This document shows, piece by piece, positions 1-64,000 of a stretch of DNA of 64,000 bases. This stretch comes from Cyanophora paradoxa CCMP329. Lineage: Eukaryota > Plantae > Glaucophyta. The notes beneath the pieces are model-generated. The model did no database searches. It worked only from the letters and a program-made list of their open reading frames with translations, and was not told the origin of the DNA. The position numbers and the translations under genes are program-made. The stretch lies in the NCBI GenBank assembly GCA_004431415.1, contig QPMI01000026.1:82064-146063 (forward strand), read 5' to 3'. Numbering within the stretch: the stretch's first letter is position 1; the number at the start of each line of letters is the position of its first letter.

Positions 1-194
1 AAGGTCGGAAGACGGCCGGGCTCACAGAAACGTGGGCGGCTGGAAGCTACAGGTCGCAGAACGATAATGCACAATGAAGCAGGGAGCGGCCCCGCGGGAA
101 TCCGCTTCGGGGGCCGGCTCCCATTCCTATAAAGAATGCGAAGATCTAATCTTATGCGGGAACGGGATTGAAGGCAGGGCGCCCGCGCCGCCGC

Positions 195-789
195 TCAGAA
201 GCCCGCGGCGGACGTCTCGCGGCGGATGCGGCGGGCGAGGTGGATGTCCTTGGGCATGATCGTCACGCGGCCCGCGTGGATCGCGCAGAGGTTCGCGTCC
301 TCGAAGAGGCCGATCAGGAAGGCCTCCGCAGCCTCCTGCGCGCGCAGGCGGATCAGAGCGGGATGGAAGCGTATCGCGCGGGTGGACTTTTACCTGGAGC
401 GCGTCCACGGCGGCGCTCATCCACCGCATGTCTTTCTGGCCGGAAACGACCTCAAGCGAAATGCTCGCGACGAGTCTCTTGAAGGGCGCCCGGCGGATGA
501 GACGTTTGGTTGACTTCTGGTACTTTCTTATCTGCGGGCACATCAGCGTTATGATTGAGCGCGCGACGCGAGCCTTGAGAAGGCCGGCGGACCTCCTTCA
601 GCGCGAGCTCCCCGGGCCGGAGACGACGCGGCGGCTTTTTGACCCCCGCCGAAGTTGGGGATGCAGAAGCCTGTTGGGACCCACCCGAGCTGGCAGTCTG
701 CACGCGGAAATGAGCACACGCGACATCGGGGCGAAGCGAAGGCTCACTTTGATCTGCCGGTGCTTGGGGGCCTGCTTGACCCGCGCCAT
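195..789 (-). CDS. CENH3: Centromeric histone H3 variant (CENH3/CENP-A), 4 exons
   Basis: Spliced protein [123 protein letters not shown]. Histone fold with CENH3 diagnostics: Q68>K, F84>W, T107>A, loop 1 about 3 aa longer, divergent tail. Confidence 0.88.
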
Positions 790-1046
790 TTACTCAAGCA
801 ACCTCTGGCTCGCTTGCTGGCGCTCGGTGGGAGCGACTCGACCACGCGAATGCTCGAGGATGAGCGCCCGGTCGAGGCGGAGAAAGTCGTTGAAGAAGTG
901 AACAATGCCAATGCCGATGTGGGGTCCGCCAAAATTGCGCGGTTGAGCAGTCAGGAGTCAGGCTGACCGACCTTCAGGCTGACTGTCAGGGGATCCCGGG
1001 GGTACAGATCGCTCGTCTGCCAACCCGTCACTCGTTCGTCGCAAGG

Positions 1047-2771
1047 ATGTCCGCCTTCGTCGCCGCTCTCCCCACCGTGTCCCGCGCCCAGGCCGGCGTC
1101 GTTGGCCACGTCTCCCGGATCGCCTCGGCATCGGCATCGAAGACAGCGGCTCGGGCGCAGTCCATCCGCAGCACGTTCACGGCGACCCCCGTCCGCCCGG
1201 CGGTCTCGTTCTTCGCGACCCGCTCCCTGAAGGTCAAGACTGTCCCCGTCGCCCACAAGGCCGCTTTCACCACCCGCGCGGAGGCCGGCAAGATAGGCTC
1301 CGCCCGCGCGTCCCACGTGAGCGAGGATCGCATGCGCTCGCTGCGTCCGCCCCGGGATCTGATCGGGGCCGCCAGATCCTCGTCGACGACGAGAAGTTCG
1401 CGGATGAGGTGCGGGGACCCCGCCGCGGTCAGCGGCGCCCATTTGACGCGTTGTCCGCAGCTTCTGGCGAAGGTACGCGGTGCGGCGGGTCTTAGCTTTC
1501 GAAAGGGCCGCAAGATCGAACTTCCGGGCTCCGGGCCTCCGATCCGGTCCCCGAATCGCCTCCCGCCGCGCAGGTCAACGGCGGCGCCAACTTCGCCGAC
1601 CTCGCCAAGGTGCGGAAACTGCAATCCCGGGCTTTTCGCCCCGTCCCTATCATTTCGACTGATTGACTGTCGCTCAGGAGCACAGCAAGGTGGGCGGGGC
1701 CGTGCTTGCCGTTCCTTCTCGCGCCCTCCCTCCTCGCTGACCGTCTCGCTCCTTGAAGTGCCCGTCCGGCAAGCAGCAGGGCGGCGGTCCGTACCCCGGG
1801 CCCGCCCGGCCGCGGCCGCCGCTCGCCGGAGCCCGCTGACGTCACGCCGCGCGCTGGCTGCAGACCTCAGCTGGTTCGGCCCGAACATGATGGTCAAGGA
1901 GTTCGAGGACGTGCGTATACGTACCCCTCCCCGCGCCGCCGCCCCCGGGTACCGGCTCATCCCCTCCGCAGGTCTCCTTCGAGCCGAGCAACATGGGCAA
2001 GACCGTCAAGGTCAAGACCCAGTTCGGCTGGTGTGGTATCCCCCTTCGTCTTCTCCCCCCTCTAGTTTCAACGCCGCTGCAGGCACCTGGTGCAGGTTAC
2101 CGGCCAGCGCCCGGTACGCCCCGCGGTCCCCTGCGCCTCCACTCCAGCTTGCTCCGGTTCTTAAGCTTACGTCCTGTTCTTGTGCAGGCCCCGGGCAAGG
2201 TCGAGGTTGAGGAGCTCGCCAAGATCATGAAGGAGCGCAAGGACGAGGTCCAGCTTATCGGTACCCCCTCCCGGCTCAACCCCCCCCACCCTCTGGCTTA
2301 CCCGGGGGGGGGGGGTAGACGTGCGCGAGGACGACGAGCTCGCGATCGCGTCGGTCCCCGGCTTCATGCCGTTCCCCCTTACCCAGGCCCAGTCCTGGGC
2401 CCCCGCCCTCCAGGTACCTTCTACCCCCCCCCTTCTTTCCCCCCCCCCCCAACTCAACCGTACCCAGGCGGGCGAGCGGCTCGACAAGACGAAGGAGACC
2501 GTGCGGCCGTACCCCTGCCCCTCCCCCGCCCCTTTCCCCTGACTCTTTCTCCTGCGCCGCAGTACGTGATGTGCCACAAGGGCATGCGGAGCGCGCAGAT
2601 GTGCAACTTCCTCGCCCAGATCGGCTTCGAGAAGGTGCCTGGCTGGCATCCAGCGAGCCTTCTTGAGCCCTGAGCTCGTTGTAACCGCCTGGCCGGCGCC
2701 AGGTCTACAACGTGACGGGCGGCATCGACGCGTACAGCAAGAAGGTCGACTCCAGCGTCCCCACCTACTAG
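1047..2771 (+). CDS. Plastid-targeted parvulin (PpiC) + rhodanese protein (plant STR12-like), many short exons
   Basis: Ser/Thr/Ala/Arg-rich transit peptide (MSAFVAALPTVSR...). Parvulin motifs ARASHILV..FADLAKEHSKCPSG..GGDLSWF..MVKEFED..VKTQFGWHLV; rhodanese motifs LIDVREDDE..YVMCHKGMRS..VYNVTGGIDAYS. TAG at 2769-2771. Confidence 0.88.
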
Positions 2772-3008
2772 CCGGCCCGGCCGTCTCTCGGCTCGAGCTT
2801 ATCGTTCCGTCCCCTGCATTTGCATGCACTTGAATGCGAGGGACGGATTGCCCCTGCAGCTGATCATGAGCGCCTGCTTGCTTGCTCCACTCTAGCTCGG
2901 GGGCCGGGCTGGCACGAGCGCACGTGGGACCGGCAGATCCGGATCCAAGCAGAGCCTAATTACTTATAATAAAGCTCCTCTACGCTATCTATCTAATCTG
3001 GATCGAAT

Positions 3009-4092
3009 CTAGAGGCGGGCGCGGGCGAACTTGGGGGCGCGCGTCTCCAGGGCCGCCGAGACGGCCTCCTCCAGGTCGGTGGAGGCGAGGAGGGCGCCGG
3101 CGTTGTACGCGGCGACGTAGCGGAGGCCGCCCTCCACCGAAAGGTTGGAGGCGAGCTGGGCGTTCAGGACGTGCTTCGTGCCGCGGACGGCGAGCGGGCT
3201 CTTGGCGGCGATCGCGCGCGCGGCCTTCAGGCCGTGCTCGCGGAGGGCCTCGGGGCTCTCCAGGACGGCGGCGACGAGGCCGGCCCGGAGCGCCTCGTCG
3301 GCGGGGACGGAGCGGCCCGTGAGGGCCATCTCTCGCGTGCGGGACTCGCCTGGCGCGGAGGTAAGCGATGGAAAGTGCGGAAGGAGAGTTGCAAAGCTAC
3401 CGATGAGGCGCGGGAGGCGCTGGAGGGACCCCAGATCCGCCGTGATCCCCAGGTCGACCTCCTTCACCGCGAAGCTCGCGTCCTTCGTGCAGTAGCGGAT
3501 GTCCGCCGCGGCGATCAAATCCACGCCGCCGCCGACGCAGGGGCCGTGCACGCAGGCCACGACGGGCACGGGGCAGGCCTCCAGCGCCGAGAACGCCTCC
3601 TGGAGGGAGAGGATGAAGCGGCGGAAGGACTCCCGCCTCCGCGCCTCGCACGCGATCGGCTGCAGCTCGCGCGACATCTGCGCGGGCGGCGGCGGCGGGC
3701 GCGGGGCACGTAAGCGGCGGCGGCGGAGGGCCCCGCGCGCGAAACGGATCAAATCGCATCGCACGTGGTCGAAGAAGCCGACGAGATCGATTCCCGCGCA
3801 GAAGGTGCGGCCCGCCTGCGTCAGGAGGACAACCCGAGTCTCCTTCCCATCCGCCTCAAGCTGCTCGGGCGCGAAAACGCGCCGGAACTCCGCAAAGCTC
3901 GCCACGGTCAGCGCGTTCGCCTGCGCGGCCCCGCATCGGCCCGCGCTTTCGGAGAAAGCAGCGATAGCTGAATTTCCGCACCTTCTCTGGCCTCGAGAGC
4001 TGCACCTCCAGGACGCCCTCCGCCGGCCTCGACACGCGCAGAAAGCCGCCGCCGCCGCCGCCGCCGCCGCCGCTGCTGCTCGCAGTCTGCAT
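3009..4092 (-). CDS. Peroxisomal delta(3,5)-delta(2,4)-dienoyl-CoA isomerase (crotonase family, ECH1/DCI1-like)
   Basis: FCAGIDL, PVVACVHGPCVGGGVDLIAAADIRYCTKDASFAVKEVDLGITADLGSLQRLPRLIG; C-terminal PTS1 -ARL. Confidence 0.9.
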
Positions 4093-4672
4093 TTCAGTCC
4101 TCGTGCTCCTCCGGTTCCGAGCGGATCTGCGAAAAGGACTAAGCGTCGCTCAGCGCAGCGGGCCGGCTTGCACTGCACCGCCAAAGTCGAGAGCCCAATC
4201 ACGGCGCGCGCCACTGCGAGGGCGCAATCAGAGGCAATTACGAGGGACCGCGAGCAGGGCAGCTGCGCCCGTCTACCGCCGCCGCGCGGCGGGCATTCTT
4301 TGACAGCTCCCGGGCGGCGGGCCTGCCCGGGCGGGCGGCGTTCGGGCCGGGCAGGGCCGCACCGCAGTGCAGGCAGGCGTAGGAAGCGAGCAGCTGCACG
4401 CCGAAGAACGCGTGGAAGCCGACCTCGGTGTCGTGGCCAATCCAGCCGGCGTGCCGCAGCAGCTTCGACAATATGAACATATGCAGTCAACGCCGCAAGC
4501 GCAAGTAGCTGCTTGCGCTGCGCTCTGCGGCTCTTGCTCCGGCTGTTCGCACGCCGTACCCAGTGTCAGGAGGGGGGAAGCCGGTCAGGGGGGGCGATCC
4601 GTAGGGGCATACAGGACGTGCGCTCTCGATCCCGCCGACCCGCTTTCCTGGCTGACGGGGGCCTTGCAGACA

Positions 4673-5475
4673 ATGACGGAGAGCGTGCAGACCTTCGGCA
4701 AGAAGGTCCGTATCCGTGCCGGGCGAATCGGGGCAGCAGGTGGACCGTGGCTGATCGCGTGTCGGCCGCGGCGCACAGAAAACCGCTATCGCGGTGGCCT
4801 ACGCCAAGAAGGGCAAGGGCCTCATCAAGGTCAATGGCAGCCCGGTGGAGCTCGTCCAGCCGGAGACCCTCCGCTTCAAGGTCTTCGAGCCGATCCTCCT
4901 CCTCGGCCGCCAGCGGTTCGCGAACATCGACATCCGCATCCGCGTGACGGGCGGTGGTTTCACTGCTCAGATCTACGGTGCGCACGCGCAGCCAGCCCTC
5001 TAGCTTTCGGGATGTTCTCGCTAACGCAGGCCGCGGCCCTGTGCAGCTGTCCGCCAGGCGCTCGCCAAGGCGATCGTCGCCTACTACCAGAAGTGTAAGC
5101 TCCGCGCTCTGGACGCGTAGCGGGCCCAGCGGCTAGCGGGACGAGATCGACGAGCGCCAGGGATGGCTAAAGTTTGAGATCACGCTACTCTAATGCGTGA
5201 CAATCTTCGCGCTGAGGTTTCTCTATCTCTTCCGTGGACGCCCGCCGCCCCCCGCACACCGCACTCTAGCTCCGTCGCTGCGCCATCGTCCGCCTCGCTG
5301 ACCTCCGGCATCCACCTGGGGCACCGCAGACGTCGACGAGACGTCGAAGAAGGAGATCAAGGACATCCTCCTGGCGTACGACCGCTCTCTCCTCGTCGCG
5401 GACCCCCGCCGCTGCGAGCCGAAGAAGTTCGGTGGCCGTGGTGCTCGCGCCCGGTTCCAGAAGTCGTACCGTTAA
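4673..5475 (+). CDS. RPS16: 40S ribosomal protein S16 (uS9), 4 coding exons
   Basis: [31 protein letters not shown]...[74 protein letters not shown]. Confidence 0.98.
5156..5218 (+). ncRNA. Candidate intronic box C/D snoRNA in RPS16 intron (5095-5329)
   Basis: Intron is about 3x longer than its neighbours. Degenerate C box GGGATGG, D box CTGA at 5212-5215, short terminal stem. TAAAGTTTGAGA (5168-5179) is antisense to the conserved LSU rRNA motif UCUCAAACUUUA. Confidence 0.35.
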
Positions 5476-5784
5476 GCAGCAGCTCTTTCGCGGGCTCCTC
5501 TCTCGCGCGAGGAGTCAGCGACGAGCTGCGGGGCGGGGATTCTGTCGGCGGCCACGCCGAATCCCGCCCCGACGGCCAGCGATCTTTCTGCGCCCTCGAA
5601 TGCCGTTCACGCTTTCCGATCCGTGTCTACGTAGGGGTTGTGTCTGTCCCTCTCGAATCATCAGATGCCCCGTCTTCCGTCTCCTTGACGCGCCCGGCAG
5701 CCGCCAGACTAACCGCCCCGCCCTCCCCGCCCGGCCGCTTTCCCCTCTTCCCTTCCCCGCCGGTTTTCCTTTGCGACAAGCCTC

Positions 5785-5910
5785 CGTCCCTTTCGGTACT
5801 CCGCCTTTATGCGTGGCGATGTACCTAGAAGAGTGGGGCGAGACGAAGCGGAGGACAGGCGGAGCCCAGGACCGTCCATGAGCGGGCTCCTTTGTTTCCT
5901 CTATACATTC
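5785..5910 (+). ncRNA. Box H/ACA snoRNA, copy 1
   Basis: Hairpin (GGTAC/GTACC upper stem), H box AGACGA at 5841-5846, second hairpin (GGAGCCC/GGGCTCC), ACA at 5905-5907. Stem-to-box spacings are 15 and 14 nt (canonical). Confidence 0.8.
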
Positions 5911-6185
5911 CATGATCATGATTTCCATCTCTTTCGACTCTAAGCCACTCCTTTTCGCGTCCATATGCCTCGCTCTGGTGTCCGGACTGCGGCCGCGCGC
6001 CGCATTGATCGGGACCCGCTGCAGGCGCCATATTTATGCCTGCGGCCGGATGACCTTCGCTAAGATCTATAAAGCTTTTCAGTCGATGCTCCATCGACAT
6101 CGCTCTTCTTATCTCCCCTTTCTATTTAGATCATCCTCTGCGCCTCTTTGACTTCCCTGATGTTTGAGAGCCGTTTGCGAGCCCC

Positions 6186-6311
6186 CGTCCCTTTCGGTAC
6201 TCCGCCTTTATGCGTGGCGATGTACCTAGAAGAGTGGGGCGAGACGAAGCGGAGGACAGGCGGAGCCCAGGACCGTCCATGAGCGGGCTCCTTTGTTTCC
6301 TCTATACATCT
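6186..6311 (+). ncRNA. Box H/ACA snoRNA, copy 2 (identical to copy 1)
   Basis: 125-bp exact repeat of 5784-5908. Identity starts at the hairpin base and ends just after ACA (6306-6308). Confidence 0.8.
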
Positions 6312-6652
6312 TCAAATTCGAATTCGAGCCGCCCATCCCTTCCCTTTCGAATTCATGTCCTTCGGCCGCCGGTCTAGCCGTATGCCTCGCCTCACAAGGG
6401 TCCCGCCGGCCCTGCGGAGCACCGGCGCGGGTGTGTCTGCTTGAAGCTTGCAACGAGGGTTCGGATCCGGGGCGACCGATATCGCCATCCCTCGCCCCTT
6501 GGCGCCGCGACGGTTAAGCATGGGGCGCCCCGCCGCCTGTGATCGCATGTCAGCTTTTCTCAGCTGCAGATTTAGATCTAGACGTTGGCACCGAGCTCGG
6601 GGCTGTGAGCGAGAGAGCATACGAGTGCGCGTCGTCGGCAAATGCGGGTTCG

Positions 6653-8100
6653 ATGGGCGGGCAGCACAGCACAGGCCGGGCAGGCACATACGTACGCGAT
6701 CCGCATATAGCTGCCGCTGGGAGCTTCAAGCCTCCTCTTGGGGCCGAGGCGATCATCCTTGAAGAGGAGTTGGAGCTGGACGCGAAGAAGCAAGCGGCAG
6801 ATTTAGACGGCAGGCAGCGCGATTGGCATGCGTGCGTGCAGGTCACTGATACCGCTGAAGAGGTCAGTACTACTTTTGCTATTGATCGGCTCCGGTTCTG
6901 GGCCATGCTCACCTCTGTGCATCACGTGAATACGTGCGGCCCTCGCGCAGCAGAGCGGGAGGGGCGACTCTCTTCAGAATGCGCTGGCTGCGGCCAGCAG
7001 CGGGGAGCTGGGCTGGCTGCATTTGGTCCGCGGCGACTGCGAGTCCGCCCTTCCTCTGCTGGAGGTGCGCATGCGCGCGCCAAGGCGCCCTCGCCATCCA
7101 AGCGCATCAAGCGCCCACTGCATCGCTGCGATTTCGAGCTCCGCTCGTGCAGCGGGCCCTTTCGCTGGCGACGATCGCAGAGTCCATGGGCCCGACGCAT
7201 AAGTTCACGGGCGAAATGCTGTTCGGCATCGCCCGCGCCAGGCACGCGCTTGGCGAGCGCCCGGCCGCCCTCCTCATGTACGAGGTGCATGCGCCCCTGC
7301 GCTCGTTCCGCCCGAACGAAGCACTGCGGCACGCTCAGCGCGCTCCTCCTCAGCGCGCGCTGGAGATCAAGCGCGCCAACTCGCGGCGGCGGCACGGGGA
7401 CGACCCGGGTACCCGCCCCGCGTTCTTCTCCACCGCCCGCGCACCCTGAAGCGCAAGCACCGACCCCGCAGAGGTCGCGACGGTGCTGCTGTGGCTCGGC
7501 AAGCTTCACACGGAGGCGGGCAGGCTCGACAAGGCAAAGCCGCTCCTGGAGGCGCGCGCGGCCCGCCATGGCCACCCCTGACCTGAACTGAGCTGACCGG
7601 CCCGCAGCGCTCCCTTTCGATCCGAGTCAAGCCGTGGGCGGGGCACGGCGGCCCCGGGCACACGCAGGCGCCTTTCCTAAGCTCTGATCGCGCGCGCGCC
7701 TCTAAGTATAGCGCAGGTCGCGGAGTGCCTGACGGCGACGGCGGCGCTGCTCCAGGCGACGGGACGCCGCATGGAGGCGGAGCGAATGCTGGAGGAGGCG
7801 TTCGGACTCCTGCAGCGGGCCGAGCGCTCGGGCTGCCTGGGTGCAGGCGGCGCCGACCCGGGGCCGGAGGTGCCGGAGACGCTCCACGCCCTCGCCGCGA
7901 TCATCGCCGAGCGGCGCCCGCACGCCGCCGCCGCCCTCTTCGAGGTGGGGGTACCCCTCCCTCAAAAATTCAAATTTTCGAAACATTTGATCCGGCAGCG
8001 GGCGCTGGGGCTGCGGCGGCGGCTGCTGGTGGCGGAACACGCGGACACGCGGCGGACGGAGGCGGCGCTTGCCGCCGCCCGCGCCCGCTGCGAGCGCTAG
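6653..8100 (+). CDS. TPR-repeat protein (kinesin-light-chain-type repeats), multi-exon, possible N-myristoylation
   Basis: Exons RALSLATIAESMGPTHKFTGEMLFGIARAR, RALEIKRAN, EVATVLLWLGKLHTEAGRLDKAKPLLE, PEVPETLHALAAIIAE, RALGLRRRLLVAEHADTRR. Putative start MGGQHS; start uncertain. Confidence 0.6.
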
Positions 8101-8364
8101 CTAGCTAGCTAGCTATAGCTAGCTAGGACCGGATGTCGACCGGACCGGACTTCTCTGAGATTTTGTAAGCTATAGCTAAGCTGAATTCTTCTTCTAGCCT
8201 TCAAATTTTCTGGAGATTCTCATGAGGCCCTGCAGCTGGCGCCGATCCGCTTTCATTCTGCCCCCAGCAGGGGCGTGTGTACAGTTCGATGTCATTCATT
8301 CAATTCTGATCAGAGATTCTTTCCGAGTGTAGCGCGGTCTATAGCTAGATGTAGACCTATACAG

Positions 8365-10194
8365 CTAGCTAGGCGTCACTTTGGCTCGATATTTTTCTAG
8401 TCGGCTCGCTCTCATTGGGTGTGTATGAATGATTAGTATACATGAGTGTGATCCCCACCGCGCTAAGCTCGTCTCCCGATCCCAGCTGGGAGGCAGATCG
8501 GTGATTATGAAAGCTGCCAGCGGGCTGGCAGGTACCAGTTCATGATCATTCGCAGCAGCGCGCTCGAACTCGGTGACGCCGAGGGCGTCTGCGGCGAACT
8601 GCGCCGAGGGCGTCGGCGGGTGGGCTCGCTGCAGCGGGCGGCGGGCGTGGCGGACCTGGCGCGTGAGCATGAGCTCGAACTCCGTGACGGCGGGGTCGGT
8701 GGGGCGGAAGCAGGGGAAGCGCTCGATGCCGAGGTAGGCGGCCAGCGCCTCGGGGGAGGGGAAGAGGAGCCACGCCGCGTCCCGCGCCCCGCCCCGCTCC
8801 GCCGTGTGCCGGTGCGAGTCGAACACCAGCAACTGCCCCGCCGCCGTTGCGAGGGGCCGGACGCGAGGCGGGGGGGCGGGCGAACCGTGCAGGGGAGGGC
8901 GGCGAGGGGCGGGGGGCGCCAGCGGCGCGGGTGGGCGCGGTACGCGTCGCGGACGGCTTGGGCGAGCTCGTGGCGGGGCGGCCCGGGCAGCGCGAGGGCG
9001 ACGAGGGTCTGGCTCGCGCACGTGACGGCGAGGCCCTCGGGCCGGCGCCGGCCCGCCTCCCACAGCTCCCGCGCCGGCCCCTCGAACGCCCGCCCGTCCG
9101 GCTGCTCGCCGGTCGGCCGGGGCAGCGGCGCGGCGGCGGGGGGCGGACCGCGAGGGCGCCGTCGACGCGGACGGCGACGCGGAGGGGGCGGAGGTCGGGC
9201 GCGGCGCCGGCGACGGCGTCGAATTCGGTGTGCTCGACGCCCGCCGGCGCCGCGCCGCCCGCCCTCGCCATGTAGTGCTCGTACAGCAGCGTCCCCTCCC
9301 GCAGCACCTGCCGCCGCCGGTCGGGCGGCGCGGCGGCGGGTGGCGCGGCGGCGGGCGCAGGGCGGACCCTGTCGACGGCCTCCGGGTCCCAGTAGGGCGC
9401 GTCGCCCCGCATCACCTGCAGCGCCGCCAGCGCCGCGATCGCCGTGCACGCGCTCCGCCCACCGACGCCCTTCGAGCCCTGGTGCTTGTTCCCAACCACG
9501 CGCGCCACTGCGGCGCGGCGCGGGCGCTCAGCGGCAGCCGGACCCGCGGCGCGCGGCTCGCCCTTTCGCCGCACGGCGCCGCGGCGCACCGTACGCTGGA
9601 TGTACTTCTGCAAAAGGAAGGACGTTCATCGCTCCGTCCGCCGTCGTGCCCATGGAAGGCTGCGCGCCGTGAGAAGTGAGAATGCGGATCCGCAGAGCGA
9701 GCGAACAGCGCAGTCCGCCGGCCGCGAACCGAGACCAGTCATCTTCAGTCTCGAAGATCATGCTGTAGTCTTCCTGCTGCACAGCAGGCACGTCTACGAG
9801 CAGCCTCCATTCCCCGCTGTCGGCATCCTTGTGCATAGGCATGTGAACGTCCTGTGTGCAAGTGTCAACTAGGGACGTGTGAAGCGGTTGAACTCACAAT
9901 CGAAGGCATGAACGCCGTAGCGCTGATCGCGCGGTCGCCCGGCAGGCGGAGCTCGGCCGTCCCAGAGCGCGACACATCGAAACTCGGAGAACCAGCGCTG
10001 CGCGCCTTCGCGAAGAAGAACTCCCGCAAAGTTCCCGCGTCGAAGCCCAAAGAGACATCCACAGGCATCGCCTGCAGGTACCCGCCGTCCGCTGCTGCTG
10101 CAGTGCTGCAGGGCGATTCTGAACTGATGGATCGGTGCGCACGGCTCCCGATTTCTGCTGGGGAACTCGGAAATTTGTGTTGCGGGAGCTTCAT
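8365..10194 (-). CDS. CBM48-like + viral-tegument-like deubiquitinase (VTD/peptidase C76-like), copy A
   Basis: VVGNKHQG..GGRSACTAIA (Cys codon 9446-9448) and QLLVFDSH (His codon 8812-8814) followed by AAWLLFPSPEALAAYL. N-terminal MPMHKDADSGEWRLLVDVP..YSMIF..W..DGAMNVL. Ends approximate. Confidence 0.7.
8591..10078 (-). repeat. Inverted duplication arm A (about 1.5 kb; partner 18927-20414)
   Basis: Near-identical reverse complement including introns; matching ORFs 9528..9842(-) and 19163..19471(+). Confidence 0.95.
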
Positions 10195-10380
10195 CGGGAA
10201 GGCATGCGCACTGCTTTAGCGGCTGGCAGCCTGCCTAGTCGAATTGATTGCCCAGTAGTCGAACTTAACGTGTACCCAAGCTCGCGCAGCCTGAGCCAGC
10301 CTCCTCCAGCCTCCAGCCTCCAGCCTCCAGCCTCCTCCTTCAAAGCCTCGCAGTCGTTAATATCGTTCATCCCTCGCCAC

Positions 10381-12790
10381 ATGGCGAGGGACAAGATATG
10401 CATCTGGTGCGGTTCCCCGGACTGGAGCGGACACGTCGAATACTGCAAAGGTCTGCACACAGAGAACATTGCTTCAGATTCTCATCGTTCAAATCCAATT
10501 CCTCCTCATCATCGTCCGTAGCACGATTGCAAGCGGGAAGATCGCTGAGCCTGGCGAGCACCTCAGCGGCAGCTGCTGCGCAATCCGCCCCAACGTATGC
10601 GCAAGTAGCAGCGCCAGCGTCACGCACTCCAAGCTCCGACTCGAGCTCCAGTAGGAGCGGTGACCGGGAGAAGGCTTCGATCGGGGACGCAATCGTAGCA
10701 GCCGGCAAGCACTTCTTGCACGCAGTCGGCTCGGCAATCGGAGGTTCGAGCTCGAGCAAGCAGAAGGGCCGGGCAGAGGGCGCGATGGCGGACGTGCCAC
10801 TGGCTCCGCGCTGTTATGACTTCGCCAACTCGCGCCTCACCTTCCGCACCTTCACCATCACCTACAGGGACGAGGACGACCGGCGCGAGCCCGTCGCCGT
10901 CTCTGTGCGCGGCACCTTTGGCCACGAGGCCACGGTGAGCGCGCAGGGAATGTCCTCCGCCCCCCATTGTCTGACGGTCGCGCAGTGGTCGCAGGACATC
11001 GAACTCGCGGCCGTGCCGAGCGAGCAGGGCGTGCTTTGGCAGCTGCGGATAGATCTCCCGCCGCGCCGCGTTGAATTCCGATTCCGCGTCACTTACGAGC
11101 GCGGCCGTGAGCCGGAGTGGCGCACCTCGGTGCGCGTTGAGGCTTGGGCGAGGCTGTGGGCCACCGGTGACGCCAACGCGCAGGCGGCGCACCCCTGCGA
11201 GGGGCAGCACCGGAACAACTTTCTCTCCGCCGGGTACTCCTCCAAACAGAGGAGGCCAATTCCCAGTGCGTTGCGACCTGACCCCCCTTACCCGACCTGA
11301 CCCTACCTGACCTCGCAACCGCCCCCCCCCCCCCCCCCCCCCCCCCCCTCCTCCCGCGCACACCCCGCAGCCTCCATCGGAAAGGCCAACGACGCGGTCG
11401 ACGCGACGTGGAGCATCGTCGCTTGCATGTTCGCCGCCTCGCGGCTGCATGGCGGCGAGCGCGCCTCCTCGCTCCACGAGCTGGCCGGCGCCCTAAGCGC
11501 GGTGCGCCTTTCATATCAACTCGGGAGACGCTCGCGCCGATGGATATGCGGTGCCGCAGGCGATACGGGAGGCGGAGAGGGCGGGGCAGGACAGGAGGGT
11601 CGAGAGCGCCGTCAACGCCCTCCTTGCTGCGGAGGCGGAGCCGGCCGAGTTCCTGCGCGCCGTCCCGCCCCTCGCCAGCCTCACCGCTGGCGAGTCCGCC
11701 GTCGACATCCTCGAGCGCTCGGTGCGCCAACTCCTGCGAGACCGCCGCTTGCAACCCCGCTTATGTGTCCCCGCAGCTGTGCCCGCTGGGGCTGGACAAC
11801 CTCGCTGCGGCACTTGGCGGTGCAGCGGCCGGCCCTCTGCGGACGCTGCTCGTCGGCTTCGCGCTGCACCACGTGCTCGTTGTCTGGGGCGGCCCCGTGC
11901 CGGCGGGGCGGTTGGTGCTCTTGGACCCGGTGCCCCGCGGCGACGAGATCGGCCCGTCGGGCGAGCGGGAGGAGTCGCGCCGCGCCGCCGCCCTCGAGTT
12001 CGACGGCACCCAGGCAGTGCGGGCGTACCTCAGCCGTGAACTCTTCGGCGGGCGTGCCGAGCAGCAGGACGCACAGGACGACCGCAACTCTCTTGCGCGC
12101 TTCTGCGAGCTACGCCCCAAGGCCCCGGCTTCCACCCCCTCCGGCTCGCCAGCGGTCGGCGGGGCGTTGCTGGACGGGGGTGGGGACGCGATGGAAGTTG
12201 TGCGCCACCGGCTCGACGCGGAGCAGCGGATCGCCCAGGAGCGGCGGCGCCAGGAGGAGGATGAGCGGCGGATGGCACTGGAGCGGGACGAGGCGGCCCG
12301 GCAGCTGGCGGCACGGGAGGCGCAGCGGCGGGCGGAGCAGGAGGAGGCGGCGCGGCAGCAGGCGGCCCGCGAGGCGCAGCGGCGCGCCGACGCGGAGGCG
12401 GCCGAGCGGGAGGAGGCGCAGCGGCTCGCGGAGGAGGCGCGCAGGCGGGCAGAGGAGGAGGCGGAGCTCGAGGCCCTCCGGGAGCTGCAGCAGCAGCAGG
12501 AGCGGCTGGAGGCTGAGGTCGCGCAACTGCGGCGCGAGTACGAGGAGCGCAAGGCGCACAACGATCAGCAGCAGGGGGAGCTCGAGAGCGCGCGGCTGGC
12601 CCTCCGCACCCAGAAGACGTGAGCTTAGAACCCGGTCACCACCTTATCGGCTTCTAGTACTGATACCGTGCTGCTCAGGTGTTCGACAGAACTTCACAGC
12701 CAGAAGCGCGGGGCAGTGTACGCCACTCAGCAAATCCTGGACAGGCTACACGACCGGCTGCAGGGGGCCCTCGCTCTAGATCTTGGTTAA
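10381..12790 (+). CDS. Zn-knuckle + CBM48-like + catalytically degenerate VTD-like domain + coiled coil
   Basis: N-terminal CIWC..HVEYC. CBM-like AVSVRGTF..WSQDIEL..WQLRIDLPPRRVEFRFRV..EW..NNFL. DUB-like LVLLDPV..AAALEFDGTQAVRAYL aligns to LLVFDSH..AAWLLFPSPEALAAYL. E/R/Q/A-rich tail. Confidence 0.6.
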
Positions 12791-13215
12791 TCATTGAACA
12801 ATAAACATCCTCAGCGCTCTCGGTGCCCCTACGCCCCTTGGCCTAGCTATAGACCCCTACTCGTCCCCCTAAGCACGTGCATACGTATACGTATACGTAC
12901 CCCCCGGAGGACATACGTACGCTTGTACCCCTCGACGTCGACGTCGACTTGTGGGGTGCTTGCAATTGCGCCGTGGAGTGTCCTCCTCTGCGTACGGCTT
13001 CCATGGCCAGGCTGAAGATCTAGAGGCCTGGGCGGAAGCCCGGGCCGGCCGCGGTGTTCTGAATTCGAACGAGGGGGTCGACGTCAAACCGGTACCCCCC
13101 GGTACCGGAGCACACACACGCGTACGCTAGCGCTTGCAATTGCACACACACGTGCACGCTAGACCTTTAGATCGATATCTGCAGCTTGGAACAGCCTGCG
13201 GAGCTCGAGACGCCC

Positions 13216-14918
13216 ATGGCGGCACGAGATGAACGCGATACGGGCGAGCGCCCGTCAAGCAGGAGCCACCGAGACGCCGAGGTGGACGACCTTGACGGAC
13301 CAGGCGAGTCATTCTGGGAAGGCGTGCCGCCACGGCGTCCGACTCGTGAGTGGACCGATCCGCCACTCGCATCAAGCTCGTCCAGCTCAGCGAATCCTGC
13401 TCGGAGTCGGGGTGTTCCGCGGCGCGAACAGTCCGACGAAGACGAGGGTCATGCGTACGAGGTCAACCGGCGCCTCGATGATCTGGAGCGCCGGCACAAG
13501 AAGCTGGAGCGCCAGATGAAGGCGGAGCTACTTCACATCTCGCAAGAGTTGCAACAGGAACGCGAGGCAAGGGAGCAGGCGGAGGAGAGGGCGCGGTCGC
13601 AGGCCCGCGACTTCGAGAACCAGCTGCGGCGCCTGACTGACCAGCGCCGCCGCTTCCTGGAGGATGTCCGCGGCGACCTGCAGGTGTGCGCGTCCTAGCT
13701 GTAGGGCCTGCAACGCCGCATCCGTCTCTTGACTTTCGCACGGAATAGCGCAGGCTGCAGGAATCCGAAGAGCGCGCAGAGCTGCTCCAACAGCAGATAG
13801 ACCGAATGAACGTGCAGGGGACGGCGCAGCCGCCGCATGCGCAGTTGCAAGCGCGCTTCCCGGCAAACATCCAGGTTCGGGCCAGGCTCCGCCGCTGCGC
13901 CGCGACTTCTGACTTGTCGATCAGACGAACGAGCCGTACGCGCCTCTGGGGGCCGGACTGGTCGCCGCTCCGAACCTCGGGCCAGGGCCTTTTGCGGTTG
14001 CAGCGCCAGCGGCCGCGGCTGCACTCGTTCAGAACCCAGCGACGGCGGCACCGCCCGTCCCCCCGGCCCGTCAACCTGCGCCGGCGCCCGCCCAGGCGCC
14101 GGCTCCCCAGCCGCGTGTCCAGCAGCGGACCATCGGCAGCGGCGATATTCGCTGCCTGATCGATGACTGCCCGCATCGTACGTCTAGGAAATCTGTCTGA
14201 CTCGTTCGCTGGCGGCTATCTGACCAGTTATCAGGTTTTGAGGACGAGGAAATGCGCAACCACCACATCGCGTTCAACCACGACGACGGCGGCTGTACGT
14301 GCGAGACCTGCAGCGGCGGCGCCCCCGCCCCCGCCGCGAACCGGGCCCCCGCCCCCGCCCCTCGGCCGGCCCCGGCCGCGGCTCCGGCGCCTGCAGTCGC
14401 TGGGCCGTCCCGTGCGGGAAACCAGCAGGCGCCTGGGCCGGCTGCTGCGGCGCCGGCTGCTGCGGCGCCGGCTGTGGCCAACGAGCCGATGCAGCTCTTC
14501 TTCCGCTGCGCCGGCGGCGGCGACAACCCGCGGCTGCCGGTGGCGTGCACGCGAAACGAGCGACTGGTCGACGTCCTCGAGCGCGCCCGCGCCGCCCTCA
14601 ACGCCGAAGAGCTCACCTCGGTGCGCTGTGCGGGCTCAGAGCTTGGCGCGCTCCGCTGACCGCGCCCGTCGACCCCGCGTGCAGCAAAACATCCGCCTGG
14701 TCTTCGTTGTGAGCGGGCCGAACAAGGTCGCGCAGCCGCCCATCGCGCAGCGGATGCAGCAGAGCCCGCTGGCGACCCTGGGCGAGTGCGGGGTCCCCAG
14801 CGGCGCTGAAATCTACGTGTCTGTCAAGGTGCCAGCTTCCCCGCCTCGCGCGCCCGCTTCCTTCGCTCGCGCACTCACTTTCGCTCAGATAATCGGACAA
14901 GCGGTCGCCAAGGATTAG
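13216..14918 (+). CDS. Coiled-coil + C2H2 zinc finger + C-terminal ubiquitin-like domain protein
   Basis: Coiled coil (RLDDLERRHKKLERQMKAEL..). Spliced CLIDDCPHR/FEDEEMRNHHIAFNH. UBL-like MQLFFR..ERLVDVLERAR../QNIRLVF..ATLGECGVPSGAEIYVSVK. Confidence 0.6.
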
Positions 14919-15583
14919 AATTGATTCGGATTAATTTATAACTTCGATTAACTTACTGGGGGGGAGGGGGGAGGGGGATCGGGGGAGGGGATCCCGGAGG
15001 GGGGGGGGGGGGGGGGAAGGGGGGCGGGGAGTGGGAGGGCGGGGGGGGGGGAGGAGGGGGGGGGTGGCCGGGGGGGATGGGGGGGATATATATGAAGGGG
15101 GAGGGGGATTCTTATCCATCTACCCACGGGCCCCTTCTTCTTTAGCACGGCCCTCCGGGCCTGTACCCCCTGCATATATACGTAGCCAGTCCTGCGACCA
15201 TCTTGCCATGCTTAGCATAGCCTATAACTATAGCTACAGCTATAGCTTGCGCTAGCACTCAGCCGTTTGAACTGTACTCATATGCATGCAAGCCAGGGCC
15301 TCTGGACCAGCTGCCAGGCTGCAGGAAATAGATGGAATGGATCTACTGACTGCAGCTGGCTCAGCCTGGCTGCATATCCTTAGTAATGTCTGTGATGACG
15401 GTTTACGTTCGAGACTTGCAAAGCCGGCCGCGTCGGCGGCATGGCTGCCGCCCGTCGCGTACGTCCCGGCGTGGGAAAGTTTGGTGTAGGGGGATTGATG
15501 TGAGAGAAGCCGGGGGAGGTGGGGGCTGGGGCGAGGGAAGGGGCCGCCGGGACGGCCATGCTGATGGCTTCGCCGTCCCCCCG

Positions 15584-18511
15584 CTACTGCATGAGTTCGG
15601 CCTCGACGAACATAGGGTGGGTGGGCGTAAAGTGGTGGCTGTGGTGCTGGCACGCCGCGCTCTGTACCCCCCTGGAAGCCCGGCACTCCTCCGAGTGCTC
15701 CGGCAGGAACGTCCTCTGGCGGCGGTGTCGAAGATTGCACAAAAAAGAATCAGTCACGAAAAAGAAGACGAACCCGGCAGTCCGCGTAGTAACAGAATTC
15801 CTGCCCACACTGACCCGCAGGAAAGTCAAGACGCTGCGAGTAATGTACAAATGATAGCTAAAGATGCGGACCCGGCAGCGCATGTGGCGGCAGCCGCGAG
15901 CCAGCTGCACGTACGCGGTGCAGCGAGGGCAGCGGGGCCAGCCCTTCTGCCGAGCCAGTTCTGTCATCGCTCTGTCCTCGGGACTCCGCTCGTCCTCCGG
16001 AAGGGCCTGGTACTGCAAGCGGATCCGAAGAAAAGAAATAGTCAGCCAGGACGTATAAAGTCGCTGGAACAATAGCGAAAAATAGCTACCTGCTCGCAGG
16101 TGATTTCCTGGTGCCAGGGCGCGCGGCAGACAGCGCAGTAGCGCTTCCGGCAGCCGAAACATTCGACGTTCTCGCCTGCCGTCGGATCCCACTCGCAAAT
16201 CATGTCGCACGATGGATAGGGGCAGTCGCTTCGTCGCTCTACGAAATTTCCCCGCGATTTGACGCAAGGTCAGCGGACAGTAGCTTGTCAAACTTTGAAG
16301 GCTCGCACCAGGGGGAATGTGAGTGAGGGTCAGGTTGCGCATGAAGATCTGGAGGTCCTTGTCCCGAAGCCCGACCAGCATCGCGAGGTTCTCGCCCAGC
16401 TCCCCCTCGAAGAGCGTCGGGCACCTCGAGCCTCCGGGGCACCTGATGGGGTACAGCGTCGGGTCCTTGAACCGCGAGTCGATGTAGCCCCGCAGGCAGT
16501 TGCGGCAGGTGTAGTGCTCGCAAGTCCCCGCCGTGCCGAGGCAGTCCATCTGAGGTGTCGGCGCGGCTTCAGCGCTCGAGCTAGAAGAGGTTTGAGAAGC
16601 TTAGGGGCGTCGACGCACGGAAACCTTGATGCGCTCGCCGAGGCAGACGCAGCACTGCGCGAGGCTTTCGTCGAGCTCCTGCTGCACGGCGTGCAGACGA
16701 GCCTGGTCGTGATGAATGGACCGGAGGGGAGGAGGGGGGGAGGAGAGGGGGGGGGGGGGGGTGTCAGCTGCGATCTCGGTCCAGCTTTGGGATTTCGGCG
16801 GATTCAAACCTCGAGCGCGTCGATGCGGTCCTGCGCCTGCTCCGTGGCGCCTTCGACGCCGCGGATGCGGCCAACGTCCCTGAACACGCGTTCTGCGCGG
16901 TGAAGTGGTGGGGATGAGGTGGTGGGGGAAAGGAGGGGTAGAAACAAAGATCTAGAGCGAGCTGACCGATGCGGTTGAGGAGTTCCGCTTCGGCGTGCTC
17001 CCACAACGACCCGTCGCGATCGTCGCCGGCTTCGCGGTACACCTGCTCCGCAGGAGATGTCAAACACGCGAAGAAATGAATGTCAGAGGATCGAACCCGC
17101 TGCCATTCCGACTCGACGTCGGCTGTGGCGTCCTCGATCCGATTGATGAGCTCGTCCACCTCAAGATTTTACACGAGTCAGCCGGTATACATCCGGAGAC
17201 AGATCTAGATTCATAGAGGGGAGAATACCCGTGCGGCGGCCTCCGCGGCGGCGTGAGCAGCCTCGCTGGCCTCTGCCTGCAGGTTGAGCAGCTCTGCAGA
17301 GGGGCCGCCGTTGTGAGAGGGGGTAGCTAGGAGGCGGGGGCCGGGGCCGGGGGACGTGCCTTGGGTTGCTGCGCGGGCGCGGGCCTCGGCATCCTGCGCG
17401 CGCCGTCGGAAGGCCTCTTCGGCGTGGCGCGCGGTCTGCTGAGCCCTCTGCACGGCCAGGTCAGCTTGCCGCTCCCGGTGAGCTGCAAGCCGCTTTGCTT
17501 CATCTTCGCTTCTCTTTAGCCTCGCAATCTCCTCCCGCAGTTCGCGCTCCAGCCTCTCCGCGTTCCGAGCAGCCTGTGCGACGTCTTTTATACTGCGTTT
17601 CGATCGCAAGTGCAGGGCCACGCGTGCACCTTTTCGGAACGGTCCTCTTCTCTCTGAGCCCGATTTTTTTGACTGCTGAGACTTGCTTCCAAACGGTCGC
17701 AATCCTCTTCAAGCTGCGAAGGGAAAGCAAGCGCTTGCAGTCATGATCATATGCATGTGATCGATTATGCGATTATAGGGAGCGGTTGCAAACGAACTTT
17801 GGAAATCTTCTTGTCTTTCTGCACCAGCTGCGCCCTAAGACTCATCACCAGGTCTTCCTTGTCAGCGAGCGCCTGCCGCAGTGCGGACTGCTTCGATTCG
17901 GGTCAGATTCGACTACTCAGGATAGGGTGGAGACTGGGACTGACATCCCGCGTCCTTACGATCGCGACGTCACGCTTGAGCGCCTCCAGCTCACGCCCAG
18001 AAGCTATGACGGTGAAGAAGCTGTCATTCATTGTAATGAAACTTGCAAGTCTAATAGACTACGTACCTATGAGCCTGTCTTTCAGTTCTGCATGCGCGGA
18101 TCGTTGCACATCAGCGACACGCGCGCAGAATTGAACGTTCGCATGCAAACCTTGTGCGGCCGTCCGCCATTTGCGATAGGCAACGCGCATCTTGGCGCAG
18201 GATTCTAATCCGCATAGTTCTCCATCCACGACCGCTGCGCACGCATGATGATCGGACACGCGAGCGCTGCCTTTGAACAGCAGAAACTGCTCACAGTAGA
18301 AACTGTCGGAGCGTGAAGGGCCAGCGAGACGATCTCGGTCCGTGCTCTCGTCTAGATCTGCAGCTGCAGATGAAACGGGTCGCCCGGGCGGCGACTGGCC
18401 GCCCAGTCCTGCATCAATATCGATATCCTGCCCGCGCTGCGGTGTAGCAATAGTCTCCGGCACGCTCGCGGCCGCGCCCGGCTCGCGGTCCTCGTCTGGG
18501 GGATCCATCAT
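15584..18511 (-). CDS. RBR (RING1-IBR-RING2) E3 ubiquitin ligase with long N-terminal coiled coil
   Basis: RING1 CCVC..CEHYTCRNC..IRCPGGSRC; IBR CPYPSC..ECFGCRKRYCAVCRAPWHQEITC; RING2 CPRC..GCRHMRCRCGQEFCY. The 5' exons are less certain. Confidence 0.88.
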
Positions 18512-18625
18512 GCAACGCGTCCTAACCTGCGTGCCGCGAACTTCAGCCAGAGGATGCCAGAGGATGGATCGAGCTACCTTCGAATATGGCTCACCCGCGC
18601 CACGGTCAATGGCAAATGCCGGTCT

Positions 18626-18682
18626 CTCGAGTAACTGCCGCTCACTCGAGTAACTGCCGCTCCCTCCAGTAACTGCCGCTCA
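18626..18682. repeat. 3 x 19-bp tandem repeat (CTCGAGTAACTGCCGCTCA) in a divergent intergenic region
   Basis: Seen directly; each unit contains TAACTG (MYB-type core). Confidence 0.85.
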
Positions 18683-18829
18683 GCGGCTCGGCCAAATGAC
18701 GATCGCGGACCCGCCAGGCGTATCCGCATTCACTTGACCGCGCGGCTTAGGCGGCTTATGATCAGGGGCTACATGATTCGAATACCGACTCGTCACTTGG
18801 TCGACGTCCGCGGCAGCTGAGCTGAGCGC

Positions 18830-20900
18830 TTCCTTGAGGTTACGAGTTCCGGATCCCCAGCACAACTCGGAACCCGCGCGCACCGATCCACCAGTCAGGT
18901 CGGCCCTGCAGCAGCGGGCGGCGGTTCCTGCAGGCGATGCCTGTGGATGTCTCTTTGGGCTTCGACGCGGGAACTTTGCGGGAGTTCTTCTTCGCGAAGG
19001 CGCGCAGCGCTGGTTCTCCGAGTTTCGATGTGTCGCGCTCTGGGACGGCCGAGCTCCGCCTGCCGGGCGACCGCGCGATCAGCGCTACGGCGTTCATGCC
19101 TTCGATTGTGAGTTCAACCGCTTCACACGTCCCTAGTTGACACTTGCACACAGGACGTTCACATGCCTATGCACAAGGATGCCGACAGCGGGGAATGGAG
19201 GCTGCTCGTAGACGTGCCTGCTGTACAGCAGGAAGACTACAGCATGATCTTTGAGACTGAAGCTGACTGGCTGGTCTCGGTTCGCGGCCGGCGGACTGCG
19301 CTGTTCGCCCGCTCTCCGCATTCTCCTCACGACGCGCAGCCTTCCATGGACACGACGGCGGACGGAGCGATGAACGTCCTTCCTTTTGCAGAAGTGCATC
19401 CAGCGTACGGTGCGCCGCGGCGCCGTGCGGCGAAAGGGCGAGCCGCGCGCCGCGCGTCCGGCTGCCGCTGAGCGCCCGCGCCGCGCCGCAGTGGCGCGCG
19501 TGGTGGGGAGCAAGCACCAGGGCTCGAAGGGCGTCGGCGGGCGGAGCGCGTGCACGGCGATCGCGGCGCTGGCGGCGCTGCAGGTGATGCGGGGCGACGC
19601 GCCCTACTGGGACCCGGAGGCCGTCGACAGGGTCCGCCCCGCGCCCGCCGCCGCGCCGCCCGCCGCCGCGCCGCCCGACCGGCGGCGGCAGGTGCTGCGG
19701 GAGGGGACGCTGCTGTACGAGCACTACATGGCGAGGGCGGGCGGCGCGGCGCCGGCGGGCGTCGAGCACACCGAATTCGACGCCGTCGCCGGCGCCGCGC
19801 CCGACCTCCGCCCCTCCGCGTCGCCGCCCGCGCCGACGGCGCCCTCACGGTCCGCTCGCCGCCGCCGCCGCGCCGCCGCCCCGGCCGACGGGCGTGCAGC
19901 CGGACGGGCGGGCGTTCGAGGGGCCGGCGCGGGAGCTGTGGGAGGCGGGCCAGCGCCGGCCCGAGGGCCTCGCCGTCACGTGCGCGAGCCAGACCCTCGT
20001 CGCCCTCGCGCTGCCCGGGCCGCCCCGCCCCGAGCTCGCCCAAGCCGTCCGCGACGCGTACCGCGCCCACCCGCGCCGCTGGCGCCCCCCGCCCCTCGCC
20101 GCCCTCCCCTGCACGGTCCGCCCGCCCCCCCCGCCTCGCGCCGGGCCCCTCGCGACGGCGGCGGGGCAGCTGCTGGTGTTCGACTCGCACCGGCACACGG
20201 CGGAGCGGGGCGGGGCGCGGGACGCGGCGTGGCTCCTCTTCCCCTCCCCCGAGGCGCTGGCGGCCTACCTCGGCCTCGAGCGCTTCCCCTGCTTCCGCCC
20301 CACCGACCCCGCCGTCACCGAGTTCGAGCTCATGCTCACGCGCCAGGTCCGCCACCCCCGCCGCCCGCTGCAGCGAGCCCACCCGCCGCCGACGCCCTCG
20401 GCGCAGTTCGCCGCCTTCAGGTTCCACCTGGAGGAGATTGCGGCAGCACTGCCCTCGCCTCCTCCCGCCGAGCGGACGCCGTCGCGGCAGACGTCCGCAG
20501 AGCGCCAGGCACGGATCGCCTCGCTGCGCAAGCAAGTGCAAGACCTGGTCCGCCGCAGCTCTGCATCCGCGCGGAAACGGAGCCCTGACCCCGGAGCAGG
20601 AGGCGGAGCGGGGCGAGCTGGAGAGGGTCCGGGCAGAGGAGGAGCGGCGGGCGGCGCAACTCGCGCGGGACGCGGAGGACCTGAGGGGCGAGCAGCGTCG
20701 CGCGGAGAACGCGTGCGTCCCCGGACCGCCGGCCCGTGTACCCCGCAGGCCTGACCCCGGGGGCGCCCTCAGGCCCTGCCCGGAGTGCGAGGCGCTGGAC
20801 AAGAAGCTCGCGGGGTTTCAGGCGAGCATCGACGAGATCACCGCGAGCAGGCTGCGGGTCCCGGCTGGGCGCACGGTGCGCTGCGCCCTTTTCGTCGCGC
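18830..20900 (+). CDS. CBM48-like + VTD/C76-like deubiquitinase + coiled coil, copy B
   Basis: HQG at 19515-19523, SAC (Cys 19551-19553), FDSH at 20179-20190. Continues into a coiled coil (ERQARIASLRKQVQDL; EAERGELERVRAEEERR) and CPEC. Ends approximate. Confidence 0.7.
18927..20414 (+). repeat. Inverted duplication arm B (partner 8591-10078)
   Basis: Reverse-complement near-identity to 8591-10078. Confidence 0.95.
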
Positions 20901-21485
20901 TTCGTCAGCAACGTCCCCCCCCCCCCCCCCCCCCCCCTCTCGCCGACCGTCCTTACCCCGCCGCCCGTTCTCCCCCTCCGAACCCCCCGCCCTCCCCCCT
21001 CCCCTTCCCCCCCTGCCCTCCCCCCTCCCCCTCTCCCCCCTCCCCACCGCCCTTCTCGTAACCCCCACCATCCACTTAACTCCAGCCCCCTTTTCGCCCC
21101 AGCCCCCCAGCGCCCTCCTCGCCCGCCCCCTCCCCCCAAACCCTCTCCCGCACAGCCTCCCACTTACCCACGTTCTCCCACTTACATCGACCCCCTTCCC
21201 CTCTTTTCTTTCCGCTCCCCGACCCCCTCCCCTCTCCCGAACCCCTCCCAACAACCCGCCGGCCCACCAAATCTTACATAGCCACGCGCTCCCCCTCCCT
21301 CCCCCTCCTTCCAACCCCATCCCCCTTCTTCCGGCCCCGCCGCCCCCCCTCCCCCCCCACCCCCCCCGCCGGGCCCCTTCCCCCCCCCCCCCCCCTTTCA
21401 TTTTTCGCTCCCTCCTCCGCTCACGAAGTCTTGCAGGCGTCGTCATCGAGGGCCGATCATCGAGAGGTAACAAACTCGTTTCAGG

Positions 21486-22940
21486 ATGTTTGTTGGACAT
21501 GCACTTACCAACCTGCAGCCGCGAGCGGGGGAATCTTCATCGGAGGGTCCTTCTGTCGCCCCTGCTTCGTCTTCCGTGCACATCCCTAGCGGCTTCACTC
21601 GCCGCCTCTTGCCAACACGGACCGCCGCAGGGTCAGAGCTCGACTTTAGAGGCGGCGGCTCCTGGGGGCTTGCCAAGCTTGCCCAGAACGGGGCCTTCGG
21701 ATCCTACTTCGACGGCCCTTCCGGACCCTGGCGACTGCACGGTGCTCCTCAGACATCAGACCAGAGGCTGAAACATCTCATTGGACCGCAGACCTGGCGG
21801 GTCGAAAACTGCGCCCCGCCGGACCTGCGGGGGTACACCTACGCGTCGCCGCGGCCTGATATGGGCGCTTCGGCGCCCACAGGCCGCCCGCCTTTGCCGC
21901 GCGAGGCGGTGCGCCGTGCTCAAGTGAGCCGGCCGGTCGCTTGCAGCACCCTCACCTCGCCCGGCCGCGGCGGCGCGCAGGGCGCGTCTGCTATGGAGAT
22001 AGACGACGCGCGGCAGCCGACGCAGTCCGAGGAGGGTCTCGTGCAGCTGTGCCGCGAGTGCTCTCGGGGCCAGCGCCGGACAGAGCTCCTGCAGCTCGTC
22101 GACGTGGACGCGGCCGCCCCCGGCGCCAGCACCAGCGTCAATGACGACATCCACGTCGACGAAGGCGGTCTGCGGTGGCGGTGCGCGCGGGTCCCGCTCT
22201 TCTTCTGCAAGCGGCGTCTGAGGTCTGCCGCAGGCTCGCCTGGGATAACATGCTCTACGTTTCGGAGAAGCACCCCCTGCACCTGCGTCGCGTGTTCTGC
22301 AGACTCTGCAGAACTCAAGTTGCGGAACTTCTGGTGCGAATGAACGCTTACCCCTGATAGCTATAGCTCCTCAAAAAACGTTTCGACGCAGGTTGTGGGT
22401 GGCGCAAACACCATCCGCCTCTCGCACGCCGCTCTGGTCGCGGACCCGCCGCAAGACTTGCAAGAGCCCCCGGGCCCGCAGCAGCCGCCCACGCAGTCTT
22501 CGAGTGGATCCGCTGCTGAGGTGGCGCCCGTTTGTTTTTGTAGCCTCCTGTAGAACCGAGGAACTGAATCAAATCGACAGGAGCGGCGCGCTGTTGTCGC
22601 CCCGTTGGCTAGCGATGAATCCTTGCGTCCTCCACGACCCTCGCCTGCACGTGTGAGTGCCCGGAGCGCGATTTTGAGATTGCGTTCTCAAGATTGATCG
22701 CAGGATGCGGACGTCGACATGCAAAGCGACAACGCGGAACGGGGGACTTCTGCACTGCCCCGCAAGACTCTCTTCTGCGAACGATGCCCGGAGAAGGGCC
22801 ACGAGACCGCTGTCCTGCAGGAAGTGCTCCAGGAGGACGCTGTGCCGGCCGGCCGGAGGATGTTCCGCGACCGTGAGGGAAGGCGCTGGACGTGCGCTCC
22901 GGTCCTGCGCCGCCCGCGGCCGCACTCGCGGCCTCCTTGA
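21486..22940 (+). CDS. Hypothetical multi-exon protein with Cys pairs
   Basis: Exon-like blocks bounded by GT/AG (TWRVENCAPPDLRGYTY; LCRECSRG; CTCVAC; FCERCPEKGHE); no recognisable domain. Confidence 0.3.
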
Positions 22941-23734
22941 AAGCTGATCGTGATTTTCGCCATTAGGGAGGTCAAACCTGACCCCAAGCTGGATAGATTC
23001 ATCCAATGCCCGCAATGTTATCGTGTCTGTGCCAAGGTACGAAGGCCTCGTCATTCTTACGCCGCGGCGCAGCTGACGAGTTCCTGTAGGTCGACGTGGG
23101 GCTGGGGATAATCGAGCCATGGCGGAGCGACCAAGTAGAGCTTGCACACGTTGATGAGTTCTTGCGAAGATTCTAAGATGTAGATTTTCATGATCATGAT
23201 CATGATCTCATGAACGTATGCATGCACATGCACCTGCATGCGCAGGCCTGAGACTGCGGCCGCCGGGCAGCCTGGCAGCAGCTGCAGACAGCATGCGCAG
23301 CGCTATAGCTAGCGCTAGTTGTACGTATACGTCTACATGCATATATAGACCGCGGGCCGGGCTCGCGCGTGACGGCATGCAGCAGTACCACGGGCCCCCG
23401 GGCTCCGGATCCGGGCCCCCGGGCCGGCTTCGGAATTCGAATTCCAAGCCCGGGGGCCCTCAGGGGCCTTGCTTTCCGAAGCTTATATAATTAAGCTTAT
23501 AACTATATAATTACACTGTGACACCCGTGCTCGTGCGCTGCGGCACTGCAGCTGCAGCAGGAGCCGCAGAACTCATGATCATAATCGTGATCAGTGTACA
23601 TTATTATAATCAAATCACTTTTCGTGGGAGGGGGGGGGGGGGGCGGGGGGGGGGCGGGAGGGGAGGGGGAGAGGGGGGGGCGGGAGGAGATGTGAAGGGG
23701 GGGGGGGGTGGGGGGAGGGGGCGTTGGAAGAGAG

Positions 23735-23768
<34 letters not shown>

Positions 23769-23810
23769 GTTCCAGAGAGGGCCAGCCACCAAGCTGGAAC
23801 GGAAAGGGGC

Positions 23811-25750
23811 TCAGGACCACGTAGGGTGCCCGCAGGGAAAGGTGTGGTTCGGGGCAGGGCCTGGGGCTACAGTCAGGGTCGATCGCGAGAGCGATCGCGA
23901 GGGGCGGAGCAGCGGGAGCAGCACCGCCGCAGATCCAGCAGAGCTGGTACCCGCATTGGCAGGTGATGCAGTTACAGCCGCCGTTCTTCGTCACGCCGTG
24001 CCCGCAGCGGCCACAGACCTGCAGAAAAAAAGTCACGACACAGAGAGAAGGGTTAACGGTTATCGCACCCTGCAGCTCTGACGAATCAAGGCCGCGGTTC
24101 TGCAGCGACGAGCTGGAATCAAAGAGCAGCTTTGACGGCGAACTTCGCAGAGTACAAAGGGGGCGCACGCGTCCTCGCCCTCCTTGCCGTTCTCGCGCTT
24201 CCACCGTTGGAACTGCTCGCAGTTCATGTCTGCGTGCCACTGCGGCGGCCGCTAAGCGCCAAGGCCGCTAGCCTCGCCAGCTCGGATCGGAGCAGCAGGC
24301 ACCTGGCATTGGCATTGCTGGCACCAGGCGTAGCCGCACTCGGGGAACGGGCAATGGATCATGGCGATGTTGGGGTCGATCTGCAGCATGCGGGTCAGGG
24401 GGGGTGTACACGACTCGCTTCGCTGGGCTCTTTCTTTCCACTCGCCTCGCAGAAGCCCTTGCACCCGGGGCGGCGGCACTGCCTGCGCGGGACTCGGCAC
24501 CGCGCGGGAAAGGGGCGGGGGAGGTGGCGAAAGGGGGAGGGGGGGTACCAGGCGCGCTCCCCGACCAGCTCTCTGAACTTGTCGATGTTGATAGCGTGGA
24601 CCGCCTCGGCCATTTCGCCCCCCGTCGCGTTCTGCGGGCGCGCGCGCGTGAGAGCGCGCAGGAGGAGGAGAGCGGCCGCGGGCTCGGCACCTCGAGATCG
24701 ACCGTGCTCCAGCGGCCGGGGCAGCCGTCGGTGGAGGGGCACTGCGAGAGGGGAAGTCAGCGAGGCTCGACGGGCGTGGACAGGAGAAGGGGGGCGGAGG
24801 CGGGCGGAGCAGTGGAGGGGGGGGGGGGGGGGAGGTTCGGGAAAATGGCCCTATAGCTAGCCCCAAGCGCTCTGCACCTTCGGCTCGAGATGCCGCGCGC
24901 CTATTTCTGCCTTCGCGTATCTTTCGGCGCACTTCCAGTGGAACTGGTGGGCGCAGCAGCCCGCCTGCGGCGGCAGTGAGCGGCTGCGGGGAGAGAGGTC
25001 AGGCGCGCTCGCCTGGAACATCAGGTCCTCGGCGACGCGATCTGTACACATGGAACACTCCTGCACTTCGAACTGCTCCGCTGCGCCCGGGCATTGGGCA
25101 TCGCTGCGCTACTGCGCCCAGGCGGCGAACCGCAGATCCGGTCCGCCTCCACTTGTCGTTCGCGCTCCCGCTCGAGCCGCTGCGCCTCGCGGGCCGCCTG
25201 CTGCCGGGCCGCCTCCTCCTGCTCCGCCCGCCGCTGCGCCTCCCACGCCGCCTGCTGCCGGGCCGCCTCGTCGCGCTCCCGCGCCATCCGCTGCTCTTCT
25301 TGGTGGCGCCGGAGCGCTTCCTCCTGGCGCTGCTGGATAAGCAGCCGCCGCTGCTCTTCGACCGCACGCTGATCTGCGCCTAGGCGATCAAAGGGCCGCG
25401 GTGTGCCCTGATCATGGGCCGCCCTCCGCCCGCCCAGCGCGCACCCCGCTGATCGCGCTGGGCGCGCTTGTGCTCCAGATCGATGCGGAGCTTTTCGATG
25501 CGCTCCTTTTCCTCCTGAACTCGCCGCCGCAGTCTGAAGAGCTCGCGAGTCGCGGGGTCGTCTGGGCGCCAGCGCAGCAGGTTCTCGCTGACGCCCAGCT
25601 CGAACACCATCTGAAGGTCCTCCAGCTGTCGCAGATTAAGCAAGTCCACTACAGCTGGAGGTTGGTTCTGCGGGCGCTCACCTGCCGCTCTTCAATGAGG
25701 GCCTTCAGGCGCTTCTCGTGTACAGAAGCATCTGGTGCGGCGTAGGACAT
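23811..25750 (-). CDS. Second RBR E3 ubiquitin ligase with N-terminal coiled coil
   Basis: RING1 ECSMC..CCAHQFHWKC..CPSTDGC; IBR CRRPGC..HCPFPECGYAWCQQCQCQWHADMNCEQFQRWK; RING2 CGRCGHGVTKNGGCNCITCQCGYQLCWIC. Confidence 0.88.
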
Positions 25751-27235
25751 TACTGACAGGCAGATGCGGAACTGCCGATCCTGGCCGGGGCCGGGCTGCC
25801 TCGAAGTCCGGAGTGACTGTACCCCCAAAGTGAAGTCCGTGACTGTCCGTCGTAGTCCGAAGCGCCGAGGCGGCAAGGAGGCTCCCTTCCCCACTTCGAG
25901 AACGTGAGGCAGCGCGATCTCTCGCGATTTCTCACATCAAGATCTGCTGGACAGCTTTCGAAGCGACTGCTACCGGTACTTGACAGTTCCCACAGTTCGC
26001 GGTGCTTGACCCACTTTTTCGCCAAGAGATGCTCATCTATCGGCTGACTGTGTGCGCGCGCCCACAGCCTTCAGCTGGGAACTCGCCCCGCTTGCTCTCC
26101 TTTCCCGCGGTCCGATCGCTTGCAGTCGCGCTTCGACGATCATAGAGTCACGTTTCCTTGCTTCATGGATCTTGGAAAGGGGCGCTTGCCGCGATGCGAC
26201 AGCCGGCACCGTCGCGCGGCTCGCTCGACCGACTGGCGCGGCGGGGGCGCCCGTCGGGCGCCGGCGGGGTTGGTGAAGTCTTTGGCAGTGCATTGATGCG
26301 TAATTCGGCAGGCTGGCACGACCTCGGCCGACCGACCCCCGCCCCGCGGCTCGCGTACCCCTCCCCGGACCCCGCCGACCCCACAGCTGGATTCCCCGGG
26401 GTCGAAAACCCCTGAATCAAGTTCAACGGGTCCGTGGGGCGAAGGTCGGTTCCTCCCCACAGCCCCCACCCCCCTTTCCCCCCCCCCCCCCCCCCCCCCT
26501 CCGCGCCGTTCTCTTTTTCCGGAGCTGCCTCGGCAAGGTGGTATCATGGGGAGGGGTGCGGTGGCGGCGCTGCGTTGCCATACGGCGCTAACTGCCTACT
26601 TGTCAATCAGGGAGGAGGGAAGACAGGATAGGATCCTTGTGCTGGGAGCTCGCGACGTTGACATGGCGGGCCCCCCAGCAGCGAGCTGCCTCGCTCGGGT
26701 GTGTGGCCCTTTTTCGGGTGTGGCCCAATGTCGTCGAGTCCTGCCGCCCCGCCCTTCAGGTTCCCGGCGCGTGAGCGACGGGAAGGCCCGCGTTCTTCTG
26801 CGCAGGGCCCGCCCCGCCTCAGCTACCTGCGGCGAGCGCTGCTCGGCCCGCCCGCGCCCGGCATCGCGTCGTCGCGATTGAATGTCGGTCCGCGAACCCC
26901 ACTGGCCACCCTCGCCTGTACCCTGACACGAAAACAGGTTCGGAGGGGCCTGCAAGGGGCTCCGCGATCGCGAGCTGGTCCGCCCCGAGTCCGCCGCCGC
27001 GTGCCGGCCGGCCGACCGACTGATATCGATCATGAGCCGATTTGGCCCCGGCCCGCATCTGTACGGTCACAGACTGTACCCTTGAGCTTGTCAATATATT
27101 AATTGCAATTGGTTCATGCACAGTACATCATGAGCTTTCATAAACCATTAAACCATTCATCTCTCTGATACCAACTTATACTTAGACCTACATCCAAAAA
27201 AAGTGCTATGTGCTTGAAAATTCGGGAATTCGGGA

Positions 27236-29763
27236 TCAATTCTGATGGAACGTGTTACCGTTCACAACGCAGGCGCTGCCTGGCAGAACATTGACGCCGC
27301 CGCAGCTTGCATACAACGGGTTCGAGATGCGTTCGAGCATGTTCTCCTTCACAGTTCCCTTGCCTTGCTCTGCCACGCAGATCCCAAACCGCTGGTCGTG
27401 GATCCTGCGGGGAGCCGGCGCGGGGCTGACGTTAATGTTAGAGGAAGAGGCATGAAAGGGCCGCCAGGCACCGGTTGCCTTGTATGACGGGGTCCGCGCC
27501 GCCAACAGTGAGGAAGCCCAGCCCCACGTTGCCGTAAATATCGTTGCCCTCCGCCATGCCACACGCCTGCCGTTCGAAGCGGAAGGCCACCCCGCCGCAG
27601 TCGTGTACTACGTTCCCTGCGCCGCGCAAATTGTCCGAGGTTGGTAACCGACGCAAAATGTCCTTATACACGGAGCAGAGCTGAAAGCCAATCACGCACG
27701 GCGCAGCGTCGGGGCTGTCCCCTCATCGCGGACGTAGATGCCGATCGCCGAGCTGGAGACGTCGCAGTCCTCCACCACCGCCCGGCTTCTGGCGTGGATT
27801 TCTACAGCACACTTGTCCCCAATGCTACGGATCGTGATGCCGCTCACGCTCGGCATTGCGGAGCCCGCGAAGGACAGAGTAGTTCCACGGCCCCATTCAA
27901 GGACGGCATCCCGCGACCCGACGATGCGCACATCCTTGGTGAGCAAAACCTGCTCCCGGTGCCTGCACCGAGCACAGGCGTTAGGAAGCGAGAACCAGAC
28001 TATATCGCACAAGAGGCACGCACAAGCCCGGCGCGAGTCGGATCGTCTGACCTATGGCGGCAAGCCTCACAGCATTCATGATGCTCTCGCCTCGTTGCAC
28101 CTGAACCTCCACAGCACTGTCTGCAGCTGTCTGCTTGCACCGCCACTAAGAATGGCCCAGCGATTATGCAGCATGTGGATTGACGCACGTCGGAGCTCGC
28201 GGCCACCTCTGCACAGAGCCGCATCGCTTCGAGTTGCGACGACAGGTCCTCCGCTTGCTGCTCCAGCGTGCCTGAGCCCGCGAACGCTCAGCAAATTGTG
28301 GCCGTCCCGGGCGCGTGGGCCGCACCCTTCTCGCGCGCGAACCGCGCCACGAGGTCGTCTCTCTCCTGGGAAAGGTCAGCATTCTTCTGAGCGAGGTCTG
28401 CCTTCTCTCCAGCAAGTTCGTCCTTCTCTCGTTGGGCCGCCGCCAGCTGCGTCTCGGCCGCCTCTGCATGGAGCCACATCACTTCGAGTTGCGACGACAG
28501 GTCCTCCGCTTGCTGCTCCAGCGTGCCTGAGCCCGCGAACGCTCAGCCAATTGTGGCCGTCCCGGGCGCGTGGGCCGCACCCTTCTCGCGCGCGAACCGC
28601 GCCACGAGGTCGTCTCTCTCCTGGGAAAGGTCAGCATTCTTCTGAGCGAGGTCTGCCTTCTCTCCAGCAAGTTCGTCCTTCTCTCGTTGGGCCGCCGCCA
28701 GCCGCGTCTCGGCCGCCTCTGCACGGAGCCGCATCGCTTCGAGTTGCGACGACAGGTCCTCCGCTTGCTGCTCCAGCGTGCCTGAGCCCGCGAACGCTCA
28801 GCAAATTGTGGCCGTCCCGGGCGCGTGGGCCGCACCCTTCTCGCGCGCGAACCGCGCCACGAGGTCGTCTCTCTCCTGGGAAAGGTCAGCATTCTTCTGA
28901 GCGAGGTCTGCCTTCTCTCCAGCAAGTTCGTCCTTCTCTAGGGCAAGTCGCGCGAAGAGATCCCGCAGGCAGAGCCCTGTCCAAGGTCACGCGATCCGCG
29001 CGGTGGGCTCGGGGCAGAGAGCCGGGAAGTGCAGTACCGAGGTGCGCCTCTCGATCCAAAATGGAGAGTTGTGCAGTGCAGCCGACATCAGCGTTGAGGC
29101 ACGGTCGCTGGCACACTGCCTCGTGCGCCTGCACAGGACGGGCCGGGGTGGGTCGAGGGAAGAGGCGCAGGGAGAGGCGAGAGCGCGCACCTCCAGCTCG
29201 ACGATGCATACACGCGCCCCGCAGCAGCGGCAAACGCCCCACCCCTCCGGGCAGCGCTCCACGTGGGCCGCGAAGGTGCCCACATTGCCCCGCCACTTGC
29301 AGCCGCGCTCCAGGAACCGGCAGCTGCATTCGCGGCATCAGAACGAGAGCGATCTGCTTGTAAATCTGCCCGAAAGACACGCACTGCACTCTCAGATCGC
29401 TGATTTGGCGGCTGACGAACGGCGCGGGCCGGAAGCGCTCGCGGTCAACGACCTCACGGTCGACGGGGCACCAAAGGCTCTCCTTCATGTACTCGTACTG
29501 AAAAGGGTAGCCCTTGCCTTCTGCCATCCTCTCCGCACACGCCCGGCAGAGTGCGTGGTCGTTCGAACACCCAAGCAGCGTCTGAGCACGCGCAGCAATT
29601 GCAACGTCGAAACCAGCGAGCATGGCGGCCCAGGCCAACAAGGGCGCACCGGCTCACGCATGACGAGTAAACAAATGGAGCATACGAGCTCGAGCCCGCT
29701 CGCCTTCGCCTCCTCGCCAGGCTCGAAGAACTCCGATGGCCACCCGCCCTGCCCGATGGCCAT
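27236..29763 (-). CDS. RING + TRAF-type zinc fingers + repeated coiled coil + right-handed beta-helix (FBXO11-like PbH1) protein
   Basis: LVCSICLLVMREP/..CSNDHALCRAC..CPVDRE..ISDLRV; CRFLERGCKWRG..AHVERC; PCLNADVGC..REAH. Beta-helix repeats (VVEDCDVSSSAIGIYV; GNVVHDC; EGNDIYGN; GNRIHD). Confidence 0.85.
28195..28939 (-). repeat. 3 x 255-bp tandem exon+intron repeat encoding coiled coil
   Basis: Units start near 28200, 28455 and 28710; each is a 201-nt exon (TLEQQAEDLSSQLE..REKDELAGEKADLAQKNADLSQERDDLVARFAREK) plus a 54-nt GT-AG intron. Confidence 0.95.
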
Positions 29764-30240
29764 GGCGTTGCAGTTGCAATTGATATGAGCAGCCATTCCG
29801 ACGGTCAAGCCCGGGCGGCTGAAGGCGACATGCAGCTGTCAAAATCGCTCAGGCCTAAGCAGCGCGGCAGATCTAGACAGCTGCAGGGATACCTGCAATC
29901 CGGCGCCCTCCTCTGGTCCGGCCTCCCCGGAGCGCGTTGGCCAGCAGCTCTAGATCTGTTCTCAGATCTAGAGTCTCTGGTTCGGCGCTGGAGCGCTCTA
30001 TACCCCGCCTGCGTCGACGTCGGCCCCCCCCCCCCCCCCCCCCTCCCCCCCCCGCCCCATATGCGCATGCATGGCCAAATATGCTAAGACGCTATATATT
30101 TTGCTGAATTTGAATCAACTCATCAGTGACTCATACGGTACCGGTCATGGTACCGTATCTAAGCCTGCTTCAACCCCAGCCGGAAGATGATCGATTCTAG
30201 CTGCACTAGAATACTGATCCTGCGGCTGTGCTGCAGCTGC

Positions 30241-33122
30241 CTACAAGTCCAGGTCGTCGTCGTCATCATCCATCGCGGGGGCCGCCACCTTCTTCTTCGA
30301 CTTCTTCCCCCCCGCCCCCGCCGCGGCGGCGGCGGCGCCTCCGCCGCCGCCCCCGCCCCCGCCGCCCTTCATCAGCGCCTTCATCTTCGCGATCGACGCC
30401 GCGGTCGCCGCGGCGTCCTCCTCCTCGTCTTCGCCCTCTCCCTCGCCCTCCTCGTCGTCGTCCTCGTCGTCCTCGTCTTCGTCGTCCGAGTCGCCCTTGC
30501 GGCCCCTCCGCTTGCCGGCCTTCTTCTTGCCTCCGGCGCCCTCCTCCTCCTCCTCGTCCTCCTCCTCCTCCTCCTCGTCCTCGTCCTCGTCCATCCCGTC
30601 GGGCACGTCCTCATCCTCGTCCTCGTCCTCCTCGGAGCTCTCGCTCTCCTCCTCTTCCTGCAGCAGGTCGTCCCCTGCGCCGCGCCGTCAGATTTGATCC
30701 CAGAGATATCAAGATACCCAACGGTTTCGAACCTTCGGTGAAGGTGACGAGGGGCCGGAGGGGCCGCGCGGCGCGCCGCGCGGCGTCGCCGACGCGCTGC
30801 CGGTCGATCTGGGCGAGCAGAAGGTCGAACTTGCCCTGCAGCTTCAGGAGACGCTTGAAGGAGGCTACGCGCGCGTCCACTGTCTGGTACAGGCCGGCCA
30901 GGCTCTCGCTGAGGCCGGGTACGGTGACCAGGTACCTGCCGGAGCCAGATCAAATTCGAGTTCGAATTCAAATTCGAATTTGAACCGCGGATCAAATCCG
31001 CGCACGAGGTGTGGAGCTGGAGGACGGCGCGGATCCAGACCGCCAGCGAGGCCGCCCGCGTGGGCCGCTGCGGGCGCGTGCTTAGCTAACTTTCTTCGCG
31101 CGGGAAGTGGGGAGGGTACACACCGCCTCGAACTTGGCCACGACGCGCTTCAGGAACGGCAGCACCGACGACGTCGGCAGCCGCGAGACCGTCGTCTGCG
31201 CGTACCACACACGTCAGGGGGTACAAAGCCGGGAGGGGGGTACGCGATGTGACTCGCCTGGATGACGCGCTCGTTGGTGACACGGAGGCACTGTTCCAGG
31301 AGGGTACCGTCGCCCGACTGGAGGGCCTGGACCAGCAGCGGCTGCAGCGAGTCGGCCCGCGGGGGCGCCCGCTCGGCCTTGGCGGCCCCGGCCTTGCCGC
31401 CGGCCTCGCCCTCCAGACCCAGAGCCGCGACCCGATCCTCGAGCGTCTCCTCCTCGTCCTCCTCGTCCTCGGCTACGATTCCGTCCGCCGGCGCCGGCGC
31501 CTCCTCCTCCTCCTCCTCCTCGGCCGCCCCGCCCCGCTCCTTGCGCTTCTTCTTGCTCTTCTTGTCGGCCTTGGCGCCGGCGGCGCCGCCGTCCTCGCTG
31601 GTGTCCATAGCGGCGAGGCCCGACTGGAGGCCGGCGGCAGCCATACCCGGCAGCTTCGTGTCTGCTGGGCCCAGCGTCCGCACGCGCCCGTCGCCCGCCG
31701 CCCCCGCCCCCGCCGCCGCCGCTGCTTGCTGGGGGAGCAAGAGGCCCCCGCCCTCGCCGGCCGCCGCCTCCAGCTTGACCCGCCGCTTGGGCGCGCCGCT
31801 CGCCTCGTCGACGTACGCCACGCGCTGGATGACGGGCCGCAGGGCCGATCCCCGCACGACCACGACGGCGCCGCCGGCGCCCTCCGCCTCCGCCGCGAAG
31901 TGCGCCCCGAGGACTTCCTCGCCCGCCGGCGGCTTGATCACGCAGTCGGGCTTGCGCGCCGCGCCGGGCGCGCCCTCCGCCGCCGCCGCCGACGCGCCGC
32001 GCGCGTCGTAGCGGTAGACGTTGACGCTGCCCGACGCGGAGACGGCCAGGAAGTCGTAGAGCTCCGAGCCGTCCCGCTGCCTCCGGAAGTCCAGAGACAC
32101 GGCGGAGCCGTCGAGCGTGAACGCTGCGCAGCGGCCGGGTCAGGGCGGAGCCTCGGAGGCGGGCCGGGCGCGGGCGGCGGGCGGGAGAACGGACCCTGGA
32201 GGGCGCTGGGGTTGGAGGCGGGGCCGGCCGCGTCCCAGAGCGACACGAATCGCTCCTCGGCGACCGAGCAGGAGGCGAAGAAGCGCCCGTCGCTCGAGGG
32301 GCAGAGCGCCGTGACGGGCTGCGCGTGCCCCGCGAAGCGCCGCGCCGCCTCCCGATCCGAGAGCCGGACCTGCTTGATCGTCGACGAGGCGACGATCACC
32401 TCCTCCTCGTCCGGCGGGCACAGCGCCAGCCGCTTGAGCGCGTGCTTCGCGCCCTGGAACTTGCTGCGCGAGCGGGGCGGCCCCGCCCCGCGAGTCAGCT
32501 CAAGATATCGCGCGCGCGAGCGAAGCGAGCGCCGAGAGGGCGCACCCGACCGCCGCGCCCGTGAGCAGGTCCCACTCGATGACATGCTTGTCGTCGGAGC
32601 AAGAGTAGAGGCGCGTCCCGGCTGCGTTGAAGCAGAGATCGTTGACCCGCCGCGTGTGCCCGTCCGGCCCCACGCCCGTCCCCTCCTTGTTCGCGCCCAG
32701 GCGCCTCGCCACCTCCCCGCGCGCCAGGTCCCAGATGACGATGAAGCCGATCTCAGTGCCCAGCGCAAGCACCGAAGACTGCGACCGCGCCGGGCGCTTC
32801 CCCTTCTTCTTCGGCGCTCCCTGCGAGTGCGTACACCGCACCGAGTGCGTCAGCGGGCAGCGCGAGGTGCTGATCGCGACCCGCCCTCGCTCGGTCGCGG
32901 CTAGCCGGCTGGCGCGGGGCGACCCCTGCGTGATCCCGGCGGACTCACCTCGGCGCCTGGCGGTGCCCACGCGACGCATGTGTACTTCACGACAAGGTGG
33001 GACGGTTCCGCGTATTCGCCGCGGAGGCTGCCGGAGCTGCAGTCCCACACTCGGATGCGCGAATCCGCCGAGACCAGCGCGAAGCTGGTCGCGCTCGCGT
33101 CGAAGGCGGAGCAGGCCGCCAT
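30241..33122 (-). CDS. WDR43: WD repeat protein 43 / UTP5 (SSU processome)
   Basis: FALVSADSRIRVWD..LRGEY..YTCVAW; LALGTEIGFIVIWD; GHTRRVNDL..LYSCSDDKHVIEWD. Utp12 domain SLQPLLVQALQSGD..LLEQCL..TVSRLP. Acidic tail. Confidence 0.92.
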
Positions 33123-33612
33123 TTCTTCCCCCCTTCTGCCGGGTACGGCTCTGGGTAGGGGTACGAGGGTCCGCAGCAGAAACAGCAGCCAGCCCCGCCG
33201 GCCTTGGAGGACACTCGGACCAGCCTAGCTAAGCAGCCATGACGCAGTACTTCCCTGGGCCGCGGGGATCCCGCGATCCGATGCACATGGACCATCGCAA
33301 CGTTGGCGGCTTCGATGCCATCCTGCAGGAGAAGTGCGGTCCCCGCTGCTGTGGCCGCGCTCCTCATGCTGACGGGGGATCGTAGGCTGGCACACAGGAC
33401 GAAGATGATGGGAGTCAGGTGCGGCCTTCACTTGGAGAGACGTTGCCCCTGCGGGCTAGCTAAGCCGGGTGCTGCAGGTCAATCGTCGACTGCGGCAGGC
33501 CAGAGACATACGACATACTGCGAGCCAAGCAGAGGCCGAGTGAGCCCGCTCCGCGGCTCGGATGCGCAGCGGTTCGAGGTGGGCGGCTGACCGCGCCCTC
33601 GCAGAGAGCGCC

Positions 33613-34553
33613 ATGGCAACAGTGACTCGCCCAAAGACGGGGGACGAGTACACGGAAGTCCGGGAGGCGTTCCGGCGGGTCGCCGCGGCCAAGCCGGCGA
33701 TCCAGAACTACAACCCGGCGGCCTACGGGCGGGCGCAGGCGCTGCGGGACTCGAGGGAGCGAAAGGAGGCGCGGGACAGGGAGGCGCACGAGGCCGTTCT
33801 GAGGAACATGCAGCGGCGCATGCAGGCCTACAACTCGGCCACCGAGCAGAAGAAGAAGTGCGCTCCGGGCGGGCCACGCTTCGCGCGGCCCCTCCCGCCC
33901 GCCCGCCCGCCCGCCCGGCCGACGCTCCGAGCGCGCGCAGCCCGTACAACACGGTGTACAACCCGGCGCTGATCCTGCGGCGGGGCCCCAACTCGACGGC
34001 GTACACGATCAGCGCTATCCCCGCGCGCCCCGCCTCGTCCGCCTCGCAGCGGCCCGGCACGGCCCGGAGCACCTCGTCGCTCGGCTCGTCCCGCGAGCGG
34101 CCGCAGTCGGCGCGGCGGCCGAGCGCGCGGGACCGCGACGACGCGCTCTACGGCTCCTACACGGGCTACGGCGCCCCCTCCGCCTCCGCCTCCTCGCCCC
34201 TCGACAACGACGCGGGCGCCTTCGGCGACTCGGACCTCGTCGTACCCCGGACCGTGACGACGGAGGCGGAGATGCGGTCGGAGCTGAAGCACGCGCTGGT
34301 CTCGGCGATCGTGGCGGGGCGCCTCTACAAGTCGCGCGCGCTGACGGCCCTCTTCGAGCGCGCGGCGGCCCTCAACGCCGCCCACATCCCCTACGAGATC
34401 ATACAGGCGCGCTTAGCTTAGCTTCCCGTAGCTCCAGCTCGAGCGCTCCTCGCCCGCCCGTACCCCCCGCCGGCTCTCACCGGCCGCGGGCGCGCTTCGT
34501 TCGCGCAGGACGTCGTGCTGGAGCTGAAGGCGGACCTCGCCATCGAGAACTAA
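33613..34553 (+). CDS. SPATA7-like ciliary protein
   Basis: N-terminal FRRVAAAKPAI and C-terminal LVSAIVAGRLYKSRALTALFERAAALN...LELKADL resemble SPATA7 conserved blocks (from memory). The last intron has a GC donor at 34407. Confidence 0.5.
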
Positions 34554-35197
34554 CTAGCCAGCCGCGGCTCTAGATCTAACTAGCCTCCGGCCGTCTCGGG
34601 AGCCGAGGCTGGCTCTGTCCCCCATGGCCATCCGCCCGCCCGCGCGCCTGCAGCTGCTCCCCCCACCCCGCCCCGCCAGGTCCCGGCCCGTCGCTCCGGT
34701 CCTCTCTTCCATTCGCGCTCAGCTCAGATACCCCCTCTTCCTCCCCTCCGCCGCTTGTTCAGATTGAGCGTATGTAGTTTAAGAGCGGGCGGCGCAGCCC
34801 AAGGCCAAGAACTTCGGAACGTCGCTCAGACGCGGGGGGATTGCTGGGCTGGGGCGCCGGCCGGCTCAGCACCTTCAGCAAACTAGCACTGTTCGAGCCG
34901 ACTCAGCAGTGGAACTCGGCGCGGGGCCGGGGCGGGCACGCCGTGACACAACAAAACGGTCCCCTTAGGGAGTTGAACGGACTGCAGGGGAGCATGTGTG
35001 ATCTGGCAAGCCTAAGGTAGCGGTGACTGCAGCCCCTCTAAGAAGCGTTCTGTGAGGCAGCCAAGAGCACGCGCTTCGGCTGAAGGCGCTCTGAGGCCCA
35101 GCACGCCCGGCATCGCTCAGCGTCGACAGTCGGCATAGCTAGGCGTCCTGGCCGCACGCTCGGTCTTCTTTGTTGCCCGAAGAGCGGGTTGCACCGC

Positions 35198-37007
35198 TCG
35201 GACGGCGCCCGCCGCGGCCGCATGACGAAGTGAGCCGCCGAAAGGGCCGATGCGGGGCGAGCTGGTCCCCGTTTCGGAGCTGGAGGAGGCGCGGGCGGAG
35301 CTCGCGCGCCTCGAGGAGGCCGAGGAGCAGGGCCGCGCCGTCGGCCGCGCCGTAGCCGCGCTCCGCGCCCTCGAGGCCGGCCCCGAGGCCGCCGGGAGCG
35401 ACGCGGTGCACGAGGCCGCCCACGTACTCGCGCAGATGGGCGCTGAGACCGCCAATTCCGGTGCCCTCCGAGCGGCGCCCGCGCTCATCTGCACTCCTTT
35501 CTCACGCCGCGCGCGCCCCAGAGGCCTTTGCGGAAGCGCTGTGGCGTGCGGGCGGCGGATACGCGCTCTACGGCCTCGTCTCGAGCCGCGACCTCGAGCT
35601 CTCGAGCCTGGGGATCTACGCGTGGGCGGCCGCCGCCGGCGCCCTCTCGCCGGGGGCCGGCGAGCTGCGGCGCGAGCTGCTGCCGGCCGCCGACATCGCC
35701 GCGCGCGTCTTCGTCGCTCTGGCGGCCCTCGAGGCGCCCCCGCCGCCCAAGCGCCCCACCAGCGCCGGCGCACACGGCGCCCCGCGGGCCCTCGGCCACG
35801 CCCCGGTGCCCGCCCGGGCTCCGCTGCGGCGGCGGCGGCGGGGCGGGGGCGGGCGCTGGCGCCGCGGCGGCCCGGGACGAGGCCTCAGAGGGCCGCCGCC
35901 GCCTCCTCCTCGCGGCCACCCGCGTCCTCCACGCCTACGCCCTCGGTCCGCCCCCGGCCCCCCGCCCTCGCGCCCGTACCCCTCGCCTCATCTGACCGAG
36001 GGGCCCGCCGGGGGGGGGGGTACAGACTTCGAGGAGCCGGCGTGCCTGCGCCGGCCCGACGTGCACGAGGCGCTGAGGGCCGTGGCCGCGGGGACCGACC
36101 CTGCCCCGCCCGCTGGCGCCCCCCCGCCCCCCCCCCGCGAGGCCGCGCGCTCCCTCGAGGGCGTACCCCTCCTCCGCCTGCTCGCCCGCTCCGCCCTCCG
36201 CGCCCTCCGCTCCCTCCGTGCGTACCCCCCCCCCCTCTCCCCCAGCCGATCTCATGGTACCCCGCAGCGGCGAAGCACGTCGAGCGGGCCGAGGCCGGCC
36301 GCACCGGCGAGCGATCCCTGTACCCCCCGCCGGTACCCGCACCCCTTCCGCCTTCCTCCCCGCCCTGCAGCCGACGCTCCGCAGGAGCTGGAGGCGGCGG
36401 GGGCGCCGTGGGGCCGCCCGCTGCCCTCGGAGCTGATGGTCGCGACGGTGGGCGCCGCCGGCTTCCGCCCCGCCCGCCGGAGCGGCGGGGGCGAGCTGCT
36501 CCGCGCCCGCCTTGCGCCGGGCCCGCCCCCGCCCGACGGGGCGGGGGCGCCCTGGCTGCTGGAGCCCCCCGGGGCGCCGGTGGGCCTGCCGGTGCAGCGG
36601 AGCCCCTTCCGCCCCGCGTCGGCGGCGAGCCCCCTCGCGGAGCACCCGGCGCGGGGCCCCGCCGCCCGCCAGGCCGCCGCCGCCGAGCGCCGCCGCGCCC
36701 TCCACGCCCCTCGCCGGCCCCGGCCGGCCCGCGGCCCGCGCGGCCGGCCCCGGAGCCGGCGCTGCAGGCGTGGGCGGGGCCGGCGGGGGGCGGGCGGCGG
36801 GGGCGGCGCGGGTCGGGTCGACGCGGCTGGCGAACACGCTGCGGCGGCTGCAGGGCGGGGCCGGCGGCCCGGCGCCCTCGCCGCTCTGGCGCACCACAGA
36901 GTAGGCACTCCGGGGACCCTGCGACCATGGCCATGACCCGGCCCCGCCGCCCCCGGCCCCGCCGCCCCGGCCCCGGCCGCCGCCCGCCGCCCGGCCCCTC
37001 GAGCGCC
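35198..37007 (+). repeat. About 1.8-kb direct duplication, copy 1 (multi-exon gene fragment, unknown helical protein)
   Basis: Both copies encode EAFAEALWRAGGGYALYGLVSSRDLELSSLG..., ELEAAGAPWGRPLPSELMVATVG...; introns shared. Confidence 0.9.
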
Positions 37008-37364
37008 CTGTCCTCGGCCGTCCGTCCGCACCCCCCCCCCCCCCCCCCCCCCCCCGCCTCCACCCCCCTGCAAGGCCTATTAGGGTCGGTGCCTCTTGGG
37101 CCCGGGGCGCTGGGCCCCCCCTTCCCCTCCACTGCATTCGTGCACTCCGATCCGGTTCCAAATGCAATGCGTGCATAATTAGCCCAAATGCTAAGCGCCG
37201 GGCCGGCGACTGGGCTGCAGACGTGGCCGAAGGGGCGAACGTTATCTTCCAATCTTGCTTAATCATGATATAATATTATAATTACTCAATCTAGCTATAG
37301 TCACCTCGAATTCTTCGTATTCTTCGCTTTTCGTTTGTCATCTTCCTTTTGACGCGTTCCTTGG

Positions 37365-40300
37365 TCAAGCGCCCTTCAACTTCGCTGTGACACCCTCCAG
37401 TGCCCCGCGAACCGTCTCCGTCCTCTCGTGCTGGGGCCCCTGGGTCCGCTCCAGCGCCGCCAGCGCCGCCTGCGCATGTGACCCGGGATCAAATTAGTAT
37501 TCGAAACTTCGCGAAACTTCGCGTCGCGCGCCTCGAGGAGCGACGCGGCCTCGGAGAGGGCCTCCCTCGCGTCCAGCTTCGAGAGGAGGTCCCCGAGGCA
37601 GTACATAGACCATGCCGTGTCCGCGTGCTCCGGGCCCAGCCCCGGCGCCTTCTTGTAGATCTGCAGAACCTCCTGCGAAGGGCGGGCCAGGTCAGGGCCT
37701 TGGGCTAAGAAGCACTAGTACTGCCAAGATGATCCAGATTTACGCGCGCCGCACCTAGTACATGAGCCGTGCCGCTGCGTAGTCGCCCTGCTGCTCTAGC
37801 AGCGTGGCCAGGTTGTGCATCGTTGCCGCGACGTTCGGGTGCTCTGGTCCGTGCACCTTCTTGTATACCCGCAGCGCCTCCTGCGAAACGTGGGCCGGGG
37901 TAGACATCAGAGCATTGGAGGACAGAGCGCGGATGAGAGAATCCAGAGTAACGCGTGCCGCACCTCGTACATGGGCCGTGCCGCAGCGTGGTCGTCCAGC
38001 TTTGTCTGCAGAAGACTGCCCAGGGTCAACATCATCTGTGCGACATCCGGGTGCTCCGGCCCGTGCACTTTCTTGTAGACCTGCAGCACCTCCTGCGGGG
38101 GGCGAGATGGGGTCGGGGCCACGGAGGAAGAAGCACGGCTGAGACGATCCAGGGCGACACGTGAAGCACCTCGTACATGGACCGCGCCGCCGCGTAGTCT
38201 TCCTGCTCCCTCAGCAGGTTGGCCAGGTTCGTCATCGTCCCTGCAACCTCAAGGTGCTCCGGCCCCAGCGCGGTTTTGTAGATCCGTAATGCCTCCTGCG
38301 GAATTCAAAGGCGGGCCAGAATCGGGACGTCGGAAGAAGGAGCACGGCCAGCGCTACGCCGATTTGATTTAGTGCGATGCGTGCCGCACCTCGAACATTG
38401 TCCGCGCCGCAGCGAAGTCGCCTTTGCCCTCCAGCAGGGTGGCCAGGTTATGCATTGTCGTCGCGACGTCCGGGTGCTCCGGCCCGAGCGCCTTCTTGCG
38501 CAGCTGCAGCGCCGCCTGCGAGGGACGGGCCAGGTTCGGCCAAGACGATACCGATGGATGCTCACTGCACCTCGAACATGGTATGCGCATCCGCAGAGTT
38601 GCCCTGGATCGATAGCAGACGGGCCAAATTGCTCATTGTCTGGGCAACGTCCGGGTGCTCCGGCCCCAGCGCCTTCTTTTGCAGCCGCAGCGCCTCCTGC
38701 GAGGGGGGTGCCACGTCAGGGCCTCGGAAAACAAGGCCGGCCAATATGATGGCGCCGTCTGAGCGGGCTGGAATCGGATCCTCGGAGGAAGCTAAAGGAG
38801 ATCGGCTAAAACAATCCAGACGCACGCCGCGCCGCACCTCGTACATGGGCCGTGCGGCTGCGTAGTCGCCCTCCCGATCTAGCAGGGCGGCCAGGTTCTG
38901 CATCGCCAGCGCGACTTCCGGGTGCTCCGGCCCGTGCGCCTTCTTGTAGACCCGCAGCGCCTCCTGCGAGGGGCAATCGCGAGTCGGGGTGGGGGCCTTG
39001 TCGGAACGGGCACAGCAATGAGGATCTAAACGGACGAGCACCGCACCTCGTACATGGGCCGCGCCGCCGCGTGGTCGCCCTGCTCCGACAGCAGGGCGCC
39101 CAGGTTCAACATCGCGTCAGCGACGCTTGTGTGCTCCGGCCCCAGCGCCGTCGTGCGGATCCGCAGCACCTCCTGTGATCACGATGGCAAGGGGCGGGCC
39201 GGGGTCGGGGCCCCGGAGGAAGCAACAACAGCTGAGACAATCCAGAGCGACACGTTACGCACCTCGTACATGGGCCGCGCCGCCGCGGAGTCTCCCTGAT
39301 TGTGCAGCACTTGGGCCAGGCTCTGTATCGTCGACGCAACTTTTGGGTGATCCGGCCCCAGCGCCTTCTTGAAGATCCGCAGCGCCTCCTGTGAGGGGCA
39401 GGCTGGGATCGGCGCCTCGGAGGAAAGAACCCGGTCAAGAGATTAAGAGGGGCGTAGAGTCGCACCTCGTTAAGGCCCCGCGCCGCCGCGTAGTCGCCCT
39501 GGTTTATCAGCAGGTTGGCAAGGTTCACCATCGTCCCCGCAAAGTCTGGGTGCTCCGGCCCCAGCGCCCGCTTCTGGACCTCCAGCGCCTCCTGCAAGAT
39601 GCGGGCCAGGCCAGGGGCTTCAAAAGAAGGAGAGAGGCCAATTGCAAGATGATACAGACGGATGCGGGACAGACCTCGTACATGGGCCGCGCCGCCGCGT
39701 AGTCGCCCTGATCCTTCAGCAGCATGGCCAGGCTTTCGATTGTGTTCGCAACGTACGGGTGCCCCGGACCCAGCGCCTGCTTCTGGATCTGCAGCGTCTC
39801 CTGCGAGCGGCGGGCCAGGGTCGGGGCCATCTAAAATTCTCAGAGGGACGCGCGCCGCACCTCGAGCATGGGCCGCGCTGCCGCGTAGTCGCCCTGGTTC
39901 TTCAGCAGGTTGGCCAGGTTCCTCATCGTCTGGGCGACGAGCGGGTCCTCCGGCCCCAGCACCTTCTTGTACACCTGTAGCGCCTCCTGCGAGGGTCGGG
40001 TCAGGGACGGGGCCTCGGAGGATGGAGCAACGCTACGACGATCCAGAGGGAGGTGCGCCGCACCTCGAACAGGGGCCGCGACTCCTTGTAGTTGCCCTGG
40101 GTCAATAGCAGAAGGGCCAAATTGTTCATCATCTGCGCAACAAATGCGTCCTCCGGTCCCAGCTCCTTCTTGCTAAGCCGCAGCGCCTCCTGCTCCAGCG
40201 CAGGAAGTTCGGGTGAGCAATCCGTGGCTGGATTTTATTGGATGAGCGCAGCACCTGCAGGAACGGGATGCCTTCTCGCGCCCGCCCCATCGTCTGCAGC

Positions 40301-43300
40301 AAGTTGCCAGCGCTGTTCAGGGCTTCGGGATCTGCATCCTCGCTCCCCAGCCGGAGCGATTCGGCATAGCGCGACGCCGCCTCGTCGGACCGCCCGCTCG
40401 CGAGCCACAGCTCCACCAGCTCGTAATCGTCCAGGCGCCCAAGGACGTCGGCGTCGCACAGGATGCCCGCCAGGCGTTCCGCCAAGTTGGGCCCGCCCCG
40501 CGCCAGCGCCCACGGGCCCTCCTCCGCCCGCCGCTGCGAGGCCGGCTGCGCGGCAAAGAACTCGCCCAGCCGCGCGTGGACGGCCGCCCGGCGCTCGGCT
40601 GCTCCTTCGCCCGCGAGACCGAACTCGAGCTCCGCCGCCTCGGCCGTGCAGCGGTGGAAGAAGGCGTACGGGCCGTCCCGGCACACGACCAGGCCCAGGA
40701 AGTCGTGCCAGAACAGCGACCACGTCACCTCGTTCGGCTCGCCGCTCGCATCCACGCCCACCAACGCCTTCAGCTCGTCCTCCGCCATCCCGTGCCGCGC
40801 GCACGCGATGGCAGACGCGACGTCCCGCGCCAGGGCCGCGCCGTGGCGCGAGGCGAGGCGGCGCAGGACGAGGCGGAAGAGGTCCCGCGGCTCGACGCCG
40901 CAGGCGAGGAACGTGTCGATGTCGGCGTCGAGGTTCGCGTGGACGGAGACGTTCGAGAGCTCGTCGAGGAGGACGGTCAGGAAGAGCGCGTTGCGGCACG
41001 CCTCCGCCCCCACGATCCGCTCGAGGCGCTCGTCGGAGAGGGCGCGCCCCTGCTCGCCGAGCACGCCCTCGACCAGCCTCCGGCGCCGGGGCCCGGTGAG
41101 GGGCGCGATCTCGCGGGCGATGTGTACTCTCGCCATCGCGGCGTCCAGGGTCGGGCCTGCGGTGCTGCGTTGGCAAGACACACATTCTTTACTGCGACGG
41201 AACCAGCACCTCGCAGGCTCGAGACGAGGATGCGGAGGCGGGGGCCGGCGGCGGGCGGGAGCCACGCGAGGCTGTGCACGGCGGGGTCGCCCCGCAGCTG
41301 GTCCAGGCCGTCCAGGACGAGGACGGTGCGGAAGGGCCAGCCGGCGCTGGCAGCGAGGAAGGCGCTCAGGCGGGCCGCCACCTCCGCGTCCGTGCCGTGC
41401 AGGTCGATCGCCTCGGCCCCGGGCCACCGGCCCTGGACCTCCTCGCTGAGGCGCCTGCCGTGCAAACCCGGGTCATCGGGGAGAGCGAGGGACGAAGAAC
41501 GAGTTGGGTACGCGGACCGGGCGACCGACGCGAGCAGCGAGCTGCTCTGGGATCCACCAATGAAGTGCACAACCACCAGGTCGTCGGGGTACGACAAATT
41601 CCACTCCCGAGCCCAGTTCGCAAGCAGCGCTGCGCGGCCCCACCGTCAGCGACGGGACAGTGCGCGCGCGTGGCCCAACGAAGGGCGGCGGACCGCTCTT
41701 GCCGCAGCCGCCCTCGCCGTGTAGGACGAGGATCTCGGGGCCCGAGGCCGCCGCGTAGGCGTGCAGGGCGGCAACGTCCTCCGCGTTGCGCACGAAGACG
41801 CGCTGCCGCGACGCCGCGAAGGCCTCGTGCTGCGCCCGCTCCGCCTCCAGCCACGGCCGCTCCTTCTCGAGGGGATACTCCTGTTCAAGCATCTGCAGCC
41901 GCGGTCAGGGCGGAGGCAAACGATCGGTGCAGGGGTACGGGCGCACCGCCTTGAGAGCGTCGCGCATGGCGAGGGCGAGCCGCTGGGCGTCGGTGTACTC
42001 GGCGACGGGCAGGCCCGCCGCTCGGATCTCGCCCTTCAGCGCTTCCAGGCGCTGCTCGGCGTAGGGGCCCTCCCCGGCCCCGCCGGTAGAGACCGCGTCC
42101 CGCATCAGGCCCGGCCCGGCCACGTAGAACAGGCTCCTGCCTCGCATCGCCTGAGGGCGGATCGTGAGGACAAGGGGCGGAGGGAAGAGAAGGCGGGAGG
42201 AGGCCGGCCGGGTCGCACCTCGAGGCGCGAGGCGGGCGGGCCGGCCCCTCCGGGCCGCGCCGCGCCTCCGAGCACGCCGGCGCGGATCTCTGCGCGCGGC
42301 CCGATCAGAAAACGGCCGCGGCCCGGCGCCCGCTCGCGCACCGATCTCGGTCACGCTGCGGTCATCCCACTCGTGCACCCAGGGGAAATCGTCCGCGGCG
42401 CAATCGAGGTTCCTGCCCCGCCCGCCCTGGCTTCAGCGGCACTTCGAAGAGAGTCGGGGACCGGAGAGGTGGGGGCGCACATGCGAAAGAGGGCGTTGCC
42501 CGTGTCGTTGGGAGGCGCGTCGGGTTGCAGGTGCCACCCGTAGCGAGCCTGCGCCGCGCCGCGTGAGCAGGGGCCCCGAGGCCCGAGGCCCCGGGCCTCG
42601 ATCTCGCGAGCAGGACGGGCGGCACCTTGAGCAGGCCGACGAAGTGCGTGCTCCGATCCACCTCCCGCAGGCACAGTAGGGTCACCAGGCCCGCCTGGCA
42701 CGCCTCCTCGTTGATGCCCCACCTGTGGCCGCGCCCGGCGGGATCAGCGCGAGGGAAGCCCAAAGCAGAGCACAAGCGGGCGGGCCTGAGATCGACGCAG
42801 TGGAAGAAGAGGCCGCGCTCCGCGCACATCGCCTTCAGCGTCGGGTTCACGAAGCTCCGGATGGCGTCCCGCTCCGCCTGCATGTCCTCTGCCGGCACGC
42901 GCGCACGGGTCGATGTCAGAGGGGCGGGCGGGCCGCGCTGGGCTAGAAGCGCTCGGCCGCGCGCGCGCACGGAAGGTTGAGGAGACGAAGATGCGCACGA
43001 CGCGCTTCTGGGCCAGCAGGCCGTCCCGCCGCGCCGCCGAGGGAGCAGGGGCCGTCTTGGGAGCGCTAGCTGTAGCGTGCACGTGGGCTTCGGCGGCCGC
43101 GGCTTTGGGAGCGACCGCTGGCGAGTCCACATGTACAGGCACGCCGTGCACGATGATCTGCTGTGGTGGCCCATCCTGGGGCGGCTTCGATGCAGGCTGC
43201 GGGGCGGTGGATGAGGCCGCCGGCGCCCCCGCAGCCAACTTTTCGATCGGCGGGCTCGCGGATGCAGGCGGTGCGCGTTTCGCCTGGCCCGCGGATGCAG

Positions 43301-43400
43301 CTGACCGGTCTAGGTCTAACTCTGCGGTGCCGGCTGCGGTGGATCCCCCGGAAGAGACTGCATTCCCTGTTCCGACTGCTTGAGAGCTGCCACACCCCAT
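37365..43400 (-). CDS. NLR-like protein: MGCxxS lipidation motif + DUF4062 + NACHT-type NTPase + TPR array (NPHP3/TEP1-like architecture)
   Basis: MGCGSS; RIFVSSTF/.DMQAER..CVDLR/WGINEE; Walker A GEGGCGKS (about 41700); Walker B VLVLDGLDQL; 12 single-repeat TPR exons plus terminal exons. In-frame TAG at 37755-37757. Confidence 0.9.
37540..40190 (-). repeat. Tandem array of about 205-bp exon+intron units, one 42-aa TPR per phase-0 exon
   Basis: Each exon reads cag|GAG GCG CTG...ATG TAC GAG|gt; the introns are mutually similar. Confidence 0.95.
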
Positions 43401-45786
43401 CGGTCAGGCTGATCGCTGTCCTCCAGACTAACGTTAACTTGTAAGTGATCGCGAGTCGCTCACGTGCGCGTTAGATTCCGGCTGATCTAATTCTGCTCGC
43501 CAAGGCGGCCGCGGGCAGCCTCCTCGATTGGGCTAACTTGCTAGAGCTCTTGATCCAGCTCCGCCTGGCGCCCGGGCGCAGAGAGGCGCAGAGAGGCTGA
43601 ATTTCAGGCTAAGAAGTCGGAGCTCATGAAAGACCCCTGCGCGGAAGAAAAAGCGGGGCTCATTCACGCAGCCGAGTCGCGCTATCGCTTCTCGCGCCGC
43701 GCTTCGAAGGGCGGGAGCAATGGAGGCGTATGCGACAGCCCGATCGCGCCGTCCTGCTCGATCTGCTTCCGCCATTGCAAATTGCGGGTTCGTGCGCGTG
43801 CGCCAGCGTCCGAAGAGGAGCTGCGGCATCGTGCCGCAAAGCTGACAAGCCCGCGGCGCTCCAGGTACCGTAAGGAACCTGCGGCTGGAAATCGGGACTG
43901 CGCCGGCGCGCTGCGGGCGGGCGGGCACGCGCCCCGGCCCGCCCGCTCGGTAGGGTCGTCTCCACGCGCGGAGGCGCGTGCAAGCGCCCCTCTCCGACCA
44001 CCCGCGCCGCCCCCGCGCCCGCCGCGCGCGAGGCGCCGCTTGCATATGCCTCCCGGCGCCCCCGCCGGCACCCCGCGGGGTCGAGAGGGCCGGCGCCGGC
44101 TCCCACACAGCGCGGGGCCGGCGCGCCGGTCCGAACCGGTCATAGGCTCCGCCCCGCGCCGCCGCCGCCGGCGACGAGAAGCGCCGCGCGCGCGCGCCCG
44201 GTCCGCCCCGCCCGCCCGCCCGCGCGGACCCCGGGAGCGGCAGGCGGTGGCGGGTCGGAGCGGCGGCGACGCTGCTGGGCGCGGGACGGGCCTCGAGGAG
44301 ACGCCCGCCTCGAGCTCGGGCGGCGGCGCGGGCGAGCACGGAGAAGGGTGGGCTCGAGGAGGGGCTCGTCGCCCGCGTACCCCTCCCGGCCTCTGCGTCG
44401 CCCAGGCGCGTACCCCCCGCCCCGGCCAGACCCGCCCCGGGCCCCCTCCGACGCCCGCGGCGCAGGCGGCGACGGGCGGCGCCGGTGCCTTTACCCCGCG
44501 AGCTCCGCGTGCACCCGGTCCCGCCCGCCCGCCGGCGAGCTCCGCGCGCCCGGCGCCGGCGACGACCCCTCCCCCCCCGGTCCTCCCTTCGTGCTCGGCC
44601 GGCGGGGGCCCTCCCTCGCCGGCCCGGGCCGCCCCAGCGACCCTTCCCCGCGACGGCGCGGCGCGGGCGGCGGCGGGGCCGGGGCAGCGGGCCCTCCCGC
44701 CTCTTCCCCAGTCTTCCCCACGGCAGTCTTCCTCCCCCCGGGGCCCTCCCGCCTCCCCCGGGGCAGCGGCGGCGCGCGGCGCGGCCGGCGGTGGGGCCGG
44801 CCGCCGTTCGGGCGAGAGGCCGCTCATCAGCCGCCCGAACTCTCCGGCTCCCTCGCGCCTGTACCCCGCCGTACCTCATTCCCCCCTCCAGACCCTCTCG
44901 GACGCCCGTCTTCCGGGGTACCCCCTCTTCTCCTCCCCTAAACGGCGCCTTCGCGCCCGCCGCGCGCTCGCCTCCGGCCGATGCTCCGGGTACCCCCCGC
45001 TCGTGCGCTCCCCCTACCCCCTCTCCGCGGCCTCTCCCTCGATCCTCTATTGATTCCTAACCGTGTCCAGGCGAGGGCGGTACTGCAGCTGCAGGCGACG
45101 GCGGTTGCGCCGCAGAGGTCGCCGTCGATCGCGCCGCCGCCCTCCTCCTGGTACCCCCCTCGAGCATCCCAAGCCGCGGGGTACGCGGGCGCCGCGGGCG
45201 GCGCGCGACCTTTTTCCCTCTACCCCATCGTTCTCGACTGAGACCTCTGCTCTCGGGTACCCCCCTCCCCGCCTAAAACTTCCCGTACCCCCTCCGACCC
45301 CTCCTCCCCTCCCTCCAGCTCTCGGAACGGGAACAGCTGCGGCTGCCCACGATCGGGTACCCCTGTGTCTTCCCCAGGTACTCTTTCTCCTTCTCTCTCC
45401 TTCCTCCCTCATCCCCCTTCTCCTTATCTGACTCCCCCACTCCCGTGCAGGTACCCCCTCTCCTTCCCCAGGATACCCTATACGGCACGGCTCTCTTCAT
45501 TCGGGTACCCCCCCTTCTCTTCCCCCGTGTGTGCTGTTTCTCCTTCTCTCTCCTTCTCTGACCCTCGCCCCCCGGAAAAGGGACCCCTACCCCCCCGCCC
45601 TCCTTCTCAGGTACCCCCCTTCCTCCCTCCTCCCTTCCGAGCCCTCCGAGCCCTGAGCCGTATCTGAGGGGCGAGCGCAGGCGGCGCCGGGTGCCTCTCC
45701 GAAAGCGCAGCAAGGCCGGCGGCAGAGCCGGCGGCGGCAAGGCCGCGTCCTTACGCGCGGCGCGGAGGGCGGGTCGGCTGTCAGCG

Positions 45787-47616
45787 CGGACGGCCCCGCC
45801 CGCCGCGGCCGCGCGACGGGGCGAGCCGCCGGAAGGGCCGCCAGGGCGGCGCGGGCGGAGCTGACGCGCCTCGGGGCCAGGGCAGCGCTGGCGGAGCTGG
45901 CCGCGCCGGTGCGGCAGGGCCGTGTCGTCGGCCGCGCCGTAGCGGCGCTCCGCGCCCTCGAGGCCGGCCCGAGGCCGCCGGGGGCGACGCGGTGCGCGAG
46001 GCCGCCCGCGCGCTCGCGCAGACGGGCGCTGAGACCGCCAACCCCGGTGCCCTCCGAGCGGCGCCCGCGCTCACCTGCACTCCTTTCTCACGCCGCGCGC
46101 GTTCCAGAGGCCTTCGCGGAGGCGCTGTGGCGTGCGGGCGGCGGCTACGCGCTCTACGGCCTCGTCTCGAGCCGCGACCTCGAGCTCTCGAGCTTGGGAT
46201 CTACGCGTGGCGGCCGCCGGCGGCGCCCTCTCGCCGGGGGCCGACGAGCTGCGGCGGGCGCTGCTGCCGGCCGCCGACATCGCCGCGCGCGTCTTCGTCG
46301 CTCTGGCGGCCCTCGAGGCGCCCCCGCCGTCAAGCGCCCCGCCAGCGCCGCCGCCCCCGGCGCCCCACGGGCCCCGTCCACGCCCCGGCGCACGCCCGGG
46401 CTCCGCTGCGGCGGCGGCGGCGGGGCGGGGCGGGCGCTGGCGCCGCGGCGGCCCGGGGACGAGGCCTCAGAGGGCCGCCGCCGCCTCCTCCTCGCGGCCG
46501 CCCGCGTCCTCCACGCCTACGCCCTCGGTCCGCCCCCGCCCCCGAGCCCTCGCGCACGTACCCCCCTCATCTGAACGAGCGGCCCGCGCGGGGGTACAGA
46601 CTTCGAGGAGCCGGCGTGCCTGCGCCGGCCCGACGTGCACGAGGCGCTGAGGGCCGTCGCCGCGGGCCCGCCCCGCCGCGCCCGCAGGCGCCCCCCGCCC
46701 CCCTCCGCGAGGCCGCGCGCTCCCTCGAGGGCGTACCCCTCCTCCGCCTGCTCGCCCGCTCCGCCCTCCGCGCCCTCCGCTCCCTCCGTGCGTACCCCCC
46801 CTCCCCCCCCAGCCGATCTCATGGTACCCCGCAGCGGCGAAGCACGTCGAGCGGGCCGAGGCCGGCCGCACCGGCGAGCGATCCCTGTACCCCCGCCGGT
46901 ACCCGTACCCCTTCGCCTTCCTCCCCACCCCGCAGCCGACGCTCCGCAGGAGCTGGAGGCGGCGGGGGCGCCGTGGGGCCGCCCGCTGCCCTCGGAGCTG
47001 ATGGTCGCGACGGTGGGCGCCGCCGGCTTCCGCCCGCCCGCCGGAGCGGCGGGGGCGAGCTGCTCCGCGCCCGCCTCGCGCCGGGCCCGCCCCGCCCGAC
47101 GGGGCGGGGGCGCCCTGGCTGCTGGAGCCCCCGGGGCGCCGGTGGGCCTCCCGGTGCAGCGGAGCCCCTTCCGCCCCGCGTCGGCGGCGAGCCCCCTCGC
47201 GGAGCACCCGGCGCGCGGCCCCGCCGCCCGCCAGGCCGCCGCCGCCGAGCGCCGCCGCGCCCTCCACGCCCCTCGCCGGCCCCGGCCGGCCCGCGGCCCG
47301 CGCGGCCGGCCCCGGAGCCGGCGCTGCAGGCGTTGGCGGGGCCGGCGGGCGGCGGGCGGCGGGGGCGGCGCGGGTCGGGTCGACGCGGCTCGCGAACACG
47401 CTGCGGCGGCTGCAGGGCGGGGCCGGCGGCCCGGCGCCCTCGCCGCTCTGGCGCACCACAGAGTAGGCACCCCGGGAACTCTGCGACCCCGTGTCCCGCC
47501 GCCCCGCCGCCCCCGGCCCCGCCGCCCCGGGCCCGCCACCCCGGGCCCGGCCGCCGGCCCCGGCGCCGGCCGCCGCCGCGCCGCCCGGCCTCTCGCCGCG
47601 AGCACCCTCGAGCGCC
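45787..47616 (+). repeat. About 1.8-kb direct duplication, copy 2 (many 1-nt indels)
   Basis: Same exons and introns as 35198-37007, but frameshifted. Confidence 0.9.
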
Positions 47617-48382
47617 GTCGCATTGATACACCACGGCACATGTATCAATGTTCTACGTGACGTGCCCTTCCGACCGGTCAACTATCTAGCCGAAGGTGCT
47701 AGCTAGGTGCCGGCCATGGGTCGCTCAATATGGGAGGTTCGCCTGAGTGGGGGAGCCATGGTTTTCGGTGATAGCCGTAACCAGACCCGCGCGCCCACCC
47801 CTTGATCAACTCCTCCATCCCTCATGAGCCCTGGAAGTGAAATGTCCCGCAGTCCGCCGCCCTCCCTTGCCGCCGCTCCGCCACCCCTCCTCCTCCTCAC
47901 TCCGCCTCCTCCCTCCTCCTCACCTGCGCCCCAGGACCCCGATTAATCGGTGTCCCGTTTTGTCGAGGTGAAGAAGGTGGTAGGAGGAAGATATGAGGAA
48001 GGAGAGGGAGTGGGCGGAGGCAGCAGCCTGGGGCGGGCAGCGGATGCGGGGCAAGCTTAAGGCGGGGAGAGGTGCCGGCCGCGGGACGGCAGAGTGGAGA
48101 GAGCGTGGGCACTGACAGCTGCAGGCGGCGCAGATCTAGAGAGCTGGGAGTGCGGAGGCGAGGCGGGCCGCGAGGGGTCGGGAGGGGTCAACCGGGTTAG
48201 AGGGGGGGGGCCGATGCCCGGGGGCGGCCGAAGCCATGGGTTGGCCGGAGCCAGGGGGTACCGGTGGCCGAAGCCGATGGGGTGGCCAAAGCCAAAGGGG
48301 GGCCGAGGCCATAGAAGGGCCGAAGCCATGGGGTGGCCAGAGCCGGCGGGGGTCTGACACTAGTACTTGAGGGTCGATTGGG

Positions 48383-48416
<34 letters not shown>

Positions 48417-50094
48417 GTAGAGGGCTGAGGGGCGGCGTCGTGCGAAGTCCCGATCGGGGGGGTCAGCTGAAGCGAGGAGGAGGAGGGGGAGTCGGCTGCT
48501 TGCAGCGTCGTAAGTGGTTTGTACACGCTGGGTGCAAAGAGAGGGACGTGATGGAGGGCTGCCCCGCGGGTATCGGCAACGCTCGCGCTTGTTTGGTCAT
48601 GCGCTTGGGCGTCTTGCGGCCGGCCGCCTTTCTTTTCGCCGTAGGTACGGGCGGGGCTGGTGCAGAGGTGGGGGGGGGAGGGGTCACGGGGCGCGGGCGT
48701 TTGGGTGCCGGGGCGGAGGGAGTATCAGCTGTCCGTTTACGCGAGGCAGGCGACGGCCGTGTTCGTTTCGGGGGAGGGGCCGGGGGGGGCGCCGGAGCGG
48801 GGCTTTCGGAAGGTTGAGTAGTGTTCGAAGGGCCCGCGGGCGAGGCGGGCAGGGTGCCATTGTCGGATTTCTCGTGTGACTGTCGTGCTAGGGTTACCGC
48901 AGGTTGGAAGGCAGGGCAGGAGGTGATCTCAAGGCGGGCGGGGCATTTGCTCCATCTGGCGTCGGAGTGGGCCTGGAGGGCAGCTGCGGAGGCGAATCGG
49001 CCCCCCACCTACCCTACCGCCGCGCGGGGCATCGATATCGCCGGACTCGGGATTAGATATATCGATTGGCCCCGGCCCTCGTGATCAGATCCCCCGGCCC
49101 CCGGAAAGCTTCCCCACCGTACCCGTTAGCTCTCTTCTAAATTCGAAGCCGCGGAATTCTAAGCCACCCCGGGCTCCGCTCGGGGTACGGGTCCCGATCG
49201 CCAGTCCTTCGACGCGTGCGCTTTACATTTGTCAGCGCCTCGCGCGCTTGCAGATCCGGTAATCTACCCGGCGCGAGCTCGATCGAGCTAGATCGGGAAT
49301 CCGCCAAAATGGATATCAATATTCATATATATATCGATATCTACGATGTATGCTCGAGTCTCACATGTACTACGGTACAGTGCTCAATATTATTTCTCCA
49401 TGTAAGGAGGATTCGATGTACAAGTCGACTTGCGTTCGGCGATCAGGTCACGGGTCGACGTCTCCGGAAATCCGCCGTCCATGCCATGATGGCCAGGCTC
49501 CAGCAAGCCAGAACTACTCTGTGCAGTACGTGTTTACTAATTATAAGTTACTAGTTACAGGACGAAATCGATGCAGGCGTCCGCTTCGACGGCATCAATC
49601 GCGAGCATCTGCTAGGATTGCAAGTGGCCGTTTGAGTTTCCCGTGAATATCCAATGAATATTACTTCGAGCGAGATTCAAATTAAAAGATCATGAGCGCA
49701 CCGCGGATTCGAACTCAAGGTCGGAGTCCAGGTCGGCGCAATTCAAGTCCTCCTCGAGATCTATATCCGCCCCGGCGAGCTCGCCCTCGAGCTCGAACTC
49801 GGCGCTCACGGCCTGCACACCCGCGACCCGAAATTAAATCATATATATGTGGGCCTTTGTGAAGCGTTGAGCTCTCGAGCTTGCCCCTTCGCTGTCAATG
49901 CATTGTTAACCCTCGGAGGTTGCATGAGTCACGCGTCGCGGAGGTTTGGGTGTTATATTGCGATCAGGTACACGCTGCACTAACAGGGGGGCTAGCACTA
50001 ACCGACGCGGGGAGTAACAGCCGGTGTACCCCTCGGGGGGCCTCCCGGCCTCTAACGATGCTCAGGCTCTAACTGAATGCTGTACCCCCCGCTG

Positions 50095-50831
50095 TTACTG
50101 CCCGAACCTTCCGAACTTGCGTAATTCGGCCTCGCCCTGTACCCAGTGGCTGGTGTCGTCCATCCATTCGCGTACCTCCCTCTGACGCTTGAGTGACTCA
50201 CGCTGCTCGGGGGTAGGGGAGGGGGGGCCTTCGAGGCGGGGTGGGGAAGGGGTACGGTGGCAAAATTCAGCCACTCGGGGGTATGCCGAATTCGCCGTGA
50301 ACGATCCTCTGCGGTGTGAAATACCGGTCGCTGCTCACGGCCAAGTGGAAGAACGCGCTCCTGAGCCCGGAGAGGAAGCGTGGTTGCATGAATGGCTGCT
50401 GGAGGGACTCGTCGCGCCAGGGGCTACGAAATCAATGATACGCTGCTGTACCTGCGCGGGCAGGGCAAGGATCTGGCTCTTGCGGTTCGCAAAGGCCGTC
50501 CACAGCGCTTGCAGGTCGGCCCAATCGCCGTTCAGATCCCTGCGTTCGCGCCTCAGGTACGATCTCGGGTTCTCTGTCATACCCATCAAGCCCGCGGCCC
50601 TGATCATCTCCCTGTCCGGGAGCTCTCGCTCGTCGTGGAATTCGTCTCTAATCCAGCGCACAAGGTAGAGCACGCGCTCCATGAAGTTCTCCGCCGGCGA
50701 GCCGCCCCTGAGGACGTGCGCCTCCCCTCCAGCACTGCGTTCGCATCCTCCAAGTCCACGTTCCGCTGTCGAATCTCCCCGTCCAGGTCGCCGTTGTTGT
50801 ACAGCACGTCGGACTCGCGTGTTCGCGCCAT
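50095..50831 (-). CDS. ORFan paralog 1 (frameshifted in this assembly)
   Basis: MARTRESD..FMERVLYLVRWI..LWTAFANRKSQILALPAQVQQRIIDF..YPEW..REWMDDTSHWVQGEAELRK. Confidence 0.55.
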
Positions 50832-50865
50832 GCTCGCGGCTCGGTGAGAATTTATACCTGTACCC

Positions 50866-51557
50866 CTACTCGCGGTCGGGGTACCTGTCGCCGGGCATCA
50901 GCCTCGCGCGCTTCCGCATCTCCGCCTCCCCGGGTAGCCAGTTCTTCGGGTCGTTGCTCCACTCCTCCCATTCGCGTATGTCCCGTCTGACGTCACGCGG
51001 GCGGGGCGTTTATCGGTGGGCGGGCGGGGCTGGCAGGCCTGGCGCGGGGGTTGAGGCCCCTGTTCCACGAGTACTCGGGGTACTCTTCCCATCCCAGGGG
51101 TACCAGATTCATCGGAATTGGCTCAACTTCGAATTGGGCTTTTTGACGTGATAATCATAGTTTGTGACATACGCCGTCACAGCCGAGCGCAAGCGCGAGA
51201 GGTCGCGCAAATTTACGTCGTCCCATTGCGAGTCCCTTGCCTTCGCGTACCACTCGAGGATTTGCATGCGAATGTGGTCCGGGAGGGTCGAGAGTATGCT
51301 GAGCTTGGAGCCCAGGGCGAACCAGATGCGCTTGAACTCGTCGATAATCCTGCCCTCGTCGTGGCTCCGAACGTAAAGGCCCCGCCAGAGTTGTAATGCG
51401 TGTCTAGCCACCCTGCCCGGGCCAGCTCTAGCACCGGCCAGGGTTGGCGCTGTCGATTCGGTCGCGAGGCCTGCTCTACCACCCAGCGTCTAAGGTCCTT
51501 GACCTGATCTATGAACTGTGCGATCACGTCCCTGGGCGCTTCCTCTGCATCCGACAT
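50866..51557 (-). CDS. ORFan paralog 2 (frameshifted in this assembly)
   Basis: MSDAEE..FIDQVKDLRRWV..IWFALGSKLSILSTLPDHIRMQILEW..YPEY..REWEEWSNDPKNWLPGEAEMRK; colinear with paralog 1. Confidence 0.55.
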
Positions 51558-51606
51558 TTGCAATTGCACACATCAAGAAATTCTAAACGCTACTGCGAGC
51601 TACGCT

Positions 51607-52238
51607 ATGCATACCGATACAAATTGCGAGACTTTGCAACAGGGAGCGCAGCGTGGCACGCGGCGCGCCGTGAAAAACTAACTGCATCTAATTTTGCGGC
51701 TGCGTGCGCATAAACCCCTGGAAATCCAGGCCCGCCTGTGGGCGGAGCTAAGCGGGATAGCGGAGGAAAACAACTTTGACAACCCTGCCCTAACCTATGG
51801 CATGACTATGAGCCCCTCGCGGTCTCTCTCTACAAAACGTCGAACAACAACGTGGACGTGCAACATACTGGATTGCACGAACATAAGGAACTGCCCTTCC
51901 TGGCGGGCAGCCCGGACGGGCTGATTGGAAGCGATCGTATACTTGAAATAAAATGCCCCTACAAACAAGAACTCTACGAAAAGGTCCCAACTTATTACAT
52001 GCCCCAGCTCCAGGGCCTGCTGGACATAACGGGCCGCGAGTGGGCCGAACTTTTTTGCTTCACTCCTCTGCGCGTGCAAACGTGGTACGTCAGACGGGAC
52101 GAGAGGTACATCAAGCTCATGAGGAAGTGCTTACATCTATTTTGGATGCACGTCAAGGAGGCACGCGCCCGAGCCCTACAGCGATCGAATGAAGTCAGAG
52201 AACCTCAGCGAGGAGCAGGCGGCGCTGCGCGAGTTTAA
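51607..52238 (+). CDS. YqaJ-like viral recombinase / lambda-exonuclease family nuclease (about 4 single-base frameshifts)
   Basis: LQQGSAAWHAARREKLTASNF..G..YEP.A..Y..GLHEHKELPFLAGSPDGL..ILEIKCP..PTYYMPQLQGLLDITGREWAELFCF. Confidence 0.9.
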
Positions 52239-52410
52239 GTCGTACGCCCTCCTCTAGTGTCCGGACCTTTCCAATACTCTATATGATTATTGGAGGGTCC
52301 GGACACGTCTCTTGGTCAGACTACTTCTGTCCAGGTCTTTGGAATCTTAATATAAATTTTCCCGGGACCCGGGACAGGGCTTGGTCGGACTCACCGTAGC
52401 TTGGTGTAGC

Positions 52411-55400
52411 TCAGGCCCAGGCCGGGTAGGCGAGTCTGTAATGAATCAGACCGCGCAGGATTTGGTTGAGCTGCTCGGTGCAGGGGGCGGGAAGGCGAGG
52501 CCGCGGAGGCCATAGAGACGTAGCGGAAGGGTGGGGGAGGCGGCCCCTGTTATCCCACATGGCGTCCACTATGGCGTTGTGGACCACTTGCTCTGGAGGG
52601 CGGGACGGGCCTGCGCGCACCGTTTCAGGGCCCTCAGCAGCCCTCGAAGATGTTGGAGTTGGCGTGCACCAGCGGGAGGGAGGGCTGGGACGGCGGCGGC
52701 GAGCCCGGGGCCGAGCCCTGGGTGGCGAGGGCCTGCGAGGGCGCCGGCTCCAGCTCCATCTCGAACATACCGCCCTCGACGTCGACGGTCACGGGCGGCG
52801 AGGCCGGGATCGCGCCGGCCTGCTGCGTGGCGGGACCTGAGCCGAGAAGTTCTCGAGCCGCCACTCGCGGCAGCCCTGGCACTCACCTGGACGAAGACGG
52901 TGCGGTTGGCGACGGGCGGCGTCGGCAGGGCCTGCGCGGGGGCGTCACTCACAGAAGCCGAAGGCGCCGGCCTTGTGGGCGGGGCGTCGGGTCGCGGGGC
53001 GTGCTATAGGCCTCCGAGCCCTCCGATTCAGAGTCACTCACCGGGCTGAGAGGGTGGGGTGAGAAGAGGCCGAGGCGGGCCTTCTTGGCGGGCAGGAGGT
53101 GGAGCCGTTGAGGGCGCAATCGGCGCCGTGGGCGCACCTCTCTCCGTAGGTGGGGCAGAGGGCCGGGGCGAGGGCGCCGGAGCCAAGGGCGCCGGAGCCG
53201 AGGACGCCGGGGGCTGGAGGAGGCGGTGAGAGGGGCCGAGGAGGAGAGGAAGGGGAAGGGCGCGGGCACCGGCGCCGGGACGAGGCCCTCCTCCAGCAGC
53301 CGCATCTGCGCCTCCTTCGCCTTCTCGTCGATGCGGGCCTCGAACGTCGCCCAGTTGAAGCCGACGGCGTCCGCCTCCGCCAGCTCGGGGAGGCCGTGCT
53401 CGTCGAACGCCAGCGCGGGCCGCCCGCTGAAGCCGAACGGGGCGGGGGCGAGAGCGCGTTGTCCCCGACGCCCCAGACGGCGCTGAACGCCGCATCGTCC
53501 CAGCGCGCCTCCGCCTCCGCCTGGCCCTCGTCCCTTGCCTCGTCCACCTCCTTGGCGGAGAGCGACCCGATCTTGATGATGGAGGCCTGGATCAGCACAA
53601 ACTCGCGCTGGAAGAATTGGACGAGCGGGATGGTAACTGCGGAGAGGGGGTGAGCGGGGAGAGCGCGGGGCGCAGGCCAAGGGCGGGGCGCAGGCCAAGG
53701 GCGGGGCGGACGCACATTCGATGCCGTAGGCCACCTCCTTGATGTAGCGGCCCCGGCGGCCGATCTCCTTGGCCAGCATGCTGCACTCCTTGCGCGCCGG
53801 GTGGCCGTGGCCCACTCCATGGCGATCATCGCCTTCGCCAGACGGACGCCCTCGATGTGCCACTCGTCCATCAGCGCCTCCAGCTTGGCGCAGATGCGCA
53901 TCCAGAAGAAGACGCGCTTGAGCTTGTCGCGGTCGAATTCGGCGTCGCCGCTCTTGCTGCCCCAGTCGCGCAGGTCCGTCTCCTCCGCCTTCTTCACCTT
54001 CTCGTACCAGCACTTGATCTTCTCCGCCTGGCGCTGGAACTCGTCCGCCCGCGCCGTGAGAACGTCCGACTCCTCCTGCGCTCCGAGGGCCCGGGGTCAG
54101 GGAGGAGAGGCGGCTAAGCGGGCGGCGGCGGACCGTGTGCGAGAGCTCGCCGACGATCACGGAGATGGCCGCCGAGAGGATCTCACGGGCGCGGGCCGGC
54201 CCGTTTGGGTGGCCTCGCGCAGAACCTCCTCCAGCTTCAGCACGGCCGTCCGCGCGAGATCGCGGTGGCGCTGGCGGGTCTCGTCGCTCCGGCCCTGATC
54301 CACGAGAAGCTGGAGCTGGGGCCGCATGCCGGAGTCGCAGACGCTGGCGTACTTCAGAAGGGCCGCGCAGGAGAGCACCTTCTGCACGCTGACCAGCCAG
54401 TACGCGTAGCCCAGCGGGCTCTCCGCGCTCGGGTTCTCCCCGACCTGCGGACGCGACCTTAGCGCGCGCAGGGGCAGGGGAAAGGGGAAAGGGCGGGCTC
54501 TCGCGCACGTAAATGTCATCGGCGCAGGAGAGGAACATGTGATCAACGACGTCGAAGAAGCCGCCGGACGGGAGCGTGCCGACGCCGTGGTACGCGCCTT
54601 GGATGGTCTCGCCGGCGCAGATGCCGGCCTGGACGGTGACGGTGTACTGCGAGGCCGGCGGCCCCTCCTTCACGTAGACGAAGTTGAGGTCGTACTTCTT
54701 GGCGTACGTCGGGTTGATGCGCTTGGTGACGATGACGTAATCGCACCGAACGCCGAGGCCGGACGGGCTGGCCTTCTCCTTCTCCGTCACCGACGCCAGG
54801 CACTGATCCCGCGCGATCAAGAGCTGCAGCGGCCCGCGCGTGAGCAAGCGCGGGCACGCGAGCGCAGGGAAGGGCCCTCACCCCGTGGGCGCCGCCGCTG
54901 CCGGATTTGAGGTCCGCGAGGAACTCCTTCTGCTCCGGAGTGCCGGAGAAGATCGCGCGCGGATGGAAATCGCGATGGAGCGCGATGCTGTTGAAGCAGC
55001 CCGCCGCCGCATTGTCGGACATCAGCAACAGCGCCACATCGCCGTGCGTGAAGCCGTACTTCGCCTTCACATGCTCCGGCAGCTCGTGAATGCTGTAAGG
55101 CACGATCTGCGCGCGGGCACGCGAGCCGGGCATGTGAGCCGGGCCGAAGCGGTGCGGGCGAAACCGCGAACCTCGTTGAACTTATTCACCGGCGTGAACT
55201 GGCCCTTGGTCTTCAAGCGCTTCGGGTGGCCGTCCGTGTTCTGGATCTTCTTCAGCCCGCCGAACGGCTCGAAGCGCGGCACGCCGGCCGAGTTGAACAC
55301 GCTATCGCAGGTCATCGCGTTGAGCGCCTCCTCCGCCGACAGGCTGCCGAGATCGCGGGCTATGCTGTCCTGCTCGCCGGGCTGCTGCTGCTTCGCGCAC

Positions 55401-55423
55401 GAGCGGAAGGTCGCCGCCTGCAT
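52411..55423 (-). CDS. Large intron-containing ORFan of the viral-like element
   Basis: Exons with GT-AG boundaries (..VNKFNE/IVPYSIHEL..; ..GGAHG/LLIARDQC..; ..ADDIY/VGENPS..). Globular N-terminal half, helical middle; no family recognised. Confidence 0.6.
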
Positions 55424-55607
55424 CGCGAGTGTTACTGCCCGCGATGTCTCAACGGATTCCGTTCAACGTCGTACCCCCGCTGGCTTGTTCCCTCCCCAAC
55501 TCGCGAAGACTCAGACTTGAAGCCCGCTTCCCCCCCCTCAAAATGCGTACCCCCCTTGGCTCGAACCCCGGTCGGTTTCTCGCTTTTTTTGACTGCCCAG
55601 TCCGGCG

Positions 55608-58400
55608 ATGCAATGCAGGCCGCTCGTTCAAATCGGCTGGGAACTTGGCGCCAGAACCTTCGCAGCGCGCGCAGCACTCCCAGCAGAGCGCGCGCAGCAC
55701 CGGCGGCAGCATCGGCGGCAGCAGCATGTCTCGGCTCGCGCTCCCTCGGAGATCCCGGCTAAGCTGGCGAAGAACACGCTGTACGACGTTCTCTGCGTCG
55801 GCGACAGCTTCGGCGTCGATTGGACGGTGTTCGAGGCCGGTATCAGCGACCAGGCGAAGGAGGCGCAGGCGCGTGCGCTGGAGGATGGCATGCAGTTCAG
55901 CCCGAACAGCAAGGATGTGCTGCGCAAGACCGAGCTGGCCGAGCGCAAGCGCAAGCTGCCGCGGCGCGGACCTTGAACCTCGAGGGCGCCCCGGCCCGTC
56001 GGTGCAGTTCTCCATCGACTCCGTCCTGTCGCGGCTGCGGCTCGCGGAGGTGCTCGCTGCCTCTTTCTCCCTCGCGCGCCCGGCTCGCAGCGGCTGAGGC
56101 GCCGCCGCGCTCGCAGGACGCGGACGTGCGGCGATGCACGCGGCGCTGAACATGACGGAGGAGAACTTCGACACACCGAGCAAGCCGAAGCCCGGGCGCG
56201 ATTCCGACGCCCGCCGGCTGTTCGCGGCGCAGCGCCTGCGGCTGCTCATGGGCGCCGTGCCCCGGCACATCGCCAAGGGCGAGTGGCGCACGATTGCCTG
56301 CTGGCGGGCCGGAGGAGTTCTACTTCAACCGCATGGCGGAGCGCCCCGCACCTGCTCTGGCTGCTGGTGCTCAGCTCGGACCCGGCCTACACGCCCGAGG
56401 TGCGCCCCCGGCCGCCCGTGCAGCCGCGGCCGCCCCTCCCGCCGACCCCCGCCGGCCCGCAGAGGCTGGCGAAGGGCATCATGGGCGTCGAGGCGCGCTG
56501 CATCATGCGGAACAGCCGCGCGTTCATCACGCGCCACGAGAGCTCGGCGGTCTGGGGCGAGCGGCCGGACACCGGCGTCCTCACGACGCCTACGCCATCC
56601 GCATCGTGCTGGAGGCGGCCTGCCGGACGTGCCGGGACCGCCACGGGCCCAGGGCATCTGCGCCTTCGACCTGGTTCCTGAGTTCGAGGTGCCCGGCGTC
56701 ACCATCGGCGACCGCGTGCAGGTGCGCCGTTTCTATTTGGATGCTATTTAGATGCTATTAGACTATTTAGATGCCATTTAAACCCCCTCGCAGGTCATCC
56801 GCCGGTGCTCGATGCCGGACTCGCACGGGCGGCCCATGATCCACGGCGCCGTGAAGTACGTGGTGCCGCGGCGCACCCTCGCCCTCACCTTCTTCGTCCC
56901 CGTCTTCGACAAGGCGGCCGCCGCCGCCGCGCCGCCGCCTCCCGCCCCGCCCCATGCTCGCGGCCGCGGAGTCCTCGGATTCCGACTCGGATTCCGAGGC
57001 GGAGCGCGAGGCCGAGGCCGCCGCCGCGCGCCCGGGCGCTGGACTTCACGGAGGAGGAGCTGGAGCGGGCGCGGAGCCTGCCGCGCGCCGGCCAGGCGAT
57101 GGCCGCGGCCTTCCAGGCGGCGATCGGCGAGGCGACGGCCTCCGCCTCGGGCGCCCGGGCCGGCGGCAGCATGATCACGGCGGAGGCCTCGCGCGCGCCA
57201 TGCGCGTGGCCCAGGCCCAGGCCCAGGCGAAGGGCAAGGGCAAGGGCAAGGCCGCCTACATCGACCTGCGGTTCGAGGAGGAGGAGGCGGGTGCCCCGGC
57301 GGCGCGGCGCGATCTCGGCGAGGAGATGGAGGCGGCGGCCCCCAAGGCGGCCGGTGCGCCCTCCCCGCCCCTAATTTCTGAGCTAGGGCGTTCCAGAGGC
57401 GCAAAGGAATGACCCTGCCCACAGAGGAGGAGCTGGAGGCCGAGCGCGAGATGGAGATGGAGGCCGCGCTGGCGGCGGCGCGGACGCGAAGGCTCGCGCG
57501 AGCTGGAGGTGGCGGAGGAGTACGCGATGAGCTGGAGCGCTGAGCGCGAGCGCGAGGGCGAGCCCGATGCGGAGCTTGCGGCGACGGTGGAGGCGGGCGG
57601 GGGACACCTTCGAGCCCGAGCCCCCCGTCGACGAGTTCTACCCCCTCCGCCCTCCCCCTCCCTCGACGGCGCCCGCCGCCGCCCATCGAGGAGTTCTCGG
57701 ACGACGAGCCCGGCGACGCCGGCCCCAGGCCGCCCCTCGTCTCCCCCGCCGCCCGCCCGCCCCCGTGCCCCCCGCCAGCCCCGCCGCCTCCGACGTCTCC
57801 TGGCGCCGAGCGGCAACCCTCGCCTTCAGTCCCTTCCGCCCTCGCAGCCCTCGCAGCGCCGCCGCCCTCCGTCAGGGTACCCCCCTCGCCCGCCCATCCC
57901 CTCGCCGCCGCGGGGCACGCCCGTCGCCACGCCCGCCTCCTCCTCGCCACATGCCCCTCCGCCCCTCCGGCCCCCCGCGCCGGCCGCCTCTCCCGCCGGG
58001 CCCAGCAGCGGCGCGAGCGCGAGCGGCAGCTGCTGCGCGATCAGCGGGCGGAGGCGGAGGCGGACCACGACGACGGCCAGGCGTCGGAGAGCGACGGCGA
58101 GCCGCCGCGCGCCACCAGGCTGGAGCTGGCGCGGGCGGAGCTGGCGGTGCAGCCGCGCGAGGCGCCCGAGATCGACATGTCCAAGTACGACGACGTGACA
58201 ACGTACAGCAAGGACAACAAGTCAGAAGGAGGCGGCCATTCAGGATGCGCTCCGCCTCTTCGTCAAGAACAACGTGGCCCCGCCCCCCTTAGCTGCGCGC
58301 CCGCCCCTTAGAGGCCGGAGGCGCCGTGGCCCAGCTGCTTAAGGCGCTGGGCCCGAGCCGCCTTCGGCCGGTGCGCCCCCCTCCCGCGTTCGAACCCGCT
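55608..58400 (+). CDS. Intron-containing, frameshifted coding region; probably the N-terminal part of the helicase gene
   Basis: Continuous coding-like blocks (NTLYDVLCVGDSFGVDW; RLAKGIMGVEARCIMRN; GICAFDLVPEF; VKYVVPRRTLALTFFVPVF) followed by an acidic/Ala-rich linker. Confidence 0.45.
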
Positions 58401-60400
58401 AACCCCTTTTGCCGGCGCAGCGGATCGTGCGCCAGAGACCTACGGCCCGAACTCCCCGCCACCTTCTACGTCGAGCTCCCGAACCTCTTCGTGTACGACA
58501 AGGTCAGCGCGAACAGGCACGCCGGCGCGGGACGATGAGGAGTCATCCAGCTGCTGGCGATGACCTTCCACAAGACCTACGAGTCCAACCCCGGCTCCTT
58601 CGAGTTCACCTTCTCGAAGGAGGTGCTCTCGGGGCGGACGCGCACGTTCGTGAGGAGTCCCTCCAGCTCGAGACGTCTGCCCCGAGATGCCGTCATCCCG
58701 GCTTCGCCTTCGCCTGCGACACGCGTGCGCCGCCCGTACCCCTGCGCCCGCCCCGTACCCCCGCCGACGCCCCTTGCGCAGATTTCGTGGTGCGGGCGCC
58801 GCAGGACAGCACGGGCAGCGCCTGCGTCCTCGTCATGACGCACGAGGAGGCACGGGAGCGGTACGCGGGCTACATGAACACCTGCTACATCCAGGGGCGC
58901 CTGCCCGCGGGCATCGAGGAGGCGACCGAGACCTGCGACTGGCCCACCGTGTACGGCATGCTGCACCCCTTCATGCCCAACGTCGTCAAGCACCTGGCGG
59001 ACAACGGCTACGTGACGGCCGACGAGTTCGGCTACGCGGCGGCCGTCCTCTACGCCTTCAACCTCGTCGGGCCGTGGAACTTCTGCGACAAGCCCGTCTT
59101 CGACCGGGAGCCGCGCGCGGAGATCGAGCCGCCGTCCGAGGGCGCCATGCTGCAGTACTGCGGCATCATCAAGGGCCAGTCGGGCACAGGCAAGTCGATG
59201 GTGACGCAGATCATGACGGAGTGCCTGCCGCCGGGCCGCGTCTGCGTCTACCGCCCCTCCAAGGGCTCGGCCTTCTCGGAGCACGGCGGCGAGGAGGCGA
59301 TCTGCATGGTGATGGCGGAGGGCCTCGACCCTAAGGCCTGCTCGGAGGAGGAGCTCAAGATGCGCTCCGGCGACGCCTACTCCCGCAACTTCAAGAACGT
59401 CCGCGGCGACGATGTGCGCACCAAGGCGACGCGCAAGGTGCTTGTCATCGTCTGCAACAGCTTCCCGCAGGTGCGCCCGTTCCCCTGCCCCCCTTCCCCT
59501 TCCCCGGCGCCCTTTCTCACTTGCCCCGGCGCAGCTCGAGAACCGCATGCTCGAGTTCTTCGCCCGCGTCGTCCTGATCCCCCTCGACCACAAGCCGGCC
59601 AAGAAGCGCACCTACCTCCACTCCGACATCCGCGAGAACGAGCTGCCGGCGCTCATGGTCGCGGCCTTCACCTTCGCGTGGAAGATCATCCACGCGCTCT
59701 CCGACGGCAAGGCCTCCTGCATCCAGGCCTTCGAGCCGGCGTGGCTGCGGGCGCAGCGCCTCGGCTTCTGGCAGGAGACGGCCTCCTGTCCCTCACCCGC
59801 TTCATCATCGCCCACTGCGCCGTCGACCCCACCACTACGTCGCCGCCCCGAACACGGAGGGCTACATGACGAGCGTCGCGGGCATCGTCGAGTACATCGC
59901 GCGCACGGAGGGCCCCGACACCTCCGCCGCCGTCGGCGCCGACATCGAGAACGGCCGGCTGGACGAGACCCTCGCCGGCTTCGGCTCCTGGTGCCGCCCC
60001 TACTCCTACAAGCTCGGCGGCGTCTGGCAGACCTACATCCGCGGCATCGTCCCCAAGGCCCCGCTCTCCCTCGGCGAGAGCCAGCCGGCGCTGGAGGCGA
60101 TCGCGATCCCCGTCGCCCAGTTCAAGGACCCGGCGCCCGACGTCGGGCCCTTCCTCGTCAAGCCCCACACCAAGGGCAAGGGCAAGCGCACCCGCAACTC
60201 GGCGCCGGCCTTCCTCCCGCCCCAGCCCCCCGCCACGGCCCCCCAGCAGCGCCCCGGCCAGCAGCGCATCGACGAGATGCTGCCGCGCCAGGTCCGGCCC
60301 GCGTACCCCCGCCTTCCCTCCCGTACCCCCCTCCCCCGCCCCCCTCCTGATCCAAGGGCAGGGTACCCCGACGAACGGCGGCGCGGGCCCGAGCGGCTAC
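58400..60400 (+). CDS. Superfamily 3 (D5-like) DNA helicase domain, intron-containing
   Basis: Walker A IIKGQSGTGKS, Walker B CMVMAE, motif C VLVIVCN, Arg finger FFARVVLIP. Introns at about 58726-58780 and 59471-59534. Confidence 0.85.
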
Positions 60401-60889
60401 GACGGCGAGCTCGGCCTCGCCGCCGAGCCGGCCCCAGCCCTCCCCGGCCCCGGCGCCGTCCTCACCGCGATCCAGGGCTTCGGGGCCCAGCAGGAGGCCG
60501 AGCGGCGGGCGCTGGCGGCGCGCCAGGCGCGCGAGGCGGAGGAGCGGCGCCAGGCCCTGGGCCCAGCGCCTGCAGGAGGCCACGCCTTCCGCGCCGAGCT
60601 GGAGGCGGCTTCCGCGCGGAGCGGATGAGCGGGCGGAGGCCGTGGAGAGCTGGCGGGCGTTCGAGGACGGGACCGTGGAGCTGGCGAAGGGCCTCGGCTA
60701 CAGCTACCGGCGGGCGCCGGTGCCCACCTCGTACGCAAGCGGGCGCGCGGGAGGCCTCGCGGGCAGATCGACGCGGCGGAGGAGCAGGCGGCGCGCGAGG
60801 AGGCCGAGGACAACGCGCGCTTCCGGCACCTGCACCACTGAGGCCCGAGGCGGTATTTTTTCTCAACCCTCCCTCAATTCGGTCCCGCG

Positions 60890-61140
60890 ATGGCCTTCGA
60901 AGCTTATCCTGCCCACTACTCGCTAGGAGCCTCGCCGCGACCCTCACCTGGCTCCTCGGCGGCACCCCCACGGCCTCGGCGGTCATCGGCGTGGGCTTCG
61001 GCTACGCCGCCAAGTCCTCTACGCCCCGGCTGCGCCTCGCAGGCGGCGGCCGGCATGCGCCCCGCCGGGCGCTAACTTTTCAAAGTTCATTCTCCCCTCC
61101 CCCTTTTCCGAGTTCCGAGTCCGTTGGCGTTCCCTTTTAA
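60890..61140 (+). CDS. Small putative membrane protein (frameshifted)
   Basis: MAFEAYPAHYSLG/LAATLTWLLGGTPTASAVIGVGFGYAAK: two hydrophobic stretches. Confidence 0.4.
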
Positions 61141-61170
61141 ATTTTCTTCATTCTCGTTACACGTTCGAAG

Positions 61171-61650
61171 ATGTCGAGCGCGGTAGAGAAGCTGCTGTGC
61201 ACCGTGTTCAAATCGGATTCGCGATGCAGCAAGATCGGCGAGGCGGCGAGGGCTAAGGGTGGGGCGGCGGCGGAGGGGCCCAGGGTGAGGGCGGCGGATC
61301 CCGCGCCGCCGTCGCTGAAAACGATCAAGGGGGCGGGCAAGGGCAGGAGCGTGGGGGCGCTGCCCCTCGTGGCGATCGCGCCGGGGCAGAGGGAGGCGGC
61401 GCACGCGGCGACGGCGGCGCTGGCCGCGCGGCGCCAGGCGGAGGCCTACCCGTGCCTGGGCCGGGGGCTGCACCCGCCGGCCGGCCGCCCCTACGCCGTG
61501 AGCGCCTACTTCGACGAGGCCAACCGGCTGAGCTGCCAGGAGCTGTGCGACAACCGCATGCGGCGCGCCGTGGACGGGCACCTGCCGCTGCTGGTGGCGC
61601 TGGGCGGCTCGCTCCTGATGGTCTGGTACCTGCGCGGCCTGGTCATTTAG
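61171..61650 (+). CDS. Small Cys-containing protein with C-terminal TM anchor
   Basis: Intronless 159-aa ORF ending LPLLVALGGSLLMVWYLRGLVI. Confidence 0.7.
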   Translation: MSSAVEKLLCTVFKSDSRCSKIGEAARAKGGAAAEGPRVRAADPAPPSLKTIKGAGKGRSVGALPLVAIAPGQREAAHAATAALAARRQAEAYPCLGRGLHPPAGRPYAVSAYFDEANRLSCQELCDNRMRRAVDGHLPLLVALGGSLLMVWYLRGLVI

Positions 61651-61687
61651 ATAGTTTTTCGAAACCCCGGTTGGAAGCTAGCCAAGG

Positions 61688-62012
61688 ATGAGCTGGCTCG
61701 ATGCGCTGCTCACGAAGACCTTCGGCCCCAAGGGCCAGCCGCGCCTGCAGTTCGGCGAGATCAACGCGGCGATTGGCGCCACGGTGGAGACGAAGACCGA
61801 GAGAACGTCCTGCGCGGCGACGGAGGCGCGTGGGCCGACATTGCGGCGGGCGCCCTGGGCTCCGCGCTCACCGCACCGGGCAAGGCGGGCCGCGCGCTGA
61901 CGGACGGGCCGAGCGCTTCTGGCACTGGCTCAAGGTGGCCGTTGTCATCGCCGCAGCGGTTGTGGCGGGTCTCCTGGTGCTCGAGGCTCGCGCGCTATTT
62001 TCTAAACGCTAG
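61688..62012 (+). CDS. Small protein with C-terminal TM anchor (frameshifted)
   Basis: MSWLDALLTKTFG... /FWHWLKVAVVIAAAVVAGLLVLEAR. Confidence 0.6.
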
Positions 62013-62028
62013 GTAAACCGAGCGAACC

Positions 62029-62402
62029 ATGCGCGGCGGCTCTTCCCCCCGTGTTTCCTTCGCTGAGAACCCGGTGGCGAACGCAGTCGCCCCTACCCCC
62101 TGGAGCCCGGAGTGAAGCTGGAGCGTGCGAACGCAGTCTCCGTCAAGAAGGCCAAGCGCACGCTGGCGCTGGAAGTCCCGGTCGCGGAGGATACGGAGAA
62201 GGTTGCATTCAACAAGCGCAAGACGTACAAGGCGATACGCGAGGGACAGCTGCTGCCCACGGACTCGGTTCCCGGGCTGCCGGGCACCACGGCCGGCGAG
62301 CTCCTAGTGCGCAACCTGCGCCTGCAGTACGTCTCCCGCCTCCGCCGCTCCAAGGCCAAGAAGGCGCGCCTGGACTCGGGCGATAGCAGCTCTAGCTCGT
62401 AG
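62029..62402 (+). CDS. Small basic ORFan (frameshifted 5' end)
   Basis: ATG at 62029; K/R-rich ..VKKAKRT..FNKRKTYK..RLRRSKAKKARL. Confidence 0.5.
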
Positions 62403-62429
62403 GGCTCTGTACTGTTGTATTCAATGCCT

Positions 62430-62714
62430 TTACCAGTTCCTGTTCCTATCCCAGAGCACGACTCGGGTGAAGGGCACGGTCATAGCGAACATGAACTCGG
62501 CGAACTTGGCAAAGTTCATCAGGGTTCCCAGGCGGGGATCCTCCCAGTAGATCGCCTCGCGCAGCGCCTCGTAGACGCGCATGAGGGAGCGCTCGTTCTC
62601 CGTCGCGAAGGCGTCGCCGGGCTCGTCGGGGTCGGGATCCGTGAGCTCGGAGTACTCGTCCGAGCTGCCCGCGCTCTCGGCACCTGCGGCGGGGTCGGGC
62701 GAGGGGTCGGGCAT
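62430..62714 (-). CDS. Small acidic ORFan
   Basis: 94-aa intronless ORF with ATG and coding-like composition. Confidence 0.6.
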   Translation of the reverse strand: MPDPSPDPAAGAESAGSSDEYSELTDPDPDEPGDAFATENERSLMRVYEALREAIYWEDPRLGTLMNFAKFAEFMFAMTVPFTRVVLWDRNRNW

Positions 62715-62755
62715 TCTTTGCTGGTAGAAGGGCTAGAAGAGGGACCAGAAAATCA

Positions 62756-63103
62756 CTAGCAACACGGGCGCCGGAACTCCATCGAGTCGCCGCGCCAGTA
62801 CTTGTTGCCGGAGGCGAGCAGCTTCATCGGCTCGCCCGTCGAATCGTGCTTCCAGGCCTCGCCGTCCCAGAGGGCCGTGCCGCCGTCCTCTAGCTTGAGG
62901 CGGTGGCCCGGCTCGAGACGGTTGCCGTCGAGCATGCGGCCGGCCATGAGCGCCAGGTCCCACTCGGTGAGGTTGCGCTGCTCTGCGGGGGTGAGGCCGC
63001 GCTCGACGCGCTCGGGCTGGCGCGCCTCGCGCTCCATGCGGCTGAGGCCCACCAGGAAGAAGATGGGCAGGGCAAAGGCCATGAGATCTAGCAGGGCCTC
63101 CAT
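62756..63103 (-). CDS. Small ORFan with N-terminal hydrophobic anchor
   Basis: MEALLDLMAFALPIFFLVGL...; 115 aa. Confidence 0.6.
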   Translation of the reverse strand: MEALLDLMAFALPIFFLVGLSRMEREARQPERVERGLTPAEQRNLTEWDLALMAGRMLDGNRLEPGHRLKLEDGGTALWDGEAWKHDSTGEPMKLLASGNKYWRGDSMEFRRPCC

Positions 63104-63399
63104 TGGGCAAGACTTAGAAAAGGTTCCGGACCAGGCCCGAGAGCTGCGGGCCCAGGCGCCGGCGGCGTAGTAGAGCGCGGCCGCCGCGCCGCAAGGATCA
63201 GCAGGCGCGGCGGGCCGCGCGCCGGCTCCTCCAGCGTCAGGTCCACGGTCTCCGGCCCGCGCGCCGGAGCCGCCAGGATCTCGGGCTCGGAGCAGAGGGA
63301 CTTGGGCCCACGGCGGCGGCGCTGCTTGGGCGCCGAGGCGGCGGCGGTGAGAAGGTCCTCAGGCTCCTGCTTGATACCTGCGCAGTCAGTAAAGTCCAT
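63088..63399 (-). CDS. Small ORFan with NLS-like and SUMO/SIM-like motifs
   Basis: MDFTDCAGIKQEPE..PKQRRRR..ETVDLT. Confidence 0.4.
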   Translation of the reverse strand: MDFTDCAGIKQEPEDLLTAAASAPKQRRRRGPKSLCSEPEILAAPARGPETVDLTLEEPARGPPRLLILAARRPRSTTPPAPGPAALGPGPEPFLSLAQWRPC

Positions 63400-63484
63400 G
63401 CTTGCTGGGTACCTTGGAAAATTGTGGGAGGCGTCCGGAGATTGCGAACGTAGGAGGGGGGAGAAATGACGCGGACGCAAAAGA

Positions 63485-63825
63485 TTCCGTCATGGGTTTT
63501 CCGTCATGGGCTGGAACTTGGACTCGGGACTCGGCCGGGAATTCTCCTGGTAAGTTCGAGACTTGAACTCGGCGGGGTACCCCCTATGTCCAAATGCCCT
63601 AGTGTCCCAGAGTCCTAGTGTCCTAGTGTCCTAGTAGTACTAAGTAGTACTAAGTAGGTGGTATCGATATCTAGCTAGCTAGCGCTAGCGCTTGCTTAAT
63701 TAATTACCTGAAAGGTTGCGGAGGTTGCGGACGCGTCACAATTCCCGTCATGGGTTTTCCGTCATGGGCTGGAACTTGGACTCGGGACTCGGCCGGAATT
63801 CTCCTGGTAAGTTCGAGACTTGAAC
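63485..63825. repeat. Two about 83-bp direct repeats (63485-63568 and 63741-63825) with short tandem repeats between them
   Basis: TTCCGTCATGGGTTTTCCGTCATGGGCTGGAACTTGGACTCGGGACTCGGCCGG..GAGACTTGAAC occurs twice; (AGTGTCCT)n and (AGTAGTACTA)2 lie between the copies. Confidence 0.92.
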
Positions 63826-64000
63826 AAGAACGACGTACCCTCCTATGACCGTTCTATACTACATTAAAGTATTCATTGATTGTGAATAACGATAATGTCA
63901 TAGCAACTTCAGTATGATGTCATAGCAACTTGAAATTACCTTCAAGTCGAATAGAGGGGTACAGAGTCGGTACGTTAGACTTGACAAAAACACGTGTATT

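Follow-up and report, generated by a model that had tools for sequence, protein, structure and literature searches.

The closest described relatives of the protein analysed here are the K6-selective VTD deubiquitinases, namely the Waddlia enzyme Wc-VTD1 (8ADB/8ADC), SnVTD of Simkania, Nf-VTD of Naegleria and the Agaricomycete VTD-RBR proteins (PMC9741609, PMC10643670). Our protein is encoded by the gene that we call copy A, in a window of Cyanophora paradoxa DNA (the whole analysed stretch of 64,000 nucleotides). The K6-selective enzymes are its best match in sequence, as they are the best match in structure for the model of a homologue, and they share with it an association with RBR ubiquitin ligases, although the RBRs are here separate neighbouring genes, without fusion. 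Copy A differs from them in carrying an N-terminal module of CBM48 type and in its short alpha-9 region, and its own enzymatic activity is a prediction. The host differs as well: it is a glaucophyte, whereas the Discussion of Erven et al. (PMC9741609) names Excavata, Alveolata and Stramenopiles. The same authors term the biological role of protist VTDs enigmatic. The herpesvirus tegument deubiquitinases (UL36, M48 2J7Q and BPLF1; PF04843) and the Helitron VTDs (DrT1-VTD2, 8ADD) resemble copy A in its predicted fold class, in the Cys-Asp-His order of the catalytic residues and in an H-Q-G motif; copy A, in contrast, is a cellular, intron-rich gene.

For the N-terminal module, the reference is the glycogen-binding domain of AMPK-beta (CBM48; PF16561; 1Z0N), the binding residues of which are kept in a homologue from outside Cyanophora (P0005/P0008), to which copy A aligns. 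The module is attached to a protease here and to a kinase scaffold in AMPK-beta. Plant DUCs, which combine a C2 domain with a VTD-like fold, are analogous in design, as in both a beta-sandwich targeting module precedes a deubiquitinase with a VTD fold, predicted in the case of copy A; the DUCs, however, bind membranes and order their residues Cys-His-Asp with a gatekeeper, whereas copy A has the D-x-H order that marks VTDs off from plant DUCs and YopT (PMC9741609; bioRxiv 10.64898/2025.12.04.692294). Membership of the plant DUCs, which have an aromatic gatekeeper, is ruled out for copy A by its D-S-H order and its CBM48-type N-terminus. Laforin (CBM20) with malin, and HOIL-1L, provide a precedent for ubiquitin enzymes at glucan particles, glycogen itself being ubiquitinated (PMC13345935, PMC13666283). 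These are, however, animal systems of the ligase side or phosphatases, with no homology to copy A, and no glucan-targeted deubiquitinase was found in the available parts of the two sources.

That VTDs occur in protists and that the VTD family is modular is already known. The first-pass annotation of this DNA knew of no described fusion of a CBM with a VTD, and none was found in print in the literature on VTDs, CBM48, CBM fusions, starch-binding deubiquitinases and Cyanophora starch, a search that covered few subscription papers. In Erven et al. (PMC9741609), the word 'carbohydrate' is absent from the available main text, and CBM, AMPK, glycogen and Cyanophora from three supplements; CBM, starch and glaucophyte are likewise absent from the available text of the DUC preprint (bioRxiv 10.64898/2025.12.04.692294). 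We regard CBM-VTD as a new domain architecture within a known deubiquitinase family.

Gene structure of the locus

The window is eukaryotic DNA of high GC content, and its introns are short and of the GT..AG type. Database matches identify copy A as g6926 (P0002), a second copy (copy B) as g6922 (P0001) and a paralogue on another contig as g7196 (P0003), all from Cyanophora paradoxa. The interval assigned earlier, 18830..20414, is the duplicated part, with 20414 being the end of the duplication; the gene itself occupies 18937..23173 on the plus strand, from 18937, where an in-frame ATG first follows a stop, to a stop codon at 23171-23173. The features referred to below are the following.

18937..23173, plus strand: copy A gene (P0002, g6926), with a CBM48-derived module, VTD protease, charged helix, low-complexity linker and Cys-rich tail
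18937-19107, 19154-19279, 19340-19409 and 19492-19631, plus strand: copy A exons 1-4
19692-19849, 19900-20115 and 20170-20346, plus strand: copy A exons 5-7
20407-20547, 20600-20712 and 20773-20875, plus strand: copy A exons 8-10, with further exons downstream
18937..19409, plus strand: CBM48/AMPK-beta-derived module, residues 1-118, as placed by hhalign to P0005
19492..20346, plus strand: predicted VTD protease domain, exons 4-7
19518-19520, plus strand: Gln132 of the VTD domain, which we take to be the oxyanion residue
19551-19553, plus strand: Cys143, predicted catalytic Cys
19779-19781, plus strand: Asp199, aligned to Glu363 of Wc-VTD1
20182-20184 and 20188-20190, plus strand: Asp299 and His301, the Asp-x-His of copy A
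19807..19813, plus strand: frameshift of one base within a run of C in the assembly, with an extra C at 19810 in X1 and X3 spliced contigs and also in copy B
20407..23173, plus strand: copy A tail, an E/R/K-rich helix ending in CxxC, a Pro/Ser-rich linker and two Cys-rich repeats
8591..10172, minus strand: copy B (P0001, g6922), a recent partial duplicate, ATG at 10068
10381..12787, plus strand: gene C (P0007, g6923), exon structure from annotation, head-to-head with copy B
about 15700..18500, minus strand: RBR ligase gene 1, divergent from copy A, RING1-IBR-RING2 with GCxHMxC intact
about 23750..25900, minus strand: RBR ligase gene 2, convergent with copy A

All introns of copy A are GT..AG, and 643 codons are open through exon 15 when a placeholder is set at the 19810 break. 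GT..AG joints were present in contigs from three of the four sequencing runs (X1, X3 and X13, presumed to be RNA); run X12, with introns covered and no spliced joints, behaves as DNA. For intron 2 (in its A-form) and intron 6 of copy A, the joints were placed from splice signals, contig ends and the annotation. As assembled, copy A is one C short at 19810, between the exons that carry the Cys and the His, and annotation P0002 sidesteps this break by omitting 23 residues. As the spliced X1 and X3 contigs carry the missing C, which in the X1 contig is the sole difference from copy A over 19511-20058, the frameshift is an assembly error and the reading frame of copy A is intact.

Copies A and B are 95% identical over 1593 nt; across 350 codons, 8 differences are synonymous and 9 are non-synonymous (pN/pS of about 0.4). 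Copy B is without the tail of copy A. Its state was read from contigs of B type placed on the sequence of copy A. Exon 2 has a deletion of 4 nt near 9739, which is present in X12 and in spliced X1, X3 and X13 contigs, and the spliced frame stops at codon 109, ahead of the protease. Annotation P0001 regains the frame by retaining the 70-nt intron 2, a form that was not seen among the contig matches listed. Copy B is a transcribed, damaged duplicate in which the deletion is real; it could at most yield a VTD-only product from a downstream ATG, or one that retains intron 2.

In the tail of copy A, the Cys-rich repeats hold four CxxC motifs and are weakly similar to each other (z 2.9, a score reached by 28 of 2000 shuffles); they matched no family. 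These repeats are likely to be zinc-binding, and the spacing within the repeats at 21981-23173 (plus strand) is, we presume, like that of the beta-tent zinc domains (Yippee/RIG-I CTD).

Other parts of the window were characterized more briefly. Housekeeping genes for enoyl-CoA hydratase (minus strand) and ribosomal protein S9 (plus strand) lie at 3012-5000, and 13100-14920 (plus strand) is a probable gene that combines a coiled coil, an exon resembling a Cys/His zinc finger and a C-terminal region of ubiquitin-like appearance by eye, with no Pfam match. A 255-nt tandem repeat of 97-99% identity occupies 28197-28939, near a beta-helix-like ORF at 27441-27722. A direct duplication of about 1.8 kb (35196-36998 and 45784-47561; 92% identity) is without CBM or VTD. 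At 37600-40200, diverged repeats with a unit of about 200 nt and 65-75% identity form an array that probably encodes a repeat protein with introns. A Helitron or viral origin of the locus was rejected, as copy A is a spliced stand-alone gene and no Rep, helicase, transposon or viral Pfam match was found in the 130 of 155 candidate ORFs scanned between 1 and 30 kb.

The protease domain

The pattern HQG-x7-SAC at 19515 and the pattern LLVFDSH at 20176 (plus strand) are present in copy A and recur in copy B (minus strand), so that each is found twice across all six reading frames of the window, as against means of 0.25 and 0.0, respectively, in 20 shuffles. The earlier statement that the motifs are intact in both copies stands for the motifs but not for the reading frames, copy B being truly frameshifted. 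The predicted triad of copy A, Cys143, Asp299 and His301, aligns to the catalytic residues of 8ADB and 8ADD and is intact in copy A, copy B, P0003 and P0005. Copy A also shares with the K6-selective VTDs G-x-S-A-C-T at the catalytic Cys, F-D-x-H, and an acidic residue at the position of Glu363, which Wc-VTD1 requires for activity (PMC9741609).

Pfam gave no match for either domain of P0001-P0003, PF04843 included, and searches of Pfam and the PDB with single exons gave none either. Several other approaches agree with one another. The A3 profile (P0008, P0001 and P0003) matched Waddlia VTD1 (8ADB) in the PDB at E 7.3e-5, with nothing else below E 0.4, and the alignment paired the catalytic Cys and set Asp199 on Glu363. 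With the Helitron-like P0006 included in the profile, 8ADD ranked above 8ADB, and M48 (2J7Q) gave no sequence match in the PDB profile searches. A HMMER search of 1.84 billion representatives (E of 0.001 or less) returned five proteins, these being two of the queries, P0004, P0005 and P0006. P0004 was discarded as a repetitive spurious match. P0006 (E 2e-4; hhalign 93.4%) contains three PF04843 domains (Pfam Herpes_teg_N, E 5e-26), and the match to P0005 (E 1.1e-5) spanned both the module and the protease. In the ESM Atlas, residues 120-365 of the paralogue P0003 gave top matches of 0.95, 0.94 and 0.94, with 17 of 30 matches lying in PF04843-bearing clusters.

When considering predicted structures, it should be noted that support for the VTD fold comes from the model of the homologue P0008 (residues 1-292), which has a pLDDT of 48 and Z values below 10. 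Foldseek ranked 8ADC/8ADB first for this model (prob 1.00, E 1.5e-3 to 2.2e-3). VIA-align also placed 8ADB first (Z 9.8, rmsd 4.2, 172 aligned), with 8ADD third (Z 8.3) and 2J7Q fourth (Z 7.6), these being moderate values among which an unrelated 79-residue protein ranked second (Z 8.9). The AlphaFold model of P0003 1-368 reached a pLDDT of 33 and had no Foldseek match.

The triad in D-x-H order, the 8ADB profile match and the ESM Atlas value of 0.95 to PF04843 clusters agree with the C76/VTD assignment of the first-pass annotation; its choice of UL36/BPLF1 as the model is replaced, as among characterised enzymes the K6-selective Waddlia VTD1 stands closest to copy A. Judging from these sequence comparisons, copy A is very probably a catalytically active deubiquitinase. 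A lack of reactivity towards Ub or NEDD8 probes had been named as evidence that would speak against the assignment. This argument is invalid, since the VTDs of fungi, Naegleria and Simkania show no reaction with either Ub-PA or NEDD8-PA and yet cleave K6 di-ubiquitin (PMC9741609, PMC10643670). Whether copy A would itself prefer K6 linkages is evenly balanced, because 8ADD wins once P0006 is in the profile and because the region of copy A that matches the K6-associated alpha-9 helix of Wc-VTD1 is short (and proline-rich).

One should also consider that the VTD fold may here act on another ubiquitin-like modifier or on an ester, or have no activity, rather than serve as a ubiquitin isopeptidase. 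The nearest homologue from outside Cyanophora is only about 30% identical, an insertion of about 35 residues lies ahead of the D-S-H strand and PF04843 is not matched in Pfam, all of which would fit such a divergence. Ubiquitin is, however, cleaved by all characterised VTDs (PMC9741609, Discussion), and with all three catalytic residues present in A, B, P0003 and P0005 and an acidic residue at the Glu363 position, we consider this alternative improbable and retain the reading of copy A as a ubiquitin-cleaving enzyme.

The N-terminal module and its homologue

The resemblance of the N-terminal exons to CBM48/AMPK-beta domains, as first proposed, is upheld as a matter of ancestry, by way of the homologue P0005/P0008, but is not detected by Pfam in the window's own proteins (0 CBM matches for three of three). 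In the ESM Atlas, residues 1-120 of copy A gave no usable match.

P0005 and P0008 are MMETSP and JGI records from outside Cyanophora, share about 30% identity with the Cyanophora proteins and have the architecture CBM48-VTD-coiled-coil. Aligned to the Cyanophora family (hhalign 96.6%, 237 columns), P0005 is colinear through module, linker and protease; its database start cuts off a first strand that is present in P0008. The N-terminus of P0005/P0008 passes the Pfam AMPK1_CBM model, with 34-37 bits against a cut-off of 26.8. The glucan-binding residues of AMPK-beta are W100, K126, W133 and N150 (PMC4032982), of which K126, W133 and N150 are matched when P0005/P0008 is aligned to AMPK-beta1 chains, and P0008 keeps all four together with the triad. 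This cluster of two members is the only non-Cyanophora carrier of CBM-VTD that was found. Among 960 candidates of 399-1271 aa, a word-indexed search with P0005 1-285 retrieved no protein other than P0005. Pattern scans, which spliced or distant genes escape, confirmed 0 of 333 and 0 of 40 stretches in metagenome contigs, 0 of 46 and 0 of 26 in viral contigs and 0 of 35 in prokaryote genomes, with no phage relative confirmed.

As the alignment is colinear through module, linker and protease, a single ancestral CBM-VTD fusion is indicated, and by this alignment the CBM-VTD-helix layout is conserved and predates the Cyanophora genome. P0005/P0008 is likely to bind glucan. Since its glucan site and its triad are both intact, the ancestor was probably a deubiquitinase stationed on particles of glycogen or starch.

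Taken alone, the module of copy A is similar to P0008 (z 4.8, a score reached by 3 of 2000 shuffles, with control pairs below z 0), less clearly so by hhalign (38%) or in comparison with gene C (z 1.9). Together with the homologue, this establishes by comparison that the N-terminal module is CBM48-derived. Two of the four glucan residues are kept in copy A, Trp96 being equivalent to W133 and Asn111 to N150. The K126 equivalent is Asp85 or Ser87, depending on the register, and at the W100 position, which we placed on the assumption that the G-S-F-x-x-W motif marks it, there is Ala52, with Phe53 adjacent. In P0003, the W100 and K126 equivalents are lost and that of W133 is Phe as well. Both modules have an extra N-terminal extension relative to AMPK-beta.

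As either substitution, W100G or K126Q, is enough to abolish the binding of glycogen by AMPK-beta1 (PMC6274970), it should be considered that both equivalents are lost in copy A, which makes direct starch binding doubtful. The loss of binding is nonetheless not certain, because Arabidopsis AKINbeta2, in which the site is partial, binds starch without K126 and N150 equivalents and with both tryptophans kept (PMC4032982). On balance, we consider it unlikely that the module of copy A binds glucan directly.

Neighbouring genes and proposed role

Gene C, overlooked by the first-pass annotation, bears a CBM48-type module at about 10785-11225 that keeps both tryptophans and the asparagine, with K changed to R (three of four residues). 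Its N-terminus matches the CBM of P0008 at z 15.2 (0 of 2000 shuffles). The VTD-like part that follows is similar to P0008 (z 5.2, 2 of 2000 shuffles), to copy B only at z 1.5, and is without the triad, as D-P-V replaces D-S-H (11912-11938) and no Cys stands at the aligned position; a long charged helix comes after it. As read from its annotated exons, gene C encodes a near-canonical CBM with a dead VTD-like domain, which is the reverse of the state of copy A.

Such complementary losses in paralogues 6 kb apart, both with helical tails, raise the idea of a division of labour, in which gene C would bind the granule and recruit or regulate the active copy A, the two forming a pair of pseudo-enzyme and enzyme. 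Inactive VTDs do exist elsewhere in the family (insect iVTDs, PMC9741609). The tails, however, are E/R/K-rich (0.36-0.45 charged, 0.12-0.15 LIVM) and are nearer to single-helix spacers than to dimerising coiled coils, and the splicing of gene C is that of the annotation; such a pairing seems improbable.

The two flanking RBR genes are real, being identified by IBR PF01485 (E 2e-9) and by motifs. RBR gene 2 has GCNC in its RING2 where RBR gene 1 has GCRH, the catalytic Cys position being kept and the His replaced. CBMs in these genes were ruled out, and no CBM or VTD was found elsewhere in the window, where local profiles matched only copies A and B and gene C (1207 ORFs). With no detectable CBM in either, nothing ties the RBRs to starch. 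A functional link between VTD and RBR is plausible, because VTD-RBR fusions have been published for Agaricomycetes (PMC9741609). A stretch of 127 nt coding for charged helix is common to gene C (12260-12386, plus strand) and RBR gene 2 (25173-25299, minus strand), with 117 of 127 positions alike, far above any other of 252 windows compared. It indicates that this cluster of ubiquitin genes recently swapped sequence, by shuffling or conversion, and is possibly the trace of a former VTD-RBR fusion.

The first-pass annotation had envisaged a system of (de)ubiquitylation on cytosolic starch involving these RBRs. Of this proposal, the RBRs remain; against the rest are their lack of a CBM, the loss of the W100 and K126 equivalents in copy A and the frameshift in copy B. 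In its strongest form, copy A would bind cytosolic starch by a reworked site (Trp96, Phe53 and Asn111), deubiquitinate granule proteins and oppose the RBRs. This has in its favour the CBM48 ancestry, the kept Trp96 and Asn111 with a Phe beside the W100 position, the retention of the module in both active lineages (copy A and P0003), the partial site with which AKINbeta2 binds starch (PMC4032982) and the fungal VTD-RBR fusions, which show that the two activities can work together (PMC9741609). Nonetheless, two of the four equivalents are gone in copy A and W133 is Phe in P0003, no CBM is found in either RBR and the adjacency of genes is weak evidence in a eukaryote. We consider this version rather unlikely.

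The reading that we prefer, with moderate confidence, is that copy A is a cytosolic, linkage-selective deubiquitinase of glucan-targeted ancestry, the module of which is now a weak glucan binder or a protein contact. Copy A would cut protein-linked ubiquitin chains by way of Cys143-Asp299-His301, most likely with linkage selectivity, like its nearest solved relative, Waddlia VTD1. Its CBM48-derived module probably retains little of its former affinity for glucan, so that any remaining glucan binding would be weak or would have given way to protein contact, and the link to starch is probably ancestral, not direct. We infer the cytosolic location and the substrates; the protein begins straight in the module, which leaves no room for a targeting peptide. 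The starch of Cyanophora is cytosolic according to the title of Plancke 2008, as cited in PMC13666283. Within Cyanophora, the family would be split into an active protease with a degenerate CBM (copy A and P0003), the frameshifted copy B and an intact CBM with a dead protease (gene C).

Should copy A prove unable to bind glucan, what remains is one further domain combination in a family known to be modular. P0008 1-292, with glucan site and triad both intact, is a better test protein than the copy A of the window. The range of VTDs gains a glaucophyte, and protist VTDs gain a possible substrate context. In mammalian tissues, glycogen is ubiquitinated, a modification that can direct it to lysosomes (PMC13345935). 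As a speculative extension, which we hold to be a long shot, a conserved protist family of glucan-targeted deubiquitinases might erase ubiquitin, possibly ester-linked on starch, and so guard the particles from lysosomal or autophagic turnover, with the Cyanophora members split into an active form with a weak CBM and a dead form with an intact CBM, beside the RBRs as writers. A deubiquitinase with a built-in CBM48 would offer a direct handle on glucan ubiquitination and on dedicated erasers beyond mammals.

Follow-up and report, generated by a model that had tools for sequence, protein, structure and literature searches.

We analyzed a 64,000-nt stretch of Cyanophora paradoxa CCMP329 DNA (contig QPMI01000026.1, positions 82,064 to 146,063; hereafter the window) that carries the gene of interest on its minus strand. 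The window exons match the EukProt protein tig00000123_g6933.t1 (hereafter P0156) at 100%, and exons 2-7 reproduce the borders of P0156 exactly (Table 1). The public model is nevertheless wrong at both ends, as it misses the start that carries a putative acylation motif and masks an in-frame stop. P0156 begins at 43174 and includes an extra intron, whereas we place the start at 43400, where the first ATG to follow an in-frame TGA opens a frame that begins with MGCGSS. RNA-like contigs cover 43181-43366 of this first exon. The gene is transcribed and spliced, and all 23 exons upstream of the C-terminal cap are intact together with their splice sites. Full-length analyses used the database protein P0156, and the exons were searched individually rather than as a joined model running from MGCGSS to array exon 12. 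No Pfam match came from the mechanical open reading frames on either side of the gene (27-37 kb and 43.5-49 kb), and PADLOC returned generic TPR matches only.

Table 1. Features of the gene, in positions of the window.
Feature	Position	Strand	Content
Exon 1	42971..43400	-	Proposed start MGCGSS, low-complexity linker, beginning of DUF4062/NIR (RIFVSSTF)
Exons 2-7	41947..42888	-	DUF4062/NIR TIR-like domain and linker
Exons 2-4, borders	42888-42786, 42722-42626, 42548-42481	-	Intron 42785-42723 is GC-AG
Exons 5-7, borders	42412-42342, 42289-42219, 42150-41947	-	T-E-I-E motif straddles the exon 5/6 junction
Exons 8-11	40255..41892	-	NACHT, NPHP3-like helical domain, first degenerate TPR helix
Exons 8-11, borders	41892-41694, 41629-41518, 41454-41210, 41156-40255	-	
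Cassette array	37755..40189	-	12 phase-0 exons (11 x 126 nt, 1 x 129 nt), 11 internal introns
Array exons 1-4	40189-40064, 39986-39861, 39800-39675, 39591-39466	-	
Array exons 5-8	39388-39263, 39172-39047, 38963-38838, 38696-38571	-	
Array exons 9-12	38515-38390, 38295-38170, 38092-37964 (129 nt), 37880-37755	-	
Two former C-terminal cap exons	37365..37672 (37672-37532, 37469-37365)	-	GC-AG intron between them

An initial annotation of this DNA had described a lipid-anchored DUF4062-NACHT-TPR protein, and profile scores bear out that architecture. In P0156, DUF4062 (PF13271) reaches 44.1 bits (cutoff 24.7) and NACHT (PF05729) 29.1 bits (cutoff 26.7); AAA_16 is also matched, while NB-ARC falls below threshold (15.8 bits against 23.5) and the NPHP3_hel match is weak (E 4e-4). 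The NACHT motifs can be read directly, with GEGGCGKS as Walker A and VLVLDGLDQL as Walker B. We propose that MGCGSS is a myristoylation/palmitoylation-type (dual-acylation) motif and thus a predicted lipid anchor. Its place after an in-frame TGA and the similar starts of paralogs (MGCCQSK, MGCCKSR and MGCRGSK, pattern MGC[CR]x[SK]) uphold this part of the annotation as well.

The DUF4062/NIR domain aligns with the crystallized TIR-like domain of TEP1 (chain 11gz_A), both as a family profile (E 2e-51) and as a single protein (E 2.4e-17). The T-E-I-E motif is aligned with T-E-M-E of TEP1, in which the second glutamate occupies chain position 115; we infer that this residue would be E1008 if the 220-residue chain starts at residue 894, with a construct covering 895-1113. 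The aligned glutamate is at least 90% conserved across 20 homologues. The catalytic glutamate of the TIR-like NADase site thus appears to be kept, and NADase activity is predicted for this protein.

Downstream of these domains lies the cassette array. Coordinates and splice sites confirm the twelve phase-0 exons of 126 nt (one of 129 nt) that had been described, and all of the five-residue strings listed for their variable positions, from QMMNN to ATMHN, are found in the exons. Exon flanks throughout are ...CAG|GAG and GAG|GTGCGG-type sites, and the array introns are all of phase 0 and 55-141 nt long. The 11 introns upstream of the array are of mixed phase (1,2,0,2,1,0,0,1,2,1,0), so a run of twelve consecutive phase-0 introns is not a general property of the gene. 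Individual exons match TPR_12 and TPR_10 with E values of 1e-9 to 1e-12. The claim that each exon encodes one TPR stands in so far as each carries one 42-residue period, but the exon is not one structural TPR. Exon residues 17-42 match TPR_10 positions 1-26. An AF2 model (pLDDT 91) puts all exon borders near residue 10 of helix B, which is 19 residues long, so that each exon corresponds to one KLC-type TPR period whose borders bisect a helix. The best structural matches of the modeled solenoid include the TPR domains of KLC1/2.

The array introns are homologous to one another, as the annotation had stated: they align with a normalized score of 0.243, where shuffles give 0.118 +/- 0.020, and a 21-nt motif is present within them in four copies where 0.01 are expected. 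These homologous introns, which all interrupt helix B at the same position, show that the array grew from a single exon-plus-intron unit that was duplicated repeatedly. We also considered whether the introns are introner-like in origin; within the window the intron motif is confined to the array. The units themselves are old and about equally diverged, which gives no sign of recent shuffling at the locus. A search among the units for block duplication or a lag pattern detected neither, and tblastn of the 12 units against the window matched the 12 exons and a cap exon alone, with no relic, inverted or extra TPR exons in the introns.

Variation among the units is concentrated at exon positions 16, 19, 22, 26, 29 and 30, where identity is 0.07 compared with 0.68 for the scaffold. 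The variable helix positions noted in the initial annotation thus correspond to one face of helix A: all six lie in this helix of the confident solenoid model, and across 110 units of the family no positions vary more than these. At these positions dN is 1.76 and dS 0.39-0.44, although strong GC3 codon bias may depress dS. Intron divergence (0.355) is close to synonymous divergence (0.335), though neutral divergence may be higher than the optimized alignment of introns makes it look. In 2000 neutral star-tree simulations the diversity of the observed units was never reached, a result to be read with the six sites having been chosen after the data were seen and with P rising to about 0.01 at an assumed p of 0.45. 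Taken with the model, this excess of nonsynonymous change over neutral expectation suggests diversifying change at the six residues, which lie on a face of helix A that is exposed.

The gene belongs to a family of at least 20 Cyanophora paralogs that form one lineage-specific clade (SH-aLRT 100) and share an architecture of N-acylation motif, DUF4062 (NIR/TIR-like NADase), NACHT and TPR, with 2-12 TPR units each. The cassette exon layout is known here from one locus, and the paralogs were compared as proteins. We infer that the array changes over evolutionary time as units are duplicated or lost in the germline and as diversifying selection acts on the six residues. The best matches outside Cyanophora are bacterial metagenome-assembled proteins, and bacterial relatives with this architecture are 31-37% identical in the NIR-NACHT-helical part. 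Horizontal transfer from bacteria was considered, but the clade is left unplaced by the unrooted quick tree, and we make no claim of transfer. A literature search found no report of the family or of its exon layout in Cyanophora or glaucophytes.

The initial annotation drew a parallel to exon-shuffled receptor genes of Ectocarpus, and the comparison is apt. The NB-ARC-TPR candidate receptors of this brown alga, for which an immune-receptor role has been proposed, have 126-nt exons each encoding a 42-aa TPR, vary in repeat number between paralogs and bear signatures of positive selection at exposed residues (Zambounis et al. 2012, PMC3341825). They are the closest precedent for the Cyanophora gene, sharing the symmetric exon with its 42-aa period, the variable repeat number and the excess of change at exposed residues. 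The Cyanophora NTPase differs in being a NACHT rather than an NB-ARC domain, the protein adds DUF4062/NIR and the acylation motif, there are no inactivated TPR exons in the introns, and the host belongs to the glaucophytes and not to the stramenopiles. Similar in architecture are also the eukaryotic proteins TEP1, NWD1/2, NPHP3 and TTC41 and bacterial NIR-Avs2, which likewise combine an N-terminal DUF4062/NIR domain and its glutamate with a STAND NTPase and C-terminal repeats. DUF4062/NIR is reported to act as an NADase in bacterial Avs2 and in human TEP1, and proteins of the NIR-NLR-like kind are widespread in eukaryotes; the lipid anchor and exon-cassette structure found here are not described in these papers (bioRxiv 10.64898/2026.09.04.749371; 10.64898/2026.05.01.722283).

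We consider the gene to be, probably though by no means securely, a transcribed NLR-like STAND immune sensor of a Cyanophora-specific expansion, a predicted NADase whose array changes by unit gain and loss. For all Cyanophora members, immune function and NAD+ hydrolysis are read from sequence. The transcript appears to be spliced constitutively in genomic order. The TPR groove of the protein would bind a non-self or stress ligand, upon which NACHT would oligomerize and the NIR domain be activated at a membrane, and the resulting cleavage of NAD+ would lead to growth arrest or cell death.

The initial annotation had instead proposed a combinatorial receptor, in which symmetric cassettes are skipped or somatically recombined to yield many variants from one gene. 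Its premise holds: all 12 exons are of phase 0 and of about equal length, the introns between them are homologous, and any exon could in principle be removed in frame. Somatic recombination was raised as a hypothesis by the Ectocarpus authors (PMC3341825), and exonic modularity of NLR repeat domains is named as a precondition for alternative splicing of human NLRP3 by Hoss et al. (2019, PMC6642158), where the strictly modular exons of the human NLRP LRR permit in-frame loss and skipping of NLRP3 exon 5 is shown. The locus itself argues otherwise. RNA-like contigs from three runs join exons consecutively at exactly the borders given above (8-9-10-11 and 11-12-13 in array numbering, 13 being the first cap exon), and none of the RNA contigs placed on the locus skips an exon, a weak test of isoforms in that contigs drop rare variants. 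Joints such as 37640>39373 and 37470>40177 could be read as splicing, but they also occur in a DNA run and carry paralog-like inserted letters, and we attribute them to paralogous contigs. A protein search with array exons 6-11 (P0156:953-1205) for transcript-derived fragments that lack exons matched only generic TPR proteins at no more than 56% identity, none of them from Cyanophora. The window is matched by one DNA run that is colinear with it and identical to it. The units are old and about equally diverged, they have no block structure, and the introns hold no relic or inverted exons. Introns of 55-141 nt, moreover, favor intron-defined splicing, and genes with very short introns usually retain introns instead of skipping exons. 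We therefore regard the combinatorial receptor as highly improbable, and hold the same low expectation for within-clone diversification, whether through regulated exon skipping or through mitotic unequal recombination between homologous introns. Were it to occur, a population of this unicellular glaucophyte would hold a variable repertoire of NADase-coupled sensors.

Two further readings concern whether this copy works, and whether it works in immunity. Array exon 12 ends in an in-frame TAG (37757-37755) where the other array exons have GAG. This TAG is seen in the DNA as well as in RNA contigs from two runs, and it would remove the C-terminal cap from the protein of this copy. Both cap exons show homology with the C-terminal cap that paralogs P0001, P0158 and P0159 have; the coordinates of the second follow the gene model. 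In RNA contigs, position 37672 is joined to array exon 12, and contigs from two runs support the GC-AG cap intron, so that exons which are still open are spliced into RNA downstream of the stop and are probably 3'UTR in this copy. Since the cap exons are still open, the stop appears to have been gained recently. Exon junctions downstream of a stop could trigger NMD, and here there are two, the second about 140 nt away. This copy may thus be decaying, and it could be a young pseudogene or truncated allele in an otherwise functional family; we judge this unlikely, if worth serious consideration, given that the 23 upstream exons remain intact and expressed and that truncation costs the cap alone, leaving 12 periods. 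A non-immune role, as an NPHP3-like housekeeping scaffold that is myristoylated and signals at the flagellum or membrane, strikes us as rather improbable. Cyanophora is a flagellate, and human NPHP3 also has an N-terminal MG motif like that of our gene. Full-length human NPHP3, along with NWD1/2, is inactive in vitro, showing no NADase activity (bioRxiv 10.64898/2026.09.04.749371; 10.64898/2026.05.01.722283). Weak matches to NPHP3-specific models point the same way, but every one lies below its curated cutoff (score/cutoff: NPHP3 24.7/33, NPHP3_N 24.1/24.8, NPHP3_hel 18.6-20.9/27.9, TPR_NPHP3 up to 31/100), and a lineage-specific family of at least 20 paralogs, which differ in repeat number and are hypervariable at groove residues, is atypical of a conserved single-copy ciliary gene.

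Archaeplastida are reported to be NIR-poor (9%; bioRxiv 10.64898/2026.09.04.749371; 10.64898/2026.05.01.722283), yet Cyanophora holds a large expansion of predicted lipid-anchored NIR-NACHT-TPR genes, with the catalytic glutamate retained. Cyanophora may accordingly be a tractable place to ask whether the DUF4062/NIR NADase serves cell-autonomous immunity in eukaryotes. The one-repeat-per-exon layout is already known from brown algae. As in human NLRP genes (PMC6642158), modular exons encode the repeat sensor of a NACHT protein, with TPR in place of LRR and with only constitutive splicing seen in the Cyanophora contigs. An NLR-like design found in brown-alga NB-ARC-TPR/ROCO genes and vertebrate NLRP LRRs would now extend to a glaucophyte. 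A Pelomyxa schiedti homologue (P0256, locus L001) has the same DUF4062-NACHT-TPR architecture and an MGC N-terminus, and its many introns are placed irregularly in the TPR region (exons of 14-83 aa). The period-locked intron is therefore specific to Cyanophora rather than inherited with the family, and the design was built there independently, from one exon-intron unit.

Scanning for AG-ORF-GT units, followed by explicit extraction, yielded 12 exons on the minus strand of the window, which is eukaryotic and 67% GC. These proved to be the phase-0 exons of 126 nt, one of 129 nt, that the initial annotation had described, and translation recovered the TPR scaffold in every exon and all 12 of its five-residue strings. 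Single array exons match TPR_12 and TPR_10 with E values of 1e-9 to 1e-12.

Cassette exons of the array, in window coordinates
Exon	Position	Strand	Length (nt)
1	40189-40064	minus	126
2	39986-39861	minus	126
3	39800-39675	minus	126
4	39591-39466	minus	126
5	39388-39263	minus	126
6	39172-39047	minus	126
7	38963-38838	minus	126
8	38696-38571	minus	126
9	38515-38390	minus	126
10	38295-38170	minus	126
11	38092-37964	minus	129
12	37880-37755	minus	126

The array introns measure, in order, 77, 60, 83, 77, 90, 83, 141, 55, 94, 77 and 83 nt, and the intron after exon 12 is 82 nt; all 12 are GT-AG and phase 0, whereas the remaining 11 introns of the gene have mixed phases. The homology proposed for the array introns was borne out, as they align end to end with a normalised score of 0.243 against 0.118 ± 0.020 in shuffles, and a 21-nt motif has four copies in the window, all of them in array introns, against 0.01 expected. 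Together, the extraction, TPR matches, intron homology, motif and contrast in phase exclude chance: the one-period-per-exon array with homologous introns is real. Eleven of the 12 exons start with GAG right after CAG, a tandem NAGNAG-type acceptor at which one glutamate per junction could in principle be lost.

In an AlphaFold2 model of residues 690-1205 of P0156, the public protein model of this gene (mean pLDDT 91.1, pTM 0.82), the exon borders all lie close to residue 10 of the 19-residue helix B, and exon residues 17-42 correspond to TPR_10 positions 1-26. Each exon thus spans the latter half of one helix B, then the loop, helix A and the turn, and ends midway through the following helix B. 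The earlier equation of one exon with one TPR holds for the repeat period and not for the structural TPR, which the borders bisect in helix B. A fold search with this model ranked the APPBP2 and OGT/SPINDLY solenoids highest, and its matches also included the KLC1/2 cargo-binding TPR domains, at 30-36% identity.

The reading of the gene as a diversifying NLR-like sensor is well supported. Within the array, exon positions 16, 19, 22, 26, 29 and 30 have entropies of 2.75-3.08 bits, and mapping them on the model placed all six on one face of helix A (exon residues 15-30), spaced 3-3-4-3-1. Five of the six are TPR positions 2, 5, 9, 12 and 13 in standard numbering, which line the concave groove. 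Identity between units is 0.07 at the six sites versus 0.68 in the scaffold. Subject to strong GC3 codon bias, optimised intron alignments and possible unit conversion, the suggested site-wise comparison gave an excess at the six sites, with a Nei-Gojobori dN of 1.76 against a dS of 0.39 in the scaffold and 0.44 overall; scaffold dN/dS is 0.5. Intron p-distance (0.355) is near synonymous pS (0.335). The sites were picked after seeing the data, a choice for which the neutral simulation corrects: the diversity of the six most diverse codons was reached in 0 of 2000 star-tree simulations at intron/synonymous divergence, and in a fraction of 0.0095 at p = 0.45. The six sites also rank among the most variable when 110 units of 28 paralogs are compared, and position 6 is likewise highly variable there.

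The initial annotation had further read the cassettes as a combinatorial receptor. Logan contigs from three RNA-like runs and one DNA run were placed on 37450-43430 (5,981 letters). One RNA contig runs through exons 8, 9, 10 and 11, and two contain the whole of exon 12, TAG included, preceded by the end of exon 11 and spliced to the exon that starts at 37672. In the RNA contigs every join is consecutive and at a predicted border, and the DNA run covers the array colinearly with zero differences, leaving the combinatorial headline unsupported. No skipped-exon joins were seen in the contigs of the three RNA-like runs; since contigs lose rare variants, the consecutive joins are weak evidence against exon skipping. 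Many other contig joints were considered as splicing of this gene and attributed to paralogs, as the DNA run has them too and they contain paralog-like letters. Joints 37470/40177 and 37640/39373, found in DNA and RNA-like contigs and some with ~10 foreign letters between, probably represent paralogous loci or transcripts of different unit content. One RNA contig is readable as a paralog junction of ...PMYE to EALRVRK.

The last codon of exon 12 is TAG (37757-37755); the other exons have GAG there. The TAG is present in DNA and RNA contigs, and the latter firmly place this in-frame stop in the main transcript. Two cap exons 3' of it (37365-37672) retain open frames and are spliced in RNA. P0156 is wrong in two places, its start and its exon 12 donor. 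To bypass the TAG it splices from a cryptic donor eight codons into exon 12, a junction at odds with the RNA contigs. It also begins at 43174 and adds an intron; the open frame instead begins at 43400, where MGCGSS immediately follows an in-frame TGA. RNA contigs span 43181-43366, and paralog N-termini read MGCCQSK, MGCCKSR, MGCRGSK and similar. Exact borders were derived for exons 1-11 of the gene. Two of its introns are GC-AG: 42723-42785, 63 nt, in-frame and within the DUF4062 domain, and 37470-37531, spliced out in RNA contigs from two runs and kept in those of a third.

P0156 (tig00000123_g6933.t1, 1294 aa) otherwise agrees with the window exons at every residue, which identifies the window as Cyanophora paradoxa, and full-length analyses rest on this model. 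The large helical-domain exon was searched against 1.84 billion representative proteins, with a best match at 84% identity and then a series at 44-63%; all ten matches looked up were Cyanophora paradoxa EukProt or bacterial TPR proteins. A second search found at least 20 C. paradoxa paralogs with DUF4062, NACHT and TPR families, and the paralogs group in a single clade (SH-aLRT 100). Their unit number ranges from 2 to 12. In P0001, a paralog with a C-terminal cap, similarity among units is 84-93%, a sign of recent duplication or homogenisation; units of the window gene show deep, about equal divergence, with no block pattern among them.

In a Pelomyxa schiedti homologue that shares the domain architecture, TPR-region introns sit at irregular positions, so the period-locked intron is a Cyanophora innovation, spread via duplication of exon-intron units. 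The Pelomyxa locus (L001, 3001-8531) has ~32 exons, tiny 39-93-nt introns and an MGC start, which suggests that the acylation motif predates the Cyanophora family. The parallel drawn with Ectocarpus NB-ARC-TPR genes stands, as their 126-nt, 42-aa TPR exons have the same layout (PMC3341825), but Ectocarpus has relic TPR exons in introns, whereas none were found in the array introns or on the opposite strand. A conceptual likeness is found in human NLRP proteins, whose LRR exons are modular (PMC6642158). A literature search found no publications on this family or exon layout in glaucophytes.

DUF4062 (44.1 bits, cutoff 24.7) and NACHT (29.1 bits, cutoff 26.7) both pass on P0156, and no NPHP3-specific model exceeded threshold. 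Three 2026 preprints place DUF4062 in anti-phage defence. Two of them show DUF4062 to be a TIR-like NADase ('NIR'), an effector in bacterial Avs2 and other defence systems that is active in human TEP1; eukaryotic NIR proteins are mostly NLR-like, with low prevalence in Archaeplastida (bioRxiv 10.64898/2026.09.04.749371; 10.64898/2026.05.01.722283). The window protein matches the TEP1 TIR-like crystal chain (E 2.4e-17), as does a 20-sequence family profile (E 2e-51). The T-E-M-E of TEP1 aligns with T-E-I-E here, the second E being at least 90% conserved in the alignment. This second E is presumably the catalytic E1008 of TEP1, by inferred construct numbering (895-1113, 220-residue chain). The protein falls within the class of NIR-NLR-like proteins described in 2026; architecture and residue conservation are evident at the sequence level, and we infer NADase activity and an immune role. 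By the usual STAND logic, ligand would bind in the TPR groove, NACHT would then oligomerise, and the NADase would be activated at a membrane.

Outside Cyanophora, the best-matching relatives of the NIR-NACHT-helical part (among proteins P0163-P0190) share the architecture at 31-37% identity; they are mostly unnamed metagenome proteins and, where named, bacterial (Acidobacteriota, Ignavibacteria, Kapabacteria). Eukaryotic matches reach 29-34%, and a quick unrooted tree did not settle the origin. Around the gene, the stretch 43500-47700 has a GC content of 77-79%, long spurious ORFs on each strand and zero Pfam matches, and just 3' of the gene lie GC-rich microsatellites (36706-36996) and a 38-nt poly-C run (37031-37068).

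Follow-up and report, generated by a model that had tools for sequence, protein, structure and literature searches.

Polinton-like elements measure 15-30 kb, and some of their helicases are fused to unknown domains (PMC10120064); Polinton-like viruses are present in Cyanophora paradoxa (PMC12220804), and the available part of PMC10120064 states that such endogenous viruses are intron-free. The locus described here resembles Polinton-like/Polisuviricotina elements in its size class, its multi-copy integration into protist chromosomes, its SF3 helicase fused to an N-terminal domain and its mosaic replicase modules (available parts of PMC10120064 and bioRxiv 10.64898/2026.10.13.758929). Unlike Polinton-like viruses, it carries spliceosomal introns in its core genes, has no terminal inverted repeat within the analysed DNA and has no detected MCP, mCP, A32 ATPase, pPolB, PolA, AEP, tyrosine recombinase or rve integrase. 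With transpovirons and AEP-SF3 modules, whose AEP-SF3 genes are proposed to be mobile aided by an adjacent nuclease, it shares a replication module without a recognised virion module; those systems, however, carry pPolB and a DDE integrase, or an AEP domain (bioRxiv 10.64898/2026.10.13.758929, available part), whereas the family described here has neither, has YqaJ as its nuclease and conserves a large, intron-rich ORFan along with about ten small ORFs.

ISL2EU elements of the PHIS superfamily have a YqaJ ORF beside a transposase, an A|AT|T target, an average length of about 4.8 kb and usually a GG start, and in the available part of PMC4482050 they are reported only in animals. Our locus is similar in that its YqaJ ORF adjoins a larger gene and its insertion site is AT-rich, but it has no DDE transposase that we could find, is three times larger, encodes a helicase and resides in a non-animal host. 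Mriyaviruses (Yaravirus, gamadviruses) also pair an SF3 helicase, whose N-terminal domain is uncharacterised, with a PD-(D/E)XK nuclease, lack a DNA polymerase and are predicted to replicate in the nucleus, but are 35-45 kb long with MCP, ATPase, VLTF2/3, RuvC and HUH (bioRxiv 10.1101/2024.02.29.582850, as far as available). Mirusviruses share GT-AG spliceosomal introns of about 80 bp and likewise depend on the nucleus of their host, but have a mean genome of 265 kb, an HK97 virion module and introns enriched in virion genes (PMC12768974, available part). Replitrons and Helitrons are likewise copy-and-paste algal DNA elements with intron-containing genes; Replitrons differ in that, in the available part of PMC10288648, no glaucophyte Replitron was detected and their match is limited to the Rep domain. 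The phage P4-type primase-helicases and the phage YqaJ exonuclease/annealing pairs are the source families of the two recognisable genes, from which the locus differs by having no recognised primase domain and by being eukaryotic, intron-containing and chromosomal. The helicase of Helitrons belongs to SF1.

The window, 64,000 nt of C. paradoxa contig QPMI01000026.1 to which all positions refer, holds one copy of the element from 49,842 to 64,000 and beyond, with a length of at least 14 kb. In the literature we found no description of this element, which may be listed in the supplements of PMC10120064, PMC12220804 and bioRxiv 10.64898/2026.10.13.758929, and nothing joining C. paradoxa with YqaJ; the text supplement of PMC12344493 does not name these genes. 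The features of the copy are as follows.

49,842-49,870, plus strand: left terminus, placed by contig flanks, beginning in a TA-repeat palindrome (49,840-49,849)
49,842-50,334, no strand: left non-coding subterminal region, ORF-free, with contig variants and loose ends between copies
50,335-51,557, minus strand: three small ORFans of about 165, 85 and 150 aa, indel-broken here, a variable module
51,607-52,257, plus strand: YqaJ (lambda-exonuclease-like PD-(D/E)XK) nuclease, 211 aa in intact copies
51,730-52,633, minus strand: spliced 3' tail that prolongs the ORFan transcript on the strand opposite YqaJ, lower limit approximate
52,634-55,423, minus strand: large ORFan gene, about 750-800 aa by gene model, 8 coding-region introns from RNA joints
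53,285-53,364, minus strand, and 55,810-55,889, plus strand: 27-codon motif common to the ORFan and helicase genes (77.5% DNA identity, blastn E 4e-11)
55,424-55,725, no strand: 302-bp spacer between the divergent large genes, which start at 55,423 (minus) and 55,726 (plus)
55,726-60,841, plus strand: replicase-like gene, about 1,500 aa, about 8 predicted introns, core exon 58,782-59,470
60,853-60,926, plus strand: intron just 3' of the helicase stop codon, from RNA joints at about 60,853-60,930 in two runs, with GT/AG taken from the sequence
60,890-61,075, plus strand: small ORF whose start is removed by that joint
61,171-61,650, plus strand: 159-aa ORFan with C-terminal hydrophobic segment, exact gene model, cluster of 7
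61,688-62,012, plus strand: ORFan of about 105 aa with C-terminal transmembrane-like segment, frameshifted in the assembly
62,029-62,402, plus strand: basic ORFan of about 125 aa, covered by an RNA contig
62,430-62,714, minus strand: acidic 94-aa ORFan, exact gene model, cluster of 11
62,756-63,103, minus strand: 115-aa ORFan with N-terminal hydrophobic segment
63,088-63,399, minus strand: ORFan of about 100 aa
63,450-64,000, no strand: non-coding right region, 48% GC, with short tandem repeats and palindromes, multi-copy at the edge

The element is a multi-copy dispersed family with mosaic subfamilies. Its genes were present on at least 41 named C. paradoxa contigs, with ORFan gene models on 27 and helicase models on 21 (mutual identity 67-100%), and on 19 of these 21 helicase and ORFan lay within two gene numbers of each other. 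The order YqaJ-ORFan-helicase was retained on two named contigs and YqaJ-ORFan on a third. Two helicase subfamilies were 93-98% identical over residues 1-300 and 51-81% over residues 601-1300, and the helicase core was 98-100% identical among many copies. Ten of the 21 classified between-copy substitutions were synonymous (among 40 of 254 rows listed), which exceeds the random expectation of roughly one in four. The left three-ORFan module was replaced in some copies, with DNA joints at 50,241-50,432, 50,553-50,790 and 50,886-51,553.

The sequence-only reading had set the start of the element at 50,095, but contig flanks moved it to a sharp, TA-rich boundary at about 49,842. Upstream of it, 3-5 contigs per run carried unlike flanks (agreement about 0.5) in the three runs listed, and the unique-flank contig terminated at 49,867-49,869 in four of four runs. 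The copy-number check suggested by the same reading gave, besides the contigs, a depth of the first element contig about 25-39 times that of the unique flank (39-, 37-, 39- and 25-fold in four runs); by the tool's caveat this ratio is not a copy number, and it nevertheless agrees with the contig count. Depth in the right region was about 3,000 in short-read contigs, and at 64,000 the sequence was still multi-copy, the right terminus lying beyond the window. Relative to short-read contigs the window had 163 indels (12 of 163 listed), and since these contigs contradict many window frameshifts, the frameshifts are mostly assembly errors.

The YqaJ nuclease named by the sequence-only reading was recovered with PF09588 (E 5.5e-13 for the window fragment; E 2.7e-28 and 99.6 bits against a curated cut-off of 22 for an intact copy) and with PHROG 434 (E 4.7e-17). 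Short-read contigs placed five single-base insertions in the window gene, and intact gene models exist as P0065/P0087/P0092. In a tree with long branches and GC bias, the protein grouped with one environmental protein (100/99) and next joined phage-like contigs (96/85); the sampled giant-virus clade linked to A32 did not include it. A further YqaJ, P0067, was 64% identical. On the contigs of the phage-like relatives YqaJ adjoins a gene that, judged by eye, is presumably an ERF-like annealing gene. Among 1,549 ORFs from 81 viral loci, YqaJ was the sole element gene matched.

The replicase-like protein comprises an N-terminal domain, an acidic/Pro-rich linker, a D5/P4-type SF3 helicase and a winged-helix-like C-terminal part. 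Pfam gave only a weak AAA_22 match and NCBIfam nothing on full-length models, but the SF3/D5-like assignment made earlier held in hhalign against 11 phage P4/D5 primases (92.6%, E 4.6e-7, 136 columns), with a phage primase seed chosen from a tblastn match at E 7. Within about 140 residues the aligned columns carry the motifs Walker A, B, B', C and Arg finger one after another; Walker B is non-canonical with one acidic residue. In the hmmsearch control 0 of 205 decoys scored, and the helicases themselves score low (8-9 bits). Judged by its sequence, the domain is a very divergent D5/P4-type SF3 helicase. The top viral Foldseek match of the poor helicase model was an NrS-1-like helicase (E 7.8e-3). 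No N-terminal primase (AEP, Prim-Pol, Toprim) matched in full-length models, ESM Atlas or phage tblastn; one stretch, judged by eye, may be PriCT-2-like. No helicase homologs were found outside C. paradoxa, scanning IMG/VR for the helicase, ORFan and left-end motif gave no matches, and plasmid and phage tblastn with the two unassigned domains returned nothing useful. The single JGI metagenome match for the helicase turned out to be a repeat protein and hence a false positive.

The large ORFan has an alpha/beta N-terminal part, a helical middle (residues 274-545, predicted with low confidence) and a low-complexity tail. Among 1.84 billion representatives its three matches were all to its own family, and sequence searches of the PDB gave nothing significant. 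The fold check suggested earlier for the ORFans, applied to the core of the large ORFan and to the helicase region, yielded only low-confidence AlphaFold models (mean pLDDT 31.6 and 34.1, respectively), with nothing reaching E 0.001 in Foldseek against PDB and BFVD; in ESM Atlas the best ORFan score was 0.76 and the helicase N-terminus had no usable match. A tyrosine-recombinase HxxR stretch, an AEP motif II and a fucosyltransferase-like motif, picked out in the ORFan by eye, were dropped for want of tool support.

Short host-style introns in the two large divergent genes, another claim of the sequence-only reading, were borne out directly for the ORFan and indirectly for the helicase. On the minus strand, 10 GT-AG introns (CT..AC joints) of the ORFan transcript were skipped in three of three RNA-like runs, a status that is guessed, no run being recorded as RNA, and is backed solely by these intron-skipping joints; no such joint occurred in the DNA run, where the introns were kept. 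The 3' extension of this transcript contains introns at 52,436-52,620 and 52,068-52,134 plus a compound joint at 52,161-52,394, its strand being taken from the intron ends. The plus-gene introns are indirectly supported by an RNA contig in which 508 nt of genomic sequence are represented by 313 nt and by RNA contigs that stop at the predicted donors 56,050 and 60,288. The element introns have the same length class and the same 5' motif as host introns in the window; they look host-made, which suggests a long stay in the nucleus of the host rather than a recent infection. The element also has host-like GC and codon use, and CpG depletion was absent (observed/expected 1.03-1.10 in the element against 1.07-1.18 in host genes).

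The small genes had been described as intronless, and two RNA contigs were indeed colinear with the genome over 60,936-61,422 and 62,019-62,510, although the joint behind the helicase gene removes the start of the first ORF. The earlier mention of several small transmembrane proteins agrees with three small ORFs that have a hydrophobic segment by the crude Kyte-Doolittle 19-mer measure (1.84, 2.56 and 2.15). Such membrane-type ORFs would be no less at home in a virion than in a transposon, which counts against the explanation that we favour below. The left three ORFans had no significant Pfam, PHROG or NCBIfam match; RNA coverage of these left ORFs was low, an observation to which we attach no weight.

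At the left end the sequence is TA-rich and is followed by TGTGGG; the TA-repeat palindrome may represent either the target site or the end of the element itself. The first 16 bases had no second match in the window at 12/16 or better. The right region contains a direct repeat of about 105 bp (63,487-63,591 and 63,745-63,850, 92%), and the final 550 bp of non-coding repeats look like subterminal DNA. GTACCCC was dropped as a terminal iteron, the motif being common in host introns. The spacer between the large genes is likely a bidirectional promoter. An Rfam scan gave 0 matches, and a sigma-70 promoter scan, a bacterial model applied to a eukaryotic host, was empty.

Profile searches of the window part agreed with the sequence-only reading that no capsid, packaging ATPase, polymerase or integrase could be recognised. 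No ORF matched a double-jelly-roll major capsid protein family, and the ORFan apart none had a suitable size. An A32 profile of giant-virus type, derived from at most 40 of 54 A32-like ORFs, had 0 matches at E<1 in 275 six-frame pieces and gene models. Pfam, PHROGs and NCBIfam held no match to a tyrosine recombinase, an rve integrase or a DDE transposase with THAP/HTH. There was no match to a polymerase or pPolB, leaving the SF3 helicase as the recognised replicase component, and none of the mriyavirus set (MCP, ATPase, VLTF2, VLTF3, RuvC, HUH) was detected. HK97 capsid, portal and terminase had no match in searches that did not include mirusvirus-specific profiles, the ORFan model being of low confidence. 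HUH endonucleases had no Pfam or PHROG match, and divergent HUH domains can escape Pfam (PMC10288648, available part). As no integrase, recombinase, HUH or polymerase was identified, integration has no assigned enzyme, and this too counts against our favoured explanation. The virus-like or plasmid-like element of unclear class proposed from the sequence is supported, being dispersed and multi-copy, with a defined end and a phage/virus-type helicase and nuclease, but no virion gene was found in the part within the window to bear out the word virus.

We give an even chance to the explanation that this is a virus-derived integrative element that has no capsid and relies on host polymerases for its own copying. 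A tentative alternative, possible but rather doubtful, is an endogenous nuclear DNA virus (Polinton-like or of a new group); its capsid, packaging ATPase and integrase genes would be situated past the window edge or have diverged beyond detection, and its small membrane proteins would be virion parts. In its favour are virus-like features, namely an SF3 helicase, a nuclease, densely packed small ORFs and accessory modules that vary, together with the Polinton-like size and fused helicases (PMC10120064), the known Polinton-like viruses of C. paradoxa (PMC12220804) and the multi-copy state at 64,000. However, only the two large genes in 14 kb are big enough for a major capsid protein, the ORFan is predicted, with low confidence, to be helical over residues 274-545, and A32 gave no match. 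The introns also stand against the intron-free state given in the available part of PMC10120064, and the last 550 bp look subterminal. Moreover, on two contigs ORFan genes are spaced only 2-4 gene numbers apart, an interval into which a capsid module would hardly fit.

It is improbable that the element is a giant transposon, moved by cut-and-paste or by a recombinase, in which the ORFan acts as a transposase that has escaped recognition while the cargo comprises the helicase and the small ORFs. The ISL2EU pairing and target are echoed by the YqaJ-ORFan neighbourhood and the TA-rich left end (PMC4482050), but in Pfam, PHROGs and NCBIfam the ORFan has no match to a DDE or tyrosine-recombinase family, ISL2EU differs in size, start and described hosts, and the nearest YqaJ relatives in the searches are environmental and phage-like. 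We consider it very unlikely that a host gene cluster of domesticated viral genes was spread by segmental duplication or passively by another repeat. Host-like GC, codon use and introns, expression and substitutions that lean synonymous agree with such a cluster, but the end is sharp with unrelated flanks, the ORFan and helicase have no homologs outside C. paradoxa, and cellular orthologs, named earlier as a counter-argument, were absent from the searches run; within the same studies, the runs of two further organisms lacked the element words (three of three rows, which is not proof of absence). A contaminant or chimeric join in the long-read assembly, also raised by the sequence-only reading, is scarcely credible. 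The window has many indel errors and the flank contig overlaps the element by just 26-28 bases, below the bridging rule of 31 bases, but the same flank-to-element contig was reassembled in four of four runs, from 2012 and 2024, all 20 runs containing element sequence (14 studies) came from one organism, and at least 41 contigs carry the genes.

Under the capsid-less integrative element that we favour, the helicase would load on an origin in terminal non-coding DNA, for which the right-hand direct repeats are the candidate, and unwind the element, which would be copied by its SF3 helicase together with host primase and polymerases and would re-enter the genome by recombination at TA-rich sites. 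Lambda-exonuclease-family enzymes resect DNA ends 5' to 3'. YqaJ would do the same at the element's ends, giving single-stranded ends for recombination, and such recombinogenic ends would explain the module swapping between copies. For the strand-annealing or integration protein that is missing from this scheme, the large ORFan would be the best candidate, and the spliced antisense tail of its transcript may hold YqaJ down in resting cells. As a bolder proposal, which we hold to be possible but on balance doubtful, the family would represent a new class of eukaryotic self-copying DNA transposon with a stand-alone D5-type SF3 helicase, YqaJ and a new-fold integration protein, without capsid, DDE, tyrosine recombinase or HUH, resident in the glaucophyte nucleus long enough to have gained host introns, still expanding and with an antisense-controlled nuclease.

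Endogenous-virus surveys of protists start from capsid genes and intron-free gene calling (PMC10120064, available part), so an intron-rich element without a detectable capsid would escape them. With about 38 copies, each at least 14 kb long, the family is estimated to occupy roughly 0.5 Mb of the C. paradoxa genome, 11.5% of which is unclassified repeat (PMC6704402). Whether capsid-less helicase modules move alone is an open question raised in the available part of bioRxiv 10.64898/2026.10.13.758929, and with an element expressed in a culturable alga such autonomous movement becomes testable. Should the ORFan carry out the integration, it would add a new fold to the recombinases.

The sequence-only reading had proposed a virus-like element of unclear class at 50,095-64,000. 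The virus-like gene set stood, and that account is extended here to a dispersed multi-copy family with element genes on at least 41 contigs, counted by contig name. The features of the window copy are as follows.

About 49,842 to beyond 64,000: the element
51,607-52,257, plus strand: YqaJ nuclease gene
52,634-55,423, minus strand: large ORFan gene
55,726-60,841, plus strand: helicase gene, with its SF3 core exon at 58,782-59,470
61,171-61,650, plus strand: 159-aa ORF

Using the helicase exon as query, 24 proteins were recovered among 901 candidates, all of them C. paradoxa gene models, on 21 contigs and with 67-100% identity. An ORFan exon gave 22 matches among 114 candidates, a cluster look-up raised the ORFan to 27 contigs, and YqaJ and two small ORFs added further contigs. 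Of the 21 contigs with a helicase model, 19 also have the ORFan within two gene numbers of it, and the order YqaJ, ORFan, helicase, 159-aa ORF is conserved as four consecutive gene models on one contig. In one accession-number series just one model separates YqaJ from the 159-aa ORF, and this numbering therefore suggests that deleted derivatives exist. EukProt entries with accessions naming Cyanophora paradoxa are identical to proteins of the flagged region.

Short-read contigs were compared from four C. paradoxa runs; the splicing comparison set one DNA run against three runs, from three studies, whose RNA status is a guess. The unique flank contig reached 49,867-49,869 in all four runs, and just to its right the first long element contig had 39, 37, 39 and 25 times the flank depth; these ratios do not equal copy number, but are nevertheless consistent with the contig count. 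Because several contigs (3-5 per run, three runs shown) diverge into unrelated sequence left of 49,842, the left end is placed at about this position, inside a TA-repeat palindrome; this moves the start about 250 bp to the left of 50,095. Depth remains high at 64,000, and the right end therefore lies beyond the window. The final 550 bp are non-coding and contain a 105-bp direct repeat; the 64 kb contain no sequence matching the left end in inverted orientation. Left of the element, a separate repeat (48,500-49,016) has a depth of about 720 versus 57 in the unique flank; that flank (48,964-49,841) has a GC content of 55% and many short palindromes.

Pfam and PHROG family matches bore out the nuclease claim, and its YqaJ identity is certain. 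Enzymes of this family prepare DNA ends for recombination by resection. The only close outside relative found was an environmental protein, P0067 (58% identity over the window fragment, 64% against an intact copy), from an ENA metagenome contig of 1,912 bp; the likeness extends through the C-terminal tail, and a related element in a different host is its probable source. In a 68-row tree the two group at 100/99, with five phage-like contigs as next neighbours (96/85) and apart from the sampled giant-virus clade, a placement limited by long branches, GC bias and thin sampling. Four low-GC viral contigs (L020, L021, L024, L028) keep the order A32-like ATPase, YqaJ, flap-endonuclease-like gene, as labelled by eye.

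The helicase gene product (about 1,500 aa) went undetected by the D5 profiles in Pfam and NCBIfam; a weak tblastn match (E 7), to a P4-type primase of a phage, extended over 97% of the ATPase exon. When 11 primases of this type were combined into a profile, the alignment (92.6%, E 4.6e-7) spanned Walker A, B, B' and C as well as the Arg finger. As a control, 205 decoys, reversed or shuffled, gave no score in hmmsearch. These results agree with the SF3/D5-like assignment made from sequence. With a poor predicted model, the top viral Foldseek match was likewise an SF3-type helicase. No primase domain was recognised in the gene. A 27-codon motif is common to the helicase and ORFan genes. The latter is, as judged from sequence searches, a true ORFan: its three matches among 1.84 billion representatives all came from the element's own family, nothing was found in PDB, Atlas or IMG/VR, and structure prediction gave no reliable model. 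About ten small ORFs had no significant family match and three carry a hydrophobic segment, which fits the dense ORFans and small TM-type proteins described earlier.

Short host-style introns had been proposed for both large genes. In the minus-strand transcript, ten CT..AC segments (56-185 nt) were skipped by the three presumed-RNA runs and all retained by the DNA run; in minus-strand orientation these correspond to GT..AG introns. Eight lie inside the ORFan coding region, and the remainder, past the likely stop at 52,634, extend the transcript antisense over YqaJ. Helicase introns are supported indirectly, by an RNA contig that needs 313 nt to cross a genomic gap of 508 nt, and by RNA contigs ending at predicted donors. 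Two of these introns have a 5' motif in common with host introns of the window, and their gain in the host is therefore suggested. The GTGCG..CGTACCCC-type 5' motif occurs in host and element introns at 1,914, 2,502, 41,945 (minus), 58,725 and 60,292, and may mark a genome-wide intron family of C. paradoxa. For this glaucophyte, the consulted parts of PMC6704402 report short introns (mean 86 bp), frequent overlapping UTRs and 11.5% unclassified repeats.

The RNA contigs mismatch the window copy at the helicase 5' end and match the SF3 exon exactly, so the expressed copies are probably other, mosaic members. Two helicase subfamilies share 93-98% identity in residues 1-300 versus 51-81% across 601-1300, and DNA joints among the left ORFs reveal alternative modules; copies therefore exchange modules. 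Short-read contigs disagree with most frameshifts of the window copy (163 indel rows). Among 40 listed of 254 rows, 10 of 21 frame-assignable substitutions were synonymous, with one site at a frame break.

The window is eukaryotic (GC 60-80%), and Pfam identified the following host genes in its first 48 kb.

Histone
Enoyl-CoA hydratase
Ribosomal S9/S16 family
WD40/Utp12
NPHP3-like, with TPR repeats

An inverted pair (8,591-10,172 and 18,847-20,414; 1.6 kb, 95% identity, about 8.7 kb apart) has coding-like frames in both arms, with Cys- and His-containing motifs that by eye resemble papain-like or herpes-tegument deubiquitinase proteases. Pfam did not match the one arm searched; the pair may represent long TIRs or another mobile gene in two copies. 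A 1.8-kb direct pair (35,196-36,998 and 45,784-47,561; 92%), of which one coding-like frame gave no Pfam match, flanks the NPHP3-like NTPase-TPR gene (37.5-43.1 kb). This gene has about 13 TPR exons at 37,600-40,200, with a period of about 200 nt and exon plus intron as repeat unit. A 255-nt unit is repeated in tandem at 28,197-28,961 (2.9 copies, 97% identity), and an inverted 127-nt match (12,260-12,418 and 25,173-25,299; 92%) links two stretches that encode coiled coils; RING/IBR-like fragments lie nearby (16.3-16.7 kb and 23.9-24.6 kb).

We consider it an even chance that the element is a replication-recombination module that would amplify in the nucleus and then reinsert at TA-rich sites. 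Its D5-type helicase, with no recognised primase or polymerase, would therefore rely on host replication enzymes. YqaJ resection of DNA ends would feed recombination, the ORFan would likely be an annealing or integration protein, and the antisense tail of its transcript may act as a brake on YqaJ. Host-enzyme dependence is argued, in the parts consulted, for mriyaviruses (bioRxiv 10.1101/2024.02.29.582850) and intron-rich mirusviruses (PMC12768974). The main rival, possible though less favoured, is an endogenous virus with virion genes beyond the window or unrecognised; an A32 profile search found no packaging ATPase in the part of the element inside the window, as in the earlier reading, and YqaJ was the one gene there matched by any of 1,549 ORFs taken from 81 viral loci. 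An ISL2EU-like transposon with cargo is unlikely, a host duplication more so, and an artefact is very improbable.

Of the class features compared, only those of its two domains, YqaJ and SF3 helicase, were recognised in the part of the element that the window covers. Giant-virus insertions and Polinton-like viruses are already known from C. paradoxa, according to the portions of the literature consulted, where no description of the present family was found. One contig in the accessible text of bioRxiv 10.64898/2026.10.13.758929, whose prefix matches a C. paradoxa accession cited in PMC8502044, carries transpoviron-like and AEP-only elements, but their gene content is unlike that of the present element. 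In its proposed mode of action, the element comes closest to the capsid-less replicase modules considered there for Polinton-like viruses. With a gene set matched to no described class, it represents a real, young, expressed and intron-bearing family of virus-like mobile elements.
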